Part shown: piece by piece, positions 1-64,000 of the stretch | Numbering within the stretch: position 1 is the first letter of the stretch | Layout: each line of letters begins with the position of its first letter | From: Chthonomonadales bacterium | GTDB taxonomy: Bacteria; Armatimonadota; Chthonomonadetes; Chthonomonadales; CAJBBX01 | DNA length: 64,000 bases | Assembly: GCA_035477595.1 (NCBI GenBank) | Contig: DATIKM010000046.1 | Span: 19,171 to 83,170, forward strand | Direction: 5' to 3' | Program-made: the position numbers and the translations under genes | Notes under the pieces: generated by a model | The model's input: the letters and a program-made list of their open reading frames with translations, nothing else | Database searches by the model: none | What the model was told of the DNA's origin: nothing

Positions 1-415
1 GCTGACTGCGTTCGCGCAGACGTTCATCGCCGTCATGTTCCTGCTCGGCGCGGCCATGGCGTTCGCGGTGGTCTACACGGTGACCGACATCGTGCTCTGG
101 GAGCGCACCCGGGAGCTGGCGACACTGCGCACCATGGGCTACGACATGGGGGGCGTCGCGCGGCTGGTGACCCTCGAGAACCTGCAGGTTGCCACTCTGG
201 GCATCGCGATCGCGATCTACCCGGCGCTGGCGGCGGCGCAGTGGATGCTCGACGCGAGCAGCACCGAGGGGTTCACCATGCTGCTGGTAACAGGGCCCGG
301 CACCTACCTGCAGGCAACCGTCGGCACGCTGGCGGTGGTGGTTCTGGCGCAATGGCCGGGCCTGCGCCGGATCCGGCGACTCGACCTCGCCGAGGCCATC
401 CGACTGAGGGAGTAG
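1..415 (+). CDS. ABC transporter permease, FtsX/MacB family, C-terminal fragment (5' end outside window)
   Basis: The frame is open to the window edge. ...LWERTRELATLRTMGY... and the C-terminal ...LDLAEAIRLRE tail are typical of FtsX-type permeases. Confidence 0.75.
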   Translation, partial: LTAFAQTFIAVMFLLGAAMAFAVVYTVTDIVLWERTRELATLRTMGYDMGGVARLVTLENLQVATLGIAIAIYPALAAAQWMLDASSTEGFTMLLVTGPGTYLQATVGTLAVVVLAQWPGLRRIRRLDLAEAIRLRE

Positions 416-455
416 CACGCACCCGCGCGCACAGCGCTCCGATCCGTGACCGCCG

Positions 456-1445
456 CTAGCGCCGGAGGCTTCCGACCACGCCGGGCACACCTTCCGGGCA
501 GAGGAACTCGAGCGCCGCGCCGTACAGCCATGCGGAGACGGCCAGCCCGGAACCCGGCGGAGGCGTCACCAGCAGGCGCGGCCGCGCGGGCCACGACGGC
601 AGGCGGGCGAGCCCCGCAGCCAGTGGCGCGGATTCCGGGACGGACGATCGGCTTGCTCCGCGCGCGAGGTCATCGGAGTGCACCGCCAGCGGAAGCTCCA
701 CTCTGAGCGTCCGCGGCACACCACGCTCCTCACCGGCCTGCTCGGCGAGGAGCGCGTGGAGGCGCTGGCCCACCGACAGCAGCAGCCGGCGAGCGGCCTC
801 GCGCACGGCGGCGGACGCGCCGCGCACCTCAAGCTCGGGCAGGCCCAGACGGGAGAGACCGGCGGTGTGCGCCGCGATGCGTCGGTCTCTGTCGGCCCTC
901 AGTCGCACGGACACCACATCCCCCAGAGCGAAGGCCTCCGGCTCCACCAGAGCGGTCTCGCCCGGCGTCAGCGCCCGACGCGCCGTCACGTCCACCACCA
1001 GCGCGTCCAACTCCTGCGCGGCGCGGCGCGCGCAGGCAGCGCCGAGGAGCGCGCCGAAGGGCGGCATGCCCGGCGCGTCCACGGCGCGGAGCCATGCCAC
1101 CCGCGTCGCCGAGGCAGCCCGCCTGGACCCAGCCTCCTCCAGCCGGCAGGGCCATAGCGACGCCCGCAACGCAACCTCAATCGCCGGGCGCCGCCGATCG
1201 ATCCGCACCCTCAGCAGCTTCGCGTCGAGGTAGCGCCCCAGCCACGCGCGGCCCGCGCCGGGAGGCATCGCCTCGACGGCGGCCGCCGCATGGTACAGCA
1301 GGGATGCGCCGGAGGGCGGGTCGCCTTCGTCGCGCCAGAGCAGCACCCAGCGCGACTCGCATGCCCGAGGAACCCTCAGGTCCAGCGAGGCGCGGCGCGG
1401 CTCGGCAGACCGCCCCGGGAAGAGCCGACGACCGGCTGCTCTCAC
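456..1445 (-). CDS. hypothetical protein, shorter paralog of the upstream gene 1442..2770
   Basis: The GTG start at 1445 overlaps the TGA stop (1442-1444) of the upstream gene (GTGA). The block AVDAPGMPPFGALLGAACARRAA...HTAGLSRLGLPELEVRG parallels AVDAPGMAPVGAACARQAA...TTLGMRKFGLPDLEVRD in the neighbour. No family recognised with certainty. Confidence 0.6.
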   Translation of the reverse strand: MRAAGRRLFPGRSAEPRRASLDLRVPRACESRWVLLWRDEGDPPSGASLLYHAAAAVEAMPPGAGRAWLGRYLDAKLLRVRIDRRRPAIEVALRASLWPCRLEEAGSRRAASATRVAWLRAVDAPGMPPFGALLGAACARRAAQELDALVVDVTARRALTPGETALVEPEAFALGDVVSVRLRADRDRRIAAHTAGLSRLGLPELEVRGASAAVREAARRLLLSVGQRLHALLAEQAGEERGVPRTLRVELPLAVHSDDLARGASRSSVPESAPLAAGLARLPSWPARPRLLVTPPPGSGLAVSAWLYGAALEFLCPEGVPGVVGSLRR

Positions 1446-2770
1446 AGTGGCGAGTCCTCGTCCGGCTCGCCCTCCTCCGCCAGAGCCCGTTGCGTGAATG
1501 CGCCCTCGACAGTACCGTCCGGGCGGGCGATCATCCAGTCGTACACGTTGTCCTCGGAGATCGCCACGGACTGCCCCGCACGGAGGTCATGCCGGTTCGC
1601 CGGCGTGTTGGAGAGGCGACCGCGCACGGTCCCTCCGGCCCACTGCGTCACGCCTATCCACATGAACTCGCTGAGCTCCTCGCTCACGGGGAAGCCGTGC
1701 TTCACGTAGAGGGTGTGCCCGGCGGGCAGGCCCAGGCGGAAGCGCCGGGCCACGTCGGCCAGCGTCGCACGAGCTCGCGCGTGCGCATCCGCCATCGCTT
1801 CGCTCCCGGAAGTGACGCGCATAGTCGGGTCCGCCCCGCCGCACAGGTCGTCGAGCGCCGCATAGAGCCATTCCCCGTGCGATCGCCGGCTCGGGTGCGG
1901 CGCCTCGATGCGAAGGAAGTCGTCGTAGCCGCCCCGGCCCGGTCGGAACGACAGCGCGACTTCGGTCCACCCCCGGGCGCCCTCGGGCGGCGGCTCGTTC
2001 TCGTTGCCGCCGCGGGCGCGTACCCCATCGCCATACCGAACACGGAGCGTGGGAGAGAGGCGTAACACCGAGATCTCTCCGCCCGCCTGGTCGCCCTGCT
2101 CCGACAGGGTCACGATCAGCCTGCGCGCCGTGCTGTTGACGAGCCACGCGATCTGGGTGCAGAGCCCGGGCGGCACGTCGCGGACCTCCAGGTCCGGCAA
2201 GCCGAACTTGCGCATCCCCAGCGTGGTCGCCCAGCCGAGGCCGCGCCGGTCGACGGAGACGAGCACGGCAATCTCGCGGATGAGTTTGAGGGGCTGCTCG
2301 TGGTCGAGGGGTTCCGCGTACCGGTCAATCGGCACGATGCGGCGACACGCGACGTCCAGGACCACGCCCCGCAGCCTCTCCGCGGCCACAAACGCCGCCT
2401 GGCGCGCGCATGCAGCTCCCACCGGCGCCATCCCGGGCGCGTCGACCGCGCGGGCGACGATGGCGTGCGTAGCGGCCTCCAGGCGCCGCTCTTCCAGCTC
2501 GCCGAGCGGGCGCAGATGGTCGATCGGAGGCAGCTCAGACCCGTCGGTCAGCGGCTCCACGTCGACCTGCAGGAAGTTGTCGTCGATGTAGCCCTCCGTG
2601 ATCTCTCGCACGGGGCTGTGTGGAAGAGTCTCCAGGTCGGCCTTGAGCCAGTCGACGACGTCCTGGGCGGCGGGCGGCTCATCGGGGCACCGGAAGAGAC
2701 ACACGAACACGATGTGGATCGCCTCGGGGACCGGGACCACCAGCTGGCGCTTGCGCTGGAAGGGGGGCAT
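1442..2770 (-). CDS. hypothetical protein with C-terminal DUF2314-like domain
   Basis: ATG at 2770 is preceded by GGAGG about 8 nt upstream. The 841-aa track ORF is an artefactual extension. The C-terminus YVKHGFPVSEELSEFMWIGVTQW...GRLSNTPANRHDLRAGQSVAISEDNVYDWM resembles DUF2314. It lies 20 nt downstream of the GH95 stop on the same strand. Confidence 0.7.
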   Translation of the reverse strand: MPPFQRKRQLVVPVPEAIHIVFVCLFRCPDEPPAAQDVVDWLKADLETLPHSPVREITEGYIDDNFLQVDVEPLTDGSELPPIDHLRPLGELEERRLEAATHAIVARAVDAPGMAPVGAACARQAAFVAAERLRGVVLDVACRRIVPIDRYAEPLDHEQPLKLIREIAVLVSVDRRGLGWATTLGMRKFGLPDLEVRDVPPGLCTQIAWLVNSTARRLIVTLSEQGDQAGGEISVLRLSPTLRVRYGDGVRARGGNENEPPPEGARGWTEVALSFRPGRGGYDDFLRIEAPHPSRRSHGEWLYAALDDLCGGADPTMRVTSGSEAMADAHARARATLADVARRFRLGLPAGHTLYVKHGFPVSEELSEFMWIGVTQWAGGTVRGRLSNTPANRHDLRAGQSVAISEDNVYDWMIARPDGTVEGAFTQRALAEEGEPDEDSPL

Positions 2771-2790
2771 GGCACTGCCTCCGTCGCGGA

Positions 2791-5223
2791 TCAGCGCGGC
2801 CTGAGCTCGTAGCGCGCGCCACGCGCCGCCTGGAACTCGATGTCGCCGTCCTGCACCACGCGAGCGGCCACCTCCACGCCGTTGCGCAGGACGCGCAGCG
2901 GCACAGCGGAGCGCACCCGACAGACCCCGCTGCGGCGCGCCAGAATGCGCGCATCCGTCACGCGGCCCCCGCTCCAGGCGACGTCCACCTCGAAAGCGCC
3001 TCGCGCTCGCAGTCCGGTGACACGTCCGGAGGGCCACGCAGCGGGAAGCGCAGGCAGTAGATGGACCGCGCCCGCATGGGACTGCAGCAGCATCTCCGCG
3101 ATGCCCGCGCCAGCCCCGAAGTTGGCGTCGATCTGGAAAGGCGGGTGGTTGCCGAACAGGTTCGGCAGAATCGACTGCGCCAGCAGGGCGCAGAGGTGCT
3201 CGTGGGCGAGGTCTCCGTCGCCGAGGCGGGCAAAGAAGTTCACCACCCAGGCGCGGCTCCACCCGGTGTGGCCGCCTCCGGCCGCCAACCGCCGCGTGAG
3301 CGACACCCGCGCGGCCCGCGCCAGGTCGGGCGTGCCGGAGGGCGTGATCTGGTCGCCGGGGTGCAGCGCGTAGAGGTGCGACATGTGGCGGTGACCCGGC
3401 TCCGGCTCGTCGTAGTCCTCCTGCCACTCCTGCAACTGGCCGTGCCGACCGATCCTCGTCGGCGGCAGCCGCGGCAGCGCGGCAGCGATCTCGGCGAGGA
3501 GCGGAGCGTCGCGGTTCAGGATGCCGCCCGCAGCGAGGCAGTGGCGGAACAGCTCCCGGATTATCTGAATGTCCATCGCCGGACCCGCGCATACCGAGGC
3601 GACCTGGCCGTCGGGGGTGCGGAAGCTGTTCTCCGGCGAGTTGGAGGGGGCCGTGACCAGGTAGCCGGTGCGCGGGTCCGTGACCAGGAAGTCCAGATAG
3701 AAGCGCGCCGCGTCGCGCATGGCGGGCCAGCCGCGCTCGAGCAGCCGGCGGTCGCCGCTGAACGCGTACCGCTCCCAGAGGTGACGGCAGAGCCAGCCCG
3801 CCGCGGCGGGGAACTGGCCCCACGACGGGTGCTCGCCGGGGCTGGTGAACCCCCACACGTTCGTGATGGTGTGCACCACCCAGCCCCGCGCGCCGTAGTG
3901 CACGCGCGCCGTGCGGGCGCCGGGCTCGCGCAGCGAGTCTATGAAGTCCGCGAGCGGCTCGTGACACTCGGCAAGGTTGGCGACCTCAGCGTGCCAGTAG
4001 TTCATCTGCACGTTGATGTTCGTGTGGTAGTCGCAGTTCCACGGAGTCTGGACGCCCTCCGCCCACACGCCCTGCAGGTGCGCCGGCAGGTCGCCGGGGC
4101 GCGAGCTGGCGATGAGCAGGTAGCGAGCGTACTGGAAGAGGAGCGCGTGGAGCGCGGGGTCGGCATCCCCGCGGCGGGCGGCTGCGAGGCGCTCATCGGT
4201 GGGAAGGTCGGCCGCCGGGGTGCGCCCCAAGTCGATGGAGACGCGCCGGAAGAGCCGGCGGTGGTCGGCCACGTGGGCGCGACGCAGAGCCGCGTAGGAC
4301 CTCGCGAACGCGGCGCGCAGGTCGGACTCCGAGGCCGCCTCCGGGTCGCCGCCGCGCCAGTCGGTCCGCGCAGCGAGGAGGAGTGTGGCAGCGCGCGCGC
4401 CCGTCACGCGGACCTCGCCGTCCCGCGACTCGATGCTTCCGCCCTCCACGCGCACACGCAGCCGAGCCGCGAAGCGCATGCCGGGCTCGCCGTGCATGCG
4501 GCCGGACATCACCAGGCCATCCCGGCCGTGGGAGCGGACGGTGGCGCGCTCGATGCGGGCGAGCCGGGCGCAGAAGGAGAGAGCGCCGGGCCGGTTGGTC
4601 TCGACGCGCGCCACGATGACCTGCGCCGGGTGGCTCGCGAAGACCTCGCGGGTGTGGCGGACGCCGCCGGCCTCGAACGTCACGCGCGCGACCGCGCTGT
4701 CCAGATCGAGCTCCCGGCGATAGGCGGAGGGAGCGCCGAGACCCTCGAAGTCGATGTCCAGATCGCCCAAGGTCTGCGCGCAGCCAAAGGCCACCTCGGC
4801 TCCGTTGCCATGGCCGCTGCCGGGCCCGCGGCACACCAGCTTCTCGAAGGTGAGGCGCTGCGCCTCGACATAGCGGCCCTCGAAGAGCAGGCGCCGTATC
4901 TCGGGCAGCCAGCGGAGCGCGTCCGGGTTGTCGGCGTCCTGCCGGTTGCCCGACCAGAGCGACTTCTCGTTGAGCTGCAGGCGCTCGCGGGCGACGCCGC
5001 CGAACACCATGGCGCCCAGCCGGCTGCACCCTACGGGCAGCGCGCGCGCCCACCCCGGCGGCGTCTGCCACGTGACGCGCGGGCGCGGCTCGTCGAGCGG
5101 GGCGGGCTCGCGGTACCAGAGCGTGAGATCGCCCGCGACGGAGGGCGAAGCGGCGGCGAGCGTGGCGACCACGATGGAGACCCTCCAGGCGGTGGTGAGG
5201 AGATCAGGGGCGGTGAGGCGCAT
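2791..5223 (-). CDS. glycoside hydrolase family 95 (alpha-L-fucosidase / alpha-L-galactosidase type), secreted
   Basis: ATG at 5223 has an AAGGAGGA SD. The N-terminus MRLTAPDLLTTAWRVSIVVATLAAASPSVAG is signal-like. Blocks LWYREPA, LGAMVFGG..RERLQLNEKSLWSG and PWNCDYHTNINVQMNYWHAE are typical of GH95. Confidence 0.85.
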   Translation of the reverse strand: MRLTAPDLLTTAWRVSIVVATLAAASPSVAGDLTLWYREPAPLDEPRPRVTWQTPPGWARALPVGCSRLGAMVFGGVARERLQLNEKSLWSGNRQDADNPDALRWLPEIRRLLFEGRYVEAQRLTFEKLVCRGPGSGHGNGAEVAFGCAQTLGDLDIDFEGLGAPSAYRRELDLDSAVARVTFEAGGVRHTREVFASHPAQVIVARVETNRPGALSFCARLARIERATVRSHGRDGLVMSGRMHGEPGMRFAARLRVRVEGGSIESRDGEVRVTGARAATLLLAARTDWRGGDPEAASESDLRAAFARSYAALRRAHVADHRRLFRRVSIDLGRTPAADLPTDERLAAARRGDADPALHALLFQYARYLLIASSRPGDLPAHLQGVWAEGVQTPWNCDYHTNINVQMNYWHAEVANLAECHEPLADFIDSLREPGARTARVHYGARGWVVHTITNVWGFTSPGEHPSWGQFPAAAGWLCRHLWERYAFSGDRRLLERGWPAMRDAARFYLDFLVTDPRTGYLVTAPSNSPENSFRTPDGQVASVCAGPAMDIQIIRELFRHCLAAGGILNRDAPLLAEIAAALPRLPPTRIGRHGQLQEWQEDYDEPEPGHRHMSHLYALHPGDQITPSGTPDLARAARVSLTRRLAAGGGHTGWSRAWVVNFFARLGDGDLAHEHLCALLAQSILPNLFGNHPPFQIDANFGAGAGIAEMLLQSHAGAVHLLPALPAAWPSGRVTGLRARGAFEVDVAWSGGRVTDARILARRSGVCRVRSAVPLRVLRNGVEVAARVVQDGDIEFQAARGARYELRPR

Positions 5224-5257
5224 CGGGGGGCGTCCTCCTTGGGCGGGCGGTGGCGCC

Positions 5258-5287
5258 ATTGTAGCGGTGTGGCGGGCCTGGGGGCAA
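5258..5287 (-). promoter_or_regulatory. sigma70-like promoter for GH95 operon (TTGCCC-N18-TACAAT on minus strand)
   Basis: Reverse complement of 5282-5287 is TTGCCC and of 5258-5263 is TACAAT. The spacer is 18 nt. The -10 box lies about 35 nt upstream of ATG 5223. Confidence 0.45.
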
Positions 5288-5509
5288 GTGGGGGTCTGGT
5301 GAGCGGAGAGACGAGCCGGCGGAGGGACGGGAGTGACCCGACGCCCAATGCCGCGGGCGGGCAATGCGACTAAGGCCGCATCCGCATACCGCCGACGGTG
5401 GCGCCTCCCGCTCCTCGATAGCTTCTGGCGCGGCAGGTTCGCAGTGGGTGGCGCATGCGCAGTCTTACCAGTGCGACCTTCCAGTGGCAGATCGCGGCGG
5501 GAGATCCTC

Positions 5510-5827
5510 GTGCTGGACGCCCTGCGGGCTGCGCCCGGGACGTGGGTGATCTGCTACTGGAGGTACAGGTCGGGCCGCAAGGTATATTGCGTGCTATCCG
5601 GCGCTGCGGGCGAGGCGGAACTCGAGGTGAGGCACGCGCGCTACGTTGCCGCCGACCTGCACGCCTTTCGCGAGCCCTTCCAGCGAGGGCGCAACTGGCT
5701 GGTCCGCCCCCCACGGGATGGAGCCCTGGCGGAGGGCTTGGGGGATCTCATCATGGATGTGGCCGACGCCGCAGGCGTGCTCACGCATCGTGCCAGCGCG
5801 ACAAGCAGAGGGAGCTTCAAGCCATGA
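5510..5827 (+). CDS. small hypothetical protein (~105 aa), translationally coupled to the downstream gene
   Basis: Part of track ORF 5333..5827. From about 5510, third-codon positions are about 80% G/C while second positions are mixed. GTG at 5510 is preceded by GGGAG. Its TGA (5825-5827) overlaps ATG 5824 of the next gene (ATGA). No family recognised; the start is uncertain. Confidence 0.5.
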   Translation: MLDALRAAPGTWVICYWRYRSGRKVYCVLSGAAGEAELEVRHARYVAADLHAFREPFQRGRNWLVRPPRDGALAEGLGDLIMDVADAAGVLTHRASATSRGSFKP

Positions 5828-7206
5828 CAGAGAGCAACAGTCGCCTGACCGCCTCGCTCTGCTTCGACGTGGAGGACATCGTCGCGCCGGAGGCCGACGA
5901 CGCCGCGCTCTGGATGGCCGAGGAGCTGCGCGCCCACGGGCTCCGGGGCTCCTTCTTCGTGATGGGGGAGCTCGCACGGCGATGGGAGCGGCGCGGCCGT
6001 CGCGACGTCATCGAGGCGGTCCGGCGCCACGCCGTGGGCTACCACTCCACCTGGCACTCGGTCCGGCCCACCACCACCGAGACCCTTCTCGACCTCGACT
6101 TCGCCGCCGGGATCGAGGCCATGCGAGCGCGGGACGGCGCCGGATGGGCCGAGACCGAGCGCATCCTCGGCGTTCCGCTCCTCGGTTGGGGGCGGACCGG
6201 CAACTCCTGGGGGCCCTCGGTGCACGGCCTGATGGCTGAGGTCGGGCGTGCCTACGTCTACAGCCCAGTTGAGGCCGCGGGCGCCGACGTCTGGTGGTAC
6301 GGCGGAAGCCTGAGCTTCGCGGGTGCGCTCGCCGGCGGGTTCGATGAGGACCTTCGCGACGACGACGCCTTCGAGCGCCGACTTGCCGAGACCGACCGGG
6401 TACTCCGTGCCGTCCACGCCGAACGCGATCCCGGGCAACGCTGGGTCTGCTTCTTCGTGTGCCACCCAACCCGCGCCGTGCACGACGCCTTCTGGGACGC
6501 GGTGAACTTCGCGCGCGGCGCCTGCCCGCCCGAGCCGGAGTGGCGCCCGGCGCCCGCGCTCCGGCCCGACCTGCTTCCGGTGGTGAAGCGCAACTTCGCG
6601 CGGCTCTGTGCGTGGGTACGGGAGCACCCTCTGCTCGACGCGGTTGGCTGGGACGAGGCGATCCGCCGATTCAGCGGGCAGCGCGCGCTCGTCACGCGGG
6701 AGGAGGCCCTCGCGATAGCCAAACGCGTTGCGCGGGAGCGGCGACTGACGTGGGGCGACGGGCTGAGCGCGGCGGAGACGCTGCTCCTCCTGGCGGAGGC
6801 GGTCCTGAGCGGCGATGGGCCTTTCGCCCGACGGGACGTCCGTGGCCCGCTCCGCGCGCCGCCCCGCTGGAGCGGCGGGCGCCTCCCGCAGGAGGCGCTG
6901 CGGCAGGCGGCAGGCGCCCTCCTCGCCACGCGGCCCGGCGCCTGCCTGCCGGAGGCCGTTCAGACGCAGGTCGGCGTCGTCGGCATCGGCACGCTGCTCG
7001 TGGCGTTCGGGGACCACCTGTGCGACGACCCCGCACCGGAGGGCGTCGTCGGGGAGCCCTGGCCCACGGAGGCAGAGGCGATCGGCGCGGCGGTGGAGCG
7101 CGCCATCCCGGAGTGGATCGTGCACCCCACCGACTTCGACCTGACGAACCTGATCGAGCAGACGCGCCTGCAGTGCTGGACGCTGAAGCCCGCGCTGGGG
7201 GAGTGA
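5824..7206 (+). CDS. hypothetical protein, possibly polysaccharide-deacetylase-like fold
   Basis: ATG at 5824. The N-terminus ...LTASLCFDVEDIVAPEADDAALWMAEELRAHGLRGSFFVMG...HAVGYHSTWH loosely recalls NodB/CE4-type or related deacetylase folds. The functional call is weak. Confidence 0.7.
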   Translation: MTESNSRLTASLCFDVEDIVAPEADDAALWMAEELRAHGLRGSFFVMGELARRWERRGRRDVIEAVRRHAVGYHSTWHSVRPTTTETLLDLDFAAGIEAMRARDGAGWAETERILGVPLLGWGRTGNSWGPSVHGLMAEVGRAYVYSPVEAAGADVWWYGGSLSFAGALAGGFDEDLRDDDAFERRLAETDRVLRAVHAERDPGQRWVCFFVCHPTRAVHDAFWDAVNFARGACPPEPEWRPAPALRPDLLPVVKRNFARLCAWVREHPLLDAVGWDEAIRRFSGQRALVTREEALAIAKRVARERRLTWGDGLSAAETLLLLAEAVLSGDGPFARRDVRGPLRAPPRWSGGRLPQEALRQAAGALLATRPGACLPEAVQTQVGVVGIGTLLVAFGDHLCDDPAPEGVVGEPWPTEAEAIGAAVERAIPEWIVHPTDFDLTNLIEQTRLQCWTLKPALGE

Positions 7207-7214
7207 CCGCGCCG

Positions 7215-8177
7215 TTACGCTCCCCGCGCGTCGGCCAGCGCGCGCAGCGCGTGCAGAAGCGCGGTCATCGCCGCGGGGAGCGGGGCCTCGAAACGGAGCC
7301 GCTCGCCGGTGCGCGGATGGTCGAACGCCAGCTCCCGCGCGTGGAGCGCCTGCCCGCCGAGGGCCTCCGCCGCCTCCGCCGCGCGCGCTGCCGGGCCGCC
7401 GCGGCGCGCGCCCGGGAAGCGCCGCTCTCCGCCATAGAGCGGGTCACCCACCACCGGGTGCCCTATGTGCGCGCAGTGCACCCGAATCTGGTGCGTGCGG
7501 CCCGTGCGCAGCCGCGCCTCCAACAGCGCGCATGGGCCCAGCCGCTCCAGAACGCGCAGCTCCGTGAACGCCTGCCGCCCGCGGCCGGCCTGCGTCACAA
7601 CCGCCATCTTCTTCCGGTCCGAAGGGTTCCGGCCGATCGGCGCCTCCACCAGCGCTTCCTCGAAGCGCGGCTGGCCCCAGACAGCCGCGACGTAGACGCG
7701 GCGCGCCGTCCGCTCCTGGATTTGCCGCTGCAGGCTGGTAAGGGCGGCGTCGCTCTTGGCCACCACGATCAGCCCGGTGGTATCCTTGTCCAGCCGATGT
7801 ACGATGCCAGGCCGCACCTCGCCGCCGATGCCAGCCAGGTCACTGGCGTGCGCCAGCGCCGCATTGGCCAACGTACCGGACGGGTTGCCGGGCGCCGGGT
7901 GGACCACCATGCCGCGCGGCTTGTCGACCACGAGCACGTCGGCGTCCTCGTAGACCACGCTGAGGGTGATGGGCTCCGGCTCGAGGCGCGCCTCGACGGG
8001 CTCCGGCACGGACGCCTCGACGATCTCGCCGGTCCGCAGGCGACGGCTTGGGCGTGCCGGGGTGCCATCAACCGTTGCCGCGCCCGCCTCCAGCAGGCGG
8101 CGGGCCTCCGTGCGCGACACGCCCAGGCAGCGCGCGACGAAGAGGTCGGCGCGCTCCTGGTCGCTCTCCTGCGGCAC
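7215..8177 (-). CDS. rluD: 23S rRNA pseudouridine synthase, RluA/RluD family
   Basis: S4-like N-terminus (RADLFVARCLGVSRTEARRLLEAGAATVDG), then LVVDKPRGMVVHPAPGN and GIVHRLDKDTTGLIVVAKS motifs. Preferred start is the in-frame GTG at 8177; the track ORF extends to 8372. Confidence 0.85.
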   Translation of the reverse strand: MPQESDQERADLFVARCLGVSRTEARRLLEAGAATVDGTPARPSRRLRTGEIVEASVPEPVEARLEPEPITLSVVYEDADVLVVDKPRGMVVHPAPGNPSGTLANAALAHASDLAGIGGEVRPGIVHRLDKDTTGLIVVAKSDAALTSLQRQIQERTARRVYVAAVWGQPRFEEALVEAPIGRNPSDRKKMAVVTQAGRGRQAFTELRVLERLGPCALLEARLRTGRTHQIRVHCAHIGHPVVGDPLYGGERRFPGARRGGPAARAAEAAEALGGQALHARELAFDHPRTGERLRFEAPLPAAMTALLHALRALADARGA

Positions 8178-8216
8178 GTTCCACCGTCCCGCCGCAGCGC
8201 TGTCGTCCGGCCGTCC

Positions 8217-8246
8217 TTGACGCAAAGTTGAGTTATCCGATATACT
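8217..8246 (+). promoter_or_regulatory. sigma70-like promoter for metY (TTGACG-N18-TATACT)
   Basis: TTGACG at 8217-8222 and TATACT at 8241-8246 sit in the only AT-rich patch of the rluD/metY divergent region. An AGGAGG SD precedes ATG 8291. Confidence 0.6.
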
Positions 8247-8248
8247 AA

Positions 8249-9589
<1,341 letters not shown>

Positions 9590-9612
9590 GCGGCTCCGCG
9601 CAGCGAGACCGC

Positions 9613-9648
9613 GCGCCCCCGCCCGGCCGTGCCAGCGGGCGGGGGCGC
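9613..9648. terminator. GC-rich hairpin between convergent metY and metX (possible bidirectional terminator)
   Basis: Perfect 13-bp stem GCGCCCCCGCCCG / CGGGCGGGGGCGC with a 10-nt loop. There is no U-tract on either side. Confidence 0.45.
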
Positions 9649-9692
9649 ATCCGTCTCGGCCTCCCGCAACGTGTGGCCGAAGTGGCCCGGCG

Positions 9693-10859
9693 TCAGGCGG
9701 CGGGTGCGCCCACGCGCTCCAGGAACCCACGCAGCGGCTCGATCATCTTCTCCTGCTCCACCAGGAAGGCGTCGTGGCCATACTCGGAGTCCATCTCCCA
9801 ATAGGCGGAGTCGATGCCGAGCGCGGTGAGCCGCCGGTGCATCTCCTGGATGTGGTGCGGATAGAAGAGGATGTCGCTGCGGATGCCGATGAGTAGGACA
9901 CGCGCTCGGATCCGCTCGTAGGCGGCCCCAAGCGAGCCGTGGCCGCGGCTGATGTCGTGCAGGTCGATGGCCCTGCTGATGTAGAGGTAGGAGTTCGCGT
10001 CGAACCGGCGCACGAGCTTCTCGCCCTCGTCGTGCAGGTAGCGCTCCACGTCGAAGCGGGCGTGGAGGTCGTGCTCGATGGACGACTTCTCCATGGCTGG
10101 TTTGCGGGCGAACATGCTCTGCATAATCGGGTCGGAGAGGTAGGTGATGGTGCCGATCATGCGGGCGAGCGCCAGCCCGTCGCGCGGCCCGGCCTCGCCG
10201 TAGTAAGCCCCCTTCTTCCACCCGGGGTCGAGCATGATGGCGCGGCGCATGCACTCATTGAACGCGATGATCTGGGCAGTGCTGCGCGCGCAGGACGCGA
10301 TGGGGCAGGTGGCCTCCACCATGTCCGGGTACGTGACGGCCCAGTCGAGCGCCTGCATCCCGCCCATCGAGCCGCCGACGACCAGGTGGACCCGTTGCAC
10401 TCCCAGATGGCGCAGCAGACGGCGCTGCACGCGCACCATGTCGCGCACCGTGACGATGGGGAAGCTCAGGCCGTAGGGCTTCCCGGTGCGGGGATCGATG
10501 GAGGAGGGGCCCGTGGAGCCACGGCACCCGCCCAGCACGTTCGGCGCGACCACGAAGAGGTGATCCGTGTCCAGCACCTTGCCCGGGCCGATGAGCGGGT
10601 CCCAGTATCCGGCGTACTTGCTGTCGGGCTGATAGCGGCCCGCAGCGTGGGAGCTGCCGGTGAGGCCGTGGACCACCAGGACGCAGTTCGTGCCTGACGC
10701 GTTCAGTTCGCCGTAGGTCTCGTAGCAGACGTCAACGCGCGGGAGGGCCTGGCCGTTCTCGAGGACGAAGGGCTCCTCTTGCGACGCGAAGGACCACATC
10801 TTCCGCTCAACGATGCCGACGGAGTTCTGTGCGCTGGTGGAGAGGATCGCCTCGGCCAT
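9693..10859 (-). CDS. metX: homoserine O-acetyltransferase
   Basis: VLVVHGLTGSSHAAG, YWDPLIGPGKVLDTD..FVV.PNVLGGCRGSTGPSS and GGSMGGMQAL are classic MetX alpha/beta-hydrolase blocks. Confidence 0.9.
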   Translation of the reverse strand: MAEAILSTSAQNSVGIVERKMWSFASQEEPFVLENGQALPRVDVCYETYGELNASGTNCVLVVHGLTGSSHAAGRYQPDSKYAGYWDPLIGPGKVLDTDHLFVVAPNVLGGCRGSTGPSSIDPRTGKPYGLSFPIVTVRDMVRVQRRLLRHLGVQRVHLVVGGSMGGMQALDWAVTYPDMVEATCPIASCARSTAQIIAFNECMRRAIMLDPGWKKGAYYGEAGPRDGLALARMIGTITYLSDPIMQSMFARKPAMEKSSIEHDLHARFDVERYLHDEGEKLVRRFDANSYLYISRAIDLHDISRGHGSLGAAYERIRARVLLIGIRSDILFYPHHIQEMHRRLTALGIDSAYWEMDSEYGHDAFLVEQEKMIEPLRGFLERVGAPAA

Positions 10860-10860
10860 G

Positions 10861-11127
10861 CTAGAGCGCCCACTCCTGTGTGCCGTCGAAGCCGATCGTG
10901 CTCAGTTCGATGCCGATCTCACCGAGCCAGGCGATGCCTCGCTCGAGCGCCTCCTTCTCGCCGGTCAGCTCGAGGTAGATGAAGCCGCCGTCGGTCGGGC
11001 TGAAGTCGGCGGCGCGAACGTTGGGCACAAGGCCGAACCGGGTGACGAGCTGATAGAGCACCGGCTCGCGGACCCGCTCGGCCGGGTAGTTAAGCTGCAC
11101 GCGGATGGTGTCGGTCTCGCTGGGCAT
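10861..11127 (-). CDS. stand-alone NIL (ferredoxin-fold, MetN C-terminal-like) domain protein
   Basis: ATG at 11127 has an AAGGAG SD. The 88-aa product is MPSETDTIRVQLNYPAERVREPVLYQLVTRFGLVPNVRAADFSPTDGGFIYLELTGEKEALERGIAWL. Its stop is 1 nt from the metX start. The rest of track ORF 10861..11298 is the shadow of the tRNA. Confidence 0.7.
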   Translation of the reverse strand: MPSETDTIRVQLNYPAERVREPVLYQLVTRFGLVPNVRAADFSPTDGGFIYLELTGEKEALERGIAWLGEIGIELSTIGFDGTQEWAL

Positions 11128-11187
11128 GGCGGCGCTCCTTGCGGGTCGCGGCGCATCACGGCAGGGGCGGGGCGGACTGGCTCTCAG

Positions 11188-11217
11188 TTGACTCTGCCTT
11201 CGCAGCGCCTCTATAAT
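11188..11217 (+). promoter_or_regulatory. sigma70-like promoter for tRNA-Pro (TTGACT-N18-TATAAT)
   Basis: TTGACT at 11188-11193 and TATAAT at 11212-11217. The tRNA 5' end is 13 nt downstream of the -10 box. Confidence 0.65.
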
Positions 11218-11229
11218 ACCGGTTGCGAT

Positions 11230-11303
11230 CGGGGTGTAGCGCAGCCAGGTAGCGCTCTCGCTTTGGGAGCGAGCGGTCGCCGGTTCGAATCCGGCCACCC
11301 CGA
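11230..11303 (+). tRNA. tRNA-Pro (anticodon TGG)
   Basis: Hand-folded cloverleaf: acceptor CGGGGTG/CACCCCG, D stem GCGC/GCGC, anticodon stem CTCGC/GCGAG with loop TTTGGGA, variable loop CGGTC, T arm GCCGG-TTCGAAT-CCGGC, discriminator A. CCA is not encoded. Confidence 0.9.
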
Positions 11304-11348
11304 CGCCTCTCCTCTACGCCGCTCGCGCGCCCGCAACCTGGAGCCGCC

Positions 11349-13748
11349 ATGCCCCGCAATGCCCTGCCGCTCGCCGCCGCCTTGCTGGCGCTGTCCATCG
11401 CCGCCGCCGATGCTGCCCCGCCCACGAGAGGAACGCCCATGCGGCTGTGGTACCGGCAGCCCGCCCGCGACTGGAACGAGGCGCTGCCCATCGGTAACGG
11501 GCGCCTCGGCGCCATGGTCTTTGGGACCGTCCCGGAGGAGCGCCTTCAGCTCAACGAGGACACGCTCTGGTCGGGCGTGCCCCACGACTACACGGTCGAG
11601 GGCGCCTCGGCCCACCTGCCCGAGGTGCGGCGGCTCCTCTATGCCGGCCGCGAGGGCGAAGCCACAGCACTGGCTGACCGGCAGATGCTTGGCAGCCCGC
11701 GGTTCCAGCAGGCCTATCAGCCGCTCGGCGACCTTCGCATCGCCTTCCCAGACCACGCGGGGCCTACCGGCTACGTTCGCGAGCTGGACATCGCCCAGGG
11801 CCTCGCCCGTGTGCGCTACGAATCCGGCGGCGTGCTCCATTCCCGGACCGCCCTCTCGTCGGCGCCCGACCAGGTGCTGGCCGTCCGCCTCGAGAGTGCG
11901 CGCGCAGGCGGGCTGAGCTTCGACGCCTCCCTCTCCTCCCCGCACCGGAACGCAATCCGGCCCGAAGGAGCGGCCACCATCGAGATGGCGGGCCAGTGGG
12001 TGGGCGACGGCGAGACACGCGGCCTCCAGGCAGGCGTGAGAGGCGAGGGCATCCGCTTCACGACGGTGCTTCGCGCGGTGCTGGAGGGTGGCGGCTCGGT
12101 GACGAGCGAGGGGAACGTTCTGCGCGTGCGCGGCGCGACCCGTGCGACGCTCTTGCTGGCGGCGGCAACCAGCTTCCGCAACTTCCGCGACATCTCGGGT
12201 GAGCCGGGACCCGTCGCCCGCGCGCGGGTGTCGTCGGCCGCACGCCGCACGTGGGCAAGCCTGCTCGCACGCCACACAGCGGACGTGGGCCGGCTGATGG
12301 GCCGGGTGGCCCTCGACCTCGGCGGGCATGACGCCGACCAGCGTTCGACCGACGAGCGACTTGCGGCGGTCCGCGCAGGCGGCAGCGACCGGGCCCTCTG
12401 CGCGCTCCTCTTCCAGTTCGGACGCTACCTCCTTGTCTCGAGCAGCCGTCCCGGAACGCAGCCCGCCAACCTCCAAGGCATCTGGAACCAGTACATGGTC
12501 CCGCCATGGGGCAGCAAGTGGACCGTCAACATCAATACGCAGATGAACTACTGGCCCGCCGAGTCCACCAACCTGGCGGAGAGCCATACGCCCCTCTTCG
12601 ACCTGCTGGACGATCTCGCGGTGACCGGCGCTCGAACCGCGCGCGCGTTCTACGACGCCCGCGGTTGGGTAGTGCACCACAACGCCGACCTGTGGCGGGG
12701 GACGGCGCCGGTCGACGGCGTGTGGGGCGTATGGCCGATGGGCGCGGCCTGGCTCTCGCGGCACCCGTGGGAGGCCTATCTCTTCTCAGGCGACCGGGAG
12801 TTCCTGCGCCGGCGCGCCTGGCCGCTCATGAAGGGCGCGGCGCGGTTCGTGCTGGACTTCCTCACCGAGGCGCCCCCCGGCACCCCTGTGGCAGGCCGGC
12901 TGGTCACTACCCCGTCGCACTCGCCTGAGAACTCCTTCCGTAAGCCGGACGGATCCGTCTCGATGTTCACCTACGCGGCGACGATGGACCTGTTCATTGT
13001 GCGCGACCTGCTGAGCAACTGCCTGGCGGCGATCGACGCGCTGCCGACGGCGGAGCGGCGGGCCGAGGCGCCCCTTCGCGCCGAGATCGAGCGGGCGCTC
13101 GAGCGGCTGGCGCCGGTGCAGATCAGCCCGCGCGATGGCCGGCTGCAGGAGTGGATAGAGGACTACGACGAGCCGGAGCCGGGCCATCGGCACATGTCGC
13201 ACCTCTACGGGTTGCACCCGGCTGCGCAGATCACCGTGCGCGGCACGCCGGAGCTGGCGGCGGCGGCGCGCAGGAGTCTCGATCGCCGGCTGGCGCACGG
13301 GGGCGGCGGCACCGGCTGGAGCCGGTCGTGGCTGGTCAACTTCTTCGCGCGGCTCGAGGACGGCACGGAGGCGCACCGGCACCTGGAGCTCGTGTTGCGG
13401 CACTCCACGCTGCCGAACCTGTTCGGCACCCACCCGCCCTTCCAGATCGACGGCAACTTCGGCACGACAGCGGGCGTGGCGGAGATGCTGCTCCAGAGCC
13501 ACGCTGGCGAAGTGCACCTATTGCCGGCTCTGCCTCCCGCGTGGGCGGATGGCAGCGTCAGGGGCCTGCGGGCGCGCGGCGGCTTCGAGGTGGACATCGA
13601 GTGGCGTGCCGGCAGGCTGGTCTCCGCGACGGTACGCGCGCGGCCGGGCGTCGGCGCGTGTCGGGTCCGGTGGGGCGACCGCGTGGTGGAGGTCCGGCCG
13701 CAGCGAGGCCGCCCGGCGCGGCTGACGGCGGCGAGCTTCGCGCGCTGA
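11349..13748 (+). CDS. glycoside hydrolase family 95 (alpha-L-fucosidase / alpha-L-galactosidase type), secreted
   Basis: Signal peptide [22 protein letters not shown]. Blocks [36 protein letters not shown] and [14 protein letters not shown]. Paralogous to 2791..5223. Confidence 0.85.
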
Positions 13749-13920
13749 ACTGCGCGGCCCGGAGGGGGTGAGCACCTGAGGCGACCGGGTGGCCGCCTTC
13801 CGCGCGGCAGCCCGGCAGTGCGCGCCCGGGGAGCACGTCCTGCCCACGCAGTATAGTGGCGCGCGCATCGAGCGGGCCTCCGCCAGCCGCTCCCGAACCT
13901 GCATGTGAGAGGAGCCTGTT

Positions 13921-14964
13921 ATGGCAGTTCCGCCCATCGTCCGCGACCTGTCGACGGACGACCTAATCGTGGTGACCGGCGCCGGGGGCTTCATCGGAGG
14001 CGCCCTGGTGCGGTACTTCCACGAGGCCGGCTACAGCCGGATCCGCGCCATTGACCGCAAGCCGCTGCCCGACTGGTACCAGCGCACGCCCGGGGTGGAG
14101 TGCCTCTGCCTCGACCTGCGCCGGGAGGAGAGCGCGCTCAGGGCGGCGGAGGGCGCGGTCGAGGTGTACAACCTGGCCGCCGACATGGGGGGCATGGGCT
14201 TCATCGAGCGGTTCCGGGTGGAGTGCCTCCGGAGCATCCTCATCAACACGCACCTTCTGGAAGCGTCCCACCGCGCCGGGGTGCGCCGCTACTTCTTCTC
14301 CTCTTCGGCATGCGCCTACAACACCGAACTGCAGAAGGACCCTGCGTGCCGCGCGCTGAAGGAATCGGACGCCTATCCGGCAATGGCCGAGCGCGGCTAC
14401 GGCTGGGAGAAACTAGTCAGCGAGATGTTCTGCGAGGAGTACTGGGCGGAGCGTGGGCTCGAGACCCACATTGCGCGGCTCCACAACGTCTTCGGCCCCC
14501 ATGGAACGTGGTTCGGCGGGCGGGAAAAGGCGCCGGCGGCCATGTGTCGGAAGGCCATCGAGGCCATCGACACCGGCCACCACGAGATCGATATCTGGGG
14601 CAACGGCACGCAGACGCGCAGCTTCTGCTACATCGACGACTGCCTGCTGGGCATCGACGCCATCATGCACTGCGACCGGCTGATCGCCAAGCCGGTCAAC
14701 CTCGGGTCCAGCGAACTGGTCTCTATCAACGAACTGGTGACGATGGTGGAGCAGATCGCCGGGGTCGCGCTGCGCCGCACGTACGATCCGGACGCGCCGA
14801 TGGGTGTGGCAGGGCGCAACAGCGACAACGCCTTCATCCGCAGCGTGCTCGGATGGGAGCCATCGACGCCGTTGCGGACCGGTATGGAGAGGACCTACGC
14901 ATGGATCGAGCAGCAGTACCGGGACCGCAAGGCCGGGAAGCGCGTGGTAGAGGAGAAGTGGTAG
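13921..14964 (+). CDS. gme: GDP-mannose 3,5-epimerase (SDR superfamily)
   Basis: VTGAGGFIGG Rossmann motif, then NLAADMGGMGFI, SSACAYN, ESDAYPA..E.GYGWEKL, HNVFGPHGTWFGGREKAPAAMCRKA, IWGNGTQTRSF and GVAGRNSDN. These are near-collinear with plant and bacterial GME as I remember them. Confidence 0.85.
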   Translation: MAVPPIVRDLSTDDLIVVTGAGGFIGGALVRYFHEAGYSRIRAIDRKPLPDWYQRTPGVECLCLDLRREESALRAAEGAVEVYNLAADMGGMGFIERFRVECLRSILINTHLLEASHRAGVRRYFFSSSACAYNTELQKDPACRALKESDAYPAMAERGYGWEKLVSEMFCEEYWAERGLETHIARLHNVFGPHGTWFGGREKAPAAMCRKAIEAIDTGHHEIDIWGNGTQTRSFCYIDDCLLGIDAIMHCDRLIAKPVNLGSSELVSINELVTMVEQIAGVALRRTYDPDAPMGVAGRNSDNAFIRSVLGWEPSTPLRTGMERTYAWIEQQYRDRKAGKRVVEEKW

Positions 14965-15767
14965 GCATCGAGGCGCGGCTACGCGCGGTGATCGGCGCGG
15001 TGCCCTACCGGCTGGCGCTTGCGGGCGGCTGGATCGACCAGCCGTTCGTCTCGCGGCGCAACCCGGAGCCGCCGGGCTCGATGGTGGTGGTCAACCTGCG
15101 GCCCTGCCTCCGCTACATGGACCGCGCCGGGCTTGCCGCCGGCACGCGCCGGATCGCACGCGCGCTCTGGGACGGCGCAGTGCCCGCGGGTGAGCCCAGT
15201 GCGCTGGTGCGCGAGCTCTACGCGGCCGAGAACACCGGCAAGGCGGAGCCCTCCGGCTCGCAGGACATGATCGGCCTCATCTACCCCGGCATCAGCCGCC
15301 TGGACTACCGCGCCGACCATGAGAGCGGGCTCTTCCCCGCACACATCGAGACCGAGAACCGGCCGGCGGTGGTCGCCTGGCTCGAGGGCGTGCTCCACCT
15401 CCTGCCCATCTGCGCCCGGCCGGACGGCTACAACCCGCTCGGCGAGAAGCGGCTAGACCCGGCCTGGATCGCGCGCCTCGGCCGGACGGGTCGCGAATGC
15501 TTCGACGCCATCCAGGCCCGGGACGTGACGGCGCTGGGCGCCTCGCTGAACGCGTGCATGCAGTGCTGGCAGGTCATCCTGCCGCACACCGTGCACCACC
15601 CCACCCTTACGGTCGACCTCAAGGCGCTCCTCAGTGCCTACCAGGCCGAGTACCCCGGAGCGATGTACTCCGGATGCGGCGGCGGGTACCTGATCGTGGC
15701 ATCGGAGCAACCCGTGCCTGGTGCTCTCCGGATCCGCGTGCGCGCCGCCCAGGAGGGGGCCGCGTGA
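14958..15767 (+). CDS. GHMP-kinase-like protein (fucokinase / HddA-like), short, with degenerate phosphate-binding motif
   Basis: The GTG start at 14958 overlaps the gme stop (GTGGTAG). It has VPYRLALAGGWIDQPF (like the P.RI.LAGGWTD N-motif), GSQDMIG (like GWQDQ) and a C-terminal SGCGGGYLIVA (GHMP motif III). The PxGSGLGSS position reads DRAGLAAGT. Confidence 0.55.
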   Translation: MVGIEARLRAVIGAVPYRLALAGGWIDQPFVSRRNPEPPGSMVVVNLRPCLRYMDRAGLAAGTRRIARALWDGAVPAGEPSALVRELYAAENTGKAEPSGSQDMIGLIYPGISRLDYRADHESGLFPAHIETENRPAVVAWLEGVLHLLPICARPDGYNPLGEKRLDPAWIARLGRTGRECFDAIQARDVTALGASLNACMQCWQVILPHTVHHPTLTVDLKALLSAYQAEYPGAMYSGCGGGYLIVASEQPVPGALRIRVRAAQEGAA

Positions 15768-16588
15768 GCGTGGCGCTGGTCGCAGGGGCGTTCGACGACC
15801 TGCGCTCGCGCGACGTGCGGTTCCTGCAGGAGGCGGCTCGGCTCGGCGAGGTGAGCGTGCTCCTCTGGTCGGACGAGCGCGTGCGGGCTGCAACCGGCGC
15901 CCCGCCGCGCTTTGGGTACGATGAGCGGCGCTACCTCGTTGGCGCGCTCCGCTGGGTGCGGCACGCCCATCCGTACGGGGACGACCACGGACCGGACGCG
16001 CTGCCCGACATCTCCCTGGAGGTGCTGAAGCCGGACGTGTGGGTCGTACGCGCTGAGGAGGACACGCCTGGCAGACGGGCCTTCTGTCGTGCGCGCGGGG
16101 TCGCCTACCACGTCCTGGACGACGCCTGCCTTGCCGGCTTCCCGGCGCGACCGGCAGAGGCGGTATCCGAGCCCGATCGACCCCGCGTCGTCGTGACCGG
16201 CTGCTTCGACTGGTTCCACTCCGGGCACGTCCGCTTCCTGGAGGAGGCGGCGACGCACGGCGAGCTCCACGCGATCGTGGGCCATGACGCCAACATCCGC
16301 CTGCTGAAGGGCGAGGGCCACCCGCTCTTCCCGGAGGAGGAGCGCTGCTATATGGTGGACTCGGTGCGCCACGTGCACCGCGCTCACACCTCCACGGGCC
16401 ACGGGTGGATTGACGCTGCGCCCGAGATCGAGCGCCTGCGGCCGGCGTTCTACGTGGTGAACGAGGACGGCGACAGACCGGAGAAGCGGGCCTTCTGCGC
16501 CGAGCGCAGCATCGGTTACGTGGTTCTCGAGCGGGAGCCCAAGGAGGGCCTGCCCTCGCGCCGCAGCACCGATCTGCGCGGTTACTAG
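15764..16588 (+). CDS. tandem cytidylyltransferase-fold protein (TagD / RfaE-II / ECT-like); the N-terminal copy lacks HxGH
   Basis: The GTG start at 15764 overlaps the upstream TGA (GTGA). The C-terminal half has VVVTGCFDWFHSGHVRFLEEAATHGE...RSTDLR. The N-terminal half has the homologous VALVAGAFDDLRSRDVRFLQEAARLGE without HxGH. Confidence 0.7.
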   Translation: MSVALVAGAFDDLRSRDVRFLQEAARLGEVSVLLWSDERVRAATGAPPRFGYDERRYLVGALRWVRHAHPYGDDHGPDALPDISLEVLKPDVWVVRAEEDTPGRRAFCRARGVAYHVLDDACLAGFPARPAEAVSEPDRPRVVVTGCFDWFHSGHVRFLEEAATHGELHAIVGHDANIRLLKGEGHPLFPEEERCYMVDSVRHVHRAHTSTGHGWIDAAPEIERLRPAFYVVNEDGDRPEKRAFCAERSIGYVVLEREPKEGLPSRRSTDLRGY

Positions 16589-16616
16589 CGCCGCCCGCCC
16601 CGAGGAGTCCGCGCAG

Positions 16617-17882
16617 ATGGTCGATCCTGCCGCTCATCCGCTCATCCGGCTCGAGGGCGCAGTCCAGCACTACGCGTGGGGCGGCAACCGCTTCCTGCCC
16701 GACCTGCTTGGCAGGCCCAACCCTGACGGGCGGCCGTGGGCGGAGCTGTGGCTGGGGGCGCATCCGTCGGCGCCGGCTCTCGCCGTTCTGGGCGAGGGGT
16801 CGGAGCGGCTGGACCGTCTGGTTGCGGGCGACCCGCGTCGGGTGCTGGGTCCCCGCGCCGCGGCGATGCTCGACGGCCGGCTCCCCTACCTGCTCAAAGT
16901 GCTGGACGCGCGGCGGATGCTCTCCCTTCAAGCGCACCCCTCGCGCGCTCAGGCCGCCGAGGGCTGGGCTCGCGAGAACGCCGCCGGCGTGCCGCTCGAC
17001 GCACCCCAACGCTGCTACCGCGACGACAACCACAAACCCGAGGTCCACGTCGCGCTCACGGACTTCTGGATGCTTCACGGCTTCCGGCCGCTGGAGGCGG
17101 TCGCCAGCGAGATGCGGCGCACGCCCGAGGTGGGCGCGCTGATGCCGGAGTTCGGCGAGCGGCTGCGCGCGGCGCGGGGGCCAGCGGAGCGACGGTCGCT
17201 CCTGCGCGACCTTTATGCACGCGTGATGGGCATGCCGCAGGAGCGGGTGGACGCGCTCCTCGGCTCGCTGCTCGCCCGCACGCGCGCCGAGGTGGGCGAC
17301 CCGGACGCGCGGGGGCACTGGGCCCTGCGGGCCGCTGAGGAGTACGCATTGCCCGGCGGACGCCGCGATCGGGGCATCTTCTCGATCTACCTGCTGAACC
17401 TCGTCCGGCTGCGGCCAGGCGAGGGCACCTACCAGCCTGCGGGCACGCTCCACGCCTACCTCAAGGGCGCCAACGTGGAGATGATGGCCAGCTCGGACAA
17501 CGTGTTGCGCGGAGGGCTGACGCCCAAGCACGTCGACGCGCCGGAGTTGCTGCGCACCCTGGACTTTGGCGATGGCGAACCGGAAGTGCTTCGGGGAGAG
17601 CCAGCGGGCGGCGGCGAGCGCGTCTACCGCACCGCGGCTGAGGAGTTCGAGCTGAGCCGCATCGAGCTGGCGCCCGGTGCGATGCGCCACCTGCGCGCCG
17701 AGGCTGGGCCGGACTCCCTCATCGTGGTCGAGGGAGCTGCGGAGGCGCGATCCGGCGCGGTCGCCCTCCCGCTGCCCCGCGGCACTGCGCTCTTCGTGCC
17801 CCACGGGGTAGCCTACTCCCTTGGGGCGGGCAGCGCGCCTGCTGTCCTCTTCCGCGGCGCCGTGCCACTACCGCGTGCCTGA
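16617..17882 (+). CDS. manA: mannose-6-phosphate isomerase, class I
   Basis: VQHYAWGG, ELWLGAHP, LPYLLKVLDA...LSLQAHP, YRDDNHKPE and HAYLKGANVEMMASSDNVLRGGLTPKHVD are type I PMI hallmarks. Confidence 0.85.
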   Translation: MVDPAAHPLIRLEGAVQHYAWGGNRFLPDLLGRPNPDGRPWAELWLGAHPSAPALAVLGEGSERLDRLVAGDPRRVLGPRAAAMLDGRLPYLLKVLDARRMLSLQAHPSRAQAAEGWARENAAGVPLDAPQRCYRDDNHKPEVHVALTDFWMLHGFRPLEAVASEMRRTPEVGALMPEFGERLRAARGPAERRSLLRDLYARVMGMPQERVDALLGSLLARTRAEVGDPDARGHWALRAAEEYALPGGRRDRGIFSIYLLNLVRLRPGEGTYQPAGTLHAYLKGANVEMMASSDNVLRGGLTPKHVDAPELLRTLDFGDGEPEVLRGEPAGGGERVYRTAAEEFELSRIELAPGAMRHLRAEAGPDSLIVVEGAAEARSGAVALPLPRGTALFVPHGVAYSLGAGSAPAVLFRGAVPLPRA

Positions 17883-18000
17883 CCGCCGCTCGCGGAGGCC
17901 GTCATCGCGGCGGGCGACGGCAGCGACCGGGGGGGGTGGCGGACCGGCAGGAGCGGCGGCGCCGTCGCCCTTCGGCGCGAGGCGCGGGCTCGCTCCTGTC

Positions 18001-18009
18001 TGCTACAAT
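18001..18009 (+). promoter_or_regulatory. extended -10 promoter element (TGCTACAAT) upstream of the PFK gene
   Basis: TGnTACAAT lies 49 nt upstream of ATG 18058. No convincing -35 box. Confidence 0.4.
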
Positions 18010-18057
18010 GAGCGGGCGCGCAAGCCGTCGCCCGTATCTCAAGCGAACAGGGACAAG

Positions 18058-19350
18058 ATGCGCATGGCAAAGGACAGCTCAGCGCCGGGCAAGTTGGCGA
18101 TCCTTGTGGGCGGCGGACCGGCGCCCGGGATCAATGCCGTCATCGCGGGCGCGGCCCGCGAAGGTCTCCGCAACGGACTCGAGGTCATCGGCTGCCTCGA
18201 CGGGTTCAAGTGGCTCATCGCTGGCGATACGGGCCACACGATCCCGCTGACGTACGAGGTGGTGGACCGCGCGCGGCTACGCGGCGGTTCGATCCTCCGG
18301 ACCTCCCGCGAGAACCCCACGAACAACGTGACGAAGCTGGACAGCGTGATCGCCACGCTGAGGAATCTCGGCGTCACGCACCTGGTCACCATCGGCGGGG
18401 ACGACACCGCGTTCAGCGCGAGCGAGACGGCGCGCCATGCGGGCGCCGCGCTCCGCGTCGCCCACGTGCCCAAGACCATCGACAACGACTTGCCGCTTCC
18501 CGGCAACATGCCCACGTTCGGCTACAACACCGCCCGCGAGGTGGGCGGCGAGCTGGTGCGGAACCTGATGGAGGACGCGCGCACCGCCACGCGATGGTAC
18601 ATCGTGGTGGCGATGGGCCGCAGCGCGGGCCATCTGGCGCTAGGCATCGGGGTGCTCTCGGGTTCCTCGCTCACGATCATCCCGGAAGAGTTTGGCGCCG
18701 AGAAGCCAACGCTGGACGGCGTCTGCTCGGCCATCGAAGGCTCCGTGCTGAAGTCCCGCGCCATGGGCCGCGACTACGGCGTCGCCGTGGTGGCGGAGGG
18801 TGTGGCCGAGAAGATGGTGGACGAGCTGAAGGACCTCCCGATGGTGGAAGTGAAGCGGGACAAGCACGGCCACGTGCGGCTAGCCGAGGTTCCCTTCGGG
18901 CTCATCCTCAAGAAGGAGCTGCAGAAGCGCGCCGAGGCCCGGGGCGACAAGGAGGCCACCTTCGTCGACGTGACGATCGGTTACGAGCTGCGTTGCGCCG
19001 ACCCGATCGCCTTCGACGTGGAGTATGGGCAGCATCTTGGCTGGGGCGCCTCGCGCTACCTTCTCCGGCTGGGCGAGGAGGGCTGGGGAGAGACCGGCGC
19101 CCTCATCTCGGTGCAGTCTGGCGAGATCGTCCCCATACCGTTCCAGGACATCCTCGATCCCCAGACCGGCCGCACCACGGTGCGCCGCGTGAACATGAGC
19201 TCCGACGTGTACCGGAGCGCGAGGTCGGGCATGGTCCGCCTGGAGCGCGAGGACCTGGAGAGCGATAGCCGGTTGGCCCCCATCGCCGCAGCCGCGGGGC
19301 TCCCGCCCGACGAGATGCGCGCCCGGTTCGGTGGGACGCTGGGCCGCTGA
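18058..19350 (+). CDS. pfp: 6-phosphofructokinase, PPi-dependent type by signature residues
   Basis: ILVGGGPAPGINAVI, TIGGDDTAF and VPKTIDNDLP. Asp in GGDD and Lys in PKTIDND are the residues associated with PPi rather than ATP use. ATG at 18058 (MRMAKD); the track ORF extension is rejected. Confidence 0.85.
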   Translation: MRMAKDSSAPGKLAILVGGGPAPGINAVIAGAAREGLRNGLEVIGCLDGFKWLIAGDTGHTIPLTYEVVDRARLRGGSILRTSRENPTNNVTKLDSVIATLRNLGVTHLVTIGGDDTAFSASETARHAGAALRVAHVPKTIDNDLPLPGNMPTFGYNTAREVGGELVRNLMEDARTATRWYIVVAMGRSAGHLALGIGVLSGSSLTIIPEEFGAEKPTLDGVCSAIEGSVLKSRAMGRDYGVAVVAEGVAEKMVDELKDLPMVEVKRDKHGHVRLAEVPFGLILKKELQKRAEARGDKEATFVDVTIGYELRCADPIAFDVEYGQHLGWGASRYLLRLGEEGWGETGALISVQSGEIVPIPFQDILDPQTGRTTVRRVNMSSDVYRSARSGMVRLEREDLESDSRLAPIAAAAGLPPDEMRARFGGTLGR

Positions 19351-19375
19351 CCGCTGCCCCACCCCTAATCCGTGC

Positions 19376-19406
19376 CCGGGGCGCCGGCCTACCGCCGGCG
19401 CCCCGG
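19376..19406 (+). terminator. GC-rich hairpin downstream of the PFK gene
   Basis: Perfect 12-bp stem CCGGGGCGCCGG / CCGGCGCCCCGG with a 7-nt loop, starting 26 nt after the stop. No U-tract. It overlaps the longest-ORF start of the next gene. Confidence 0.45.
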
Positions 19407-19407
19407 C

Positions 19408-20673
19408 ATGTGTAACGCTGCGATGAGCGTCGTCGAGGCCTGGCCCACTCCGCCGCTCAGCCGCCGGATCGCGCTTGCGGCCACGATGTTCCTGGTCAGC
19501 GCGGTGTTCGGCTTCCTCCAGCCGTTCGTTCCCCTCTACCTGCGCGCATCGGGTATGAGCCTGACCGAAGTCGGGCTGGTGAGCTGCGCCGGAGCGGCCC
19601 TTGCCCTCCTGGGACAGCCCCTCCTCGGCCGTCTCTCCGACCGCTGGGACTCGCGCCGACCGCTGATGGTGGTTGCGGCTATCAGCGCGGGGCTCGCATA
19701 TCTGGGCTACCGGGGCGCAGAAGGCGCGCTCGCGTTCACCGCACTGACCTGCATCGGCGTGAACGGCACGCTCTACCTGAACGCGGTGGGCGGAGTCCTA
19801 GTCGGTCGCATGGTGGGTGCGGCGCGCGGCGGGCGGGCGTACGCGGGCTACCGCGTGTGGGGCTCCGTGGGCTATATCGTCGTGGCGCTGCTTGCGGGCG
19901 CGCTGCTCGCGGAGCGCGGGGGCGACCGGCTGGGGCGCGCCGACCTCGACCCCGTTTTTACCTATGGCCCGCTGCTCTTCTTCGTGATCGCGGCGGTCTC
20001 CCTCTTCGTGCCGGACCGCCGCTCCGAAGCGCCGCCGCCGAGTGCGCCCGATGCCGGCGGACGGGCGGCGCTGCCGGAGGCTCTGCGGTGGTTCCTGGCG
20101 GCGTACTTCCTCTACCAGTTCGGCCTCTATGGCGCCTCGGCGTACCTCGGTATCTTCATGAAGGACCTCGGCGCGGGCCCCATGTGGATCACCAAGATGT
20201 TCGCGGCGGGGGTGGTGTGCGAGGTGCTGGTGATGACGCAGGTGGGCCGCTTCGCGGACACCTACGGCCGCCGGCCGGTGCTGGCGCTGGCGTTCGTGCT
20301 CATGCCCCTGCGTCTCCTCTGCTACATACCCGCTCAGTCGCCCGGTTGGGTCGTGGCGGTGCAGACGCTCCACGGGCTCAATTTCGGCATCGTGGGAGCG
20401 CTCGCGGTGGTGCTCGTGAACGATCTGGCAGGGGAGCGAGAGCGCGGGGTCGCGCAGGCGCGCCTCTTCAGCGTGGCAGGGCTGGCGGCTGCGCTCGGAC
20501 CGGCGCTTTGCGGGTGGATCGCGGAGCGGTGGGGCATCGGGGCGATGTTCGCCGCAATGAGCGCCGTGGGCGCCGCAGGCGCAGCCCTGTTCCTGGCGCG
20601 GGTGCCGGAGTCCCTGCCCGGTGCGCGCGCGCTTCCGGGCTGGCGAGCGCTCATGGGCCGACACAGTCGCTGA
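19408..20673 (+). CDS. MFS transporter
   Basis: 12-TM-like hydrophobic pattern with LGRLSDRWDSRRPLM (MFS motif A). The start is set at ATG 19408 (ATG 19423 is an alternative), because 19372-19407 forms the terminator hairpin. Confidence 0.75.
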   Translation: MCNAAMSVVEAWPTPPLSRRIALAATMFLVSAVFGFLQPFVPLYLRASGMSLTEVGLVSCAGAALALLGQPLLGRLSDRWDSRRPLMVVAAISAGLAYLGYRGAEGALAFTALTCIGVNGTLYLNAVGGVLVGRMVGAARGGRAYAGYRVWGSVGYIVVALLAGALLAERGGDRLGRADLDPVFTYGPLLFFVIAAVSLFVPDRRSEAPPPSAPDAGGRAALPEALRWFLAAYFLYQFGLYGASAYLGIFMKDLGAGPMWITKMFAAGVVCEVLVMTQVGRFADTYGRRPVLALAFVLMPLRLLCYIPAQSPGWVVAVQTLHGLNFGIVGALAVVLVNDLAGERERGVAQARLFSVAGLAAALGPALCGWIAERWGIGAMFAAMSAVGAAGAALFLARVPESLPGARALPGWRALMGRHSR

Positions 20674-20767
20674 GGGAACCACCCGTATGGGCGACGCGTA
20701 GAACGGGATCGGCCCGAGCTGCACGCCCCGCGCCCGGCGAGCAGGCGCGGCGCCGAGGGAGAGAGCG

Positions 20768-21142
20768 ATGACACGACCCATCCATTTCGAGCTGATGGTG
20801 GACGATCCGGAGAGTGCCGCGGCGTTCTACGCTGACGTGTTCGGCTGGGACGTGAAGAAGTGGTCTGGCCCCATGGACTACTGGCTGGTCACGACCGGTG
20901 ACGAGGAAACGCCCGGCATCGGCGGCGGCATCGCCCGCTCCGAGCTGCCCGGCACGCCGGCCCGCACAGTGAACATCATCGGAGTGCCGTCCGTCGACGA
21001 CTACGTGGCGAGGGTGACGGCGGCAGGAGGAGTGACTATGCTGCCGAAGATGGTAGTCCCGGGCGTCGGCTGGCTGGCATACTGCATGGACCCGGCCGGG
21101 ATCGTCTTCGGCATGATGCAGGAGGACCCCGCAGCCGGCTAA
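20768..21142 (+). CDS. VOC / glyoxalase-bleomycin resistance family protein
   Basis: 124 aa. IHFELMVDDPESAAAFYADVFGW...GWLAYCMDPAGIVFGMMQ is typical of the family. GGGAGAG SD. Confidence 0.8.
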   Translation: MTRPIHFELMVDDPESAAAFYADVFGWDVKKWSGPMDYWLVTTGDEETPGIGGGIARSELPGTPARTVNIIGVPSVDDYVARVTAAGGVTMLPKMVVPGVGWLAYCMDPAGIVFGMMQEDPAAG

Positions 21143-21172
21143 GCGCTCGACAGACCCCTCCAGCCACTGTCG

Positions 21173-21196
21173 GCGCGGCTCCCGCAGGAGCCGCGC
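21173..21196 (+). terminator. hairpin downstream of VOC gene
   Basis: 10-bp stem GCGCGGCTCC / GGAGCCGCGC with loop CGCA, 31 nt after the stop. Confidence 0.4.
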
Positions 21197-21217
21197 GCCT
21201 TCGTCCGCGCCCTCTTC

Positions 21218-21247
21218 TTGCCAAACGGCGCCCCTCGCGGCTATCAT
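21218..21247 (+). promoter_or_regulatory. sigma70-like promoter (TTGCCA-N18-TATCAT)
   Basis: TTGCCA at 21218-21223 and TATCAT at 21242-21247, 48 nt upstream of ATG 21295. Confidence 0.45.
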
Positions 21248-21294
21248 GGTGCAGGCGGCGCAACCTCCCGCTGCGCCCCGGAGGCGAGGCACGG

Positions 21295-22602
21295 ATGTAC
21301 TGCACCCAGTGCGGGACCAGAAACCCCCAGAACGCCCGATACTGCAAGCAGTGTGGCCGGCCCATCGAGGTCGCGCCCGCCGAGCAGCCGGACGCGTCTT
21401 CCCCGGCGCCGGAAGCCCCCTCGCTCGCCATGCGCGCCCGCCAGCTTCGCGATCGCGCGGAACGCCGGCTCGCCGCTGAGGAGCTGGACGCCGCGCTGGA
21501 CGATGCGCGGGAGGCGGTCGAACTGGCGCCCCTTGAGCTGGATGCTCTTCGCCTTCTGGCCCGCGTGCATGAGCGCCGGGGCGAGATGGGCCTCGCCGTC
21601 GCCGCAGCCGAGCGGGTGTGCGAGCTGGCGCCCGACGGCATGGACGACCGCGACCGGCTCGTTGCCCTTCGGCACGGAGGCCGCAGCCTCCCGCGCCGGT
21701 TGCTCGGCGTGCGCCGGGGCGCCCACGCCGTCCTCTTCGATTCGCGGGGCGGCGCCGCGCTTGCCGCTATGGTCGTCTTCGCCGTCGTGGCCCTGGCCGT
21801 GACCGCTTTGTTGCGTGACCGCGAGGGACGCTCACACGAGCCCATGGTCCCGCCGCCCCCGCCGCCCGCGCTCCCGGCCGCTCTGGCACCTCCCGGCGCC
21901 GTCCCTGCTACGACGCAGCCGCCCGTGGTGGTGAACCCCGGGGTCACGGTTAACCAGCAGGGAGGGGCGCCAGCGCAGGGCGCGGCCGGCTGGTTCAACG
22001 CCCCGCGGCCGCAGTTCGGCCCTAACACCGCGGGGATGACGCCTGTTAACCCGCTGGCGCCCGCGGCGGTCGCCGCTGCGAGGCCAGCCCTGGAGAGCGA
22101 CCCGCGGTTCTTCCCTGAGGCCCACCGCGACCCGCCAGCTGTGCACCTGCCGGACGCCGGAGATGCTCAACCGGCGCCTGGCGGAGGCGCAACTCCTGCG
22201 GGGGGCGCCGCTGCTCCCGCTGGGGGCGGCGAGCCGCGCCCGGACCCTGGGCGCATGGAGATCGTCGTGGCCCCCGGTACGGGACCGCCAGGCCGGTCCG
22301 GAGGCGCGGACGCCGGTCCACGCAACTACCGGCAGATCGGGCAGCAGTTGCAGTTACAGGGCGAGCATCGCCAGGCGATTGCGGCGTACCTGCGTGCGCT
22401 TGAGGGCGCCACCGAGGGTATTGGCGAGATTCACCAGAGGATCGCGCTCTGCCACCAGCATCTCGGTGAGAAGGACGCCGCGGCGCGCCACTTCCGGGAG
22501 GCCATCACCGCCTATCAGGCGCAGATCGCTGCTGGCCGCGACGTGGATGTCGCCAGACAGGGGATCAGGGCCAGCGAGCTCGGCCTGAGGGTGCTCCAGT
22601 GA
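21295..22602 (+). CDS. zinc-ribbon / TPR membrane protein with Pro/Ala-rich linker
   Basis: N-terminal MYCTQCGTRNPQNARYCKQCG (CxxC-N13-CxxC zinc ribbon), a TM segment AALAAMVVFAVVALAVTALL, a long P/A/G-rich region and C-terminal TPR-like repeats. Confidence 0.75.
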   Translation: MYCTQCGTRNPQNARYCKQCGRPIEVAPAEQPDASSPAPEAPSLAMRARQLRDRAERRLAAEELDAALDDAREAVELAPLELDALRLLARVHERRGEMGLAVAAAERVCELAPDGMDDRDRLVALRHGGRSLPRRLLGVRRGAHAVLFDSRGGAALAAMVVFAVVALAVTALLRDREGRSHEPMVPPPPPPALPAALAPPGAVPATTQPPVVVNPGVTVNQQGGAPAQGAAGWFNAPRPQFGPNTAGMTPVNPLAPAAVAAARPALESDPRFFPEAHRDPPAVHLPDAGDAQPAPGGGATPAGGAAAPAGGGEPRPDPGRMEIVVAPGTGPPGRSGGADAGPRNYRQIGQQLQLQGEHRQAIAAYLRALEGATEGIGEIHQRIALCHQHLGEKDAAARHFREAITAYQAQIAAGRDVDVARQGIRASELGLRVLQ

Positions 22603-24359
22603 GGTGGCCCCTCACGCTCGCGCTCGCCGTCCTCGCGTGTCAGGTCACGGCTCCCGCCGAATCCCTACAGCCCCGCGAGCCGGGCGCCGTGGTCCTCGTC
22701 ATCTCGCAGCCGCCGGTCGGGATGGACGAGGGGGTCTTTGTGGACATGACGCCGCACCTCGTACGCGCGCTCGAGGCAACCGGCGCCTACCGCGTCGTGC
22801 CGTTCGCCCCCTCCTCGCCCGCGCTGCGAGCCGCCATCGACGCGGGGAGGCTCACCGCAGCGGACGTCACCGCGCCGGTCTCCGCCGTGGCGGCGCGCAG
22901 GATCGCCCTCGCGGTCGGCGCGACGCAGATTCTGCGTGCAGCCGCCTATCGAACCGCCGCGGGCATCGCCGGTGATGTCGCGCTCGAGTCGCGCGTCGGG
23001 CAGGCGCAGTGGTCGACCGTGTTCACCGCCTCGCAGCCACCCGTCCGCGCGAGGGACCGGCGCACCGAACTGCTCGAGGGCATCTACGGGCAGGTCTCTG
23101 CCATCGTTACGCGCATGACCGGGTCGGCGCCAGCCCTGCCCCCCGAGGTGCAGCCTCCCGTTCGACAGGCGGCGGGCCGAGCGGAGCGCCGCCCTGCGCG
23201 GCGCGATGACCGGCCGGCTCGCGATGCGAGGACGCCAGACGCTGGCCGGCAGAGCGATGGCGGCAGAGCATCCGAGCCCACGCGGCCGGAAGCCAGGCCG
23301 GCCGCCACTGAGGGCTCAGCCGCTCCGCCGCGCGGCGCTGGCCAGCGCCCTGGGGACGGCTCTGTGCCCAGGCCCGCGGACAGCACGCCGCCCGAGCCCT
23401 CGGAGCGCCCCGGTGACGCCCTCCCGACCCCGGCCGTCGCCTCGCAGCAGCCAGCGGCGCGTGAGGTGCTCATCGATCGGTTTCGCCGGCAGGGCGATCT
23501 GGCAAACCTGATCGTCTCGCTGCGACGCGCCATCAACGACCGGCCGCGCGACGCGCGGCTCCGACGCGAGCTCGTGCAGGCATACCGTGAGCGCGGTATG
23601 CCGGCAGCCGCGCGCGACGAGGTAGTGCGCGCCGTGGCGATCGCGCCGGAGGACCCTGTCCTGCGCCGCATGCTGGGCGACGCCCATCTCTACGACGGCA
23701 ATGTCGAAGCGGCGGTGCGGGAGTATCAGGAGGCGGTGCGCCTCCAGCCCGGCGACCCTCTCTCCCACGTCGCTCTCGGCGACGCCTACTGGAACAGCGG
23801 GAGGTCGGAGGAGGCGATGCAGGCGTACGAGGCCGGCGCCCGCGCGGACGCGAGGCATCCCCTGCCCCATCGCCGGCGCGCCCTAGTCCACGCTCGGCGA
23901 AACCAGCTTGCAGAAGCGGCAGCCGCAATGAAGCTCGCCAGGGAGGCCGGCGGCGTCGCAGACGCGGAGGCGTACGCGCGAGACGCCATCGACCTGGCAC
24001 GCATGGCAAGCCAGAACCTTGAGGAGGCGCTCGCCGAGCTGCAGCGTGCGCGGCGCGACTTCGTGGCTGGCAGCGTGACGCGCGAGGCGGCCCACAAGGC
24101 GGTCGTCGACACGCGCATCAGGCTGTCGGCGTGCTCCGACTTCCTCGCCGAACTGCCGGCGCCGGACGGACTGGCCGGCGCGCTCGCCACGATGGCGCAG
24201 GCGGCCGCGCTGGCCGCGCAGTCCGGCGAGAACCTGCTGCTCTTCCTCGAGACGCAGAGCGAGCTGGCGGACCGCGAAAGCACGTTCCTGCGCATGGAGG
24301 CGGCCCGTCAGCTCGCCGACGGCGCCAAACGCCTGCAGCCCGTCCCCGCCCGGCAATGA
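22599..24359 (+). CDS. secreted TPR-repeat protein
   Basis: The GTG start overlaps the upstream TGA (GTGA). Signal peptide RWPLTLALAVLACQVTAPAES, a charged and Pro-rich low-complexity centre, and C-terminal TPR repeats (ALGDAYWNSGRSEEAMQAYE). Confidence 0.7.
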   Translation: MRWPLTLALAVLACQVTAPAESLQPREPGAVVLVISQPPVGMDEGVFVDMTPHLVRALEATGAYRVVPFAPSSPALRAAIDAGRLTAADVTAPVSAVAARRIALAVGATQILRAAAYRTAAGIAGDVALESRVGQAQWSTVFTASQPPVRARDRRTELLEGIYGQVSAIVTRMTGSAPALPPEVQPPVRQAAGRAERRPARRDDRPARDARTPDAGRQSDGGRASEPTRPEARPAATEGSAAPPRGAGQRPGDGSVPRPADSTPPEPSERPGDALPTPAVASQQPAAREVLIDRFRRQGDLANLIVSLRRAINDRPRDARLRRELVQAYRERGMPAAARDEVVRAVAIAPEDPVLRRMLGDAHLYDGNVEAAVREYQEAVRLQPGDPLSHVALGDAYWNSGRSEEAMQAYEAGARADARHPLPHRRRALVHARRNQLAEAAAAMKLAREAGGVADAEAYARDAIDLARMASQNLEEALAELQRARRDFVAGSVTREAAHKAVVDTRIRLSACSDFLAELPAPDGLAGALATMAQAAALAAQSGENLLLFLETQSELADRESTFLRMEAARQLADGAKRLQPVPARQ

Positions 24360-25729
24360 ACGCGGCCCCCGTGCTCGGCCGGTTGGGCGAGGCTGGCGCG
24401 GAGGCTCCCGGTAGCGCCCCGTCCGCCGCCTTTTGCACTCTGGGCTGCAAGGTGAACCAGTACGAAACGCAGCGGCTCGTCGACACCTTCGAGCGGGCGG
24501 GCTTCCGCGTCGTGCCGCCAGGCGCGCGCGCCGACGTCTGCGTGCTCAACTCCTGCTCCGTGACGGCCACCGCCGAGCAGAAGTCGCGGCAGGCGCTGCG
24601 ACGCCTGCTGCGGCGCAGCGAGGGCGCGGCCGTGGTGCTCACGGGCTGCTGGGTGGAGATGGCCCGGCGCACGGGGGCACCGCTCCCCGAGAGCTCGGTG
24701 CTCGTTCCCAACGCGACCAAACTGGAGGCGCTCGACCGCCTGCTGGAGGCGCGACCCGACCTGGCAAGCAGGCTCGCGCGGCGACCGACGGGCGCCTCGT
24801 TGCCTGCGAGCCTGGTGCGCACCCGGGCCGTCCTCAAGGTGCAAGACGGGTGCGACCAGCACTGCGCGTTCTGCTCCATCCCGCTTACGCGGGGCGCGCC
24901 GCGGTCGCGTCCCGCATCCGACGTGCTGGCGGAAGCGCGCGCCGTCGCGACATCGGGCCGTCGCGAGATCGTGGTCACCGGCGTGCTGCTGGGCTCCTAT
25001 GGTCCCGACACCGGCTCGGGAGGGCCGTCGCTGCCGGACCTGCTGCGCGCCCTGGCGGCCATCGAGGGCATCGAGCGCGTCCGCCTCTCGTCGATCGAGC
25101 CTAACCACGCCACGCCCGAACTGCTCGACGCCATCGCCGAAACGCCCACGCTCTGCCGGCACCTCCACCTGCCGCTGCAGAGCGGCTCCTCGCGCGTCCT
25201 TGCCGCGATGGGCCGCCCGTACCGCCGCGAAGCGTTTGTCGCGACGTGTCGCGATGCGCAGCGGCTCGTCCCCGGGCTCGCCATCACCACCGACATCATC
25301 GTGGGCTTCCCCGGCGAGACGCGCAGCGACTTCGCGGAGACGCTGGCGGTAGTCCGCGACGTGGGGTTCGCGCGCTCGCACGTCTTCCGCTACTCCGCGC
25401 GGCCGGGCACGCCCGCCGCGACGACGCCGGATCAAGTCTCTGACGAGGAGAAGGAGGCGCGCGCCCGCGAGCTTTCCGAGGCATGCCGCGCCGAGCAGGA
25501 GCGCTGGCTGCGCGCGCTCGTGGGAACGCGGCAGCAGGTGCTGGCGGAGGGCAAGGAGGCCGGGGGCGGGCTGCTCGCCGGGTACACCTCGTCGTACGTG
25601 CGCGTGACGTTCGCCGGCCCGCGCGCGCTTGTTGGCTCCATGGTGGGTGTGCGGATACTGGGCGCGGGAGTAGATCAGGCGTGGGGGCAGATGGAGGCAG
25701 AGGCTCAGGCGGCCCGGCCGAACCCGTAG
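24356..25729 (+). CDS. mtaB: tRNA methylthiotransferase, MtaB-like radical SAM
   Basis: ATG at 24356 overlaps the upstream TGA (ATGA). Blocks FCTLGCKVNQYETQ, VCVLNSCSVT, and KVQDGCDQHCAFCSIPLTRG (CxxxCxxC). Confidence 0.85.
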   Translation: MNAAPVLGRLGEAGAEAPGSAPSAAFCTLGCKVNQYETQRLVDTFERAGFRVVPPGARADVCVLNSCSVTATAEQKSRQALRRLLRRSEGAAVVLTGCWVEMARRTGAPLPESSVLVPNATKLEALDRLLEARPDLASRLARRPTGASLPASLVRTRAVLKVQDGCDQHCAFCSIPLTRGAPRSRPASDVLAEARAVATSGRREIVVTGVLLGSYGPDTGSGGPSLPDLLRALAAIEGIERVRLSSIEPNHATPELLDAIAETPTLCRHLHLPLQSGSSRVLAAMGRPYRREAFVATCRDAQRLVPGLAITTDIIVGFPGETRSDFAETLAVVRDVGFARSHVFRYSARPGTPAATTPDQVSDEEKEARARELSEACRAEQERWLRALVGTRQQVLAEGKEAGGGLLAGYTSSYVRVTFAGPRALVGSMVGVRILGAGVDQAWGQMEAEAQAARPNP

Positions 25730-26088
25730 TCCGCTGATTGCGTGGCCCGCCGGATCGCGAGGATCGCGTCACCGATGTGCCGCTTCCCCTCGTCCGAGAC
25801 CTTGGCGAACCGCGCGCCGTAGACGTACTGCCCGTCGCTGAGCGCCTCCCGGCGGAGGACGCGCGCCGCGACGGAGATGCGCGCCCTGCCCGGAATCAGG
25901 ATCTCGGCGAAGACGACCCCGCCGGCGCGGATGGGGATGGCGGAGCGGAACCGCATTCCGCTGACGCTGACGTTGTCCGTGGTCCCGAGCGGCCTCCGGG
26001 ACCTGCCATCAATGAGCGTCAGAGGCCATCTGGCGTCCACGCGCACGGCTCGAGCGGTATGGTCCTCGCGACTCCGGCTCGCTGGCAT
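25705..26088 (-). CDS. PilZ domain protein (c-di-GMP receptor type)
   Basis: 127 aa with an N-terminal Arg-rich RxxxR-like stretch (HTARAVRVDAR) and DNVSVSGMRF (D/NxSxxG). The 3' end overlaps the mtaB 3' end by 25 nt (convergent). Confidence 0.7.
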   Translation of the reverse strand: MPASRSREDHTARAVRVDARWPLTLIDGRSRRPLGTTDNVSVSGMRFRSAIPIRAGGVVFAEILIPGRARISVAARVLRREALSDGQYVYGARFAKVSDEGKRHIGDAILAIRRATQSADYGFGRAA

Positions 26089-26201
26089 CGGCGGCTACCT
26101 CGCACAGGGCATGGGATGGCCGCGCGCGTCGGTGCGCCGACCGCGCGCGGTCGAGTACGGCCTGATTATGGTCGCCGGGGCGGCGCCGCTGGAGGGTGCG
26201 G

Positions 26202-27566
26202 CTACTGGCCGATGCGCAGCACCGTGATGCCCGCTCGCTCCAGGCGCGAGACGTCGAGGCAGTTGCGTCCGTCGAGTACCACTGGGGTGCGCATTGCGGC
26301 GGCAACCGCGTCCCAGTCCAGGTCGCGGTACTCGGGCCACTCAGTGGCGACGATGAGCCCATCGGCGCCCGCCGCGGCCCCCACGGCCTCGTCGCAGCAG
26401 GCCACCTCCTCGCTCGCCGGGTCGTGCCGGAACCTCCCGAGGGCTACGGGGTCGTGCACCTGGACATAGGCGCCGCGGTCCAGAAGCATGGGGATCAGGT
26501 CCAGAGCGGGCGACTCACGCGCGTCGTCGGTGCCGGCCTTGAACGTGAGGCCCAGCAGCCCTACCGTGCGGCCGCGCAGGCCTTTGAGCGCATTCTGCAG
26601 GCGGTCTATCGCGTGTTGGCGCTGGCGGCGGTTGACCTCGACGGTGGCCTGAAGCAGGGGCATGGCGTAGTCGTGGTCACATCCCATCGAGATGAGTGCG
26701 CTCGTGTCCTTGGGAAAGCAACTGCCGCCCCAACCGAGGCCCGCCTGCAGGAAGCCGGGCCCGATGCGGGAGTCCAGCCCCATGCCGCGCGCGACCTCCA
26801 CCACGTCGGCACCCAGCCGCTCGCACAGCCCTGCTACTTCGTTGATGAAGCTGATCTTGGTCGCCAGGAACGCGTTCGACGCATACTTGATGAGCTCGGC
26901 GCTCTCGGGCGACGTGACGATGAGGCGCGGGAGGGCGTAGCCCTGGGGGCGGTCCAGCAGGGGTGGCGGGTCGAACGACTGCTCGAGGATCGGCCGGTAG
27001 AGCCTGTGCAGCGCATCCACCGCGTCGTCGGTCTCCGCGCCCACCACGATCCGGTCGGGGTAGAGCATGTCCGCAAGCGCTCGCCCCTCGCGGAGGAATT
27101 CCGGATTCGAGGCGCAGAGCGCCTCGCATGCGACGCCACGCTGCTGCAGCGTGCGCTCCACGACGCTACGCACGCGCCGGTTTGTGCCCACGGGAACGGT
27201 GGACTTCACCACGAGGACTACCCGCTGGCCAGGCCGCAGTGCGGCCGCCACCTCGCCGGCGGCCTCTTCCACGTAGCGCGTGTCGGCCTGGCCGTTGCGG
27301 CGGGGTGGTGTGCCGACAGCGATCATCACCATGTCGGACAGAGGCACCGGCTCGGCGGGGCCGTCGTGAAAGCTGATGCGGGAGCGCACGCTCGGATGGA
27401 CCAGCAGGTCCGACAGCCCGTGCTCGTGGATCGGGCTGCGCCCGGCGCGCAGCAGCTCCAGACGCTCCTGGCTCCTCTCGATGACTGAGACGCGATGCCC
27501 GATATAGGCCAGCGCAGCCCCGCAGTTCACACCAACGTATCCGGCGCCCACGACCGCAATGCGCAT
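26202..27566 (-). CDS. ugd: UDP-glucose/GDP-mannose dehydrogenase family, UDP-glucose 6-dehydrogenase-like
   Basis: MRIAVVGAGYVG Rossmann start at 27566, plus GLGWGGSCFPKD with the catalytic Cys block. Confidence 0.85.
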   Translation of the reverse strand: MRIAVVGAGYVGVNCGAALAYIGHRVSVIERSQERLELLRAGRSPIHEHGLSDLLVHPSVRSRISFHDGPAEPVPLSDMVMIAVGTPPRRNGQADTRYVEEAAGEVAAALRPGQRVVLVVKSTVPVGTNRRVRSVVERTLQQRGVACEALCASNPEFLREGRALADMLYPDRIVVGAETDDAVDALHRLYRPILEQSFDPPPLLDRPQGYALPRLIVTSPESAELIKYASNAFLATKISFINEVAGLCERLGADVVEVARGMGLDSRIGPGFLQAGLGWGGSCFPKDTSALISMGCDHDYAMPLLQATVEVNRRQRQHAIDRLQNALKGLRGRTVGLLGLTFKAGTDDARESPALDLIPMLLDRGAYVQVHDPVALGRFRHDPASEEVACCDEAVGAAAGADGLIVATEWPEYRDLDWDAVAAAMRTPVVLDGRNCLDVSRLERAGITVLRIGQ

Positions 27567-27710
27567 ACAAGCTTCCTCCCACCCGGGCAAGTGCACTATC
27601 TATGCCACGCACGGGGCATCTCAGCAACACCGGTTCATTGCACGGGTCCGCCGCCAACCTCTCGAGCGGGAGCGCGCGCTGCTAACCGATCACGTGGGTG
27701 TCCGCACCGC

Positions 27711-27740
27711 TTGACTCGCCGCGAGAGCGGTCCGTATACT
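27711..27740 (+). promoter_or_regulatory. sigma70-like promoter (TTGACT-N18-TATACT)
   Basis: TTGACT at 27711-27716 and TATACT at 27735-27740, 60 nt upstream of GTG 27800. Confidence 0.55.
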
Positions 27741-27799
27741 CACGCCTGTGCATGGCGTCCGGTGGAGACTGAGGCCGGCGCAGGCGGAAGGGCCGCACG

Positions 27800-28456
27800 G
27801 TGAACTCGAGGAAGAGGCTGCTCCTCAAAGTAGCGCTGCCGCTCACGGCCGCGTGGGCGGTTCTGCAGCTCGAGCCCTACCTTGCCGGCCTCGCCCACAG
27901 CCGCCCCGGACTGCTGCTGGCGGCCATGTGCGCCTTGGTGGTGTGCATCCTGGTAGCGCGCGCGCGACGGGCGCTTATCATCACCGTCTGCTTTGCGGTG
28001 GGCCTGATCGCGACCCGCGATGCGTTCGGGCCCATCCGGCTTCCCGCCGCGCTCGACTACCGCGCCATGGAGCTGATCTACCCGTCCGTGTGGTTCGCCA
28101 TCGCCGCGCTGGCGTTCGGCGCGGGGCTCGCGGAGGCCCACCGCACGAGCTCAATCTGGGCCCGGCGGTGCTACTTCGCGGCTGCGGCGCTGTACCTGCT
28201 CGGGCGCGGCACCCTCAGCTTTATTCGCGAGCCCGGCCTTGAACCAGCGATGCTCACGATCTCGGGGCTCTTTGCCGTCACGGGCGTACTGCTGGCACAC
28301 CGCATCGTGGCGCGGGAACGGATCGAGGACCCCGTCGAGGAGGACCTGCTCGCGATGCGGGAGGCCCGCGTCGCTCGGTCCGCCGCCGTCGCGGCCAAGG
28401 AGTGGCGCGAGCCCCCCGATCACGCTACGACCACCGGCCAGGCGGGAGTCCGCTAG
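27800..28456 (+). CDS. hypothetical multi-pass membrane protein
   Basis: 218 aa with about six hydrophobic segments and a charged C-terminal tail. No family recognised. Its stop shares the palindromic CTAG with the convergent gene. Confidence 0.6.
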   Translation: MNSRKRLLLKVALPLTAAWAVLQLEPYLAGLAHSRPGLLLAAMCALVVCILVARARRALIITVCFAVGLIATRDAFGPIRLPAALDYRAMELIYPSVWFAIAALAFGAGLAEAHRTSSIWARRCYFAAAALYLLGRGTLSFIREPGLEPAMLTISGLFAVTGVLLAHRIVARERIEDPVEEDLLAMREARVARSAAVAAKEWREPPDHATTTGQAGVR

Positions 28457-30558
28457 ATCGCGCGCTCCCTCCACTTCCGCCACATGTCCGCGTCGGCCAG
28501 CAGCTTGATGAAGACGCCGCCCACGACGGAGCGCGCCTGGAAGCCCACCTTGCGCGCGTCCTTCGTGTCGTACCAGTCCGTGAGCGGTACCCGGTCTGGC
28601 GTCTCCTGAGCAAAGTCGTGGAGCGGCCCAATGAGGGCCTCGAAGTCCTGGCGGCTCTCCGCCAGCGTTGCGCTCCAGACCACCCAGTCCGTCTTCGTGT
28701 AGTCCTTCCGGCTGTCGAGCGGCAGGCCGTAGCGGTTCTGCAGCGAACTGTAGGCGACCACCTCGCGCCGGGTTACCTCCGGCGGGAACAGGCCGAGCCC
28801 GAGGATTCGGTCCCACACCAAGTTGTACTTCTGACTCCAGGTGCCAGGCCGATCGAACGCGAGTAGCGTCCGCTCGCCGTCCCGTGCAGTCTCCACCCAG
28901 CGGCTCGCCATGCCGGCGGCCAGGTCGCGGTACGCGGCGGCATCGTCGCGACGACCAGCCATCTCGCAGAGCATGCCGAACGCGCCGAGGGCGACGATGG
29001 CCTTGGCCGAGAGGTTCACGTTATGCGCGAGGTGGCCGGCGAAGTCGTCGGTGCAGAGCTGGTTCTCGGGGTCCATGCCCTTCTCGCGCAGGTAGGCGGC
29101 CCAGCGCTCCAGCGTGCTCCACCACCGCAGGGCGAAGTCCGGCGATCCCTCCGCCTTCGCCAGCGCCGCGAGAAGGATGAGCATGTTTCCGCTCTCCTCC
29201 ACCGGCATCTGGTTCTCCTCAGTCCGTTCACCTCCGCCGTAGGCCTGTCCATTCGCCAGCGGGTAGGTGCCCAGATCGTGCGGCGCGAACGGCCACGGCC
29301 AGCGAGCCGAAGACGCGTAGTCGAGGACCGGCGCGAGTTGCGCGCGCACCAGCCGTGGCGAGAGCAGCAGGAAGAGCGGCGCCGCCGGGTAGATCACATC
29401 AACCGTGCCGGTGCAGCCGTTGCTGAAGTTCTCTTTCGAGAAGTGCAGCGGCGACCCGTCGAAGTCCGCCGCGAGCTTGTGCGCCGCCATGCACTGCCGG
29501 TATGCAAGCGTGGCGATGCGCGCGTAGCGCTCACCACCCGCCGCCCGCAGATCGGCGCCGAGCTCCTCGTCGAAGGTCGCGCATCGCGCGCGAACGGCGT
29601 CCCGCTCGGAGGCCGCGGTGCGCAGAAGCTCGCCGGGCCCGGAGCCGTCCCGCCGCCAGTAGGGCCGCAGGCGCCGGTCCATCAGCTCCATGCACCACAC
29701 GTCGTCGTAGGCCACCATCGCCCACGACTCCGCCGCATCGGCGCCGATGCGCCCGAAGTTGAAGGCGCAGGCGAGAACCGGCGTGTCGGCACGCGCCCTC
29801 CGCGGCATGTTCAGGTCGTCTGACTCCGGCGCGCGCCCGCTGGCCTGGAACGCCTCCAGCGCAGCCCGGGCCGAGCACGCGGCCAGCGAAACCCCTGGCG
29901 CGCGGCGCGCCGCCAGATAGAGCCACCCCCACTCTATCCGCAGGTCGTCGCCGGCGCGCCCGAGCACCCGCTGGTCGCGGGCGCCGGCGCGCACCGCCTC
30001 GACCTCGCCGAGTGCGCACCGTCCCCACTCGACATCCTGAGCCGGATGGTCCACCGACCAGGCCGCGGCAACGTCGAGGGCAACCTGCACCTCGTGCTGC
30101 GCTCCGTCTGCGGAGGCGGCGCGCACCGTCAGGTAGGTAACCGGCCGCCCGGTCAGGTCTAGGTCGTTCGCCAGGACCGGCGACAGGCACTCCAGCTCGA
30201 CGCGCACTCCGCCCGCCCCGAACCGGTAGGTTGTCCGCGTGAGGGTCACGTCGAGCCCTGTCTGCTCCATCACGGGCACGCCCGAGGGCTCCGCGCCCGC
30301 GAAGCGCCACACCTGCCCGTCGATCCGCGCGAAGCCCCGCAGTGCGTGCGGCGCTCCGGTCCAGTGGCGCGTCACGTCGTCCGTGAGCCGGTCCGCACAG
30401 GACCACACGCTCAAGTATGGATCGTGAGTGACGAGCGGGACGGCGGGCGGCCGGAGCGGGGGCGGGGGCGGCGAATCGGCCTCGGGTTCAGCCTCCGCTG
30501 CCAGCAGATATGCGAGCAACAGACCGATCAGAACGGCGGTGAATAGTGGCACAAACAT
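28453..30558 (-). CDS. glutaminase-A-like protein (DUF5127/DUF4964/DUF4965/DUF1793 architecture), putative glycoside hydrolase
   Basis: N-terminal TM/signal anchor, then PPAVPLVTHDPYLSVWSCADRLTDDVTRHWTG, which matches this family as I remember it. GAGGA SD before ATG 30558. Confidence 0.7.
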   Translation of the reverse strand: MFVPLFTAVLIGLLLAYLLAAEAEPEADSPPPPPLRPPAVPLVTHDPYLSVWSCADRLTDDVTRHWTGAPHALRGFARIDGQVWRFAGAEPSGVPVMEQTGLDVTLTRTTYRFGAGGVRVELECLSPVLANDLDLTGRPVTYLTVRAASADGAQHEVQVALDVAAAWSVDHPAQDVEWGRCALGEVEAVRAGARDQRVLGRAGDDLRIEWGWLYLAARRAPGVSLAACSARAALEAFQASGRAPESDDLNMPRRARADTPVLACAFNFGRIGADAAESWAMVAYDDVWCMELMDRRLRPYWRRDGSGPGELLRTAASERDAVRARCATFDEELGADLRAAGGERYARIATLAYRQCMAAHKLAADFDGSPLHFSKENFSNGCTGTVDVIYPAAPLFLLLSPRLVRAQLAPVLDYASSARWPWPFAPHDLGTYPLANGQAYGGGERTEENQMPVEESGNMLILLAALAKAEGSPDFALRWWSTLERWAAYLREKGMDPENQLCTDDFAGHLAHNVNLSAKAIVALGAFGMLCEMAGRRDDAAAYRDLAAGMASRWVETARDGERTLLAFDRPGTWSQKYNLVWDRILGLGLFPPEVTRREVVAYSSLQNRYGLPLDSRKDYTKTDWVVWSATLAESRQDFEALIGPLHDFAQETPDRVPLTDWYDTKDARKVGFQARSVVGGVFIKLLADADMWRKWRERAI

Positions 30559-30699
30559 TCGAAGATCCTCTCGACGGGCCCTGCGCCTTGACGCGCAATC
30601 CTACGCGCCGCTGGCGTCGCCCGATTATGCCGCGGCGCAGGCAGCGTGTCAATGCGGGCCGCTGCTGCACGCTGGTCTACGCCTGCCTGGAGCCACGGA

Positions 30700-32385
30700 A
30701 TGCGCACCATCCGCAGTCGCGTCATCCTGCTGCTGTTGGCGCTGGCCGTCGGCCTGTCCACCACCATGGCTGTGTGGGGAGCGCTGGCGACACGGCACGC
30801 GGAGTGGCTGGCGGAGGGCCTGCGCAGCCAGAGGATCGGGTTCGTGACGCGCCTGATCGACCTTCGCGGCGAGCCGGCCCGCCAGATGGTCGCCGACCTC
30901 GCGGCATCGGACGATCTGCTGGGGCTCGTCCAGAGCCCGCGGAGCGGGAGCATCGGCCGGCGCCCGCCTCCCGCATGGCACGCCATGGACGCGCTGTGGG
31001 TGTTTGACGCGGGCGGACGCCTTGTGCACGGCGCCACGACGGCCGGGGCTACGCGCCCCCTCGCGCCGGGCTCGTGGAAGGACCTGCTGCGAGCCGTCAG
31101 CGAGGCGTCCGTCGCTAGCTTCTACGCAGGAGGGCCTCAGCAGCTTCTGGAGGTGCACGGCGCAGCCATCCGACGGTCGGATGGGGAGATCGTAGGCGCG
31201 GTCTTCGCGGGCAGGGACTGGACGAAGCAGGCCATCGAGGAGCTCGAGCGACTCACGGACGGCGAGGTGCGTCTGCTCCCGCCTGCGGAGGCAGCGCGCC
31301 TGGTAGCCGGGATGCACACCAGCAACGGGCAGTTCGGCCACGCGCTGGAGCTCCCCGGAGCCAACCGCCGTCCAGTGGCCGCTGCACTGTTCACCACGGC
31401 CTACCCGGCGATCCACGCGCTCCGCGAGGCATGCAACCGGTCGATGGCGCTCGTCGTGGTCTCCCTCGTCCTCTTGCTCGGGCTCCTCCTCGTCTGCCTC
31501 GTGCGCTGGGTCAGTGTGCCGCTCCGGTGCATCGCGCGCTGTCTGCGCCGCGGCGACGTGAGTCACCTCGACCGCCTGACAGACGACCGGACGGAGTATG
31601 GTGACATCGCGCGGCTCGTGCGCGAGTTCTTCCGGCAGCGGGAGGATCTCCGCGCCGCCCGCGACGAGTTGGAGGAGCGCGTCCGCGAGCGGACCCTCGA
31701 GCTCGCGGAAGCGAACCACGCGCTCAAGCTCCAGGTCGCGCGCCAGCAGCGGGCCGACGTGCGGATTCGCACGCTCAACGCATCTTTGGCGAGCGCCTAC
31801 GAGGCCACCATCGAAGGCTGGGCGCGCGCGCTGGACCTGCGGGACCACGAGACCGAGGGCCATTGCCGCCGCGTAACCGACATGACGGTGCGGCTTGCGC
31901 GCGCCATGGGCTTCGGGGAGGAGGACCTGGCCCACGTTCGCACGGGCGCGTTGCTGCACGATATTGGCAAGATGGGCGTCCCGGACAGCATCCTGCTCAA
32001 GCCGGGGCCCCTTACCGCAGAGGAGTGGCAGGTGGTGCGCAAGCACCCGGTCCTGGCCTACGAGCTGCTGTCCCCGATCGGCTTCCTGAGGCCCGCGATC
32101 GCGATCCCCTATCTGCACCACGAGAGGTGGGACGGTTGCGGGTACCCACTGGGGTTGGCCGGCAAGCAGATACCCCTGGCGGCGCGCATCTTCGCCGTCG
32201 CGGACGTGTGGGATGCGCTTCGCTCCGACCGCCCGTACCGCGAGCGCTGGCCGGAGGAACGTGTGCGCGAACACATCCGCTCGCTCGCGGGCACCCACTT
32301 CGACCCCGCTGTCGTGGAGGTCTTTCTGCGGCTCGCGGAACCCGACTCCCGCGTGGAGGAGGAGCCCCAGCGCCTCGCGGCGTAG
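30700..32385 (+). CDS. membrane sensor HD-GYP phosphodiesterase
   Basis: Two TM segments flank a periplasmic region, followed by a coiled coil. Then LLHDIGKMGVPDSILLKPGPLT...HHERWDGCGYPLGL (HD and GYP motifs). ATG at 30700 (MRTIRSRVILLLL). Confidence 0.85.
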   Translation: MRTIRSRVILLLLALAVGLSTTMAVWGALATRHAEWLAEGLRSQRIGFVTRLIDLRGEPARQMVADLAASDDLLGLVQSPRSGSIGRRPPPAWHAMDALWVFDAGGRLVHGATTAGATRPLAPGSWKDLLRAVSEASVASFYAGGPQQLLEVHGAAIRRSDGEIVGAVFAGRDWTKQAIEELERLTDGEVRLLPPAEAARLVAGMHTSNGQFGHALELPGANRRPVAAALFTTAYPAIHALREACNRSMALVVVSLVLLLGLLLVCLVRWVSVPLRCIARCLRRGDVSHLDRLTDDRTEYGDIARLVREFFRQREDLRAARDELEERVRERTLELAEANHALKLQVARQQRADVRIRTLNASLASAYEATIEGWARALDLRDHETEGHCRRVTDMTVRLARAMGFGEEDLAHVRTGALLHDIGKMGVPDSILLKPGPLTAEEWQVVRKHPVLAYELLSPIGFLRPAIAIPYLHHERWDGCGYPLGLAGKQIPLAARIFAVADVWDALRSDRPYRERWPEERVREHIRSLAGTHFDPAVVEVFLRLAEPDSRVEEEPQRLAA

Positions 32386-32389
32386 GCGG

Positions 32390-32818
32390 TCAGCGCAGCC
32401 TATCGCCCGGGCCGAGGATCCATGCGCTCGGGTGCCTCTGGAACCCGAGCAGCGGGTAGTACTCCTCCGCTGCCGGCGCCGCGAGGAGCACGAGCGTGGC
32501 GCGGGGAGCGAGCGCGTCGCGGGTGCGCCGCACGAGCTCGCGGCCGATGCCCCGGCGCTGGTGGCTCTCCCGCACCGCCAGGTCGGCGAGGTAGGCCACG
32601 TAGCCGAAGTCGGTAAGCGTCCGGGCAGCGCCGACGAGGAGACCGCCGTCCCACGCCGTGACCAGCAGGTTGGCATGGGCCAGCATCAGCTCGACGGTGG
32701 CCCTGTCATCGACCGGCCGGCGCGCACCGAGCGAGCAGGCGCGGTACAGGTCGATGAGCTGGTCCGCGCCCACGGCGGCGCCGGTCTCGTAACGCAAGGG
32801 TCCCCCTCCACGCGGCAC
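32390..32818 (-). CDS. GNAT family N-acetyltransferase
   Basis: 142 aa with YLADLAVRESHQRRGIGRELV (acetyl-CoA binding Q/RxxGxG motif). Confidence 0.8.
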   Translation of the reverse strand: MPRGGGPLRYETGAAVGADQLIDLYRACSLGARRPVDDRATVELMLAHANLLVTAWDGGLLVGAARTLTDFGYVAYLADLAVRESHQRRGIGRELVRRTRDALAPRATLVLLAAPAAEEYYPLLGFQRHPSAWILGPGDRLR

Positions 32819-32848
32819 GCCGCACCGCGACGGGCGGCGCTGGGCGCG

Positions 32849-33397
32849 TTACGCTTCGGCGCTCTCTGACGGGGAGCCGCCCGTCGTATCGTCCTCCATG
32901 ATGAGGGTGCGCCGCATGGCCTGGGTCTCAGTGACCATCTCGCGAAGTTTCTCGTAGAGCCCGCGCGGATCGTCGATGCCCCGCAGCGTGAAGTGGGGCG
33001 TGGAGCGGTCCGTGGAGGTGACGGCGATGTCGCCGTAGCGGAGGATGCGCCCGAGCAGGCTCTGGCTCAGCGCGATGTCGCGGACGCGGAAGAGCTGCAG
33101 GTTGTCGATGCGCCGAGAGAGGATGCCGGTCTCGGCCTCGAGGCTGTCGTGATACACGCGGTACTCGGCGGAGAGCCGCAGGATCCACGCGCGCACGGCG
33201 GTGAGCAGGATGGGGGCGATGGCTATGGGGACCACGTAGATTGCCGGCGCGGCGCCAGTGGCGAGGCCGCCCCAGGCGACGAGGGCGCCAAGGAGCACGG
33301 CGCCGGCGTGCTGCGCCGCGAAGCTGCGCCCCGAGACGCGTCGCGCCAGCACGAGGGCGCGCGCGCCGGACCCGGCCGGAACTTGGTGCGCTTCCAT
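32849..33397 (-). CDS. bacterial PH domain (YdbS/YdbT-like, bPH_2) membrane protein
   Basis: ATG at 33397 has a GGAGGA SD. Two TM segments, then YRVYHDSLEAETGILSRRIDNLQLFRVRDIALSQSLLGRILRYGDIAV. Confidence 0.75.
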   Translation of the reverse strand: MEAHQVPAGSGARALVLARRVSGRSFAAQHAGAVLLGALVAWGGLATGAAPAIYVVPIAIAPILLTAVRAWILRLSAEYRVYHDSLEAETGILSRRIDNLQLFRVRDIALSQSLLGRILRYGDIAVTSTDRSTPHFTLRGIDDPRGLYEKLREMVTETQAMRRTLIMEDDTTGGSPSESAEA

Positions 33398-33439
33398 GGC
33401 GTTGTCCTCCCCGGTGGCGCGCGCCGCGCCCCACCGCAT

Positions 33440-34732
33440 CTACACCGGCTTCTCGATGAGCGACTGGCCGCCCAGGTAGGGGCGCAGCACCTCCGGCACC
33501 TCAACGCTGCCGTCGGCGTTCTGCCCGTTCTCCAGCACCGCGATGAGCACCCGCGGCAGCGCCAGACCCGAGCCGTTCAGCGTGTGGCAGAACTCGGGCC
33601 GCGCCCCCGGCTCCGGCCGGTAACGGATGCTCGCCCGGCGCGCCTGGAAGTCACGGAAGTTGGCGCAGGAGGAGACCTCCAGCCACTCGCCGCCATCGTC
33701 CCCGCACGCCGGCGCCCACACCTCGATGTCGTACTTCGACGCCGCCACGAAGGAGAGGTCGCCAGTGCACATGCGCACCACGCGGTGCAGTAGCCCCAGC
33801 CCGCGGCACACGTCCTCAGCGTCGTCCAGCAGCGACAGCAGCTCCGCCGGCGACTCCTCCGGCAGGCACACCTTCACCATCTCCACCTTGTCGAACTGGT
33901 GTCCGCGCTTGATGCCCCGCACGTCGCGTCCCGCCGACATCTTCTCACGCCGGAAGCACGGCGTGTAGGCCACGTATCGCTTCGGCAGCTCTGCCGCTTC
34001 GAGTATCTCCTCCCGGTGCAGGTTGGTCACCGGCACCTCGGCCGTGGGGATGAGCCAGAGGTCATCCTCCGCGTCACGGTACAGGTTGTCGCCGAACTTG
34101 GGGAGGTTGCCCGTGCCCACCAGGCACTGCGCGCGCACCAGCGCGGGTGGGTAAATCTCCGTGTAGCCGTGCTTGCGCACGTGCAGATCGAGCATCCACG
34201 CGATGAGCGCGCGCTGGAGCGCCGCGCCCGCGCCGGAGAGCACGTAGAACCGCGAGCCCGAGAGCTTTACGCCTCGCTCGAGATCGAGGATCCCGAGTGC
34301 CGCACCCAGCTCCCAGTGTGGCCTCGGCTCGAAGCTGAACGAGCGCGGCTCGCCCACCGTCCGCACGACCTCATTGTAGCGCTCGTCGAGGCCCAGTGGT
34401 ACGTCCGGGTCGGGCAGGTTGGGGACCTGGAGGAGGAGCGCCTGCTGCTCGGCGACCGTCGCATCGAGGGCGCGCTCCGTCTCGGCGATGCGGTCGCCCA
34501 AGGTGCGCATCTGCGCCTTGCGCGCCTCGCGCTCGGCATCGTCGCGCAGCCTGCCGATCTCCTTTGAGCCCACGTTCCGCTGGTTGCGGAGCTCGCTCAC
34601 CTGCGTCTCGAGCCGGCGGCGTTGCTCGTCGCAGGCAAGCACGCGGTCCACCATGCTCGGATCCGCGCCGACCTTCTGCAGTCCAGCCTTCACCACGTCG
34701 GGGTTCTCGCGGAACAGTCGTACGTCGAGCAT
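33440..34732 (-). CDS. serS: seryl-tRNA synthetase
   Basis: [12 protein letters not shown] start at 34732, plus [48 protein letters not shown] and NGSGLALPR. Confidence 0.92.
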
Positions 34733-34808
34733 GGAGCGTGGTCCTTTCCCTCCGCGTGCCGCCCATCGTCGCGCGCTGCCGGGGGCGGCTACTTCGCGCG
34801 GCCGCGCG

Positions 34809-37523
34809 CTACCAGTCCAGCGCGAAGAGCCGGAGGCCCGCGCCGCCGGGCAGTGTGACAGTGCTTCCTGATGCCGCGGCGCCTTCCGCCGGTCCCCGCG
34901 GCGTGCCATCGTCGTTCAGCGCGAGCACGCGCGGCGTGGACGACGGCGCCCGGCCCACCAGGCGCTTCAGGTCGATGCGGCACGGCGCCGCGCTCTCCAG
35001 CAGCACATGCCACCGACGCGGCCCGGCCTGGAACGCGGTCACCGTGCCTTCCACCTCGAACGGCCCCACCTTCTCGCGGGCCGTGGTCGTGGCGGAGTAG
35101 TAGCGTGGCGCAGACAGCCACGTCACAGTCCTCCCGGCGCGCAGGATCCGCCACTGCTCGACTCCCGGCGCGCGGGCCAGATAGCCGCGCGGCGCGAGCA
35201 TCACCTGGCGCGCGCCGTCCCGCACCGCGCGCGGCGTGTCGCCGAAGTTGACGGTGCAGACGCCGCCATTCGCGAACCGGGTGCGCTGCACCGCCCGGTC
35301 GGACGTGAGGAACTCGTGCGAGACCATGTCCTCAAAGGCCACGGCCTCGTGGAACAGGCATGTCGCCCGGTATGATTGGAGCAGGCGCGCGCGGTTGCGG
35401 TTCCACCCATAGGAGAGGTGGTTCAACCACATCAGCGGCACACCGCCGTGCAGCATGGTGAACAGGTCCTGCCGGTCGTTCAGCTCCGGGGCGACCTCTG
35501 TGTAGTACCCGGACGCGTCGCCCCAGTACCACGTGCCCACCACGCAGTCGTGGAAGACCAGCTCCCAGAGCGGGATGCGGCGGCTCGGGTCCATTCCGTA
35601 GCGCAGGAAGTTCGGCTTGAGGTCCTCCCGCGACTTGGGGACCTGGAGGTGACCTGCGGGCATCTCCCACCAGAAGGACCCGCTGAGCCGCCCCTCCGCG
35701 TAGTCCAGCACGGGCACGTTCCACGCCTTGCCGTGCTCGCCGCCCACCACCAGCCCGAGCGACGCGAGATAGCGGAGCAGCGCCAGGCGGTGGCGCATAT
35801 CGCCGCGCCGATCGTAGCCACGTTCAGGCGTCCAGTCCTCCATCAGGTCGATGGTGGTGCTCACGTCGACTAAGCGACAGGTGAAGGGGTGCTCCTTCAG
35901 GATGCCCGGAACGAAGGCGCGCGCCGTCTCGAGCGCCATGGAGCTGGCGCGGCGGTAGAACTGCGTGCCGTCCAGGGCGAGCCATCCCTTCGCGGGCTGG
36001 CCGTCGCGACCGCGCAGGGCCACGCGCTCCACGTTGTCGGTGGTGAGCCCGACCGGTCCCTCCCGGATATCGTCGTAGTTGTCGTACTCCCCAGAAAGGA
36101 AGCCGAGAGAGGTCAGCAGCCGGATGTCCTCCTCGGGCAGCTTGTGGTTCGCGTGCACCACCGCGCGCCTGATGCCCGCCGCCTTGGCCTCGCGCCCAAA
36201 GCGCGCCGCCGACTCCGGCCGACCCTCGCCGAAGCTGATGCCCCACAGGATCGGGGCGCCCTTCAGCCAGGCGACCCGGGGCCGCTGGCGCGCCTTCGCG
36301 GCAAGCGTCACGAGCAGACCGGAGCGCCGCGCGTGCTCACGGTACATCCGCGCCAGCGCCACATAGCCGCCCCTCGGCGCGAACCGGGCCGTCACGATGC
36401 GCGTGTATGCGAACCGCTCCTTCGCGCCCACCCAAACGACCCGCGGCCATCGTCTGCCCCGCGCGTCCACCCGGAGCTCCACGAGCGCGTCGACCGGCGT
36501 CTCGATCAGCAGCATCATGCCGTCGCCGCGCTTCCGATCGATCACCCCGAACCAGGGCATGTCCAGCCCCAGGTTGCCGTAGCAGAAGAAGGAGGACTGC
36601 GGATAGTCGTCCCGCTGGTCGATGAGCTGGCCGCTCGAGCGGTTGGTGAACACGAGCGCCCCCGCCGCGAGCTCCTCCTGCAGGCGCGGCGGCCATGCCA
36701 GCCGGGTCAGATGCGCGGACGCGGACGCCTTTACAGCGAAGCGCACCGAGCCCGCGGCGCCATCCACCGTCACGGTCCCCGTGAAGCGCAGCCCGGAGGA
36801 CCGATCCAACAGCCGGAGCCGCATCCCGCGCTTGCTCAGCGCCTCGCCGTCCAGCAGGCCAACGCCGGGATCCGGGGCCGACGTCCAGCGGCGTCCGGTT
36901 CGGCGGTCCCGCACGGTGAATCGCCGGCTCCTGGTCTCGAAGCGCACGTGAAGTGGACCGTCCTGCGCCTCCAACGCCGCGGGAAGACCAGCCGTAGCGC
37001 CGGCATCCGCTCGGGGCACCTCGTCGCTAACCGGCCTAACCTCGATCCAGTCGTACTCCGCAATGCCGGCCGCCTTGCCGGGGTCCAGCCGAATCTGGGT
37101 GATCACGCCCTCCGCGTCGATGGGGAGCGTGATCTCGCGCCACACACCGTCGTGCCGGAGGTCGTAATAGAGCGCCGCATCCTCGCTCCATGCCGTGGAG
37201 CTGAGCGAGGGCAGGAGCGTGGTCCAGTAGAGCCGCCCCTGCCCCGCCGAGCGGAAGCGGGCGCGCATCCGGACCTCCGCCGGACCCTGAACGCGGATGG
37301 ACGGGCCGTGGAAGAACGGGTCCGCTCCGAGCGCCTCCACCACGAGAGAGCCGGCCTCGGCGCGCAGCCGGCACTGGTGCCCGGCGGACCAACCCTCTGT
37401 CCCGCCAGAGAAGTCCCAGCGAACCGCGGCCGGCGGCGCGGGCAGACAGGCCGCGGCAGTCAGCAGCAGAAGCGGGAGCAACGGGGACCTCCTGGTGGAG
37501 GGCGTGTCCACCCATTGTGGCAC
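34809..37523 (-). CDS. secreted 904-aa hypothetical protein, putative glycoside hydrolase (DUF5696-like, uncertain)
   Basis: GTG start followed by a hydrophobic leader ([12 protein letters not shown]). The C-terminal half has [20 protein letters not shown] and [15 protein letters not shown], which I associate with a GH-like DUF. The family call is from memory only. Confidence 0.65.
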
Positions 37524-37560
37524 AGGCGTCGAGCACAGCGGCGCCCGCGCGTGTTCGGCG

Positions 37561-38115
37561 TCAGCCTGACTTCGCGGCCTTGCGGAGGCGGACGGGGTGC
37601 AGGTACTCCCGACGGTCCGCGTATACCGCCACCCACTGCGCGAGCCGCTCGCCCAGCTTCGTGCAGGCGGCCACTTCCGCTTCGGTGCGAGGCTCGCCGG
37701 CTAGGGTGGCCCCATAGTGGAGCGTCATCCGTTCGCCCACGTACTCGGTCACACCGAACACCAGGAAGCCGAAGTTCATGAGAACCGTGACGGACGCCAT
37801 GCAGGTCAGCTCGCCGCCACCGCCCCAACCGCCCTGACTCGAGAAGGCGCAGCCGATCTTGCCGTCCACCTCGCCCCACACGCCGGCGGCGGTCTCGTCC
37901 CAGAAGCGCTTCATGCGCCACGAGAGCGTGCCCATGTTGGTGGGTGAGCCGACCGCGACGCCGTCGCACCAGAGGACGTCTTCCGCCGTCGCCTCATCCA
38001 CGCTGACCAACCGCACCTCGGTGCCGTGCACCGACTCGGCGCCTTCTGCCACGCGCCGCGCCATGTGGCCGGTGTGGCCAGTCTTGGTGTCGTATATCAC
38101 CAGCACCTTGCCCAT
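37561..38115 (-). CDS. flavodoxin-like fold protein (WrbA / NAD(P)H-dependent oxidoreductase type)
   Basis: MGKVLVIYDTKTGHTGHMARRVAEGA...DGVAVGSPTNMGTLSWRMKRFWDET. No signal peptide. Confidence 0.8.
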   Translation of the reverse strand: MGKVLVIYDTKTGHTGHMARRVAEGAESVHGTEVRLVSVDEATAEDVLWCDGVAVGSPTNMGTLSWRMKRFWDETAAGVWGEVDGKIGCAFSSQGGWGGGGELTCMASVTVLMNFGFLVFGVTEYVGERMTLHYGATLAGEPRTEAEVAACTKLGERLAQWVAVYADRREYLHPVRLRKAAKSG

Positions 38116-38136
38116 CGCCGTCCTCCTTGGTCTCGC

Positions 38137-41100
38137 CTAGCGCACCCGCAAGATAACACGCCGGCGCTCACCGAACCGCGCCCGCCCCTCCGCTTCCAGC
38201 GTGAAGACGGCCTCGGCGTCACTCTCCAGCCCGCTCGCAACCACGAACTCGCCGAAGTGGGCGTCGGCGTGGCGCGCGACGTCGCCCGTCAGGGGCGCCG
38301 CGAAGACGAGCCGCGGCATGCCCGTCGACGCCGCGTCCGCTCGCTCGTCACCCACCAGCCGGACCGCCCCCACCGGTGCGCGTGCCAGCCAGATTGCGTC
38401 GCCGGTATTCCCCACACGGGCCCGAGCGCGCACGGGCTGGCCGCGCGCCACCGCGATCTCCGCGCCGCGCCCGGCCGGCCGCCAGGCGCCGCCTGCGTCC
38501 TGCACCTCCAGGGAGTCGAACTCCGCGTTCAGGAACTTGAGAGGCGCGAAGCCGTCGTAGGGTAGGTTCCCCACAGCCGTGAGCGGCGTGTCCGCAGAGG
38601 TCGTTCCCGTGCCCCCGGTGCGCACCCCCACCATGCCGCCGGCGCGCACCGCCTCCACGTACGCGCTCTTGTGCGTGTCGTAGACGGCCTGGTACGCCGC
38701 CGCGTGCAGGTCGCGGTCCACGGTGACCCACCTGTCGGGTGGCCGAGTTGAGCGGGGAGTCGTGACGGCGCGGGCGAGGCGCTGTAGCTCGCGGGCCGCG
38801 GGGCGGGGCGTTCGGTCGGGCGCAAGGATCCCGAAATCGCTCCGCTCGTCGGTCCGGTAGCCGCCGACGCTCCACCAGGCGGCCAGACCGTTCGCCCCGG
38901 AGTCGAGCAGCATCTGGGCAAAGCCGCGGTGTAGCGCGGCCTGATTCCGCGCCTTCTCGCCAGTGGAATCCCACGGGTAGATGCTGGCGCCGACCTCGGC
39001 CCAGAAGACCGGCTTGCCGGTGCCGGCGTAGCGCGCGTAGGCGGTGGTGAACCCCGACTCGTGTGGCTGCAGGCCGTAACCTTCTGGCGACGAGTAGTCG
39101 AAGTGCTTGCCGCACGAGTTCAGATCATAGGCGAACCAGCTCGTCCAGCTCGGCTGCGATGCCGAGCGCGCGCTGATGAGGTGGTTCGGGTCGATGGCGC
39201 GGATGCGGCGGATGACGTCGCCGTAACGCCTGCTGATGACGTCGTCGGCGGCCCGCGAGTAGGCGTTGGCCAGCCTAAGCCACGGGCCATCCTGGCGCAA
39301 CTGGTAGTCCGGTGGGTTCGTGACGCGCCCGTCCGGCCCGCGGGGAATGGGGACGCCCCATGCCGCTTCCGCGCGGGCGATCGACCCGTAGCGCTCGATG
39401 ACCCACTCCTCCCACTCGCGATCCCAGCCGCGGCGCTCCTCATGCGGTCCGAGCCGGTGCTCCCATGCAATGTCCCACGACCAGATCGCCGGGTTGCCAG
39501 CGAACCTCCCCTGCTCGAGGATGGGACGGAACACGGTTTCGTCCGCGTGGAACGGATGGGCGCCGATGAGGAAGACCAGCACCCGGATGCCGCGGCGGGC
39601 GGCCCGGGCGACGAAGTCGTTCACCTGCCGCACGGTGTCCACGTCGCCACCCGCGATGCTCACGTGGTTCATGCCGAGCGCGGCGATGGTGGCCAGATCG
39701 CCCTCCACCACGTCCGGGTCGTACCGGGTCACGTTCAGCCAGTGCATCCCGTAATCCACGGGGCTCGTGCCGGCAACGCTGGTCATCCAGTAGTTGACGC
39801 CGAACGGGTACCACGGCCGCTCGGGGCCGAGCCGGTCCCATCTGCCGGGCCGCTCCGGCTCCCGCACCACGAACTGGCCATCCCGCACGCGCACGAAGGC
39901 CTCGCGGGGCGCGGGGGTTGGGTCGAGCGCCGTCCACCGCTGCTCGATGCGGTCGATCTCGCGGCCGTCTGCGCGGAGAACGGCGATGGTGCGCCAGTCG
40001 CCGGGCGGCAGCCGCCTCGGCCGCCAGACGGCCGTCACATTGCGCAGGCCGCCGGCTGGCACGTCGACACGCTCCCGCACGCGATGGGCCGTGGCGCCGC
40101 CCGGCGCCACCACGCGCAGGTCGACCTCCACGCGCGCGCCCCGCAGGCCGACCGCCATCACCTGCGCGCCCAGGGGAATGGCCTCGCCTGGCCAGTAGGC
40201 GAACTGCCCGGAGCCAGCTCGTGTGAAGAACAGGCCGCGCGCAAGACGCTCCGCGAGGGCCGCGGCTTCGACGGGCGCCGAGCCGGCGCGCTTGGTCCCT
40301 GCCAGGTGAGCGAACACCGCGCCGCGGTAGGGGGGCCGCAGGTTGAGGTAGATCGACCGCCGCGTGCCGCGCGGAATGCCGTGCTCGTCCAGGATCGGCT
40401 CCAGCGGAATCCACCGACCGGCGCGCGCCGCCTCGAAGGCGAGCCCCCGAGGGCGCGCGATGGGCGTGACCACGGGCCCGGTGCGATGACCGGTGGCAGC
40501 CAGCCGCTCCAGCTCCGCCTGCCGAGGCCGTAAGGACGGCAGATGGTAGACCTTGTAGGAGGGCGAGAGCGTCTCCAGCTCCGGCGTCTCGAGGTCGCCC
40601 AGACGCACGGGACGGGCGGTGCGGCCGGCGCTCACACCGGCGATCCAGTAGGTCTTGGGGCCTGGCGGCTCCGGCGCGTGCGATGTAGCCAGCCCGAACG
40701 AGAAGCGGGCCGCGTTCTCCGGTCTCAGGCGGTCGCCGCGACCTCCGCGCCCTTGCGAGGGGCTATCGCTCCAGAAGGCGAAGTCGCGGGAAGCGAGGGC
40801 GTAGCGGCGCCACCGCGAGCCGAGGGGCACCGTTGTCAGCCAACGCGAGCCGTCGCTCTCCTGCAGCTCGACGACCAGGTGCCGGGTGCGCGCGTCGCCC
40901 CGTGCCCAGAACAAAAGCACGTCGTCGCCCGGCGCAAACGCGCCGGTCGCCTGAGCGGTGAGGGTGTCCCAGCCGTCGAAGGCGCCCAGATCGACGCGCA
41001 GCGCATCCGCGGCCCCCGGCGGCCCGGTGCGCTCCACGCGCCAGCGCGCCGGGTCGTTGAAGTTCCGGGCGCCGCGTGCCAGCGCGGGGGCGCGGGCAGT

Positions 41101-42135
41101 GGAGAGCGGCAGCAGGAGCCTCTGCGCGGTTGCCCGATCAACCTCCGCGCGGAAGCGCTCGCGCGCGGCGCGAATGGACCGGTCGAAGAGCGGGCCTCCC
41201 ACGGCGATCAGGTCGCCCCCGTCGCGCAGGAAGCGGAGCAGGTTATCGCGCGCATCGATGGGGCAGGCGGAGGCGTCGGGAAGGAGCAGGGCATCCCAAC
41301 GGCTTGCCGAGAGCCGGTCGGCGCGCCCGATGCCGGCTGTGGAAACGGCGCCGGCGTCGATCCCGCGCGAGCGCAGGGCGCGCACCCAAGGCGCGGCGCT
41401 CGCGGGCGTGCCGTGGACTGCCACGCGGTAGGGGCCTGCCGCGCGCGGTACTGCGCCATCCGCGACCCGAGCGACGGCCGCAATGCGGCGAAAGGAGGCC
41501 TCGGCGGCAGCGGCAGCCAGCGCCGGTCGGCCGGAGCGCACTGCCCGGGCGCCGCCCTCCAGCGAGAAGCCGGCCCGGTAGAGGAGCCGTCCCCGCGGCC
41601 CCGGCTCGCGCACCTCGCCCACGACGGCGCCGCCCTCAAGGGAGATCCGAAGCGAGTATTCCCTGCCCGGCTCCCAGGGCCCCAGATCCACCTCATTGGG
41701 CAATCGATCGAGCCGCGTGCCAGGTGCTGACTGGGCCTGCCAGACGCCCTCGAGCATCTGCACGAGCTCCACGTAGCGCCTGCCGTCCGGCCCTTCCACG
41801 AGGGTGAGGCGCCAGAAGTTGGCGTCGTCCGCCACGACCGCGATCCCGGCGGCGGACCAGCCCGCGGCTGCTAGGCGTCGCTCCCATCGCATGGCGGCTA
41901 CAAGAGCGAGAACGGGCGCCGCCGGCACGCGGTGTGGCAGCGCCGTGGCGTTGCGGGGCGCCTCCAGCCGCAACCAGCCGTCGCGCACCCGCGGCGTTCC
42001 CCCCTCCACGTGCCAGACGCCCTCGATGGGCCTCCGAGCGTCGTATGCGCGGAGGTCGTCGGTGAACCGGTGGGTTGCACGGGGGCTTGCCCAGGCGGGT
42101 AGCACGACCGCGATCGCGAGAGCGACGAGCAGCAT
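38137..42135 (-). CDS. secreted 1332-aa multidomain protein with clan GH-A (TIM-barrel) glycoside hydrolase module
   Basis: ATG at 42135 has an AGGAG SD. Signal peptide MLLVALAIAVVLPAWA. The TIM-barrel region is GMNHVSIAG...IWSWDIAWEH (acid/base Glu) ...KPVFWAEVG (nucleophile Glu). Confidence 0.75.
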   Translation of the reverse strand: MLLVALAIAVVLPAWASPRATHRFTDDLRAYDARRPIEGVWHVEGGTPRVRDGWLRLEAPRNATALPHRVPAAPVLALVAAMRWERRLAAAGWSAAGIAVVADDANFWRLTLVEGPDGRRYVELVQMLEGVWQAQSAPGTRLDRLPNEVDLGPWEPGREYSLRISLEGGAVVGEVREPGPRGRLLYRAGFSLEGGARAVRSGRPALAAAAAEASFRRIAAVARVADGAVPRAAGPYRVAVHGTPASAAPWVRALRSRGIDAGAVSTAGIGRADRLSASRWDALLLPDASACPIDARDNLLRFLRDGGDLIAVGGPLFDRSIRAARERFRAEVDRATAQRLLLPLSTARAPALARGARNFNDPARWRVERTGPPGAADALRVDLGAFDGWDTLTAQATGAFAPGDDVLLFWARGDARTRHLVVELQESDGSRWLTTVPLGSRWRRYALASRDFAFWSDSPSQGRGGRGDRLRPENAARFSFGLATSHAPEPPGPKTYWIAGVSAGRTARPVRLGDLETPELETLSPSYKVYHLPSLRPRQAELERLAATGHRTGPVVTPIARPRGLAFEAARAGRWIPLEPILDEHGIPRGTRRSIYLNLRPPYRGAVFAHLAGTKRAGSAPVEAAALAERLARGLFFTRAGSGQFAYWPGEAIPLGAQVMAVGLRGARVEVDLRVVAPGGATAHRVRERVDVPAGGLRNVTAVWRPRRLPPGDWRTIAVLRADGREIDRIEQRWTALDPTPAPREAFVRVRDGQFVVREPERPGRWDRLGPERPWYPFGVNYWMTSVAGTSPVDYGMHWLNVTRYDPDVVEGDLATIAALGMNHVSIAGGDVDTVRQVNDFVARAARRGIRVLVFLIGAHPFHADETVFRPILEQGRFAGNPAIWSWDIAWEHRLGPHEERRGWDREWEEWVIERYGSIARAEAAWGVPIPRGPDGRVTNPPDYQLRQDGPWLRLANAYSRAADDVISRRYGDVIRRIRAIDPNHLISARSASQPSWTSWFAYDLNSCGKHFDYSSPEGYGLQPHESGFTTAYARYAGTGKPVFWAEVGASIYPWDSTGEKARNQAALHRGFAQMLLDSGANGLAAWWSVGGYRTDERSDFGILAPDRTPRPAARELQRLARAVTTPRSTRPPDRWVTVDRDLHAAAYQAVYDTHKSAYVEAVRAGGMVGVRTGGTGTTSADTPLTAVGNLPYDGFAPLKFLNAEFDSLEVQDAGGAWRPAGRGAEIAVARGQPVRARARVGNTGDAIWLARAPVGAVRLVGDERADAASTGMPRLVFAAPLTGDVARHADAHFGEFVVASGLESDAEAVFTLEAEGRARFGERRRVILRVR

Positions 42136-42428
42136 CAGGGGGCTCCTGTCGGGCGGGGCGGGGCGGGTGCGGCCCGGTCATTATAGGAGGCCTCGCTCGC
42201 GAGCGTCAAGACGACGCGCCGGTCCCGGCGACGGCGTCGCGCGGCGGACCTTCCTGCTCAGAAAGACAGGGGCGGTGCGGAATAAGCACTTCGAACAGGA
42301 GCCGCGCGGCTCGCACCGGGTGCTCCCGCTCGCCACTGAGCGCGCATCCGGAGGACGATGGCGCGCCGGTGCGCTATGCGAGGGCCGGCGGGGCCCAGAT
42401 CCCACGAAGGCCCGTCGGCGAACCACGG

Positions 42429-44189
42429 ATGAGACACGGCCTCAGCGCAAGCGAATCTGCGTTCTTCAGCGGAAGGCTCGGCGATCGCCTGCTGGCGGAG
42501 GGGCTCATCTCGGAGGCCCAGCTCGAGACCGCACTCGAGCGCAAGCGCCAGACTGGCGAGTTCCTGGGCGAGCTCGTCGTTGAGCTCGGCTACGCCTCCT
42601 CGCGCACCATCGGCAAGATCCTCCAAGAGGGGATCGGCATCTCCTACGTGGACCTGGCCGACGTGCAGATCGACCCCGGCGCTCTCGAGCTGGTTGCCGA
42701 GCACTACCAGAAGCGCCACCGCGTGCTCCCTTACAAGGTGGAGGACCGCCGGGTCTACGTCGCGATGTGCGACCCGCTGAACGTGATGGTGGTGGACGAT
42801 CTTCACCTCATGACGGGCTACCGTGTCGTGCCGCAGCTCGTCCTGAACACCGACATCCAAGACGCGTTCAACAGGGTCTACTCGGCGCGAAGCCAGGCGC
42901 AGGAAGTCCTCAAGGAGATCGAGGACGCGGAGGAGCCGGGGCTCGGGTCGGATATCTCGGCCGACAAGCTCGCGGACCTGGCCGAGGACGCGCCCATCAT
43001 ACGCCTCACGAACTCGATCATCGCGGGCGGCGTGGCGTGCGGTGCGAGCGACATCCACATTGAGCCTCAGGAGCGCGCCGTGCGCGTGCGGTACCGCATG
43101 GACGGCGTGCTCTACGAGCAGATGACGATCCCGCCGCACCACTACGCCGCGGTCTGTTCGCGCATCAAGATCATGGCGCACCTGAACATCGCGGAGCGGC
43201 GCAGGCCGCAGGACGGCCGCATCGTCTTCAAGGCCCAGAACGCAGCCTACGATCTCCGCGTCTCCACGATGCCCACCATCTACGGCGAGAAGGTCGTGAT
43301 GCGCGTGCTCGACAAGTCCGGCATCACGGTGCCCCTCGAAAGGCTGGGGTTTGGCTCCGAGCAACTCGCGCTCTACGAGACCTTCATCACGCGTCCCTAC
43401 GGGATGGTTCTGGTGACCGGACCGACGGGCTCCGGAAAGTCGACCACGCTCTATGCGTCGCTGAACAAGATCAACGATGTGGCGCTGAACATCATCACCG
43501 TGGAGGATCCGGTCGAGTACAACCTGGCGGGCATCAGCCAGATGCAGGCCAACCCCAGGATCGGCCTTACCTTCGCCACCGGCCTGCGCACCATCGTGCG
43601 CCAGGACCCGGACGTCATCATGGTCGGCGAGATACGAGACGCGGAGACGGCCGAGATCGCGGTGCAGGCAGCCCTGACCGGTCACCTCGTGTTCAGCACG
43701 CTCCACACGAACGATGCGCCTGGAGCCGTCGTCCGGCTGCAGAACATGGGAGTGGAGCCATTCCTCATCGTGTCGGCGCTCATCGGCGTGGTTGGCCAGC
43801 GCCTGCTCCGCCGCAACTGCGTTTCGTGCGCCGAGGCCGACACGCCGAACCCGGCCCTCCTGCGGTCGTTGGGCATATCGCCGGAGATGGCGGAGACCGC
43901 GCAGTACAAGCGCGGCCTGGGCTGCCCGAAGTGCTCGGGGCGAGGGTACCGGGGCCGGTCCGCTGCCTACGAGGTCATGCGCGTCTCGGACCGCCTCCGC
44001 GAAGCGGTCCTCCGCAACGTGGGCGGGTCCGCGCTCAAGGAGATCGCGATGGCGGATGGCATGACCACGATGCGGGAGTCCGGCATACGCAAGGTGCTGC
44101 AAGGGGAGACCACACCGGAGGAGGTCTGCCGGGTGCTCCTGAGCGAGGAGTTCGGCGAGGGCGGTCTGCCGCAGGCGCGCGCTGCCTGA
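42429..44189 (+). CDS. pilB: type IV pilus assembly ATPase PilB (GspE family)
   Basis: MshEN-like N-domain (LLAEGLISEAQLETALERKRQTGEFLGELVVELGY), Walker A VTGPTGSGKSTT, VEDPVEY, IMVGEIRD, a tetracysteine motif CVSC...CPKC. In-frame GTG at 42369 is an alternative start. Confidence 0.9.
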   Translation: MRHGLSASESAFFSGRLGDRLLAEGLISEAQLETALERKRQTGEFLGELVVELGYASSRTIGKILQEGIGISYVDLADVQIDPGALELVAEHYQKRHRVLPYKVEDRRVYVAMCDPLNVMVVDDLHLMTGYRVVPQLVLNTDIQDAFNRVYSARSQAQEVLKEIEDAEEPGLGSDISADKLADLAEDAPIIRLTNSIIAGGVACGASDIHIEPQERAVRVRYRMDGVLYEQMTIPPHHYAAVCSRIKIMAHLNIAERRRPQDGRIVFKAQNAAYDLRVSTMPTIYGEKVVMRVLDKSGITVPLERLGFGSEQLALYETFITRPYGMVLVTGPTGSGKSTTLYASLNKINDVALNIITVEDPVEYNLAGISQMQANPRIGLTFATGLRTIVRQDPDVIMVGEIRDAETAEIAVQAALTGHLVFSTLHTNDAPGAVVRLQNMGVEPFLIVSALIGVVGQRLLRRNCVSCAEADTPNPALLRSLGISPEMAETAQYKRGLGCPKCSGRGYRGRSAAYEVMRVSDRLREAVLRNVGGSALKEIAMADGMTTMRESGIRKVLQGETTPEEVCRVLLSEEFGEGGLPQARAA

Positions 44190-44319
44190 ATCGCTCATTG
44201 CCTGCATACGAAACGCCTTTTGCTCTCAAAGCTGACCCGCGCGCGTGGAACTGATCTACTGACGGACCGACGCTTGAGCCACGGCCCGCCGACCTGGCGC
44301 TGGCCGGGAGAGATACGCC

Positions 44320-45534
44320 ATGCCGAACTACCAGTACTGGGCGCGTGACCGATCCGGGCGCTCGGTCGCCGGAGCCCTGGCCGCACCCGACGAGCAGTCC
44401 CTTCGCGAGCAGCTCAGGCGCAAGGAGCTCTTCGTCACGCGCATCGCGGCGCAACGGCAGACCTCGGTGCAGAGCGGCGGCCTGTTCTCCAAGCGCAAGG
44501 TCAGCCTGAACGACATGGTGGTGATGAGCCGCCAGCTCGCCACGCTGGTCCGAGCGGGCCTGCCGCTCGTGCAATGTCTCGATGCTCTGGTTGGCCAGAC
44601 GCAGAACCAGACGCTGAAGGAGGCGCTCACGGACATTCGCAACGAGGTGCTTGCGGGCGCGACCTTCAGCACCGCGCTCGGACGGCACTCACACATCTTC
44701 TCCGAGCTCTACCAGGCGCTTGCCCAGGCCGGCGAGATGGCCGGCGCACTCGACGAGACGCTGCAGACAGCCGCCGAGCAGCTCGACAAGGAGCAGCAGC
44801 TACGCGAGAAGGTGAAGTCCGCATTCGTCTACCCGATCGCCGTCATGGTGACCGCGGCGGGCGTGGTGGCCTTCATGCTCACCGTCGTGGTGCCGGTGTT
44901 CACCAAGGTGTACGGCCAGTTCGACGCGCAGCTCCCCGGCCCGACGATGCTGCTGGTTGTGTTGAGCAACGTAATCACCGGCTACTGGTACATCGTGCTG
45001 GCGGCCCTCTTCGGCCTCGTGAAGGCGTTCCGTTGGTGGGGGCGCACGGCAAACGGCAAGAGCGCCCTGGACCGCGTGAAACTCGGTATGCCGCTTCTGG
45101 GGCCTCTGAACCGCAAGATCGCCATCTCGCGCCTGACGCGGACGCTGAGCGCCATGCTGCAGGCGGGCGTGCCTATCCTCTCCGGGCTGCAGACCTCAGC
45201 GCGAGTCACGGGGAACACGGTCTTCACCGACGTGGTCGCCGACACGCTGCAGAAGGTGAACCAGGGTGCACGTCTCTCGGCGCCGCTCGAGGAGTCGGGC
45301 CAGTTCCCGTCCATGGTGACCCACATGATCGCCGCTGGCGAGGAGTCCGGCAACATGGATGAGATGCTCAATCAGGTATGCGAGTTCTACGACCGCGACA
45401 TCGACTACGCGGTGGAGCGGCTGACGCGCATGCTGGAGCCGCTGTTGACGATCGTGCTCGGGGTCATCGTCGGGTTCATCCTGATGGCGCTCTACATGCC
45501 GATATTCAGCATGTCCAAGGTGGTTCAGCGCTAG
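44320..45534 (+). CDS. pilC: type IV pilus / T2SS platform protein PilC (GspF family)
   Basis: 404 aa with two GspF repeats (FSRQLATLVRAGLPL..., LSRLTRTLSAMLQAGVPIL) and three TM regions. GGGAGAG SD. Confidence 0.9.
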   Translation: MPNYQYWARDRSGRSVAGALAAPDEQSLREQLRRKELFVTRIAAQRQTSVQSGGLFSKRKVSLNDMVVMSRQLATLVRAGLPLVQCLDALVGQTQNQTLKEALTDIRNEVLAGATFSTALGRHSHIFSELYQALAQAGEMAGALDETLQTAAEQLDKEQQLREKVKSAFVYPIAVMVTAAGVVAFMLTVVVPVFTKVYGQFDAQLPGPTMLLVVLSNVITGYWYIVLAALFGLVKAFRWWGRTANGKSALDRVKLGMPLLGPLNRKIAISRLTRTLSAMLQAGVPILSGLQTSARVTGNTVFTDVVADTLQKVNQGARLSAPLEESGQFPSMVTHMIAAGEESGNMDEMLNQVCEFYDRDIDYAVERLTRMLEPLLTIVLGVIVGFILMALYMPIFSMSKVVQR

Positions 45535-45664
45535 ACAGTGTGCACGGTAGCGGGATGCCTGCAGGCGTTTGCGGTCAGTGGCCCGCCGATTTGTGGAACA
45601 AACCGCTGTCCACGACGGGAGCGATGGCGTCCGGCTTGGCCGGTGGAAGGGGCAGGTGACAACG

Positions 45665-46084
45665 ATGGCGATCGGTAGGCGGTTCATACGAGGAAGAGCC
45701 GGGGCGTTCACCCTCGTCGAGCTGCTCGTGGTGATCCTCATCCTGTCGGTACTCATGGCGATCGTGCTGCCCCTGTATCTGGGGACGATCGGAAATGCCG
45801 AGCGCAGGACATGCAGGGCCAACATGCAGACGATCGCCAACGCTCAACAGGCCCACAAGGTCTGGAGCCCCACGCACGAGTACACCGAGGATCTGCAGGA
45901 GATCTACATCAACACGGGCGACCGGCCCATGTGCCCGGTCAACGGCGGCGACGCCTACAGCGTCGAGATATCGGACGGGTCCGCGCTGAGCCTCAGCGGC
46001 AGACCGGTACCGGCGGGAGGACTCGTCGTCAGGTGCAACCATCCCGACCACGGCGTGTTCGCGCCTGGGTTGGACATCGAGTAG
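45665..46084 (+). CDS. type IV pilin-like protein (prepilin N-terminal cleavage/methylation domain), atypical cleavage site
   Basis: MAIGRRFIRGRAGAFTLVELLVVILILSVLMAI. Paralog of 46251..46646. Confidence 0.8.
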   Translation: MAIGRRFIRGRAGAFTLVELLVVILILSVLMAIVLPLYLGTIGNAERRTCRANMQTIANAQQAHKVWSPTHEYTEDLQEIYINTGDRPMCPVNGGDAYSVEISDGSALSLSGRPVPAGGLVVRCNHPDHGVFAPGLDIE

Positions 46085-46250
46085 ACCGCTCGGCGACAGG
46101 CTGCCCCCCTACGACTACCGCAAAAATGCTGTTCAGGTAGACGGTGAAGGTGTGGAACAAGGCGCCAGAGGGTCTCGCGGGAGACCGCAGGGGACCCAGG
46201 CGGCGACGGGGCAGCCGGAGCCGAGACGCAACCACGGAGAGAGGACTCAC

Positions 46251-46646
46251 ATGACTTCGTTCAGAATCCGCAGCCGGAAGCGCAAGGGCTTCACGCTCAT
46301 CGAGCTTCTCGTCGTCATCCTGATCCTGGCGATCCTGATGGCGGTGGCGTTGCCGCTCTACCTCGGCGCAATCGCCGACTCCGAGAAGCGCACCTGCGGC
46401 GCCAACATGCAGACCATCGTGAACGCCGCCCAAGCCTTCAAGGTTCGAGACCCGGCACGCGACTATCCGGACACCATCGCGGCGCTGGTTGCCGGCGTGG
46501 GAGGCGTGACAGACCTGACCGTGACCCCAACGTGCCCGGATGCAGGGGTTTACTCGTGGGACCCCGACACGGCCACCGTCAGCTGCACTGTGCATGGCAG
46601 TTTCACTGCGGGACATGCCGACATGGTCCCGCACGGAGGGCCCTAG
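46251..46646 (+). CDS. type IV pilin-like protein (prepilin N-terminal cleavage/methylation domain)
   Basis: [32 protein letters not shown] has the canonical G/FTLIE site. GGAGAGAGGA SD. Confidence 0.85.
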   Translation: MTSFRIRSRKRKGFTLIELLVVILILAILMAVALPLYLGAIADSEKRTCGANMQTIVNAAQAFKVRDPARDYPDTIAALVAGVGGVTDLTVTPTCPDAGVYSWDPDTATVSCTVHGSFTAGHADMVPHGGP

Positions 46647-46676
46647 TCGCCCCCTGGACAGCCGGCAGCCCTCATC

Positions 46677-46709
46677 AGGACGGCGCTCCCACCCGCGGAG
46701 CGCCGTCCT
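46677..46709 (+). terminator. strong hairpin downstream of the pilin genes
   Basis: Perfect 13-bp stem AGGACGGCGCTCC / GGAGCGCCGTCCT with a 7-nt loop, 31 nt after the pilin stop. The following T-run is weak (TT). Confidence 0.5.
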
Positions 46710-46797
46710 TCCGCGTGCGGCAGGAACCGCCGCGCAGCGTGTGCAACCTGCCGCCTGAGGCCCCCAGGGGCCATCGGACAAGGAGCTGCCCGCACCG

Positions 46798-47634
46798 ATG
46801 CTCGTCTGGGCTTGCATCGCGCCCCATGGCGGAGAGCTGATACCCGATCTCGCGGATGGCGACCTCGCCCGCATGCAGGTGACCCGGCGGGGCATGGAAG
46901 GCCTCGGCGCGAGGTGCCTGGCGGCGCGGCCCCAGACCCTCGTCGTCCTGACCCCACACGGCATCGAGGTGGAGAACCATATTGCGGTCGCCTTCGCCGA
47001 GACCGCGCTGGGTGAGCTGGACGGTCCGGCGGGCCGCGGGGTGTCGGCGGCCTTCCCGGTGGACCTCGAGCTGGCGGCCGCACTCGTCCAGGCGGTGTCG
47101 GAGCGCTCGGTTCCAGTCGCGCCTCTGGTGCTGACCACTGCCGAGGGCAGACCGCTCCCGATCTTTCCGCTAGACTTCGGCGCCCTTGTGCCTCTCTGGT
47201 TCCTCGGTGCGCGCTGGCTCGAGCCGCCCGCCATCGTCGTGGTGACGGCGGCGCGCTCGCTGCCCCGCCGCCAGCTCGTGGCCGCGGGCGAGGCGGTGGT
47301 CGAGGCCGCCGTCCGCTCAGGTCGGCGGGTCGCCATCGTCTGCAGCGCCGACCTGGGCCATGGCCACCGCGCGGACGGGCCCTACGGCTTCTCGCCGACC
47401 TCCGCGACCCACGACCGCGCCTTCTGCAGCGCCATTCGGGAGAACGCGCTGCACCGATTGCTCCGCTGGCGCGGCGACTGGGTCGAGTCCGCAATGCCCG
47501 ACGGTTTCTGGTCCTCTCTCGTCCTCCACGGAGCGCTCCGGGCGACACCGCTGCAGCCGGAGCTGGTCTCCTACGAGGCGCCGACCTACTTCGGGATGGC
47601 CTGCGCGGCGTTCGAGCCGCCCCCGATCCCCTGA
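46798..47634 (+). CDS. class III extradiol dioxygenase subunit B (LigB) / MEMO-like family protein
   Basis: [12 protein letters not shown] near the N-terminus and [10 protein letters not shown] later recall the His-containing metal motifs of LigB/Memo-type proteins. The family call is tentative. Confidence 0.5.
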
Positions 47635-47698
47635 GGTATAATCTGCCCGGCCAGGCCGGTGCCACGTCCGAGGCCGGCTATGAGCGCGGAGGTCGCGC

Positions 47699-48262
47699 AT
47701 GCGGCGCATTGAGATGGCGCTGCCCGGTGTCGTGGTCTTCGAGCCGGTGGTCCACGAGGACGCGCGCGGCTGGTTCGCCGAGACCTACCGGGCCTCGCTG
47801 CTGGCCGAGTGGGGCATCCACGACCGCTTCGTGCAGGACAACCACTCCTTCTCGCGCGGTGGCGTCGTGCGCGGGCTCCACTACCAGCTTCGCCGGCCGC
47901 AGTCGAAGCTCTGCCGCGTCGTGCGCGGCGAAGTCCTGGACGTGGCGGTCGATATCCGCAGAGGCTCGCCCACGTTCGGGCGCTGGACGGCCGTGCGCCT
48001 CTCCGCCGACAACATGCGCCACATGTACCTCCCGCCTGGTTACGCCCACGGATTCGCCGTGCTCTCCGATGGCGCCGACATGCTCTACAAGTGTGGCGAC
48101 TACTACGACGCCGCAGATGCGCGCGGGATCGCCTGGAACGACCCGGGCATCGGCGTCGACTGGGAGGTGTGCGGGCCGCCCACCGTCTCGGAGGCGGACG
48201 CGCGCTGGCCGCGCCTTGCCGACGCGCGCCCGGAGGACCTCCCGGCCTACGGCGATGCGTGA
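47699..48262 (+). CDS. rfbC: NDP-4-keto-sugar 3,5-epimerase, RmlC-like cupin
   Basis: [68 protein letters not shown] and [15 protein letters not shown]. Confidence 0.85.
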
Positions 48263-48764
48263 GCGCGGCAGGGCGGCCTCCGAGAAGGTGGTAAGCCGGG
48301 AGGACCTCGGCAGGGCCGTCGCCGGCGCGCGCGCCGGAGGGCGCCGCATCGTCTTCACGAACGGCTGCTTCGACATCCTGCACATCGGCCACGTGCGCTA
48401 TCTGGCGGACGCCAGGGCGCTCGGCGATCTCCTCGTGGTGGGGCTCAACAGCGACGCCTCGGTGCGCCGCCTGAAGGGCGAGCGGCGCCCTCTCGTCCCC
48501 CAGGACGAGCGCGCCGAGATGCTGGCGCACCTTGCCTCCGTCGACCTCGTATGCATCTTCGAGGAGGACCGGCCCGACGACCTCATCCGGATCGTCCGGC
48601 CGGACGTGCACGCCAAGGGCGGCGACTACCGCGCCGACGAGCTCCCCGAAGCGCCGCTGGTTCGGAGCCTGGGGGGTCAGGTAGCCATCGTGCCGCTCGT
48701 GGAGGGGCGCTCGACCACACTCATCGTCAACCGCATCGTGAGCCTCTACGGGGCGGAAGGCTAG
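48255..48764 (+). CDS. hldC: D-glycero-beta-D-manno-heptose 1-phosphate adenylyltransferase (RfaE domain II as a separate protein)
   Basis: ATG at 48255 overlaps the rmlC-like stop by 8 nt (ATGCGTGA). [48 protein letters not shown]...VHAKGGDY...GRSTT. Confidence 0.85.
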
Positions 48765-49720
48765 TGTCACGCCACCCGGAGTTCGACGCCCGCCGCATCC
48801 GCACGCAGCCGTTCTGCGAGCGCGGGTCGAAGGTGCGGGTCGCCGACTTCGCGTCTCCTCCCGAGCCCGGCCGCACGGTGGACGCGTTCCTCGCCTCGCT
48901 GCCTCGCATCCTGAGCGGGCCCGCCATCTCCGAGATCGCCACGGCGGTGGTCGAGGCTCGACGCGCCGGTCGCGCCGTGCTGGCCTCCATGGGGGGGCAC
49001 GTGGTGAAGACCGGCATGGGCCGCGTCCTTGCCGAGCTCATCGAGCGCGGGGCCCTGACGGCCTGCGCGGTGAACGGCGCCTTCGCCATCCACGATGCCG
49101 AGATCGCGCTCTTCGGGGAGACCTCCGAGGATGTGGAGGAGGGACTGCGAACGGGGCTCTTCGGCATGGCGGAGGAGACTGCCCAGTGCCTGAACGAGGG
49201 CGCACGCATCGCGAGCGCGCGCGGCATGGGCCTCGGCGAAGCGCTTGGCGAGATGCTGGCAGGCGCTCCCCACGCGGAAGCGAGCGTCCTCGCCTCTGCG
49301 CACCGCGCCGGCATCCCGCTCACGGTGCACGTGGCAATGGGCACGGACGTCGTGCACATGCATCCGGAGGCCAGCGGCGCGGCGATCGGCGAGGCATCGC
49401 TGCGGGACTTCCGCATCCTCACCCACGCCATGGAGGGCCTGGCGAACGGCGGCGTCCTGATGAACCTGGGCTCAGCGGTCGTGCTGCCCGAAGTCCTCCT
49501 CAAGGCGATCGCCACGCTCCGCAACGTGCGCGGCGACGCGTTCTCGCGGTTCCTCGGCGTCAACCTGGACTTCATCCAGCACTACCGGTCCAACCAGCAG
49601 GTGGTGAGCCGGGTCCGCGGCATCGGCGGCCGCGGCATTGCCCTGACGGGTCACCATGAGGTGCTGATCCCTCTCGTCGCGCAGGCGATCGTCGATCGTT
49701 GGGAGGCGCCGACGCGATGA
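48764..49720 (+). CDS. deoxyhypusine-synthase-like (DS family, NAD-fold) protein of unknown function
   Basis: The GTG start shares one base with the hldC TAG stop (TAGTG). By-eye collinearity with DHS: LASMGGHVVKTGMGRVLAELIERGALTACAVNGAFAIHD, IPLTVHVAMGTD, NLGSAVVLPE, QVVSRVRG. From memory only; no HMM run. Confidence 0.45.
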   Translation: MSRHPEFDARRIRTQPFCERGSKVRVADFASPPEPGRTVDAFLASLPRILSGPAISEIATAVVEARRAGRAVLASMGGHVVKTGMGRVLAELIERGALTACAVNGAFAIHDAEIALFGETSEDVEEGLRTGLFGMAEETAQCLNEGARIASARGMGLGEALGEMLAGAPHAEASVLASAHRAGIPLTVHVAMGTDVVHMHPEASGAAIGEASLRDFRILTHAMEGLANGGVLMNLGSAVVLPEVLLKAIATLRNVRGDAFSRFLGVNLDFIQHYRSNQQVVSRVRGIGGRGIALTGHHEVLIPLVAQAIVDRWEAPTR

Positions 49721-50694
49721 CCCCGGTCCGCCTTCGCGAGATCGTCGGCGCGTTCGCCGGCGCGCGAGTTCTGTGCGTCGGCGACCTGATGATGGACGAG
49801 TACGTCTGGGGCCGCGCCACCCGCATCTCGCCGGAGTCGCCGGTGATGGTGGTCGAGGTGGACCGCGAGACGAGCGTTCCAGGCGGGGCAGCCAACGTGG
49901 TGCACAACCTGCTGGCGCTCGGCGCTGCGGTGGCGGTCGCCGGCGTAGTGGGCGACGACGCGGCGGGCGCGGCGCTCCGAGCGCGGCTCGGCGAGGAAGG
50001 CGCGGACGTGTCCGGCGTCCTCGCCGACCCAGGCCGGCCCACCACGCGGAAGACGCGCGTCGTGGCGCACCACCAGCAGGTGCTCCGCGTGGACCGCGAG
50101 CGCGCAGCGCCGCTGCAGCCGGAGGTTCGCCGGCGCCTGGAGGAGGAGATCGAGGGCCTCGCGCGCGAGGCGGACGCCATCGTGGTGTCGGACTACGACA
50201 AGGGCGTCGTCTGCGCTTCGACGGCCGCCGTGGCGGTGGAGGCGGGCAGGCGGCGCGGCGCGCCAGTCACCGCGAACGCGAAGCCGCGCAACGCGCAACG
50301 CTTCGCCGGGGCGTCGCTCGTGTCGCTGAACGCAGCCGAGGCCGACGCCGTCGCGGGCGCCTCCGCGTTCTCGGCTGGCGAGGGGCTGGAGGAGGCGGGA
50401 CGCGCGCTCCGCGAGATTCTCGGCATCGATGCGCTCGTGGTGACGCGAGGCGCGGACGGGATTGCGCTCTGGGAGGCCGACGGCGTCTGCCGGCGCGTGC
50501 CCGCGCACCCGGTGGAGGTCTACGACGTGGCGGGAGCGGGCGACACCGTCATCAGCGTGCTGACGCTCGGCCTCGCACGGTCCGTCCATCTGGTCGAGGC
50601 CGCTGAGGTGGCTTCGCTCGCGGCTGCGGCCGTGGTGCGCAAGGTCGGCGTTGCGGTGGTCACCGCTCGGGAGCTCCTCGGCGCGGACGGATAG
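49717..50694 (+). CDS. hldA: D-glycero-beta-D-manno-heptose-7-phosphate kinase (RfaE domain I as a separate protein)
   Basis: ATG at 49717 overlaps the upstream TGA (ATGA). VLCVGDLMMDEYVWGRATRISPESPVMVV, GGAANVVHNLLALGA, TRKTRVVAHHQQVLRVDRE and DVAGAGDT (ribokinase-fold motif). Confidence 0.85.
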   Translation: MTPVRLREIVGAFAGARVLCVGDLMMDEYVWGRATRISPESPVMVVEVDRETSVPGGAANVVHNLLALGAAVAVAGVVGDDAAGAALRARLGEEGADVSGVLADPGRPTTRKTRVVAHHQQVLRVDRERAAPLQPEVRRRLEEEIEGLAREADAIVVSDYDKGVVCASTAAVAVEAGRRRGAPVTANAKPRNAQRFAGASLVSLNAAEADAVAGASAFSAGEGLEEAGRALREILGIDALVVTRGADGIALWEADGVCRRVPAHPVEVYDVAGAGDTVISVLTLGLARSVHLVEAAEVASLAAAAVVRKVGVAVVTARELLGADG

Positions 50695-50716
50695 CTGTGT
50701 TGTCCCAATGGGCTCG

Positions 50717-51904
50717 CTAGCGCGAGGCCGACTCTGGGGATGCCGTCGCCGGCGGCGCCGCGCGCGGGATGAACTGCGTGGCCGCGAGGGAAACGAGGGC
50801 CACCCCGATGCCGATGGCGAAGGGGATGCGGTAGTCGCCCGTGAGGCTCCAGAGCATGCCGCCCGTCACGGGCACGAGCACGGCTGCCACGTGGTTCATC
50901 GTGGTGCCCATGGCGAGGCTGGGTGTCAGCTCGGCCTTGTCCGCGATGCGGTTGAGGTAGGTGGTGATTGCCACGCCGAAGCCGAAGAGCAGGTTGTCCA
51001 GTGCGAACAGGGCGTACAGCATGCTCACGTCGCGCGTGGTGGCGTAGCCCCAGAAGACGCCCACGATCGCCACGTAGTATACGGTGAGCATGCGTCGCTC
51101 GCCCAGGCGGTCCACCATGCGGCCGATCATGGGCACGCACACCGCCGACACGGCGGCGTTCAGCAGCGCGAGGTTCAGCATCGTCGTTACGTCGGCGCCG
51201 TAGACGGCGATCAGGACGAAGGAGGCGAAGGTGCCGAACACCTGCCGCCGGCAGCCTTCGAGGAACGTCAGGCCGTAGTAGAGGCCGTAGCGCCTGCGGA
51301 ACACGATGGGCCGCCGCTCTACACCCGACGCCCGATCCGAGAGGCGGAAGGCCAGCCAGCTCGCCACCATGATCATGGCGCCCGACAGAGCGAACAGCGC
51401 CTCGTAGGAGGCAAACGGCTTAACCGCGCGCGTAAAGAGAAGGGCCGTGAGGACCGCCAGGGCACCGACGCCCGCCATCCTGCCCAGGTGCCGTCCGCCC
51501 TCCTGGTGGCGCGCCAGCGAGAGGGTGATGGCCGCCTGCACCGACGACCACAGGTGGAAGCCGGTCGACCAGAGCACGCTGAGACCGACCAGAGCCCAGT
51601 AGCTCGGCGCCAGGCCCGTGGCCGCCATGCCGACGGCGCAGAGGCCGAGCGCCACGCCGGCCAGGCGGGCCTCCGCGAGCGCGACAAGCGTGCCGGCGAG
51701 CAGTGCCGTGAGGAGGCCAGGCGTCTCGCGGAGCGACTCCAGTATCCCGAGTTGCTCTGGGCCGCCGTGCATCACCTCGCGGAAGAAGTTATGGAAGATG
51801 CCGTTGTAGACCGCGAACCCGAAGCTGAAGCAGAAGACGAGGACCGTGAACACTCGCCAGTCGCGCCGGGCGCCCGCCTCGTCGAGAGCTTCGTGCGGGG
51901 TCAT
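50717..51904 (-). CDS. MFS transporter
   Basis: ATG at 51904 (MTPHEALDE...). Multi-TM pattern with GRMVDRLGERRMLTVYY (MFS motif A). Confidence 0.75.
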   Translation of the reverse strand: MTPHEALDEAGARRDWRVFTVLVFCFSFGFAVYNGIFHNFFREVMHGGPEQLGILESLRETPGLLTALLAGTLVALAEARLAGVALGLCAVGMAATGLAPSYWALVGLSVLWSTGFHLWSSVQAAITLSLARHQEGGRHLGRMAGVGALAVLTALLFTRAVKPFASYEALFALSGAMIMVASWLAFRLSDRASGVERRPIVFRRRYGLYYGLTFLEGCRRQVFGTFASFVLIAVYGADVTTMLNLALLNAAVSAVCVPMIGRMVDRLGERRMLTVYYVAIVGVFWGYATTRDVSMLYALFALDNLLFGFGVAITTYLNRIADKAELTPSLAMGTTMNHVAAVLVPVTGGMLWSLTGDYRIPFAIGIGVALVSLAATQFIPRAAPPATASPESASR

Positions 51905-51965
51905 GGGTTCACCTGAGCGTGGATCGCCGGGGAGAGTGCGGAATCTCTGGCAGGGAGGGCAGCCG

Positions 51966-53819
51966 ATGCGCATCGAGACGCGAGCCAGGTTCGCCGCGCC
52001 TCGAGACTCGGTGTGGGACCTGCTCGCGAGCACCGACCGTCTGAACCGCGAGCTGGGCCTGCCGCCGGTGCAGTATACCTTCGCGCCGCGCCTGCACGGC
52101 GGCACGGAGGTGCGCGGCGCCATCCGCGTGGGCCCGCTGACCCTCTCCTACGACGAGGAACCCTTCGAGTGGGTGCGGCCCGCGTGGCTGTCGGAGCGCC
52201 GCGTCTTCCGCAACGGTCCGATCCGGGGCTTCGCGGTGCGGGTCGACCTCGAGGACGCTCCGAGTGGCGGCTGCGTGGCGCGCCTCGCGGCGCATGTTGA
52301 GCCGCGCTCGCTGCTTTGGCGGCCCGTGGCGCGCCTCGCGGCCCGGAAGCTGGTGCGCGACTTCCGGTCGGTCTGCGCTGCGTTCGACCAATGGCTCGCG
52401 GGCCGGAGTGCCACGCCCTACCCGCGCCGTGCAGGCCGGCCTCCCGCCGACCTGGGGCGCCTGGCCGAAGCCTGCGCGCGCCTGGCCGCCGACGGGGTGA
52501 GCGCCGACCTCGTGGAGATGCTGCGCCGGCATGTCGCGGAGGCGCCCGCGGAGGACCTCTCACTGCTCCGGCCCTTCGAGCTCGCGGACCGCTGGAGACG
52601 GAACCGCTTCGAGGTGCTGCGGGCGCTGCTGGCCGCCGCCAGCCCGAACGTGGGCATGCTGGACCTGCGCTGGCGGACGCTCTGCCCGTACTGCCGGGCC
52701 GACTCGTCGCCAGCCCGCCGGCTCGGCGAGCTGGAGTCCCGCGTCCACTGCCAGGCGTGCGACATCCGCTACGATGCGACCTTCGACCGTTCCGTCGAGG
52801 TCTGCTTCGCCGTGACGGCCGCCATCCGCCCGACGGTGACGGGGATACACTGCATTGGGGGTCCTGGCAACGCCGACCATGTGGCGGCTCAGTGGATCGC
52901 CCGGCCCGGCGAGACGCGCCACCTTCGCCCGCTGCCGCCTCCGGGCGGCTATCGCCTCGTGAGCGTCATGTGCGATGGCAGCGCCGACGTGGGCCTGGGC
53001 CCCGACAGCGAGGGCCTGGTCGTGGAAGTGACGCCGGGCGACGCTGGCCGGCCCCACCTACGGCTCGGGGTAGGCGGCGGCGCGGGCGCTGCTCGGCTCG
53101 CGAACAGCGCCTCGGAAGCCGTGGTCGTGCGCCTCGAATCGCGCGCCTGGGTGGGCGACGCGGCGACGGCGGCCCTGGTCACGTCGCTTCCGGAGTTCCG
53201 CTACCGGTTCGGATCGGAGGTGCTCTCACCGGATGTGGAGATCGCCGTGGAGCAGGTCTCGATCCTCTTCAGCGATCTGAGGGGCTCGACCCGCATGTAC
53301 CGGGAGCGCGGCGACGCCCCCTCCTACCGCGCCGTGCGCGACTACTTCGGCTGGATGGGCGCTGTCATCGGGCGCCACGCGGGCGGGGTGGTGAAGACGA
53401 TCGGCGATGCGGTGATGGCGGTGTTCCGGGACCCGGCCGATGCGCTCTCGGCCGCGCTGGACATTCAGCGCGAGGCGCCAGCCGCAGTCCCGGGCCTGCG
53501 CATAAAACTGGCGGTCCATAGCGGGCCTGCCATCGCGGTGAACGCCAACGGTGTGCTGGACTACTTCGGGCAGACGGTCAACCTGGCCTCGCAGCTCGAG
53601 CGACACAGCAGCGGCGGCGATGTGGTTCTGGCAGAGGGGGCCCTGCGGGACGCCCGCACGGCGGAGCGGGCCGCCGCGTCCTGGGTCATTGCGGAACGGT
53701 TTGTGGCCCGGGTGCCGGGCATCGACGAGGACCTGGCACTCCTGCGTCTGCGCGTCAAAGACGTGGCGCCGGCGCCCTCTGAGGCGCCGGCGCTGGCGGC
53801 GGAGTCCGGCCGGAGCTAG
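51966..53819 (+). CDS. class III adenylate/guanylate cyclase with N-terminal SRPBCC-like and 4-Cys modules
   Basis: ATG at 51966 has a GGGAGGG SD. N-terminus MRIETRARFAAPRDSVWDLL (SRPBCC-like), centre CPYC-N21-CQAC, C-terminus ILFSDLRGSTRMY...VKTIGDAVMAVF...YFGQTVNLASQLE. Confidence 0.8.
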   Translation: MRIETRARFAAPRDSVWDLLASTDRLNRELGLPPVQYTFAPRLHGGTEVRGAIRVGPLTLSYDEEPFEWVRPAWLSERRVFRNGPIRGFAVRVDLEDAPSGGCVARLAAHVEPRSLLWRPVARLAARKLVRDFRSVCAAFDQWLAGRSATPYPRRAGRPPADLGRLAEACARLAADGVSADLVEMLRRHVAEAPAEDLSLLRPFELADRWRRNRFEVLRALLAAASPNVGMLDLRWRTLCPYCRADSSPARRLGELESRVHCQACDIRYDATFDRSVEVCFAVTAAIRPTVTGIHCIGGPGNADHVAAQWIARPGETRHLRPLPPPGGYRLVSVMCDGSADVGLGPDSEGLVVEVTPGDAGRPHLRLGVGGGAGAARLANSASEAVVVRLESRAWVGDAATAALVTSLPEFRYRFGSEVLSPDVEIAVEQVSILFSDLRGSTRMYRERGDAPSYRAVRDYFGWMGAVIGRHAGGVVKTIGDAVMAVFRDPADALSAALDIQREAPAAVPGLRIKLAVHSGPAIAVNANGVLDYFGQTVNLASQLERHSSGGDVVLAEGALRDARTAERAAASWVIAERFVARVPGIDEDLALLRLRVKDVAPAPSEAPALAAESGRS

Positions 53820-54304
53820 TGCACGGCCCTCTCGCCGCCTCCGGCGGGTGGCAGGGAGGCGCGCTGCTCGCCCGCCGGCGTGACCGAGGCGCTCCGGCTA
53901 CGCATCATTTCGCGCATGTATGCCATTTCCTCCGGCGTGATGGGCTGCCTGGCCCACTCTCGCACGGCGATGTCCTGTGGCGTCAGCCCTCCGCCCAGGA
54001 TCGCGTGGCTGTTCAGGCGCAGCACCCCCACGCCGTAGATGCCCAGGTACATGACGATCGTGGCGCGCATCATGCTGTGGACGAAGGCCGGGCGGGATCG
54101 GCGCGCCCACTCGAGCACGATCAGCGGCCCTGCCACCAGCAACGCTTTGGCGGCGATGAACACCAGGACCCCTTGCTCGAGGTAGTGGTTCATCAACGGA
54201 TTGCCCTCGGTGGCCAGGCCGGTAGTAACAAGCCAGATTGTCGTCACCAGGTCGGCCGTGCAGATGGCGACCAGGACCCAGCTCTCCTTCGCGATGCGCG
54301 CCAT
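53816..54304 (-). CDS. DUF5658-like small membrane protein
   Basis: MARIAKESWVLVAICTADLVTTIWLVTTGLATEGNPLMN. ATG 54328 is an alternative start. The stop shares CTAG with the convergent cyclase gene. Confidence 0.65.
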   Translation of the reverse strand: MARIAKESWVLVAICTADLVTTIWLVTTGLATEGNPLMNHYLEQGVLVFIAAKALLVAGPLIVLEWARRSRPAFVHSMMRATIVMYLGIYGVGVLRLNSHAILGGGLTPQDIAVREWARQPITPEEMAYMREMMRSRSASVTPAGEQRASLPPAGGGERAVH

Positions 54305-54502
54305 GCGGACCCGTCTCCCACACGCCATTTGTACGGGTTCTTCCACAGGCACGCGTCGGTCCTAACCACCCAGTACCGGGGGGCGCGTGTCGCAGTCTGG
54401 CAGGCAGCGCCTGCTTCACGCGCGCCAGGAAGCGCGGCGGCCAGGGGTGGGACATGGGCAGCCGGGCGCCAGCAGTCCAGCGGCGCGCCGATCCCCAGAC
54501 AC

Positions 54503-54543
54503 GCGACGGGGCGAGGGCCAACCATCGGCCCTCGCCCCGTCGC
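54503..54543 (-). terminator. long GC hairpin just downstream of oxidoreductase gene 54568..55905
   Basis: 17-bp perfect stem (GCGACGGGGCGAGGGCC / GGCCCTCGCCCCGTCGC) with loop AACCATC, 25 nt past the stop. No U-tract. Confidence 0.5.
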
Positions 54544-54567
54544 TCAGCGGATGCGTCTCTTCGTTGG

Positions 54568-55905
54568 CTATGCCGTCATCTGGCGCGTCCTGGGGTCGAA
54601 GGTGACCGTCCTGGTCATGCGGTACGCCGTCTCCGCCATGCTGACCATCACCTGGACGCGTGCAGCCAGGTCGATTCCCGCGGTGGGCGTCCTGCCGGTG
54701 CGGATGCAGTCCACGAAGTCCTTCTGGTGGACGTCCAGGCGCTCGCCCTCGCCCTCGACGGGCAGGTTACCGCCCTCGATCTCGTCAGCCCACACGCGCT
54801 CCGGCCGGACATCTACGCCGGCGCCGCCGAAGAAGAGGGTCCCCTTGGTCCCGCGGATCATGTCCTGCCAGCCCTGTTCGTTGATCGTCGAGCCGAGCAG
54901 CATGATGGAGCAGTTCTCGTGGAAGTCCGCGACCAGGTTGGTGAAGTCCGGCACCTCGCGGTCGGGCCCGTTGGTGACCGGGCTCGTCCTCTGAACGAAG
55001 ATGCCCCCCAGCGAGGCCACACGGCTCGGCCAGCCCCCTTCGCCCGTGGTAGGCAGGTTCATGGCGATGACAAGCGGGTGCAGGCGGTGCGGGAAGAGGT
55101 CGCCCACGATCCCGGTTCCGTAGGCCCAGTACTTGCGCCAACGGAAGAAGCGGTCCGGGCACCACTGGGCGGGTTCGGTGCCGCGTCGGAAAACATCCCA
55201 GTTGATGAAGTTGTCGCCCGTAGCACTCGGCCCGGCGCCTTCATCGATGGCGTAGTAGTTCCACTCGCCTTCCCTGCTGTTGCGACAGAAGCTGCCCTGC
55301 CCCATGATGGCATGGCCGATCTTGCCATCGGCGACCGCTTTGCGGGCCACGTGCCACTTCGGGTCGGAGCAGCCCTGCGAACCCACCTGCAGCACGCGCT
55401 GGGTTCGCTTGCAGGTGTCGTAGATGCGGAAGGTCTCCTCGATGGTTCGGCAGAGCGGCTTCTCCACGTAGACGTGCTTGCCGGCTTCCATGGCCGCCGT
55501 CGTGATCGGCTCGTGCCAGTTGTCGGCGGTGGATATCCAGACGGCATCGATCTCCCTGACCTCGAGGAGCCTGCGATAGTCGTCGAACCCTCTGGCCTCG
55601 GGCAGGTTGAGAAGCTCTCGGGCGAGGCGCGTCCGCCGGTTGTAGATGTCGCAGACGGCTATGTTCTCTACGTTGAAGGCGGCTGCGTTCTCCTGCAACA
55701 TGCGGATGTGCGCCAGGCCCTGCCCGCCCACACCCACGTGGCCGGCCCGGATGCGGTCGTTCGCCCCGATGACGCGCGGGGGGGCAAGCGCGTAGACGGA
55801 GCTCTTCGCGACGCTGGCAACCGCCACGGTGGCGGCGGCAGTGACCGCCGCGTCGCGCAGGAACTCGCGCCGCGAGCTTCTGCGTGTGTCGTCGTTCTGG
55901 TTCAT
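54568..55905 (-). CDS. Gfo/Idh/MocA family oxidoreductase with twin-arginine (TAT) signal
   Basis: MNQNDDTRRSSRREFLRDAAVTAAATVAVASVA, then IRAGHVGVGGQG Rossmann and EAGKHVYVEKPL motifs. Confidence 0.85.
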   Translation of the reverse strand: MNQNDDTRRSSRREFLRDAAVTAAATVAVASVAKSSVYALAPPRVIGANDRIRAGHVGVGGQGLAHIRMLQENAAAFNVENIAVCDIYNRRTRLARELLNLPEARGFDDYRRLLEVREIDAVWISTADNWHEPITTAAMEAGKHVYVEKPLCRTIEETFRIYDTCKRTQRVLQVGSQGCSDPKWHVARKAVADGKIGHAIMGQGSFCRNSREGEWNYYAIDEGAGPSATGDNFINWDVFRRGTEPAQWCPDRFFRWRKYWAYGTGIVGDLFPHRLHPLVIAMNLPTTGEGGWPSRVASLGGIFVQRTSPVTNGPDREVPDFTNLVADFHENCSIMLLGSTINEQGWQDMIRGTKGTLFFGGAGVDVRPERVWADEIEGGNLPVEGEGERLDVHQKDFVDCIRTGRTPTAGIDLAARVQVMVSMAETAYRMTRTVTFDPRTRQMTA

Positions 55906-56064
55906 CCTCGTGATGCTCCTTCGGGGGCTCGCACGCCGCCGGCCTGGCACGACCGGCGGCGCTGCCCCGGGCCAAGGGCCCGGCGGATGCGCGACTACAG
56001 CTTGAACCACTCCCACAGAGAGGCGGCTGTGCTCACATGGCATCGCGCCGCATGCCGCGTCGTC

Positions 56065-57360
56065 TCAAGACAGCTCGAACCACTCCCTCTGGAAGGCGAT
56101 GCGCTGGCCCGTCGTCACGGCCTCGTGCGCCTTCGCCGCGATGACATTGGCACGCAGTCCCTCGAGCGCGCCGACCAGCGGTCTGCTGTTGGTTCGGACG
56201 CTGTTGAGGAACGACTCGCACGCCTGGAAGAGCGCCGTCTTGCTCACGTCGAACCCTTCCTTGCTCGGCGATCTTCCCTGCGCGAGCAACTGCGTGGAGC
56301 CCGCTATGAGCGCGATCCCGGTCTCGTCACCGATCCTGTCCTTGCGGGCCCAGACCTCCCAGCCCAGAAGGGGAGCGTCTGTCTCCTTGAACATCCACGC
56401 ACGCTGGTCCTTGATGAGGATGGCGCAGTCGGAGCCGTACAGGACCTCGTAGCTGTCCTCGAACGAGTTGGCAAGCGTGGCGCTGTAGATAAAGCGAACG
56501 TTCCTCGGGAACTCCAGCACGCACTGCACCGTGTCCGGAACCTCCATGCCGTCGGCGGTCCACTGGATCGTCGCTCCGAAGCCCTGAACCGCTACGGGGA
56601 GCGCCCTCAGGTACCAGGCAGCCACATCCATGCCGTGGATGCCGACCTCGCCGGGAAGGCCGAGGGAGGTTGCCCTCCTCAACCGCCAGTTAATGGCCCG
56701 CTCACGATCCGGCGTGGGCCCGGGGCGCTTCCACGAGCCTTTCCTGTGCCACTGGCCGCGTCCGCCCACATGCCGGCCGAGTGCGCCCGCGCGCATGAAC
56801 GTGTACACGTGCGTGTGCTGCATGTTCGTGCGGTACTGAAGGCCGGGCTGAAACACGGTCCTTGCAGCGGCGCCAGCCTGAGCGATGGCCCGGGCCTCGG
56901 CCAGATCGACCGCGAGCGGGGCCTCGCAGTACACATGCTTCCCGGCCTGGAGCGCGTCCAGTACGATCTGCTTGTGCAGGTGCGTGGGGGTCGCGACGAA
57001 CACCGCTCTCACGATGGGCATCGCGATGGCCCTGCGGTAGTCCTCCATGAAAGCGGCCCGCGGGACGATGTCACGCGCGCGCCGCACGAACGCCGGCACC
57101 GTGTAGGTGTCGGAGACGGCCCCGACGGTGGCGCCGGGCATACGTGCGAGCGCCTGTAGAATCTCGCGCCCCCGAGGGCCCAATCCGATTACGGCGCACA
57201 TTACGGGCTCGGGACGCGCCGCCGCAGGCGTCGCCGCCGGGCGCGCCTGCGCAAGCACGATTTCCTCGGCCGACAGGGCCGCTAGGCCCACGGACGAGAG
57301 GGTGACCCCCTTGAGGAAGTCTCGGCGATTGTGGCTGCTGTCGGTCATCGAGTTGTCCAT
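56065..57360 (-). CDS. Gfo/Idh/MocA family oxidoreductase with twin-arginine (TAT) signal
   Basis: MDNSMTDSSHNRRDFLKGVTLSSVGLAALSA, then CAVIGLGPRG and QAGKHVYCEAPL. Confidence 0.85.
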   Translation of the reverse strand: MDNSMTDSSHNRRDFLKGVTLSSVGLAALSAEEIVLAQARPAATPAAARPEPVMCAVIGLGPRGREILQALARMPGATVGAVSDTYTVPAFVRRARDIVPRAAFMEDYRRAIAMPIVRAVFVATPTHLHKQIVLDALQAGKHVYCEAPLAVDLAEARAIAQAGAAARTVFQPGLQYRTNMQHTHVYTFMRAGALGRHVGGRGQWHRKGSWKRPGPTPDRERAINWRLRRATSLGLPGEVGIHGMDVAAWYLRALPVAVQGFGATIQWTADGMEVPDTVQCVLEFPRNVRFIYSATLANSFEDSYEVLYGSDCAILIKDQRAWMFKETDAPLLGWEVWARKDRIGDETGIALIAGSTQLLAQGRSPSKEGFDVSKTALFQACESFLNSVRTNSRPLVGALEGLRANVIAAKAHEAVTTGQRIAFQREWFELS

Positions 57361-57424
57361 GCTCTCCGGCGCCGCCCATATCAGGCGGGCCCATAGGCTG
57401 GCCGCGCGGCCGTGTTCGGCTCCA

Positions 57425-57447
57425 ATTATACCCGCCCTATACCCGCC
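57425..57447 (-). promoter_or_regulatory. tandem direct repeat TATACCCGCC x2 containing a minus-strand TATAAT box
   Basis: TATACCCGCC at 57427-57436 and 57438-57447 (11-nt period). Reverse complement of 57425-57430 is TATAAT, 65 nt upstream of ATG 57360. No clear -35. Confidence 0.4.
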
Positions 57448-57456
57448 GCGCCGCGG

Positions 57457-57489
57457 CACCTGACGCTTCACTACACCTGACGATTGACG
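57457..57489 (+). repeat. direct repeats CACCTGACG x2 followed by TTGACG
   Basis: CACCTGACG at 57457-57465 and 57474-57482, then TTGACG at 57484-57489, within the 528-nt divergent intergenic region. Confidence 0.5.
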
Positions 57490-57691
57490 GAGCCCCTGCG
57501 TTCGCGGTCCCACCGGCTGACGGGGCCTGACCGCCCCGTTGCGACCGCTCTCATCGGGTCGCTCCCAGCGCACGGCCCCGGTCTCAGGTCGCCCAGCCCG
57601 CGACCGGTGCGTCGCGGGCGCGCTCCGACCAGGGGTCTCGCACAATACCGCAATTCCACCGATCCGGCGACTCGACGTATCCCGCAGTCTG

Positions 57692-57700
57692 TGCTATAGT
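57692..57700 (+). promoter_or_regulatory. extended -10 element (TGCTATAGT) upstream of the H-X9-DG gene
   Basis: TGnTATAGT with TCGACG 17 nt upstream (57672-57677). It implies a leader of about 180 nt before ATG 57889. Confidence 0.4.
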
Positions 57701-57888
57701 GACCATCGTTCGGAAGTCTGGCAAGGCCACTCCAGGGGCGCCCTCGAGACGTCGGTATCTTGGGGCGACCGCTGGCATCCCGCGACGGGTCCGCCTGACG
57801 AGTGGAGCCAGAGCTGAGTGACCGAGGCGCCCCGCGGCTCCAGGCCCCGGTAGAGCGCCCAACTTCCACAGCATGAGGGAGGGGTCCC

Positions 57889-58719
57889 ATGCAGCACAAC
57901 CGTCGACGCGGTTTCACACTCATCGAGCTGCTCGTCGTCATCGCCATCATCGCGATCCTCGCGGCTATTCTGTTCCCGGTGTTCGCCCAGGCCCGAGCCA
58001 AGGCGCGCCAAACGTCCTGTCTCTCGAACATCAAGCAGATGTCCACCGGGACGCTCGTGTATGTGCAGGACTACGACGAGTCGTTCCCTCTCAGCGTGCC
58101 GGACGGCGTCCGCGCGTCGTTCACGACGCCCGCCGACCGCACCGCCACCTCGGCCCTCGGCATGGCGCGCCGCATGAGCTACTGGTCGAACTCGATACAG
58201 CCCTACGTCAGGAACTGGGGCATCTACACCTGTCCCGACCATGAGATCCGCACGGACGTCTTCGGCGTCAGCGTGGAGGCCTCGCGAGGCGTCGTCATCG
58301 GCCTGCTGATGAACGGCTACCTGAACCAGTGGGCCCTGGCCGGCTCGCCGGCCCCCGCCCGCGTCATCATGTTCTCCGAGGGCATGGGCAAGCAGTCGAT
58401 GGCGGGCTTCGGCAACGTCATGCCGATCCCATCTTTGGAGGGTTGCGGTTGGGGAAGCGACAGGAACTGGATGTTCCGGGCCACCGGCGCGGGCTGCACC
58501 AACCAGTGCGGGTTCGGCTTCAACTTCGACCGCACCTGGTGGGTGCACGGCGAGGGCAGTAACTACGCTTACATGGACGGCCACACCAGGTGGGTGCGGA
58601 ACCCGAGCACCCTTTCGCCCTGGGCCGCCGTGGACGCCACGGGCCGGCCTACCAGCCAGTGGATCAGCGCTACGCCGGGCTGCGCCTGGTACTGGAACTA
58701 CGGTCCGGTCATCGAGTAG
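57889..58719 (+). CDS. prepilin-type N-terminal cleavage/methylation domain protein, H-X9-DG (DUF1559-like) family
   Basis: [51 protein letters not shown], plus a C-terminal [13 protein letters not shown] (H-X9-DG). GAGGGAGGGG SD. Confidence 0.9.
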
Positions 58720-58804
58720 CCGCAGCGATGCTCGGAGGGGCCTGCGGGGCGGCGGTCCGGCAGGCCCCTCCGTCCGAGTCCGACGAGAGAGGAGTCCCAG
58801 AGCG

Positions 58805-59026
58805 ATGGTCCATTCAAGACACTGGCTCTCGCTGGTCGCCCTGGCGGCCGCGGCGAGCTTCCTGGCCGGCTGCAATCGGCCCGACGGTCCGCTGACGGTG
58901 CCGGATGCCGAGGCGCCCCCGGGCGCCGCGCGAGCCGGCGTGACCCAGCAGCCTGCGGAGGGCGGTGCCCAGCCGGCGGCGCCCGCGCCCGGCCAGGCCG
59001 AGGCGACCCCTCCGGTCGCCGAATAG
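58805..59026 (+). CDS. small putative lipoprotein, Pro/Ala-rich
   Basis: 73 aa. The leader WLSLVALAAAASFLAGC has a lipobox LAGC. About 85% G/C at third positions. AGGAG lies 10 nt upstream of the ATG. Confidence 0.55.
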   Translation: MVHSRHWLSLVALAAAASFLAGCNRPDGPLTVPDAEAPPGAARAGVTQQPAEGGAQPAAPAPGQAEATPPVAE

Positions 59027-59050
59027 CTTCGCCGCCGTCCCCGCCCGTCG

Positions 59051-59099
59051 CGCCCCGGCCGCCGCTCTGGCCGGGGCGCTCGCTTGGCTGGGGTTTTTT
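59051..59099 (+). terminator. intrinsic-terminator-like element between convergent genes
   Basis: 10-bp stem CGCCCCGGCC / GGCCGGGGCG (59051-59078). An alternative pairing of CCCCGGCC with GGCTGGGG (59086-59093) is followed directly by TTTTTT (59094-59099). Confidence 0.5.
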
Positions 59100-59103
59100 G
59101 CGG

Positions 59104-60513
59104 CTACTTGCGCGCTTCGGCCTGCAGGCGGGCGGCCTCGCCGGGGTCGCCGATGTGCAGCGAGTCGTAGGCCTGCTGCGAGGTCTTGAACGGCCCCACG
59201 CCCTCAAGGCCGTGCCAGTCGCCCTGCGTGTGCATGGGGTTCGGCAGACCGGTCTCCCGCTCGCGTTTCGCGATCCACTGGTCCATGCGCCCCTTCAGGT
59301 AGGCGACCACGTCCGGCAGCTCCTCGGCCAGGTTGGCGTTCTCGTCGGGGTCGCGCACCAGGTTGTAGAGCTCCACCTCGGGCTTGAAGTGGAAGTCCGG
59401 CTCCAGCGCGACGATCAGCTTCCACTCCGGGGTTCGCCAGCCGTGCTTGCGCATCCAGGTGCACTCGGTGATGTAGGTCTCGGTCTCGTGGGAGGTTACC
59501 TCGCCGCGCGCCATTGGCAGCAGGCACTTCCCGTCGATGGGCGCGTCGCCCTCCGGCACGCCGCACAGCTCGAGCAGCGTGGGCAACAGGTCCTTGTGCT
59601 GGTTGTGGCCCGCCACGCGTCGTCCGGCAGGAACCGCCTTCGGATAGCGCAGGATCAGCGGGACGTGGAGCACCGTGTCGTAGATGCCGTGGTGGTCGTA
59701 CCAGCACTCGTGGTCGTGCAGCGTCTCGCCGTGGTCCGAGGTTATGACGACGATCGTGTCGTCAAGGACCCCGCGCGTCTCCAGCGCGGTGAAGAGGGTC
59801 TGGATGCAGGCGTCCATGTATGCCACGGCGCCGTCGTACTGGGCGATGACGTACTCCTTGTCCGAGATGCCAGGGGGCATCCAGGCGGCGAAGTAGTCGC
59901 AGAACGGCCGGAACGACATCACGCCGTCCATGGAGCGGTTGTTCGGGTCGCACTCCTCGCCGTGGTAGAACATGCGCTCATAGGGCGCCGGCGGCAGGTA
60001 CGGCGTGTGCGGGTCCATGTGGCGCAGTAAGAGGAGCCACGGCTGCTCCTGGGCGCAGAGCCGCGCGATCTCCGGCACGGCCTCCCTGTTGAGGTTCTCG
60101 GCCTTCGGGCTGCGCCCGTCCTCGCCGCCGCCCCACCCGGCGTAGTCGATGTACTTGTCGAACCCGCGCGAGGCGGGGTTGCCCGTGAAGCCCACGCAGG
60201 TGGTGGTGTAGCCGTTCTCGCGCAGGATCTCGGGCAGCGTGCGGACCTCGGGGCGGAGCGGACCCCTGTGCCGCAGCGCTACGACCTGGTTCGTGAAGCA
60301 ATCGGTCCCCGTCAGCATCGAGCCGTAGCCGCTCGTGGTGGGGATGTGGGGGCTGATCGCGTTCTCGAAGAGCGTGCCTCCCTGCGCGAAGCGGTCCATG
60401 TGCGGGGTGGTGAGCCGGTGGTACCCGTAGCAGCTCATGTGGTCCGCGCGCAGCGAGTCAATGCCAAGAAGCAGGATGTTGGGTCTGCGCCCAGCGGCGC
60501 CCGACGATGCCAT
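59104..60513 (-). CDS. sulfatase-fold (alkaline phosphatase superfamily) hydrolase lacking the Cys/Ser-x-Pro-x-Arg FGly motif
   Basis: ATG at 60513 has a GGAGGA SD. NILLLGIDSLRADH metal site and ITSDHGE later. The nucleophile segment reads SPHIPTTSGYGSMLTG instead of C/SxPxRxxxLTG. No signal peptide is evident. Confidence 0.75.
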   Translation of the reverse strand: MASSGAAGRRPNILLLGIDSLRADHMSCYGYHRLTTPHMDRFAQGGTLFENAISPHIPTTSGYGSMLTGTDCFTNQVVALRHRGPLRPEVRTLPEILRENGYTTTCVGFTGNPASRGFDKYIDYAGWGGGEDGRSPKAENLNREAVPEIARLCAQEQPWLLLLRHMDPHTPYLPPAPYERMFYHGEECDPNNRSMDGVMSFRPFCDYFAAWMPPGISDKEYVIAQYDGAVAYMDACIQTLFTALETRGVLDDTIVVITSDHGETLHDHECWYDHHGIYDTVLHVPLILRYPKAVPAGRRVAGHNQHKDLLPTLLELCGVPEGDAPIDGKCLLPMARGEVTSHETETYITECTWMRKHGWRTPEWKLIVALEPDFHFKPEVELYNLVRDPDENANLAEELPDVVAYLKGRMDQWIAKRERETGLPNPMHTQGDWHGLEGVGPFKTSQQAYDSLHIGDPGEAARLQAEARK

Positions 60514-60536
60514 GGTGATCCTCGATCCTCCGTATC

Positions 60537-63056
60537 CTAAGGGCCTGCCTGCCCGAGCGTCCGAGCTGCAGCGGGCCGCTCGTTCGCCGTGCGCCCGCCC
60601 GTCCCCTCCCCGGTGCTGCTCGCCATGGCCTGTCGATAGAGCGCGGCGAGCTGCGAGGGCGTGACGAACACCATGTCTGGGTCGCGCTCCCGGACGATCC
60701 GAGCCAGGTCGTCCATCGTGAAGGTCCAGCAGTGCACGAACCCGTTGACGAACGCGGGCCGGCGCGTCCCCACCTGCTCGCGCACCTCGCGCAGGAACCC
60801 CTCCCTGCCGTAGCGCCAGCTCGTAACGGCGCGAAAGACAGGCATGCCGCCCGGCAGCGTGTACGTCAGGTTGTCGATCCCCTCGCGGCCCGAGTAGCGG
60901 CCCATGTCCGCGAAGAGCGAGTGGCAGAAGGGCAGCTTCCGCGCGTAGGCGGCGAGCAGATCGTCGCCACCGCCCACGGTCCGCACCGTCCTCATGTCCA
61001 TCGTGCGCATCGACCGGGCGGTCCACTCCAGGAAGCCGTCGAGCACGCGTTCTGGCCTGCGGTACGCCAGGGCGTAGTTCTCCGGCTGGATGTAGGCCAC
61101 GCCCGAGACGTCGGCGATGAACTCCGTGAGCGGCCCCGCCCTCTGGTAATACCACTCGGCGATGGCCGGCTGCAGCTCTGCAATGGGTGGTCCCATACCG
61201 AAGGCGAGGGGGAACGTGCCGAAGGCGGGGTGCTCGAAGTAGCGCCGGAAGAAGCCGAGCCACGTGTTCTGGTTGTCGCCGTCCGACATCGCGAGCGCGA
61301 TGTAGACCTTGTCCCGCTCCAGGGGTGGCGGAGGTGGCGGCTCGTGCTGGCGGAAGGACTCTACGCGCACCCCGCTCGTGACGGACACATTGCCGAGGAA
61401 GTCCGTGCAGACCAGCCCCTGGCCGTAGCGGCTCCCCAGCTCCACGCCACCCACCTCGCCTGGCCCCACGCCCTCGCCGAAGTATGGGAACCCGAGCATG
61501 GCCACGTTAGGCGCCATGCCGGCCATCATCCGGGCGATCTCCTCGCGCTCCGCCACGGGGTCGGCGCCTGGCTCCACGGAGTCCACCGGCCCCGCGATCC
61601 AGAAGACCGGGGCGCGCCACTGCATCGCGTAGGCGAAGTTGCCGTTTGCCAGCCGCGCCGGGTGCATGAAGTCGCTCAGGTGCCGGTTCAGCCGGTTGCC
61701 GTATTGCTCGCGCGTCCAGCGGAGCCCGTCGGCGTAGGTGGCGAAGCGGCCGCGCAGGTCGACGCGCACCTGCAGGCCCAGCTCGGCCGCAAGGGCCGGC
61801 GTCGCCACGATGAGGTCCTCGCACGCGGCGACGTTCACGGCGAGCAGGCCGCCCCGGTAGAGCGCGTCGTCCGGAATCACCGCGCCGCGGAAGTCGTCCG
61901 CGAAGCGGCGGAACAGCCCGCGCCAGTCCTCCACGATCTCGTACCCGTCGATGTGGCCGCGCTCCTGGTGCCAGTCGAGCCAGAAGCGGTCTTCATGGGT
62001 GCGCAGGAGCCAGAGGACCGGCTGGCGGCGGCTCGTGAGAGCTTGCAGAGAGGTCAGGGCGATGCGCACCTCGGCCGGAAGCTCGCCCACCTCGACCGCC
62101 AGCAGGCGGCGCGCAGGCGGCGCGGACTTCGGCACGAAGGTCTCCTCGCCCCAAGGCCTGGGCGACGGGCGGTAGGTGAGGGCGGAAGGCGGAGGCGCGG
62201 GCCGGCGTATGCGGTCGACTGCAGCCAGCCTCGACCGGAACGCCGCGGCGTCGAGCAGGCCCTTGTCGTGGAGGCACCAGAGCACGCCGCGTACCACGAG
62301 CTGCTCCGCCGCCCAGCGATCGGCGGCCTCGTGACCGGAGGCCACCTGGCCGATCCAGACGTTGCGGGCGCCAGAGAACATGTCGCAGCGGTGCCGGATG
62401 GCGGCCGCCGCCACCCGAGGCGGGCCGCTCGGGCCGCGCAGGAGCACGAGCGGCAGGACCTCGTCGCGCGGGTCCAGCGTCTCGGTGTCGAGCCATTGCA
62501 GCGCCGCGCGTCGGCGCGCCAGGTGCCGGTTTGCGAGGCCGAGGGGGTTGGCGCGGGCCGCCTCGAGCCGGTCCACGCCCTCCGCTGGGCCGCCGAAGCC
62601 GCCCGTTCCTATACCGGCCGCATCGTGCCTGAAGCGGGTCGGGTCGTGCCCAAGGTCGCGCCAGCGACCGTCCTGCCGCTCGCAGGGGTGACAGAAGGGC
62701 ACGCCGCTCATCACCAGGCTGCCGCCGGCGGCGTGGTACGCGCGTAGCGCCGGGAAGGCCGGCGCCGGGAAGGCGTTCCCGTAGGGCAGGACGACGACGG
62801 CGTAGCGCGACGGCACGAGCAGGGAAGGGTCGGCGGCTTGCGCCGCGGAGATGGGCTCGACCGACACGCCGCGCTCTCGCAGGGCGGCCACCATGCGCGC
62901 GGGAGGCAGCGCTGGCGTGCCGCCATACACCACCATGCCCGGTTCGACGAGCACCGCCACGCGGGGCGGCTCCTGACTCGCGCCAGCGCCGAGCGCACCA
63001 CATGCCATGGCCAGGCTCAGGATAGACACCGCGCCCGGCCCTCCGCATCTTGACAC
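60537..63056 (-). CDS. secreted GxGYxYP-domain protein, putative glycoside hydrolase
   Basis: GTG at 63056 has a GGAGGA SD. Signal peptide ...AVSILSLAMACGALGAGA. The C-terminal region YIALAMSDGDNQNTW...FPLAFGMGP...ADVSGVAYIQPENY resembles the GxGYxYP family. Confidence 0.7.
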   Translation of the reverse strand: MSRCGGPGAVSILSLAMACGALGAGASQEPPRVAVLVEPGMVVYGGTPALPPARMVAALRERGVSVEPISAAQAADPSLLVPSRYAVVVLPYGNAFPAPAFPALRAYHAAGGSLVMSGVPFCHPCERQDGRWRDLGHDPTRFRHDAAGIGTGGFGGPAEGVDRLEAARANPLGLANRHLARRRAALQWLDTETLDPRDEVLPLVLLRGPSGPPRVAAAAIRHRCDMFSGARNVWIGQVASGHEAADRWAAEQLVVRGVLWCLHDKGLLDAAAFRSRLAAVDRIRRPAPPPSALTYRPSPRPWGEETFVPKSAPPARRLLAVEVGELPAEVRIALTSLQALTSRRQPVLWLLRTHEDRFWLDWHQERGHIDGYEIVEDWRGLFRRFADDFRGAVIPDDALYRGGLLAVNVAACEDLIVATPALAAELGLQVRVDLRGRFATYADGLRWTREQYGNRLNRHLSDFMHPARLANGNFAYAMQWRAPVFWIAGPVDSVEPGADPVAEREEIARMMAGMAPNVAMLGFPYFGEGVGPGEVGGVELGSRYGQGLVCTDFLGNVSVTSGVRVESFRQHEPPPPPPLERDKVYIALAMSDGDNQNTWLGFFRRYFEHPAFGTFPLAFGMGPPIAELQPAIAEWYYQRAGPLTEFIADVSGVAYIQPENYALAYRRPERVLDGFLEWTARSMRTMDMRTVRTVGGGDDLLAAYARKLPFCHSLFADMGRYSGREGIDNLTYTLPGGMPVFRAVTSWRYGREGFLREVREQVGTRRPAFVNGFVHCWTFTMDDLARIVRERDPDMVFVTPSQLAALYRQAMASSTGEGTGGRTANERPAAARTLGQAGP

Positions 63057-63272
63057 TCGCTGATCCTCCCCCTGCCATAGCCGGTAGCGGGCTGCGCGGA
63101 ACGGGTGCGCGCCCGCAGGCCTTCATTCGCCCAACGCGCGCGGTTTCTCCTGCAGGGCTGCGGCGACCGGAGGGCGTTCGTGGCCGGACGGGCCGTAGCG
63201 CGCCGCGGGTACGATGGGGCCGGCGCGAGAGCGGCCATTGCGGCGCGGTCGTCGCGCGGAAAGGCTCCGCCC

Positions 63273-64000
63273 ATGCCCTTCGATCCCGAGCAGCATCCCC
63301 ACCGCCGGCGCAACCCCCTGACCGGGGAGTGGCTCCTCGTGTCGCCGCACCGCACTCTGCGCCCGTGGCAGGGCGCAGTCGAGCGCACCGCACCCGAGCA
63401 GCGCCCGCCCTACGACCCCTCGTGCTACCTCTGCCCCGGCAACCGGCGCGCGGGCGATGCGGCGAACCCCGCCTACGAGGCCACGTTCGTCTTCCCGAAC
63501 GACTTCTCGGCGCTCCTACCCGACACGCCTCTCGATGGCGCCTCGGGCGCCGGGCTGCTGCACGCCGAGCCCGTTCGCGGCGAGTGCCGCGTGATCTGCT
63601 TCAGTCCGCGGCACGACCTCACGCTGCCCGAGATGGCGCAGCCCGACATCCGGCGCGTGGTGGACGTGTGGGCGGAGCAGGTGGAGGACCTCGGGGCGCG
63701 CTATCGGTGGGTCCAGGTCTTCGAGAACAAGGGCGCCGCCATGGGCTGCTCCAACCCGCACCCGCATGGCCAGGTGTGGGCGGGCGGCTTCCTGCCACAT
63801 TTGGCCTCGCTCGAGGACGATGGCCAGCGACGCCACCTGGAGGCGGGAGGTGCGGCGCCGCTCCTGGTGGAGTACGCACGGCTGGAGGCCGAGCTTGGCG
63901 AGCGCGTGGTGGAGCAGAACGGCGAGTGGCTCTGCGTGGCGCCCTACTGGGCGACGTGGCCGTTCGAGCTCCTGCTGATGCCGAAGCGGCACGTTCGGCG
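63273..64000 (+). CDS. galT: galactose-1-phosphate uridylyltransferase (3' end outside window)
   Basis: Absent from the ORF track because no stop lies in the window. The hand translation is open from ATG 63273 to the edge: [34 protein letters not shown]...[16 protein letters not shown]...[11 protein letters not shown]...[13 protein letters not shown] (HPH active site). Confidence 0.88.

Follow-up and report, generated by a model that had tools for sequence, protein, structure and literature searches.

The window analysed here, 64,000 nucleotides from a Chthonomonadales (Armatimonadota) MAG, contains at positions 13921-17882 four co-directional, translationally coupled genes in the order gme, G3, CTase and PMI, with a GH95 gene upstream of the block and a PPi-PFK gene downstream (Table 1).

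Table 1. Features of the locus, with positions in the window.
Feature	Position	Strand	Basis
GH95 (alpha-L-fucosidase / alpha-L-galactosidase family)	11349..13748	+	Pfam PF22124 (1e-165), PF14498, PF21307
gme	13921..14964	+	start ATG 13921; stop TAG 14962-14964
gme/G3 overlap	14958..14964	+	7 nt; GTG 14958 against TAG 14962-14964; read directly from sequence
G3, 269 aa, HSV72980.1 (public name: hypothetical protein)	14958..15767	+	GHMP fold, from predicted structure and motifs
G3/CTase overlap	15764..15767	+	GTGA: CTase start and G3 stop TGA 15765-15767; read directly from sequence
Tandem CTase	15764..16588	+	PF01467 at residues 144-208 only (C-terminal half)
PMI, class I mannose-6-phosphate isomerase	16617..17882	+	TIGR00218, 203 bits (cutoff 116); PF20511
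PPi-PFK	start 18058		NF041103, 543 bits (cutoff 550)

The overlap of the G3 start with the gme stop indicates translational coupling; a GAGGAG lies ahead of this start at 14950-14955 and G3 homologues have an equivalent start site. An AGGAGG is found 7 nt upstream of the CTase start, and the gap of 28 nt between the end of the CTase and the ATG of PMI is likewise accompanied by a GAGGAG preceding PMI. The block is separated from the end of GH95 by 172 nt and from the ATG of the PFK by 175 nt. The coordinates, coupled junctions and three gaps given in a first-pass annotation of this DNA were all reproduced from the sequence, and its statement that PMM and GDP-mannose pyrophosphorylase are missing from the window was borne out by tblastn, where queries for ManC, PMM, AraC, LacI, FucP, FucU, GH29 and Fkp-N gave PMI as the sole match.

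GME (GDP-mannose 3,5-epimerase) is about 50% identical to the enzyme of A. thaliana (2c59, 2e-75), while the next-best SDR scores only 2.7e-22. The equivalents of Ser143/Cys145, Tyr174/Lys178 and Lys217 are kept in the motifs SSAC, YGWEK and GGREKAPAA and, judged from its sequence, the protein is a genuine orthologue with intact catalytic residues. GH95 has a signal-like sequence at its N terminus (judged by eye only) and is the probable supplier of a free L-sugar. The closest PDB relatives of GH95 are the fucose-specific XacAfc95 (7kmq, 1.8e-203) and then the L-galactosidase BACOVA_03438 (4ufc, 8e-187); its specificity is not readable from the sequence.

Fold and conserved residues of G3 and the CTase

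G3 found no match in Pfam or NCBIfam profile searches and none of its more than 7000 homologues is named. The earlier label of GHMP-kinase-like lacks direct HMM support and draws on structure and motifs instead. The top Foldseek matches of the AlphaFold model (pLDDT 83, pTM 0.86) were WcbL (4usk, 3e-8), the fucokinase of Fkp (9iip, 2e-7, TMq 0.64), 4n3o and 3k85, the GHMP fold being nearest to those of WcbL, Fkp and HddA, anomeric kinases of heptose and fucose. In a profile alignment R18, W25 and D27 of G3 correspond to Arg592, Trp599 and Asp601 of Fkp. G100-S-Q102-D103 also matches Gly759, Gln761 and Asp762, the last of which is the general base of Fkp. This aspartate is 137 residues from motif III in G3 and 138 in Fkp, and the matched residues are invariant or nearly so, even among relatives at 32-48% identity. 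Motif II is degenerate (RAGLAAGTR in the window, RSG[LM]ATSTR in relatives). Motif I and the Gly-rich loop are about 28 residues apart, as against about 110 in Fkp, and with this deletion of about 82 residues the segment carrying the modelled adenine contacts of Fkp is gone, so that the phosphoryl donor is uncertain. For G3 we predict a 1-kinase of the anomeric-sugar GHMP type that acts on beta-L-galactose (or L-fucose).

The CTase has a cytidylyltransferase fold and arose by an internal duplication, its halves being 39% identical (E 9e-24). The N-terminal half (approximately residues 1-137) is a degenerate copy with LRSRD where the C-terminal half has FHSGH; as HxGH is kept only in the latter, this half is predicted to be the catalytic part. 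The C terminus bears RRSTDLRGY. For the whole chain (AlphaFold pLDDT 90.8) the best structural match is human ECT (4xsv, TMq 0.77, 2.4e-15). Like ECT/Pcyt2 (PDB 3elb, 4xsv), the protein is a tandem pseudo-dimer within a single chain, though ECT has HxGH in both halves, is only 17% identical and belongs to phospholipid synthesis, whereas the context here is sugar metabolism. Taken as single domains they match HldC (27% identity), which in both sequence and structure is the best single-domain match for the catalytic half. HldE/HldC also combine, as a pair or as a fusion, a sugar kinase and a CTase-fold enzyme for activating a beta-sugar-1-phosphate (heptose-1-P adenylyltransferase); the HldE kinase, however, has a ribokinase rather than a GHMP fold, and HldC is a single domain that uses ATP. 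The protein falls below the equivalog cutoffs for HldC (TIGR02199, 68 vs 181.5) and TagD (41 vs 165). We predict a nucleotidylyltransferase for L-Gal-1-P (or L-Fuc-1-P) that is probably a guanylyltransferase using GTP, though we know of no characterised GTP-using member of the CTase fold.

Genomic context of G3 across phyla

Eighty G3 loci were surveyed with flanks of 10 kb, 76 of them informative for adjacency. GME, 70-80% identical to that of the window, adjoins G3 in 62 of these 76 (82%) and a CTase in 53 (70%); within the flanks GME is absent from nine and the CTase from 22. The loci span at least eight phyla (Planctomycetota, Verrucomicrobiota, Chloroflexota, Acidobacteriota, Latescibacterota, Hydrogenedentes, Lentisphaerota and Armatimonadota). 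This arrangement far exceeds chance, and the gene order noted in the window is a conserved one.

Gene fusions in distant relatives of G3 also link it to the CTase. A GME 54% identical to the window GME is situated 0.9 kb from one CTase-G3 fusion protein, and P0296 joins a G3 relative to a CTase and an L-rhamnose-type mutarotase; this mutarotase-CTase-G3 fusion apparently shares an operon with a FucP-like MFS transporter and GH29. L044, L073 and L082 carry a stand-alone fucose-1-P guanylyltransferase of the Fkp-N type in place of the CTase, a replacement that suggests the same role and points to a GDP sugar. In some distant relatives (P0314, P0278) the fusion partner is a GT2 or GT1-like domain.

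The neighbours suggest a catabolic rather than a biosynthetic context, as had been proposed. An AraC (18) or LacI (14) regulator is found in 32 of the 80 loci, and sugar genes include GH29 (13), FucU (10), FucP (8; assigned by TIGR00885, 443 bits vs a cutoff of 280), FucI (3) and GH95 (3; at most 10 kb from G3 in L055, L078 and L085), while the top-ranked neighbour families of these loci include no glycosyltransferase family. The exit enzymes that the window lacks were found elsewhere: ManC-like genes occur in 17 loci, and PMM in L020 (GME-G3-ManC-(PMM+PMI)) and L048 (GME-G3-PMM). PMM or PMI is clustered with the set in three loci only, the window included, and the window PMI shares 50% identity with the PMI half of the L020 PMM-PMI ORF. 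The PPi-PFK and the MFS gene were found in none of the 80 loci and are outside the conserved set; the link of the PPi-PFK to the pathway is not conserved.

A candidate route for L-galactose and its alternatives

The analysis shows what the genes are, how their products fold, which residues are conserved, and how the genes are ordered, fused and neighboured; which substrates, nucleotide and phosphoryl donor are used, and which way the flux runs, we infer. On balance we lean towards a widespread inducible module that feeds an L-fucose-configured hexose, most likely L-galactose, through the GDP-hexose pool into glycolysis, and with similarly modest confidence regard the GH95 / GME - G3 - CTase - PMI block as its Armatimonadota version. 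The L-sugar would be freed by the secreted GH95 (GH29 in other taxa); at other loci a FucP-type symporter would take it up and the mutarotase FucU or RhaM would provide the beta anomer. G3, as a minimal GHMP kinase, would phosphorylate O1 to give beta-L-Gal-1-P, which the C-terminal domain of the CTase would convert with an NTP, presumably GTP, to GDP-L-Gal and PPi. GME would then produce GDP-D-mannose. As its equilibrium ratio of GDP-Man to GDP-L-Gal to GDP-L-Gul is approximately 80:15:5, this catabolic direction is downhill. ManC (with PPi), PMM and PMI would lead from GDP-Man through Man-1-P and Man-6-P to Fru-6-P, the net reaction being L-Gal + ATP to Fru-6-P + ADP with GTP and PPi recycled. 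The Leloir-like route of the first-pass annotation is supported in its gene order, fold and context but not in its entry to glycolysis through the PPi-PFK. We found no published description of such a route for L-galactose; if correct, this rare sugar from plant or algal glycans would enter glycolysis by a path undescribed in bacteria, with a gene set that hundreds of bacteria from soil and water have in common. In nature L-galactose is far scarcer than L-fucose, the neighbours FucP, FucU, GH29 and FucI carry fucose labels, and the window GH95 is nearest to a fucose-specific enzyme, all of which count against L-galactose as the substrate.

These fucose labels, together with the fucose-contacting residues of Fkp kept in G3, fit salvage, in which G3 and the CTase would be a split, non-homologous analogue of Fkp turning scavenged L-fucose (and L-galactose) into GDP-L-fucose or GDP-L-galactose for the cell's own glycans, and the role of GME would be only to keep GDP-Man and GDP-L-Gal in balance for biosynthesis. 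We consider this unlikely, though worth taking seriously: the Fkp-N-type pyrophosphorylase in place of the CTase at three loci, the GT2 or GT1-like fusions and the literature guess of LPS biosynthesis as the role of bacterial GME are consistent with it, but G3 is associated more closely with GME than with the nucleotidyltransferase, the gene clusters include PMI, PMM and ManC, AraC or LacI is frequent, glycosyltransferase families are missing from the most frequent neighbours, and the GME equilibrium would pull GDP-L-Gal into GDP-Man. The alternative already named in the first-pass annotation, de novo synthesis of an L-galactose/L-gulose glycan from Fru-6-P to GDP-L-Gal by PMI, PMM, ManC and GME with G3 and the CTase as accessories, seems to us quite improbable. 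Although these four enzymes at L020 match the biosynthetic order exactly and every step but the kinase is reversible, it leaves the anomeric kinase, mutarotase, FucP importer and exo-glycosidases without a role; the most frequent neighbours include no glycosyltransferase, flippase or polymerase, and sugar-responsive AraC and LacI regulators are frequent.

Because the nucleotide lobe is missing, G3 might instead be no kinase but a protein of other GHMP-fold chemistry or binding, with a CTase that activates a non-sugar phosphate to a CDP or ADP derivative, like ECT or TagD, and a link to GME that has some other basis. The want of an HMM match, the deletion at the Fkp adenine site, the degenerate motif II and the ECT-like whole-chain fold would agree with this, yet there is no variation in the catalytic Asp, the Arg, the Trp that stacks on the sugar or the glycines of motif III, the fusions with CTase and a mutarotase as well as co-operonic FucP and GH29 suit sugar activation, and the CTase lies far under the TagD cutoff and has little identity to ECT; we give this reading a slightly smaller chance still. 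Least probable of all, and very improbable in our view, is a new L-fucose catabolism running through GDP-L-Fuc and a GME-type 3,5-epimerisation to GDP-6-deoxy-D-mannose and further breakdown. L-Fucose is abundant and the neighbours bear its name, but PMM/PMI, clustered with the set, cannot process a 6-deoxy sugar, no enzyme for breaking down 6-deoxy-mannose was seen among the genes, and the canonical FucI beside G3 in three loci suggests that fucose goes elsewhere.

Relation to known pathways

The L-galactose route proposed here shares the logic of Fkp, in which an L-fucose-configured sugar is handled first by an anomeric GHMP kinase and then by a sugar-1-P guanylyltransferase; Fkp also accepts L-galactose and yields GDP-L-Gal. 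G3, however, is only 13-14% identical to Fkp and lacks its longer segment, the nucleotidyltransferase folds are unrelated (HIGH/CTase here, NTP_transferase with a beta-helix in Fkp), and it is GME and mannose enzymes, not fucosyltransferases, to which the products would be coupled. The oxidative catabolism of L-galactose in bacteria (Bacteroides vulgatus, Hobbs 2014; the lgu genes of Luteolibacter LG18, PMC12632266), which runs from L-galactose dehydrogenase through L-galactonate to D-tagaturonate, agrees in substrate and ecological role with what is presumed here, but it involves no phosphorylated or nucleotide-sugar intermediates and has no genes in common with the present set.

In its intermediates from Fru-6-P to GDP-L-Gal, and in PMI, PMM, GMP (VTC1) and GME, the route resembles the plant Smirnoff-Wheeler (D-mannose/L-galactose) ascorbate pathway in its first half, though it would run in reverse, with entry by a kinase and pyrophosphorylase where the plant pathway exits through a phosphorylase (VTC2) and a phosphatase (VTC4), and without an L-galactose dehydrogenase. 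By type it would be an Isselbacher/Leloir route: as with D-galactose (GalK, GalT or UDP-sugar pyrophosphorylases, GalE), anomeric phosphorylation is followed by nucleotide activation, epimerisation and conversion to a common hexose phosphate with the carrier recycled. The proposed differences are an L-hexose, GDP in place of UDP, a 3,5-double epimerase in place of a 4-epimerase, a CTase-fold transferase in place of the HIT-family GalT, and an exit via mannose phosphates.

The four-gene block and its surroundings

The window has a G+C content of about 71%, and reading of its sequence confirmed the four-gene block described in the first-pass annotation, both in its coordinates and in its junctions. 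The block comprises gme, the genes of a 269-residue protein (G3) and of a cytidylyltransferase-like protein (CT), and the gene of a class I mannose-6-phosphate isomerase (PMI). The GTG start of G3 at 14958 overlaps the TAG stop of gme (14962-14964), the G3/CT junction is a GTGA at 15764-15767, and a gap of 28 nt, with GAGGAG ahead of PMI, separates the last two genes. GH95 lies 172 nt before the block and the PPi-type PFK gene 175 nt after it; no terminator-like or meaningful inverted-repeat sites were found in either gap. The assignment of PMI to class I is well supported (TIGR00218, 203 bits against a cutoff of 116.2; PF20511, 2.4e-27). As had been claimed, the window holds no phosphomannomutase (PMM) or GDP-mannose pyrophosphorylase gene (tblastn with ManC and PMM queries), and tblastn also found no AraC, LacI, FucP, FucU, GH29 or Fkp-type genes within the 64 kb.

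Features of the window around the four-gene block
Feature	Position	Strand	Model match
MetY-type O-acetylhomoserine sulfhydrylase	8291-9589	+	TIGR01326, 668 bits
MetX homoserine O-acetyltransferase	9693-10859	-	NF001209, 465 bits
Small NIL-domain protein, directly downstream of metX (mechanical ORF)	10861-11298	-	PF09383
Sigma-70-like promoter	11188-11217		
tRNA-Pro (anticodon TGG)	11230-11304	+	
GH95	11349-13748	+	
SDR epimerase, gme	13921-14964	+	
G3, 269-aa ORF	14958-15767	+	
CT, 274-aa cytidylyltransferase-like ORF	15764-16588	+	
Class I PMI	16617-17882	+	
PPi-type PFK	18058-19350	+	
MFS transporter	19372-20673	+	

The tie to the PPi-PFK, through which the first-pass annotation had led the products of the block into glycolysis, did not hold up, as no homologue of it stands beside the epimerase and G3 genes in any of 80 related loci. 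Since the MFS transporter does not recur in these loci either, both were ruled out as pathway members, and the 175-nt gap together with the lack of conservation argues that they are separate units. The PFK itself falls just short of the Thermotogales-type equivalog NF041103 (542.7 bits, cutoff 550).

A near-consensus promoter (TTGACT, 18 nt, TATAAT; 11 of 12 matches) was considered for the operon and ruled out, as it stands ahead of the tRNA-Pro gene, which ends 45 nt upstream of the GH95 start. In its 5' part the mechanical ORF of the NIL-domain gene lies over the tRNA gene, so the true start of that gene must be further in. With the MetY-type gene and metX it makes up a methionine-biosynthesis cluster (8291-11298).

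Fold and residues of G3

The G3 product, identical to HSV72980.1, matches no Pfam or NCBIfam family at E ≤ 0.01, GHMP_kinases_N and GHMP_kinases_C included. A significant sequence match to Fkp, the bifunctional L-fucokinase/fucose-1-phosphate guanylyltransferase of Bacteroides, is also absent: G3 gives no match to NF009948 or any other NCBIfam model, and a profile of 30 homologues searched against the PDB found Fkp only below threshold, through two short motifs (E = 0.59). The family is large, with 7223 of 8000 scored candidates at E ≤ 1e-3. None of the best 120 homologues (63-83% identity) carries a Pfam domain, and the source names seen all read 'hypothetical'.

An AlphaFold model built on the alignment is confident (pLDDT 83, pTM 0.86) and has the two-lobed GHMP fold. 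Foldseek returned 66 PDB matches for this model at E ≤ 1e-3, and all 50 of those listed are GHMP-fold proteins (probability 1.00, TMq 0.41-0.64). The top matches are anomeric-sugar kinases, among them the heptokinase WcbL (4usk, 3e-8), the fucokinase portion of Fkp in complex with beta-L-fucose-1-phosphate (9iip, 2e-7, TMq 0.64), and the C. jejuni 4n3o and B. thetaiotaomicron 3k85 structures. The label 'GHMP-kinase-like' in the first-pass annotation is thus borne out by the fold and by the Fkp residues described below, while HMM support for the window protein is lacking. Remote relatives do match GHMP_kinases_C, weakly but genuinely (P0357 at 1.3e-6, P0314 and P0296 at 0.007-0.009). The fetched loci contained no canonical GHMP kinase, which was wanted for a profile-profile comparison.

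In the 2025 structure paper on Fkp, Arg592 is the transition-state stabiliser, Trp599 stacks on C4-C6 of the sugar, O3 and O4 are bound by Asp601 and Thr602 and by Gly759 and Gln761, and Asp762 acts on O1 as general base. The phosphates are held by the glycine loop 712-720, Ala900 contacts the sugar phosphate, and the modelled adenine is contacted by Asp644, Met645, Pro666 and Ile669. The HMMER alignment places Fkp SPVRIDMAGGWTDTP over G3 PYRLALAGGWIDQP, so that R18 corresponds to Arg592, W25 to Trp599 and D27 to Asp601, and it pairs C240 of G3, within SGCGGGY, with Ala900. G100-S-Q102-D103 stands at the expected GxQD position and matches Gly759, Gln761 and Asp762; the interval from GxQD to motif III is 137 residues in G3 (to C240) and 138 in Fkp. 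Motif III of G3 (S-G-C-G-G-G-Y, 238-244) is invariant and aligns to PGAGGGGY of Fkp. Conservation of the mapped residues is complete or reaches at least 90%, in the close family as well as in more distant relatives with as little as 32% identity.

Motif II, D-R-A-G-L-A-A-G-T-R against the canonical PxGSGLGSSA, is recognisable though non-canonical. Across the family it reads DR[ACS]G[ML]ATGTR by consensus, and RSG[LM]ATSTR in distant relatives, with G58, T63 and R64 conserved. The distance between motif I and the glycine loop is just some 28 residues in G3 and some 110 in Fkp (602 to 712), and the N-lobe stretch that carries the four adenine-contacting residues of Fkp is missing. Because the sugar residues are kept and the adenine-contact stretch is not, G3 is predicted to be an anomeric kinase that acts on a sugar of L-fucose configuration and has a non-standard phosphoryl donor site.

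An exhaustive profile search for the G3 domain gave 786 representatives, and many of the remote relatives are C-terminal domains fused to cytidylyltransferase (CTase) domains, either single (about 380 aa) or tandem (539 aa). In P0296 (593 aa) an L-rhamnose-type mutarotase precedes the CTase-G3 part, and its gene appears to share an operon with those of a FucP-like MFS transporter and of a GH29 enzyme; the gene of another CTase-G3 fusion, P0247, lies 0.9 kb from an epimerase gene whose product is 54% identical to that of the window. Other fusion partners are a GT2 glycosyltransferase (P0314, 667 aa), a weakly GT1-like region (P0278), and a PNP_UDP_1 phosphorylase domain together with a CTase (P0357, 655 aa). 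The compact putative kinase module thus seems to have been taken up in other settings, some of which may be biosynthetic.

The epimerase, CT and gene order in related loci

The gme product is treated here as a true GME (GDP-mannose 3,5-epimerase). It aligns to the A. thaliana enzyme 2c59 with about 50% identity over 323 residues (2e-75, 257 bits) and to 8sg0 at 3.5e-74, the next SDR families (MoeE5, GDP-fucose synthase) being weaker at about 1e-22 to 3e-22. In the alignment the catalytic Ser143, Tyr174 and Lys178 are kept, as is the Cys145/Lys217 acid/base pair (SSAC, YGWEK, GGREKAPAA), which is the hallmark of GME double epimerisation. The M. fumariolicum enzyme is the only characterised bacterial GME, and both reviews and that sole characterisation give the bacterial role as a hypothetical one in LPS biosynthesis.

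CT matches PF01467 only in residues 144-208 (47.1 bits, gathering cutoff 21). Its halves are 39% identical to one another (E 9e-24), so the protein is an internal duplication. Among 30 homologues the C-terminal half has an invariant HSGH and ends in RRxSTxLRG[FY]; in the N-terminal half RSRH or RSRD replaces HxGH, though this half is still well conserved. The window protein has LRSRD here and no Pfam stretch of its own in this half. The AlphaFold model (pLDDT 90.8) superposes over the whole chain on human ethanolamine-phosphate cytidylyltransferase (4xsv; TMq 0.77, 17% identity), which is likewise a tandem CTase but has HxGH in both halves, whereas CT has lost the N-terminal one. Taken singly, the CT domains match HldC best (27% identity), then TagD and Fom1. 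CT falls well short of the curated models for the heptose-1-phosphate adenylyltransferase HldC/RfaE domain II (TIGR02199, 67.9 bits against a cutoff of 181.5) and for the glycerol-3-phosphate cytidylyltransferase TagD (TIGR01518, 41.4 bits against 165.4), so within the fold it has no assigned family. Some 5500 sequences of its kind are present in the collection that was searched.

A pattern scan that took a single genome from each species located at least 537 loci with a G3 relative, and the best 80 were analysed with 10-kb flanks. Grouped by record titles, they fall to Planctomycetota (23), Verrucomicrobiota (21), Acidobacteriota (17), Chloroflexota (12), Lentisphaerota (2), Latescibacterota (2), Hydrogenedentes (1) and unclassified or doubtful bins (2); cultured carriers among these 80 include Anaerolinea thermolimosa IMO-1 (L045) and Limisphaera sp. 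VF-2 (L081). The gene order, which the first-pass annotation had put forward for comparison across genomes, proved to be conserved: GME is directly upstream of G3 in 62 of the 76 informative loci and CT directly downstream in 53. GME occurs anywhere in the locus in 67 of the 76, leaving nine with none within 10 kb of G3, and in 22 no nucleotidyltransferase stands beside G3.

Identity across phyla is unusually high (L006-L085; Planctomycetota, Verrucomicrobiota, Chloroflexota, Acidobacteriota, Armatimonadota), at 70-80% between the GME of related loci and that of the window and at 60-70% for G3, which suggests horizontal spread or very strong constraint. One short contig (L011, CAYWCK010000532.1, 3.4 kb) carries a G3 and GME fragment, 67-68% identical to the proteins of the window, in an 'uncultured Bifidobacteriaceae' MAG; given its length, this actinobacterial occurrence is probably a binning error.

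Neighbour families were clustered with a GC3 filter against overlapping and antisense ORFs. Among the 80 loci the flanks contain AraC regulators in 18, mostly divergent, LacI regulators in 14, a ManC-like mannose-1-phosphate guanylyltransferase in 17, GH29 (alpha-L-fucosidase-family) genes in 13, a FucU mutarotase in ten, a FucP symporter in eight (TIGR00885, 443 bits against a cutoff of 280), and GH95 and FucI in three each. L-Galactose is also transported by the FucP of E. coli.

An Acidobacteriota groundwater MAG (L020) has GME-G3-ManC followed by a 903-codon ORF with all four PGM/PMM domains and a class I PMI, and another locus (L048) has GME-G3-PMM; with the PMI of the window, every enzyme from GDP-mannose to fructose-6-phosphate clusters with GME-G3 somewhere. 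The ORF of L020 (3340-6051) is uninterrupted; either PMM and PMI are fused in it or it spans two genes by read-through. A Terriglobia peat MAG (L019) has GH29-GH31-GH29-GME-G3-CT-LacI-FucP; the glycoside hydrolase trio (3046-8688) is a combination typical of the processing of fucosylated or L-galactosylated xyloglucan side chains.

Three loci of Bryobacterales or Solibacteraceae (L044, L073, L082) are without CT and instead encode a stand-alone homologue of the Fkp N-terminal part, the GDP-fucose pyrophosphorylase (FucPPase; PF07959, 2e-56; NF009948 positions 51-506), in the orders GME-G3-FucP-FucPPase-LacI-GH29 in L073 and GME-G3-FucU-FucPPase-LacI in L082. An initial five loci with this family came down to three, the others being alternative-frame artefacts over the FucP gene. 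The exchange looks like a non-orthologous displacement, and that an Fkp-type domain stands in for CT argues that CT does the same job with a guanine nucleotide, a use that we infer from the partner genes. To our knowledge, a GTP-using enzyme of CTase fold would itself be new.

A possible route from L-galactose to fructose-6-phosphate

Putative kinase, nucleotidyltransferase, epimerase and exit enzymes are thus co-encoded with genes for uptake and release, most fully in L073, L020 and L019, and we class the module as a probable pathway of Leloir/Fkp type, for salvage or catabolism by way of nucleotide sugars, in which two unannotated families supply part of the enzymes. In the proposed scheme, GH95 or GH29 enzymes would release the sugar, which would then be imported, in other taxa by FucP; a mutarotase, where one occurs, would supply the beta anomer and G3 would phosphorylate it at O1. 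The C-terminal domain of CT would turn the sugar-1-phosphate into a GDP sugar, GME would epimerise this to GDP-mannose, and ManC (by pyrophosphorolysis), PMM and PMI would lead on to fructose-6-phosphate. The balance would be L-galactose + ATP to fructose-6-phosphate + ADP, with GTP and PPi regenerated. Such a scheme resembles the Isselbacher and Leloir pathways and amounts to the first half of the plant ascorbate pathway reversed.

Since a 6-deoxy sugar cannot pass PMM and PMI, L-galactose would be the sole L-fucose-configured sugar to reach central metabolism by this route. L-Galactose as substrate is consistent with its acceptance by Fkp, which yields GDP-L-galactose (2025 structure paper), with its transport by E. 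coli FucP, with the presence of a proven alpha-L-galactosidase in family GH95, and with the GME equilibrium of about 80:15:5 for GDP-mannose : GDP-L-galactose : GDP-L-gulose, which favours the catabolic direction. The kinase would be the only irreversible step and stands at the entry, so that net flux would be fixed from the free sugar to the GDP-hexose pool.

The Leloir-like route put forward in the first-pass annotation, shorn of its PPi-PFK link, is the best supported reading, and we consider it moderately probable. The neighbour names point to 'fucose', and the closest PDB relative of the window GH95 is a fucose-specific enzyme, the second closest being an L-galactosidase; the Thr/His polymorphism was set aside as a guide to specificity, as the literature shows this marker to be unreliable. 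The pair of G3 and CT might just as well act in salvage, taking L-fucose to GDP-L-fucose, and this is the main rival. It would seem unlikely, as GME is linked to G3 more tightly than the transferase is, ManC, PMM and PMI cluster with GME-G3, sugar-responsive regulators are among the neighbours, and glycosyltransferases are absent from the 25 most frequent neighbour families on either side of G3.

A more radical version of the catabolic reading, which we think quite improbable, is a complete dedicated pathway from L-galactose to fructose-6-phosphate with two unprecedented enzyme classes. G3 would be a minimal GHMP anomeric kinase without the canonical adenine lobe, using another phosphoryl donor or a partner's nucleotide site, and CT would be a tandem guanylyltransferase of CTase fold, whose degenerate N-terminal half would permit direct guanylyl exchange between GDP-mannose and L-galactose-1-phosphate. 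Such an exchange would be a transferase reaction like that of GalT, performed by a fold unrelated to it. If this exchange occurs, the cycle would need no free GTP or PPi.

In the literature that was searched, bacteria are described to break down L-galactose by oxidative pathways, in Bacteroides vulgatus and most recently in Luteolibacter LG18 (2025). Full-text searches turned up nothing relevant on an L-galactose kinase, on a bacterial GDP-L-galactose pyrophosphorylase, or on GDP-L-galactose together with the carrier phyla. If correct, the Leloir-like reading would describe the first route by which an L-hexose is used without oxidation and by way of nucleotide sugars ('Leloir-type'), and would give bacterial GME a physiological role where LPS biosynthesis has been the only guess. 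It would also provide a testable function for two large unnamed families, that of G3 (more than 7000 sequences) and that of the tandem CTase (about 5500). GDP-L-galactose and related L-sugar nucleotides are at present scarce and costly, and the enzymes of the module would be a compact kinase and transferase pair for their production.

In soil, peat, groundwater and sediments the carriers (Planctomycetota, Verrucomicrobiota, Acidobacteriota, Chloroflexota and Armatimonadota) are major uncultured degraders of glycans, and the module would be relevant to the mineralisation of plant and algal polymers decorated with L-galactose or L-fucose, such as xyloglucan, RG-II, arabinoxylan side chains and red-algal galactans. 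The module has sulfatase genes in its flanks in two loci, one of Anaerolineaceae (L068, 12624-14018) and one of Victivallales (L003, 1-172), a hint that the substrates of some taxa may be sulfated (algal) glycans; L068 also has two CitMHS transporters upstream of GH29-GME-G3-ManC-FucU. In two loci of Limisphaerales or Verrucomicrobiia an RmlD-like NDP-sugar reductase gene (PF04321, 9e-45) is directly upstream of GME (L034, 7640-8497; L042, 5550-6401), and it is also found in the flanks of L006, L047 and L052.

Follow-up and report, generated by a model that had tools for sequence, protein, structure and literature searches.

Organization of the hldC-X-hldA Locus

The locus considered in the present work lies in a 64-kb window (that is, the whole stretch of DNA analyzed), whose source is a Chthonomonadales MAG (Armatimonadota). 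It raises a twofold question: what is the role of the gene, hereafter X, embedded between the ADP-heptose biosynthetic genes hldC and hldA, and does the rmlC gene preceding them take part in the same pathway? Textbooks treat the synthesis of ADP-heptose as a closed pathway with four or five enzymes; it represents an antibiotic-adjuvant target, and its product acts as a signal that ALPK1, a human receptor, perceives. The features of the window are the following:

47699..48262, + strand: rmlC, 187 aa; by its sequence, an orthodox dTDP-4-dehydrorhamnose 3,5-epimerase (TIGR01221, PF00908)
48255-48262, + strand: rmlC/hldC overlap ATGCGTGA; the hldC ATG at 48255 precedes the end of rmlC (as read in the DNA)
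48255..48764, + strand: hldC, matching TIGR02199 and PF01467
48762..48766, + strand: hldC/X junction TAGTG, with the hldC stop TAG at 48762-48764 and the X GTG at 48764 (one-base overlap)
48764..49720, + strand: X, GSU2086-family gene with a GTG start, 318 aa (NF052581)
49717-49720, + strand: X/hldA overlap ATGA, comprising the X stop and the hldA start (as read in the DNA)
49717..50694, + strand: hldA, best match TIGR02198; PF00294 E-value 5e-41
13921-14964: SDR gene; among named families, GDP-L-fucose synthase matches it best, but far under the cut-off

An earlier note on this DNA had described four co-directional, overlapping genes at 47699-50694, and every coordinate that it gave holds; the GTG start of X is also backed by the N-termini of its homologs (MSRYPEFD...), which align there. 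Overlapping stop and start codons are ordinary in operons, and the non-random feature of the locus is the kept gene order rather than the codon overlaps. Indeed, a relative at 83% identity (L083/L084) harbors the identical order rmlC-hldC-X-hldA, and one at 68% identity (L088) retains hldC-X-hldA. The four genes are a single operon, mixing the rhamnose-pathway rmlC with the nucleotide-heptose genes hldC, X, and hldA.

Probing the six-frame ORFs of the window with the E. coli GmhA, GmhB, HldD, RmlA, RmlB, and RmlD proteins did not retrieve any convincing match; the only match at all, that of RmlB, is weak (E-value 4.7e-6) and falls on the SDR gene. These queries bear out the reported lack of gmhA, gmhB, rmlA, rmlB, and rmlD in the window, which in turn implies that gmhA and gmhB must both sit elsewhere in the genome.

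The family HMM scores uphold the previously proposed gene order (RmlC, HldC, a 318-aa protein, HldA). HldC scores 202 bits with TIGR02199 (cut-off 181.5), and HldA scores 320 bits with TIGR02198, slightly under the cut-off of 345, the next family being ribokinase (66 bits). The two proteins correspond to the two domains of HldE (RfaE), which acts both as heptose 7-phosphate kinase and as heptose 1-phosphate adenylyltransferase, here encoded by separate genes, and a triple X-HldA-HldC fusion exists (P0315); the window differs in having the order reversed, with hldC before hldA, and X in between. The closest relatives within Chthonomonadales (L083, L084, and L088) conserve the hldC-X-hldA layout, which is not a disrupted hldE.

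Family, Fold, and Conserved Residues of X

X belongs to the family described by NF052581 ("GSU2086 family protein"), with 357 bits versus a cut-off of 250 and with residues 6-307 covering positions 1-300 of the 301 of the profile, and it carries the invariant residues of the family. Its AF2 model (pLDDT 87.7, pTM 0.84) was compared with known structures using Foldseek; the nearest ones were 3C2Q, deoxyhypusine synthase (DHS), and AgrE/ArgZ, with E-values from 1e-8 to 1e-6, TM scores of 0.5-0.6, and identities of 12-17%. The best structural neighbors of X are therefore DHS (PF01916) and the LOR/SDH-type ornithine cyclodeaminase (OCD), i.e., the ArgZ/AgrE C-terminal domain (TIGR00300, PF21570). 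An N-terminal dinucleotide-binding segment and an HD-x-E motif are common to X and this superfamily: a profile of the GSU2086 family aligns residues 56-121 with the Rossmann segment in the C-terminal domain of ArgZ/AgrE, the shared motifs being G-x-x-V-I-x-T-G and A-I-H-D-x-E.

At the family level, these likenesses did not hold. The DHS model NF002630 gives X only 18 bits versus a cut-off of 364, and PF01916 is not reported for it; the description of the 318-aa protein as "deoxyhypusine-synthase-like" is therefore correct for the fold and incorrect for the family, even though some sources give the name "deoxyhypusine synthase" to GSU2086-family members. Similarly, X scores 27 bits with the TIGR00300 ornithine cyclodeaminase model (cut-off 411), whereas PF21570 does pass its cut-off (30.8 bits versus 27), but just with residues 57-120 on positions 2-65 of 213.

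The context differs as well, since the known substrates of DHS and OCD are amines (spermidine, ornithine), while X lies among sugar and LPS genes. DHS, whose catalytic Lys/His pair forms an enzyme-imine intermediate, works in an eIF5A or polyamine context; among the clustered neighbors of the 80 X loci described below, no polyamine or translation-factor gene recurs. Both DHS and OCD oxidize C-N bonds and not C-OH ones, a counterpoint to any reading of X as an epimerase.

The alignment of 299 sequences revealed 61 positions conserved in at least 98% of them and rich in His, Asp, Glu, Lys, and Arg; the invariant residues of X include seven His and six Arg/Lys, two of which are Lys. According to the model, each of the six predicted beta-strands would carry such residues at its C-terminal end, where the crevice for the cofactor and the active site is usually found. 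Tandem X-X fusions (P0244, P0327, and P0372) fit an obligate dimer, as in DHS.

Distribution and Genetic Context of X

The GSU2086 family comprises at least 5984 clusters at 90% identity (E-value ≤ 1e-5) and 461 representatives at 50% identity (E-value ≤ 1e-30), from at least eight phyla, including Armatimonadota, Nitrospirota, Acidobacteriota, Thermodesulfobacteriota, Chloroflexota, NC10, Planctomycetota, and KSB1. The synteny of X was analyzed in 80 loci from other species, 73 of which served as the denominator for an upstream gmhA and 67 for a downstream hldA, hldC, or hldE. The gmhA gene lies immediately upstream of X on the same strand in 28/73 loci; hldA, hldC, or hldE is found at +1/+2, or fused to X, in 14/67; and at least one heptose gene occurs within four genes of X in 47 of the 80. 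GmhA, rather than HldC, is the most constant partner of X. In Armatimonadota, the partner of X is hldA or hldC, and gmhA is located elsewhere. The gmhB gene is rarely close to X (L060 and Geobacter only).

Cell-envelope genes accompany X in several loci, as in lpxA-X-hldE...lpxK::gmhB (L060), in waaA-lpxK-lpxL-GT9-GT9-...-X-hldA (L090), and in L008, where X::hldC is followed by a KdsB-like cytidylyltransferase gene (PF02348). Two distant paralogs have a different organization: HAD-X-PfkB-SIS with no recognizable nucleotidyltransferase on a Chloroflexota plasmid (L092), and an HldC::PfkB fusion followed by X and then SIS (L091).

Natural fusions tie X to GmhA, HldA, GmhB, HldC, and HldE. Besides the triple fusion mentioned above, they are:

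X-HldC: P0108, P0241, P0248, P0268
HldC-X: P0300, P0332
DUF89 phosphatase-HldC-X: P0321
GmhA-X: P0262
X-SIS: P0364
X-HldA: P0361
HAD-type (GmhB-like) hydrolase-X: P0334

Those with HldC are the most numerous (at least seven representatives), and no fusion to an SDR was seen among them.

The tie between the GSU2086 family and the ADP-heptose genes is observed both in the window and at the name-giving Geobacter locus. In G. sulfurreducens, the operon is gmhA-GSU2086-hldE-gmhB-rmlA, with gmhA, gmhB, and rmlA above the equivalog cut-offs; since X coexists here with gmhA, hldE, and gmhB, it does not take the place of any of the four canonical enzymes. In a Tn-seq analysis of electrode fitness, the values for GSU2086, hldE, and gmhA were −3.2, −3.1, and −3.7, respectively (PMC5585712); since X is located upstream of hldE, its phenotype could be polar.

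As a whole, these data show that X is widely associated with all the ADP-heptose genes, the split hldC/hldA pair with X inserted being one version of this association and not a local oddity. The inserted gene is, as had been supposed, a genuine and conserved companion of hldC and hldA, with a predicted DHS-like, NAD-type fold. Synteny and fusions with heptose enzymes suggest that X is probably a missing step of heptose synthesis. It is very likely that X represents a fifth, uncharacterized enzyme in ADP-heptose synthesis, one employed by numerous phyla outside the Proteobacteria.

It is very improbable, on the other hand, that X has no catalytic task in heptose synthesis and is a regulator, a scaffold, or a sensor that binds nucleotides, or else belongs to an unrelated (polyamine or hypusine-like) pathway and simply rides in cell-envelope operons as one of its enzymes. 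This would agree with the 33/80 loci lacking a heptose gene within four genes of X, where the neighbors include uvrA and mfd, and with the deoxyhypusine synthase label borne by some family members; it is contradicted by the fusions with five different heptose enzymes, by the 61 near-invariant positions placed by the model at strand ends, by the DHS score, and by the lack of recurring polyamine genes in the 80 neighborhoods.

RmlC and the Heptose Genes

The earlier note had linked RmlC to a C3/C5-epimerized or otherwise modified heptose, with X supplying a missing oxidation, epimerization, or other step, here taken as the C4 oxidation, as in the modification of the Campylobacter jejuni capsule heptose (Cj1427 C4-dehydrogenase, Cj1430-type cupin epimerases, Cj1428 reductase), where heptose-nucleotide genes likewise share one locus with those for an NAD enzyme and a cupin epimerase. 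The translational coupling of rmlC to hldC in the window and in the 83%-identical relative, the oxidoreductase-type fold of X, and the end of the Geobacter operon, in which rmlA is accompanied by a small cupin with a weak PF00908 match, are in line with this idea. However, RmlC scores 228 bits with the equivalog model TIGR01221 (dTDP-4-dehydrorhamnose 3,5-epimerase; cut-off 155.8; PF00908 E-value 2e-66), and it is much closer to the solved true RmlCs (163-189 bits; among them 1RTV 186.5, 1EP0 183, and 1DZR 163) than to the Campylobacter GDP-heptose 3- and 3,5-epimerases 8DCL, 8DAK, 7M14, and 8DCO (68-82 bits). Judging from these similarities, it is an orthodox rhamnose-pathway enzyme. The C. 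jejuni enzymes, moreover, act on GDP-alpha-heptose from HddA and HddC, and the window locus lacks a reductase.

The note had also indicated that the co-occurrence of the RmlC-like protein with rmlABD elsewhere, together with a specificity for dTDP-rhamnose only, would speak against its proposal, and in related Chthonomonadales the rml genes are interleaved with the module and share its operon: galE-rmlA-cupin-rmlB-hldC-X-hldA-ubiA-rmlD (L088), rmlB-X-hldA (L001), and X-hldA-ubiA-rmlD (L089). In the 80 loci from other species, RmlC is never found within four genes of X (0/80), the single match lying seven genes away (L022), and X is kept beside plain LPS-core genes; the RmlC-X association is confined to Chthonomonadales and is accounted for by complete rml operons. 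This interleaving leaves the C3/C5-modified heptose idea unsupported and, by the note's own reasoning, largely refuted, so that a joint action of RmlC and X on heptose appears highly improbable. The rmlC gene is co-transcribed with the heptose genes, yet probably outside heptose chemistry.

Possible Role of X in ADP-Heptose Biosynthesis

The best explanation of the data as a whole, which we propose with reservations, combines a mixed operon, X as the fifth enzyme, and an epimerase replacing HldD. The mechanistic part is more tentative: by elimination and fold analogy, X may epimerize heptose in a redox-neutral manner, by means of an NAD-type cofactor that it binds tightly. X keeps, by its predicted fold, the dinucleotide-binding core of the DHS and LOR/SDH ornithine cyclodeaminase superfamily, whose characterized members carry a tightly bound NAD-type cofactor (NAD or NPAD) and use it for transient oxidation followed by re-reduction. 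X would employ such a cofactor, aided by the invariant His/Asp/Glu cluster, while the six invariant Arg/Lys could hold phosphates; it would thereby epimerize a heptose with no net change in redox state, the simplest site being C6 (D-glycero to L-glycero), and do the work of the SDR enzyme HldD. The step of the oxidation/epimerization type previously suggested for the inserted protein is in this respect plausible, but not as a partner of RmlC.

HldD (RfaD/GmhD, ADP-L-glycero-D-manno-heptose 6-epimerase) is the sole canonical step of ADP-L,D-heptose synthesis never seen beside X in the 80 loci and in Geobacter. No HldD-like protein was found among the neighbors of these 80 loci, and the single SDR (L049) is GalE-like (196 bits with galE versus 119 with heptose_epim, TIGR02197, cut-off 275). 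GmhB is also rare near X, which makes the absence of HldD weak evidence. HldD, an SDR with tightly bound NADP, performs the kind of redox-neutral chemistry with a bound nicotinamide cofactor that is typical of the superfamily of X. The positions are comparable too, as the Helicobacter cluster is gmhA-hldE-hldD-gmhB (PMC10269868) and the Geobacter one has X in gmhA-X-hldE-gmhB. Nevertheless, the SDR Rossmann fold of HldD differs from the DHS-like fold of X, and the two share no sequence similarity; X matches neither the SDR models nor TIGR02197, and it would be at most a functional analog, an equivalence suggested by elimination. The His-rich invariant set of X is presumably absent from HldD. 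Seven invariant His are unusual for a plain NAD epimerase and could reflect a metal site or other chemistry.

X has two candidate substrates: the numerous fusions with HldC would agree with ADP-D,D-heptose, and the prevailing adjacency of gmhA and X with heptose 7-phosphate, taken directly from GmhA. In an unlikely variant, X would act beside GmhA, possibly in a complex with it, on a sugar phosphate and not on ADP-heptose; it would take the product or the substrate of GmhA (heptose 7-phosphate or sedoheptulose 7-phosphate) and epimerize or otherwise convert it before the kinase step. The upstream gmhA is the commonest arrangement, the GmhA-X and X-SIS fusions and the SIS partner kept by both distant paralogs point in the same direction, and the six invariant Arg/Lys would suit a phosphosugar or bisphosphate; the lack of a recognizable nucleotidyltransferase in the plasmid module favors a sugar phosphate over ADP-heptose. 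Conversely, fusions with HldC prevail, Armatimonadota have gmhA elsewhere, the plasmid paralogs show an identity of only 38-42%, which leaves room for a functional divergence, and the canonical pathway has no need for a step between GmhA and HldA.

Whatever its substrate, a conserved fifth enzyme in at least eight phyla would imply that the pathway is incompletely understood outside Proteobacteria. Identifying the reaction of X would allow thousands of genes now labeled "hypothetical" or "deoxyhypusine synthase" to be annotated correctly, reveal the heptose stereoisomer in the envelopes of these phyla, and possibly widen the chemistry of the DHS/OCD superfamily from amines to sugars. More speculatively, and with a rather low probability, X would be the first representative of a novel class of epimerases, acting on sugar nucleotides or sugar phosphates and built on the DHS/OCD scaffold, perhaps with NPAD or a His-bound metal plus a nicotinamide cofactor. 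In that case, a large part of the bacterial tree (Acidobacteriota, Nitrospirota, Thermodesulfobacteriota, Armatimonadota, and others) would make L,D-heptose, or a heptose isomer not yet described, by chemistry unrelated to HldD.

Instead of plain NAD(P), the cofactor itself might be of the nickel-pincer type (NPAD or NPN), as in the distantly related LOR/SDH-type OCD, or a different metal center, and perform a hydride-shuttle epimerization or isomerization of heptose; we consider this improbable. LarA nickel-pincer sites are also rich in His and Lys, as is the invariant set of X with its seven His and two Lys, and the A-I-H-D-x-E motif is common to X and the OCD domain. The weakly matching TIGR00300 is named [quoted passage not shown] in NCBIfam, and the LOR/SDH-type OCD binds nickel-pincer adenine dinucleotide non-covalently, according to PMC13524815, with reference to Desguin 2025. 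Nonetheless, the score of X with TIGR00300 is far below the cut-off, no larB/larC/larE-like gene recurs among the clustered neighbors of the 80 loci, and the related AgrE was crystallized with NAD+ (6LRG).

Organization of the Four-Gene Operon

The region 47699-50694 of the window embeds four co-directional genes, i.e., rmlC, hldC, a gene coding for a 318-residue protein (48764-49720, + strand; X, from now on), and hldA. Their stop and start codons, read from the sequence, overlap as follows, and the codon overlaps and gene coordinates of the earlier note were all correct.

Overlaps between adjacent genes of the operon
48255-48262, + strand: rmlC/hldC, ATGCGTGA
48762-48766, + strand: hldC/X, TAGTG
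49717-49720, + strand: X/hldA, ATGA

In the HMM scan, RmlC matched TIGR01221 (228 bits vs. a cut-off of 155.8), HldC matched TIGR02199 (202 vs. 181.5), and X matched NF052581, "GSU2086 family protein" (357 vs. 250), its sole Pfam match being a partial one to PF21570. HldA scored 320 bits with TIGR02198, slightly under the cut-off of 345, with every other kinase family far behind. Probing the six-frame ORFs of the window with E. coli queries did not retrieve any gene for GmhA, GmhB, HldD, RmlA, RmlB, or RmlD, which bears out the previously noticed absence of gmhA, gmhB, and rmlA/B/D. No promoter or terminator was found between 46600 and 51200 by a scan that has little weight at the GC content of the window (71%).

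The following genes lie upstream of the operon.

Genes upstream of the operon
26202-27530, - strand: UDP-glucose/GDP-mannose dehydrogenase gene, some 20 kb before the operon
42429-47634, + strand: directly upstream, type IV pilus genes (PilB-like ATPase, platform protein of PilC type, and two ORFs picked out by eye as prepilin-like), then a LigB-family dioxygenase-like gene (46798-47634)

The pilus-LigB layout is shared with the closest relative, whose X is 83% identical (Pfam matches T2SSE, T2SSF, N_methyl, and LigB). There, a gene of the UDP-glucose/GDP-mannose dehydrogenase family is located directly after hldA (locus L083, 12006-13286); the different position of the dehydrogenase gene suggests that envelope-sugar genes have been locally rearranged between the two genomes.

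Distribution, Conservation, and Fold of the X Family

A hypothetical protein from a Chthonomonadales MAG (Armatimonadota) matches the window X at 100% identity. Clustered at 90% identity, the X family comprises at least 5984 clusters (E ≤ 1e-5); among the 50%-identity cluster representatives, 461 match X at E ≤ 1e-30 and 1524 at E ≤ 1e-10. The genome scan confirmed homologs in at least 590 species belonging to the Armatimonadota, Nitrospirota, Acidobacteriota, Thermodesulfobacteriota, Chloroflexota, NC10, Planctomycetota, KSB1, Eisenbacteria, and others; a search for viral copies did not retrieve any.

In a comparison of 299 sequences from several phyla, identity reached 98% or more at 61 of the 318 positions, including seven histidines (79, 110, 189, 198, 200, 297, and 298), the acidic residues D111, E113, E122, D195, D215, E243, D269, and E299, and six basic ones (R20, K23, K82, K247, R275, and R283). 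In the AlphaFold model, which is confident (pLDDT 87.7, pTM 0.84), the invariant residues are placed at the C-terminal ends of all six parallel strands, a predicted location that is the usual cofactor/active-site crevice.

Foldseek retrieved from the PDB only the LOR/SDH protein 3C2Q, deoxyhypusine synthases (DHS), and the C-terminal domain of AgrE/ArgZ, with TM-scores of 0.5-0.6 and identities of 12-17%, in agreement with the NAD-type fold that had been proposed for the middle protein. Moreover, the family profile aligns residues 56-121 of X with the Rossmann segment of ArgZ/AgrE, with two motifs in common. On the basis of these matches and of the low identity, X is a separate family inside the DHS/OCD superfamily; that it is a true DHS or OCD is ruled out by the model scores.

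The characterised members of this superfamily hold a tightly bound NAD-type cofactor and act through a transient oxidation. According to PMC13524815 (citing Desguin 2025), the cofactor of OCD is a nickel-pincer adenine dinucleotide. The seven invariant histidines of the X sequence hint at a site for a metal or a nickel-pincer cofactor; among the clustered neighbors of X at 80 loci, no recurrent lar-like family was seen. Tandem X-X duplications inside single polypeptides were also observed (cluster representatives P0244, P0327, and P0372), which would fit a dimeric X, as in deoxyhypusine synthase.

Association of X with Heptose and LPS Genes

Of the 80 loci analyzed, 47 have one or more heptose genes no further than four genes from X. 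A GmhA-type SIS isomerase gene is located directly upstream of X, on the same strand, in 28 of the 73 loci with sufficient upstream sequence, and HldA, HldC, or HldE is encoded no more than two genes downstream, or fused, in 14 out of 67. The remaining recurrent neighbors are the housekeeping genes uvrA, mfd, and ksgA.

Several loci also harbor LPS genes: lpxA-X-hldE ... lpxK::gmhB in a nitrospirotal locus (L060), waaA-lpxK-lpxL-GT9-GT9-GT2-...-X-hldA in an armatimonadotal one (L090), and a fused X::hldC followed by a KdsB-like cytidylyltransferase gene (PF02348) in L008. The LpxK::GmhB fusion of L060 (18393-20153, 586 residues) joins a lipid A kinase and a heptose bisphosphate phosphatase. 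The Geobacter sulfurreducens locus has the order GT2-gmhA-GSU2086-hldE-gmhB-rmlA-small cupin-mreCD, with gmhA, gmhB, and rmlA above their equivalog cut-offs. In a Geobacter Tn-seq experiment on electrodes, the fitness value of GSU2086 (-3.2) was similar to those of hldE (-3.1) and gmhA (-3.7) (PMC5585712); since X lies upstream of hldE, the GSU2086 phenotype may reflect polarity. Literature searches for GSU2086, and for DHS-like or nickel-pincer proteins together with heptose, found the gene named only in the Geobacter Tn-seq table and did not retrieve any functional study of the X family.

Furthermore, the 50%-identity cluster representatives include X-HldC, HldC-X, GmhA-X, X-SIS, X-HldA, and X-HldA-HldC fusions, a fusion of a HAD-type (GmhB-like) hydrolase with X, and a DUF89 phosphatase-HldC-X triple fusion (P0321, 826 residues), whose DUF89 domain, "damage-control phosphatase"-like, may take over the heptose 1,7-bisphosphate phosphatase step of GmhB in that organism. 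The widespread synteny and fusions strengthen the idea that the gene inserted between hldC and hldA matters; the window locus adds another example of a conserved variant arrangement of the ADP-heptose genes.

Distant paralogs of X (38-42% identity) were found on two plasmids. Solidesulfovibrio carbinolicus pDCAR1 (L091) harbors an HldC::PfkB-X-SIS trio adjoining three radical SAM genes, split transketolase genes, and nonulosonic-acid genes; a Chloroflexota plasmid (L092) harbors a HAD-X-PfkB-SIS module, in which no nucleotidyltransferase is recognisable, beside sugar ABC-transporter and catabolic genes. The pairing of X and SIS may reach sugars beyond LPS heptose.

Possible Role of X in the Heptose Pathway

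These data suggest that X is, very probably, an integral enzyme of the heptose pathway. It replaces none of GmhA, HldA, GmhB, and HldC, since it shares operons and fusion proteins with them: X is adjacent or fused to GmhA, HldA, and HldC. A replacement of GmhB is ruled out by the equivalog gmhB in the same Geobacter operon, and the lpxK::gmhB fusion 8 kb from X in L060 and the HAD-type hydrolase-X and DUF89-HldC-X fusions also speak against it.

The 6-epimerase HldD is the sole canonical activity never found beside X among the neighbors at the 80 loci, where the only SDR match is GalE-like; no X-SDR fusion was retrieved among the 50%-identity representatives. The missing HldD is weak evidence, because GmhB is also seldom near X. 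The HldD reaction is a redox-neutral epimerisation with a transient keto intermediate and a bound nicotinamide cofactor, a style of chemistry shared with the superfamily of X, whose own cofactor would be of a similar kind. The Helicobacter cluster has the order gmhA-hldE-hldD-gmhB (PMC10269868), whereas that of Geobacter is gmhA-X-hldE-gmhB, and neither "6-epimerase" nor "hldD" occurs in the Geobacter supplementary tables, as far as the available part of the gene table goes.

The absence of HldD beside X at these loci and the HldD-style chemistry of the superfamily led us to propose that X might be a non-orthologous heptose epimerase, with C6 as the simplest position; its specific assignment, by this analogy, as a C6 epimerase that takes the place of HldD is tentative. 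The substrate could be ADP-D,D-heptose, which would fit the many HldC fusions, or a heptose 7-phosphate right after GmhA, which would fit the dominant gmhA-X adjacency and the L092 plasmid module.

The rmlC Gene and the Rhamnose Operon

The earlier note had tied RmlC to a C3/C5-modified heptose nucleotide, on the model of the Campylobacter enzymes. The window RmlC scored 163-189 bits with solved true dTDP-4-dehydrorhamnose 3,5-epimerases but only 68-82 bits with the solved Campylobacter GDP-heptose 3- and 3,5-epimerases; judging from these scores, it is an ordinary dTDP-4-dehydrorhamnose 3,5-epimerase.

The order rmlC-hldC-X-hldA is shared with the closest relative (L083/L084). A slightly more distant one (L088, 68% identity) has galE-rmlA-small cupin-rmlB-hldC-X-hldA-ubiA-rmlD, with rmlA, rmlB, and rmlD each above the equivalog cut-off; two other loci have rmlB-X-hldA (L001) and X-hldA-ubiA-rmlD (L089). 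These gene orders place the heptose module of Chthonomonadales inside a rhamnose operon, of which the window retains rmlC alone beside that module. No RmlC is encoded within four genes of X at any of the 80 loci of other species; the sole RmlC match, in L022, is seven genes off. The link between RmlC and heptose modification is thus not upheld, the relatives carrying rmlABD in the operon itself.

The UbiA-family gene between hldA and rmlD (L088, 9991-10941; L089, 10098-11024), absent from the window, scores as a decaprenyl-phosphate phosphoribosyltransferase (238 bits vs. a cut-off of 207), a hint that this glycan pathway also involves a sugar linked to polyprenyl phosphate. The small cupins (152-162 residues) encoded directly after rmlA in L086, the Geobacter GSU2082 region (13984-14472), and in L088 (5851-6309) are atypical RmlC-like proteins, matching PF00908 (weakly in Geobacter; with an extra weak FdtA match in L088) and no NCBIfam model.

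A Second Sugar-Nucleotide Cluster

Another group of sugar-nucleotide genes, with gene ends that overlap, lies at 13921-19350 (+ strand) and may represent an uncharacterised mannose-derived nucleotide-sugar route.

Genes of the second cluster
13921-14964, + strand: SDR epimerase/reductase (best NCBIfam match GDP-L-fucose synthase, far under the cut-off)
14958-15767, + strand: 269-residue protein, no Pfam or NCBIfam match
15764-16588, + strand: 274-residue protein with two HldC-like cytidylyltransferase stretches
16617-17882, + strand: type I phosphomannose isomerase
18259-19350, + strand: phosphofructokinase
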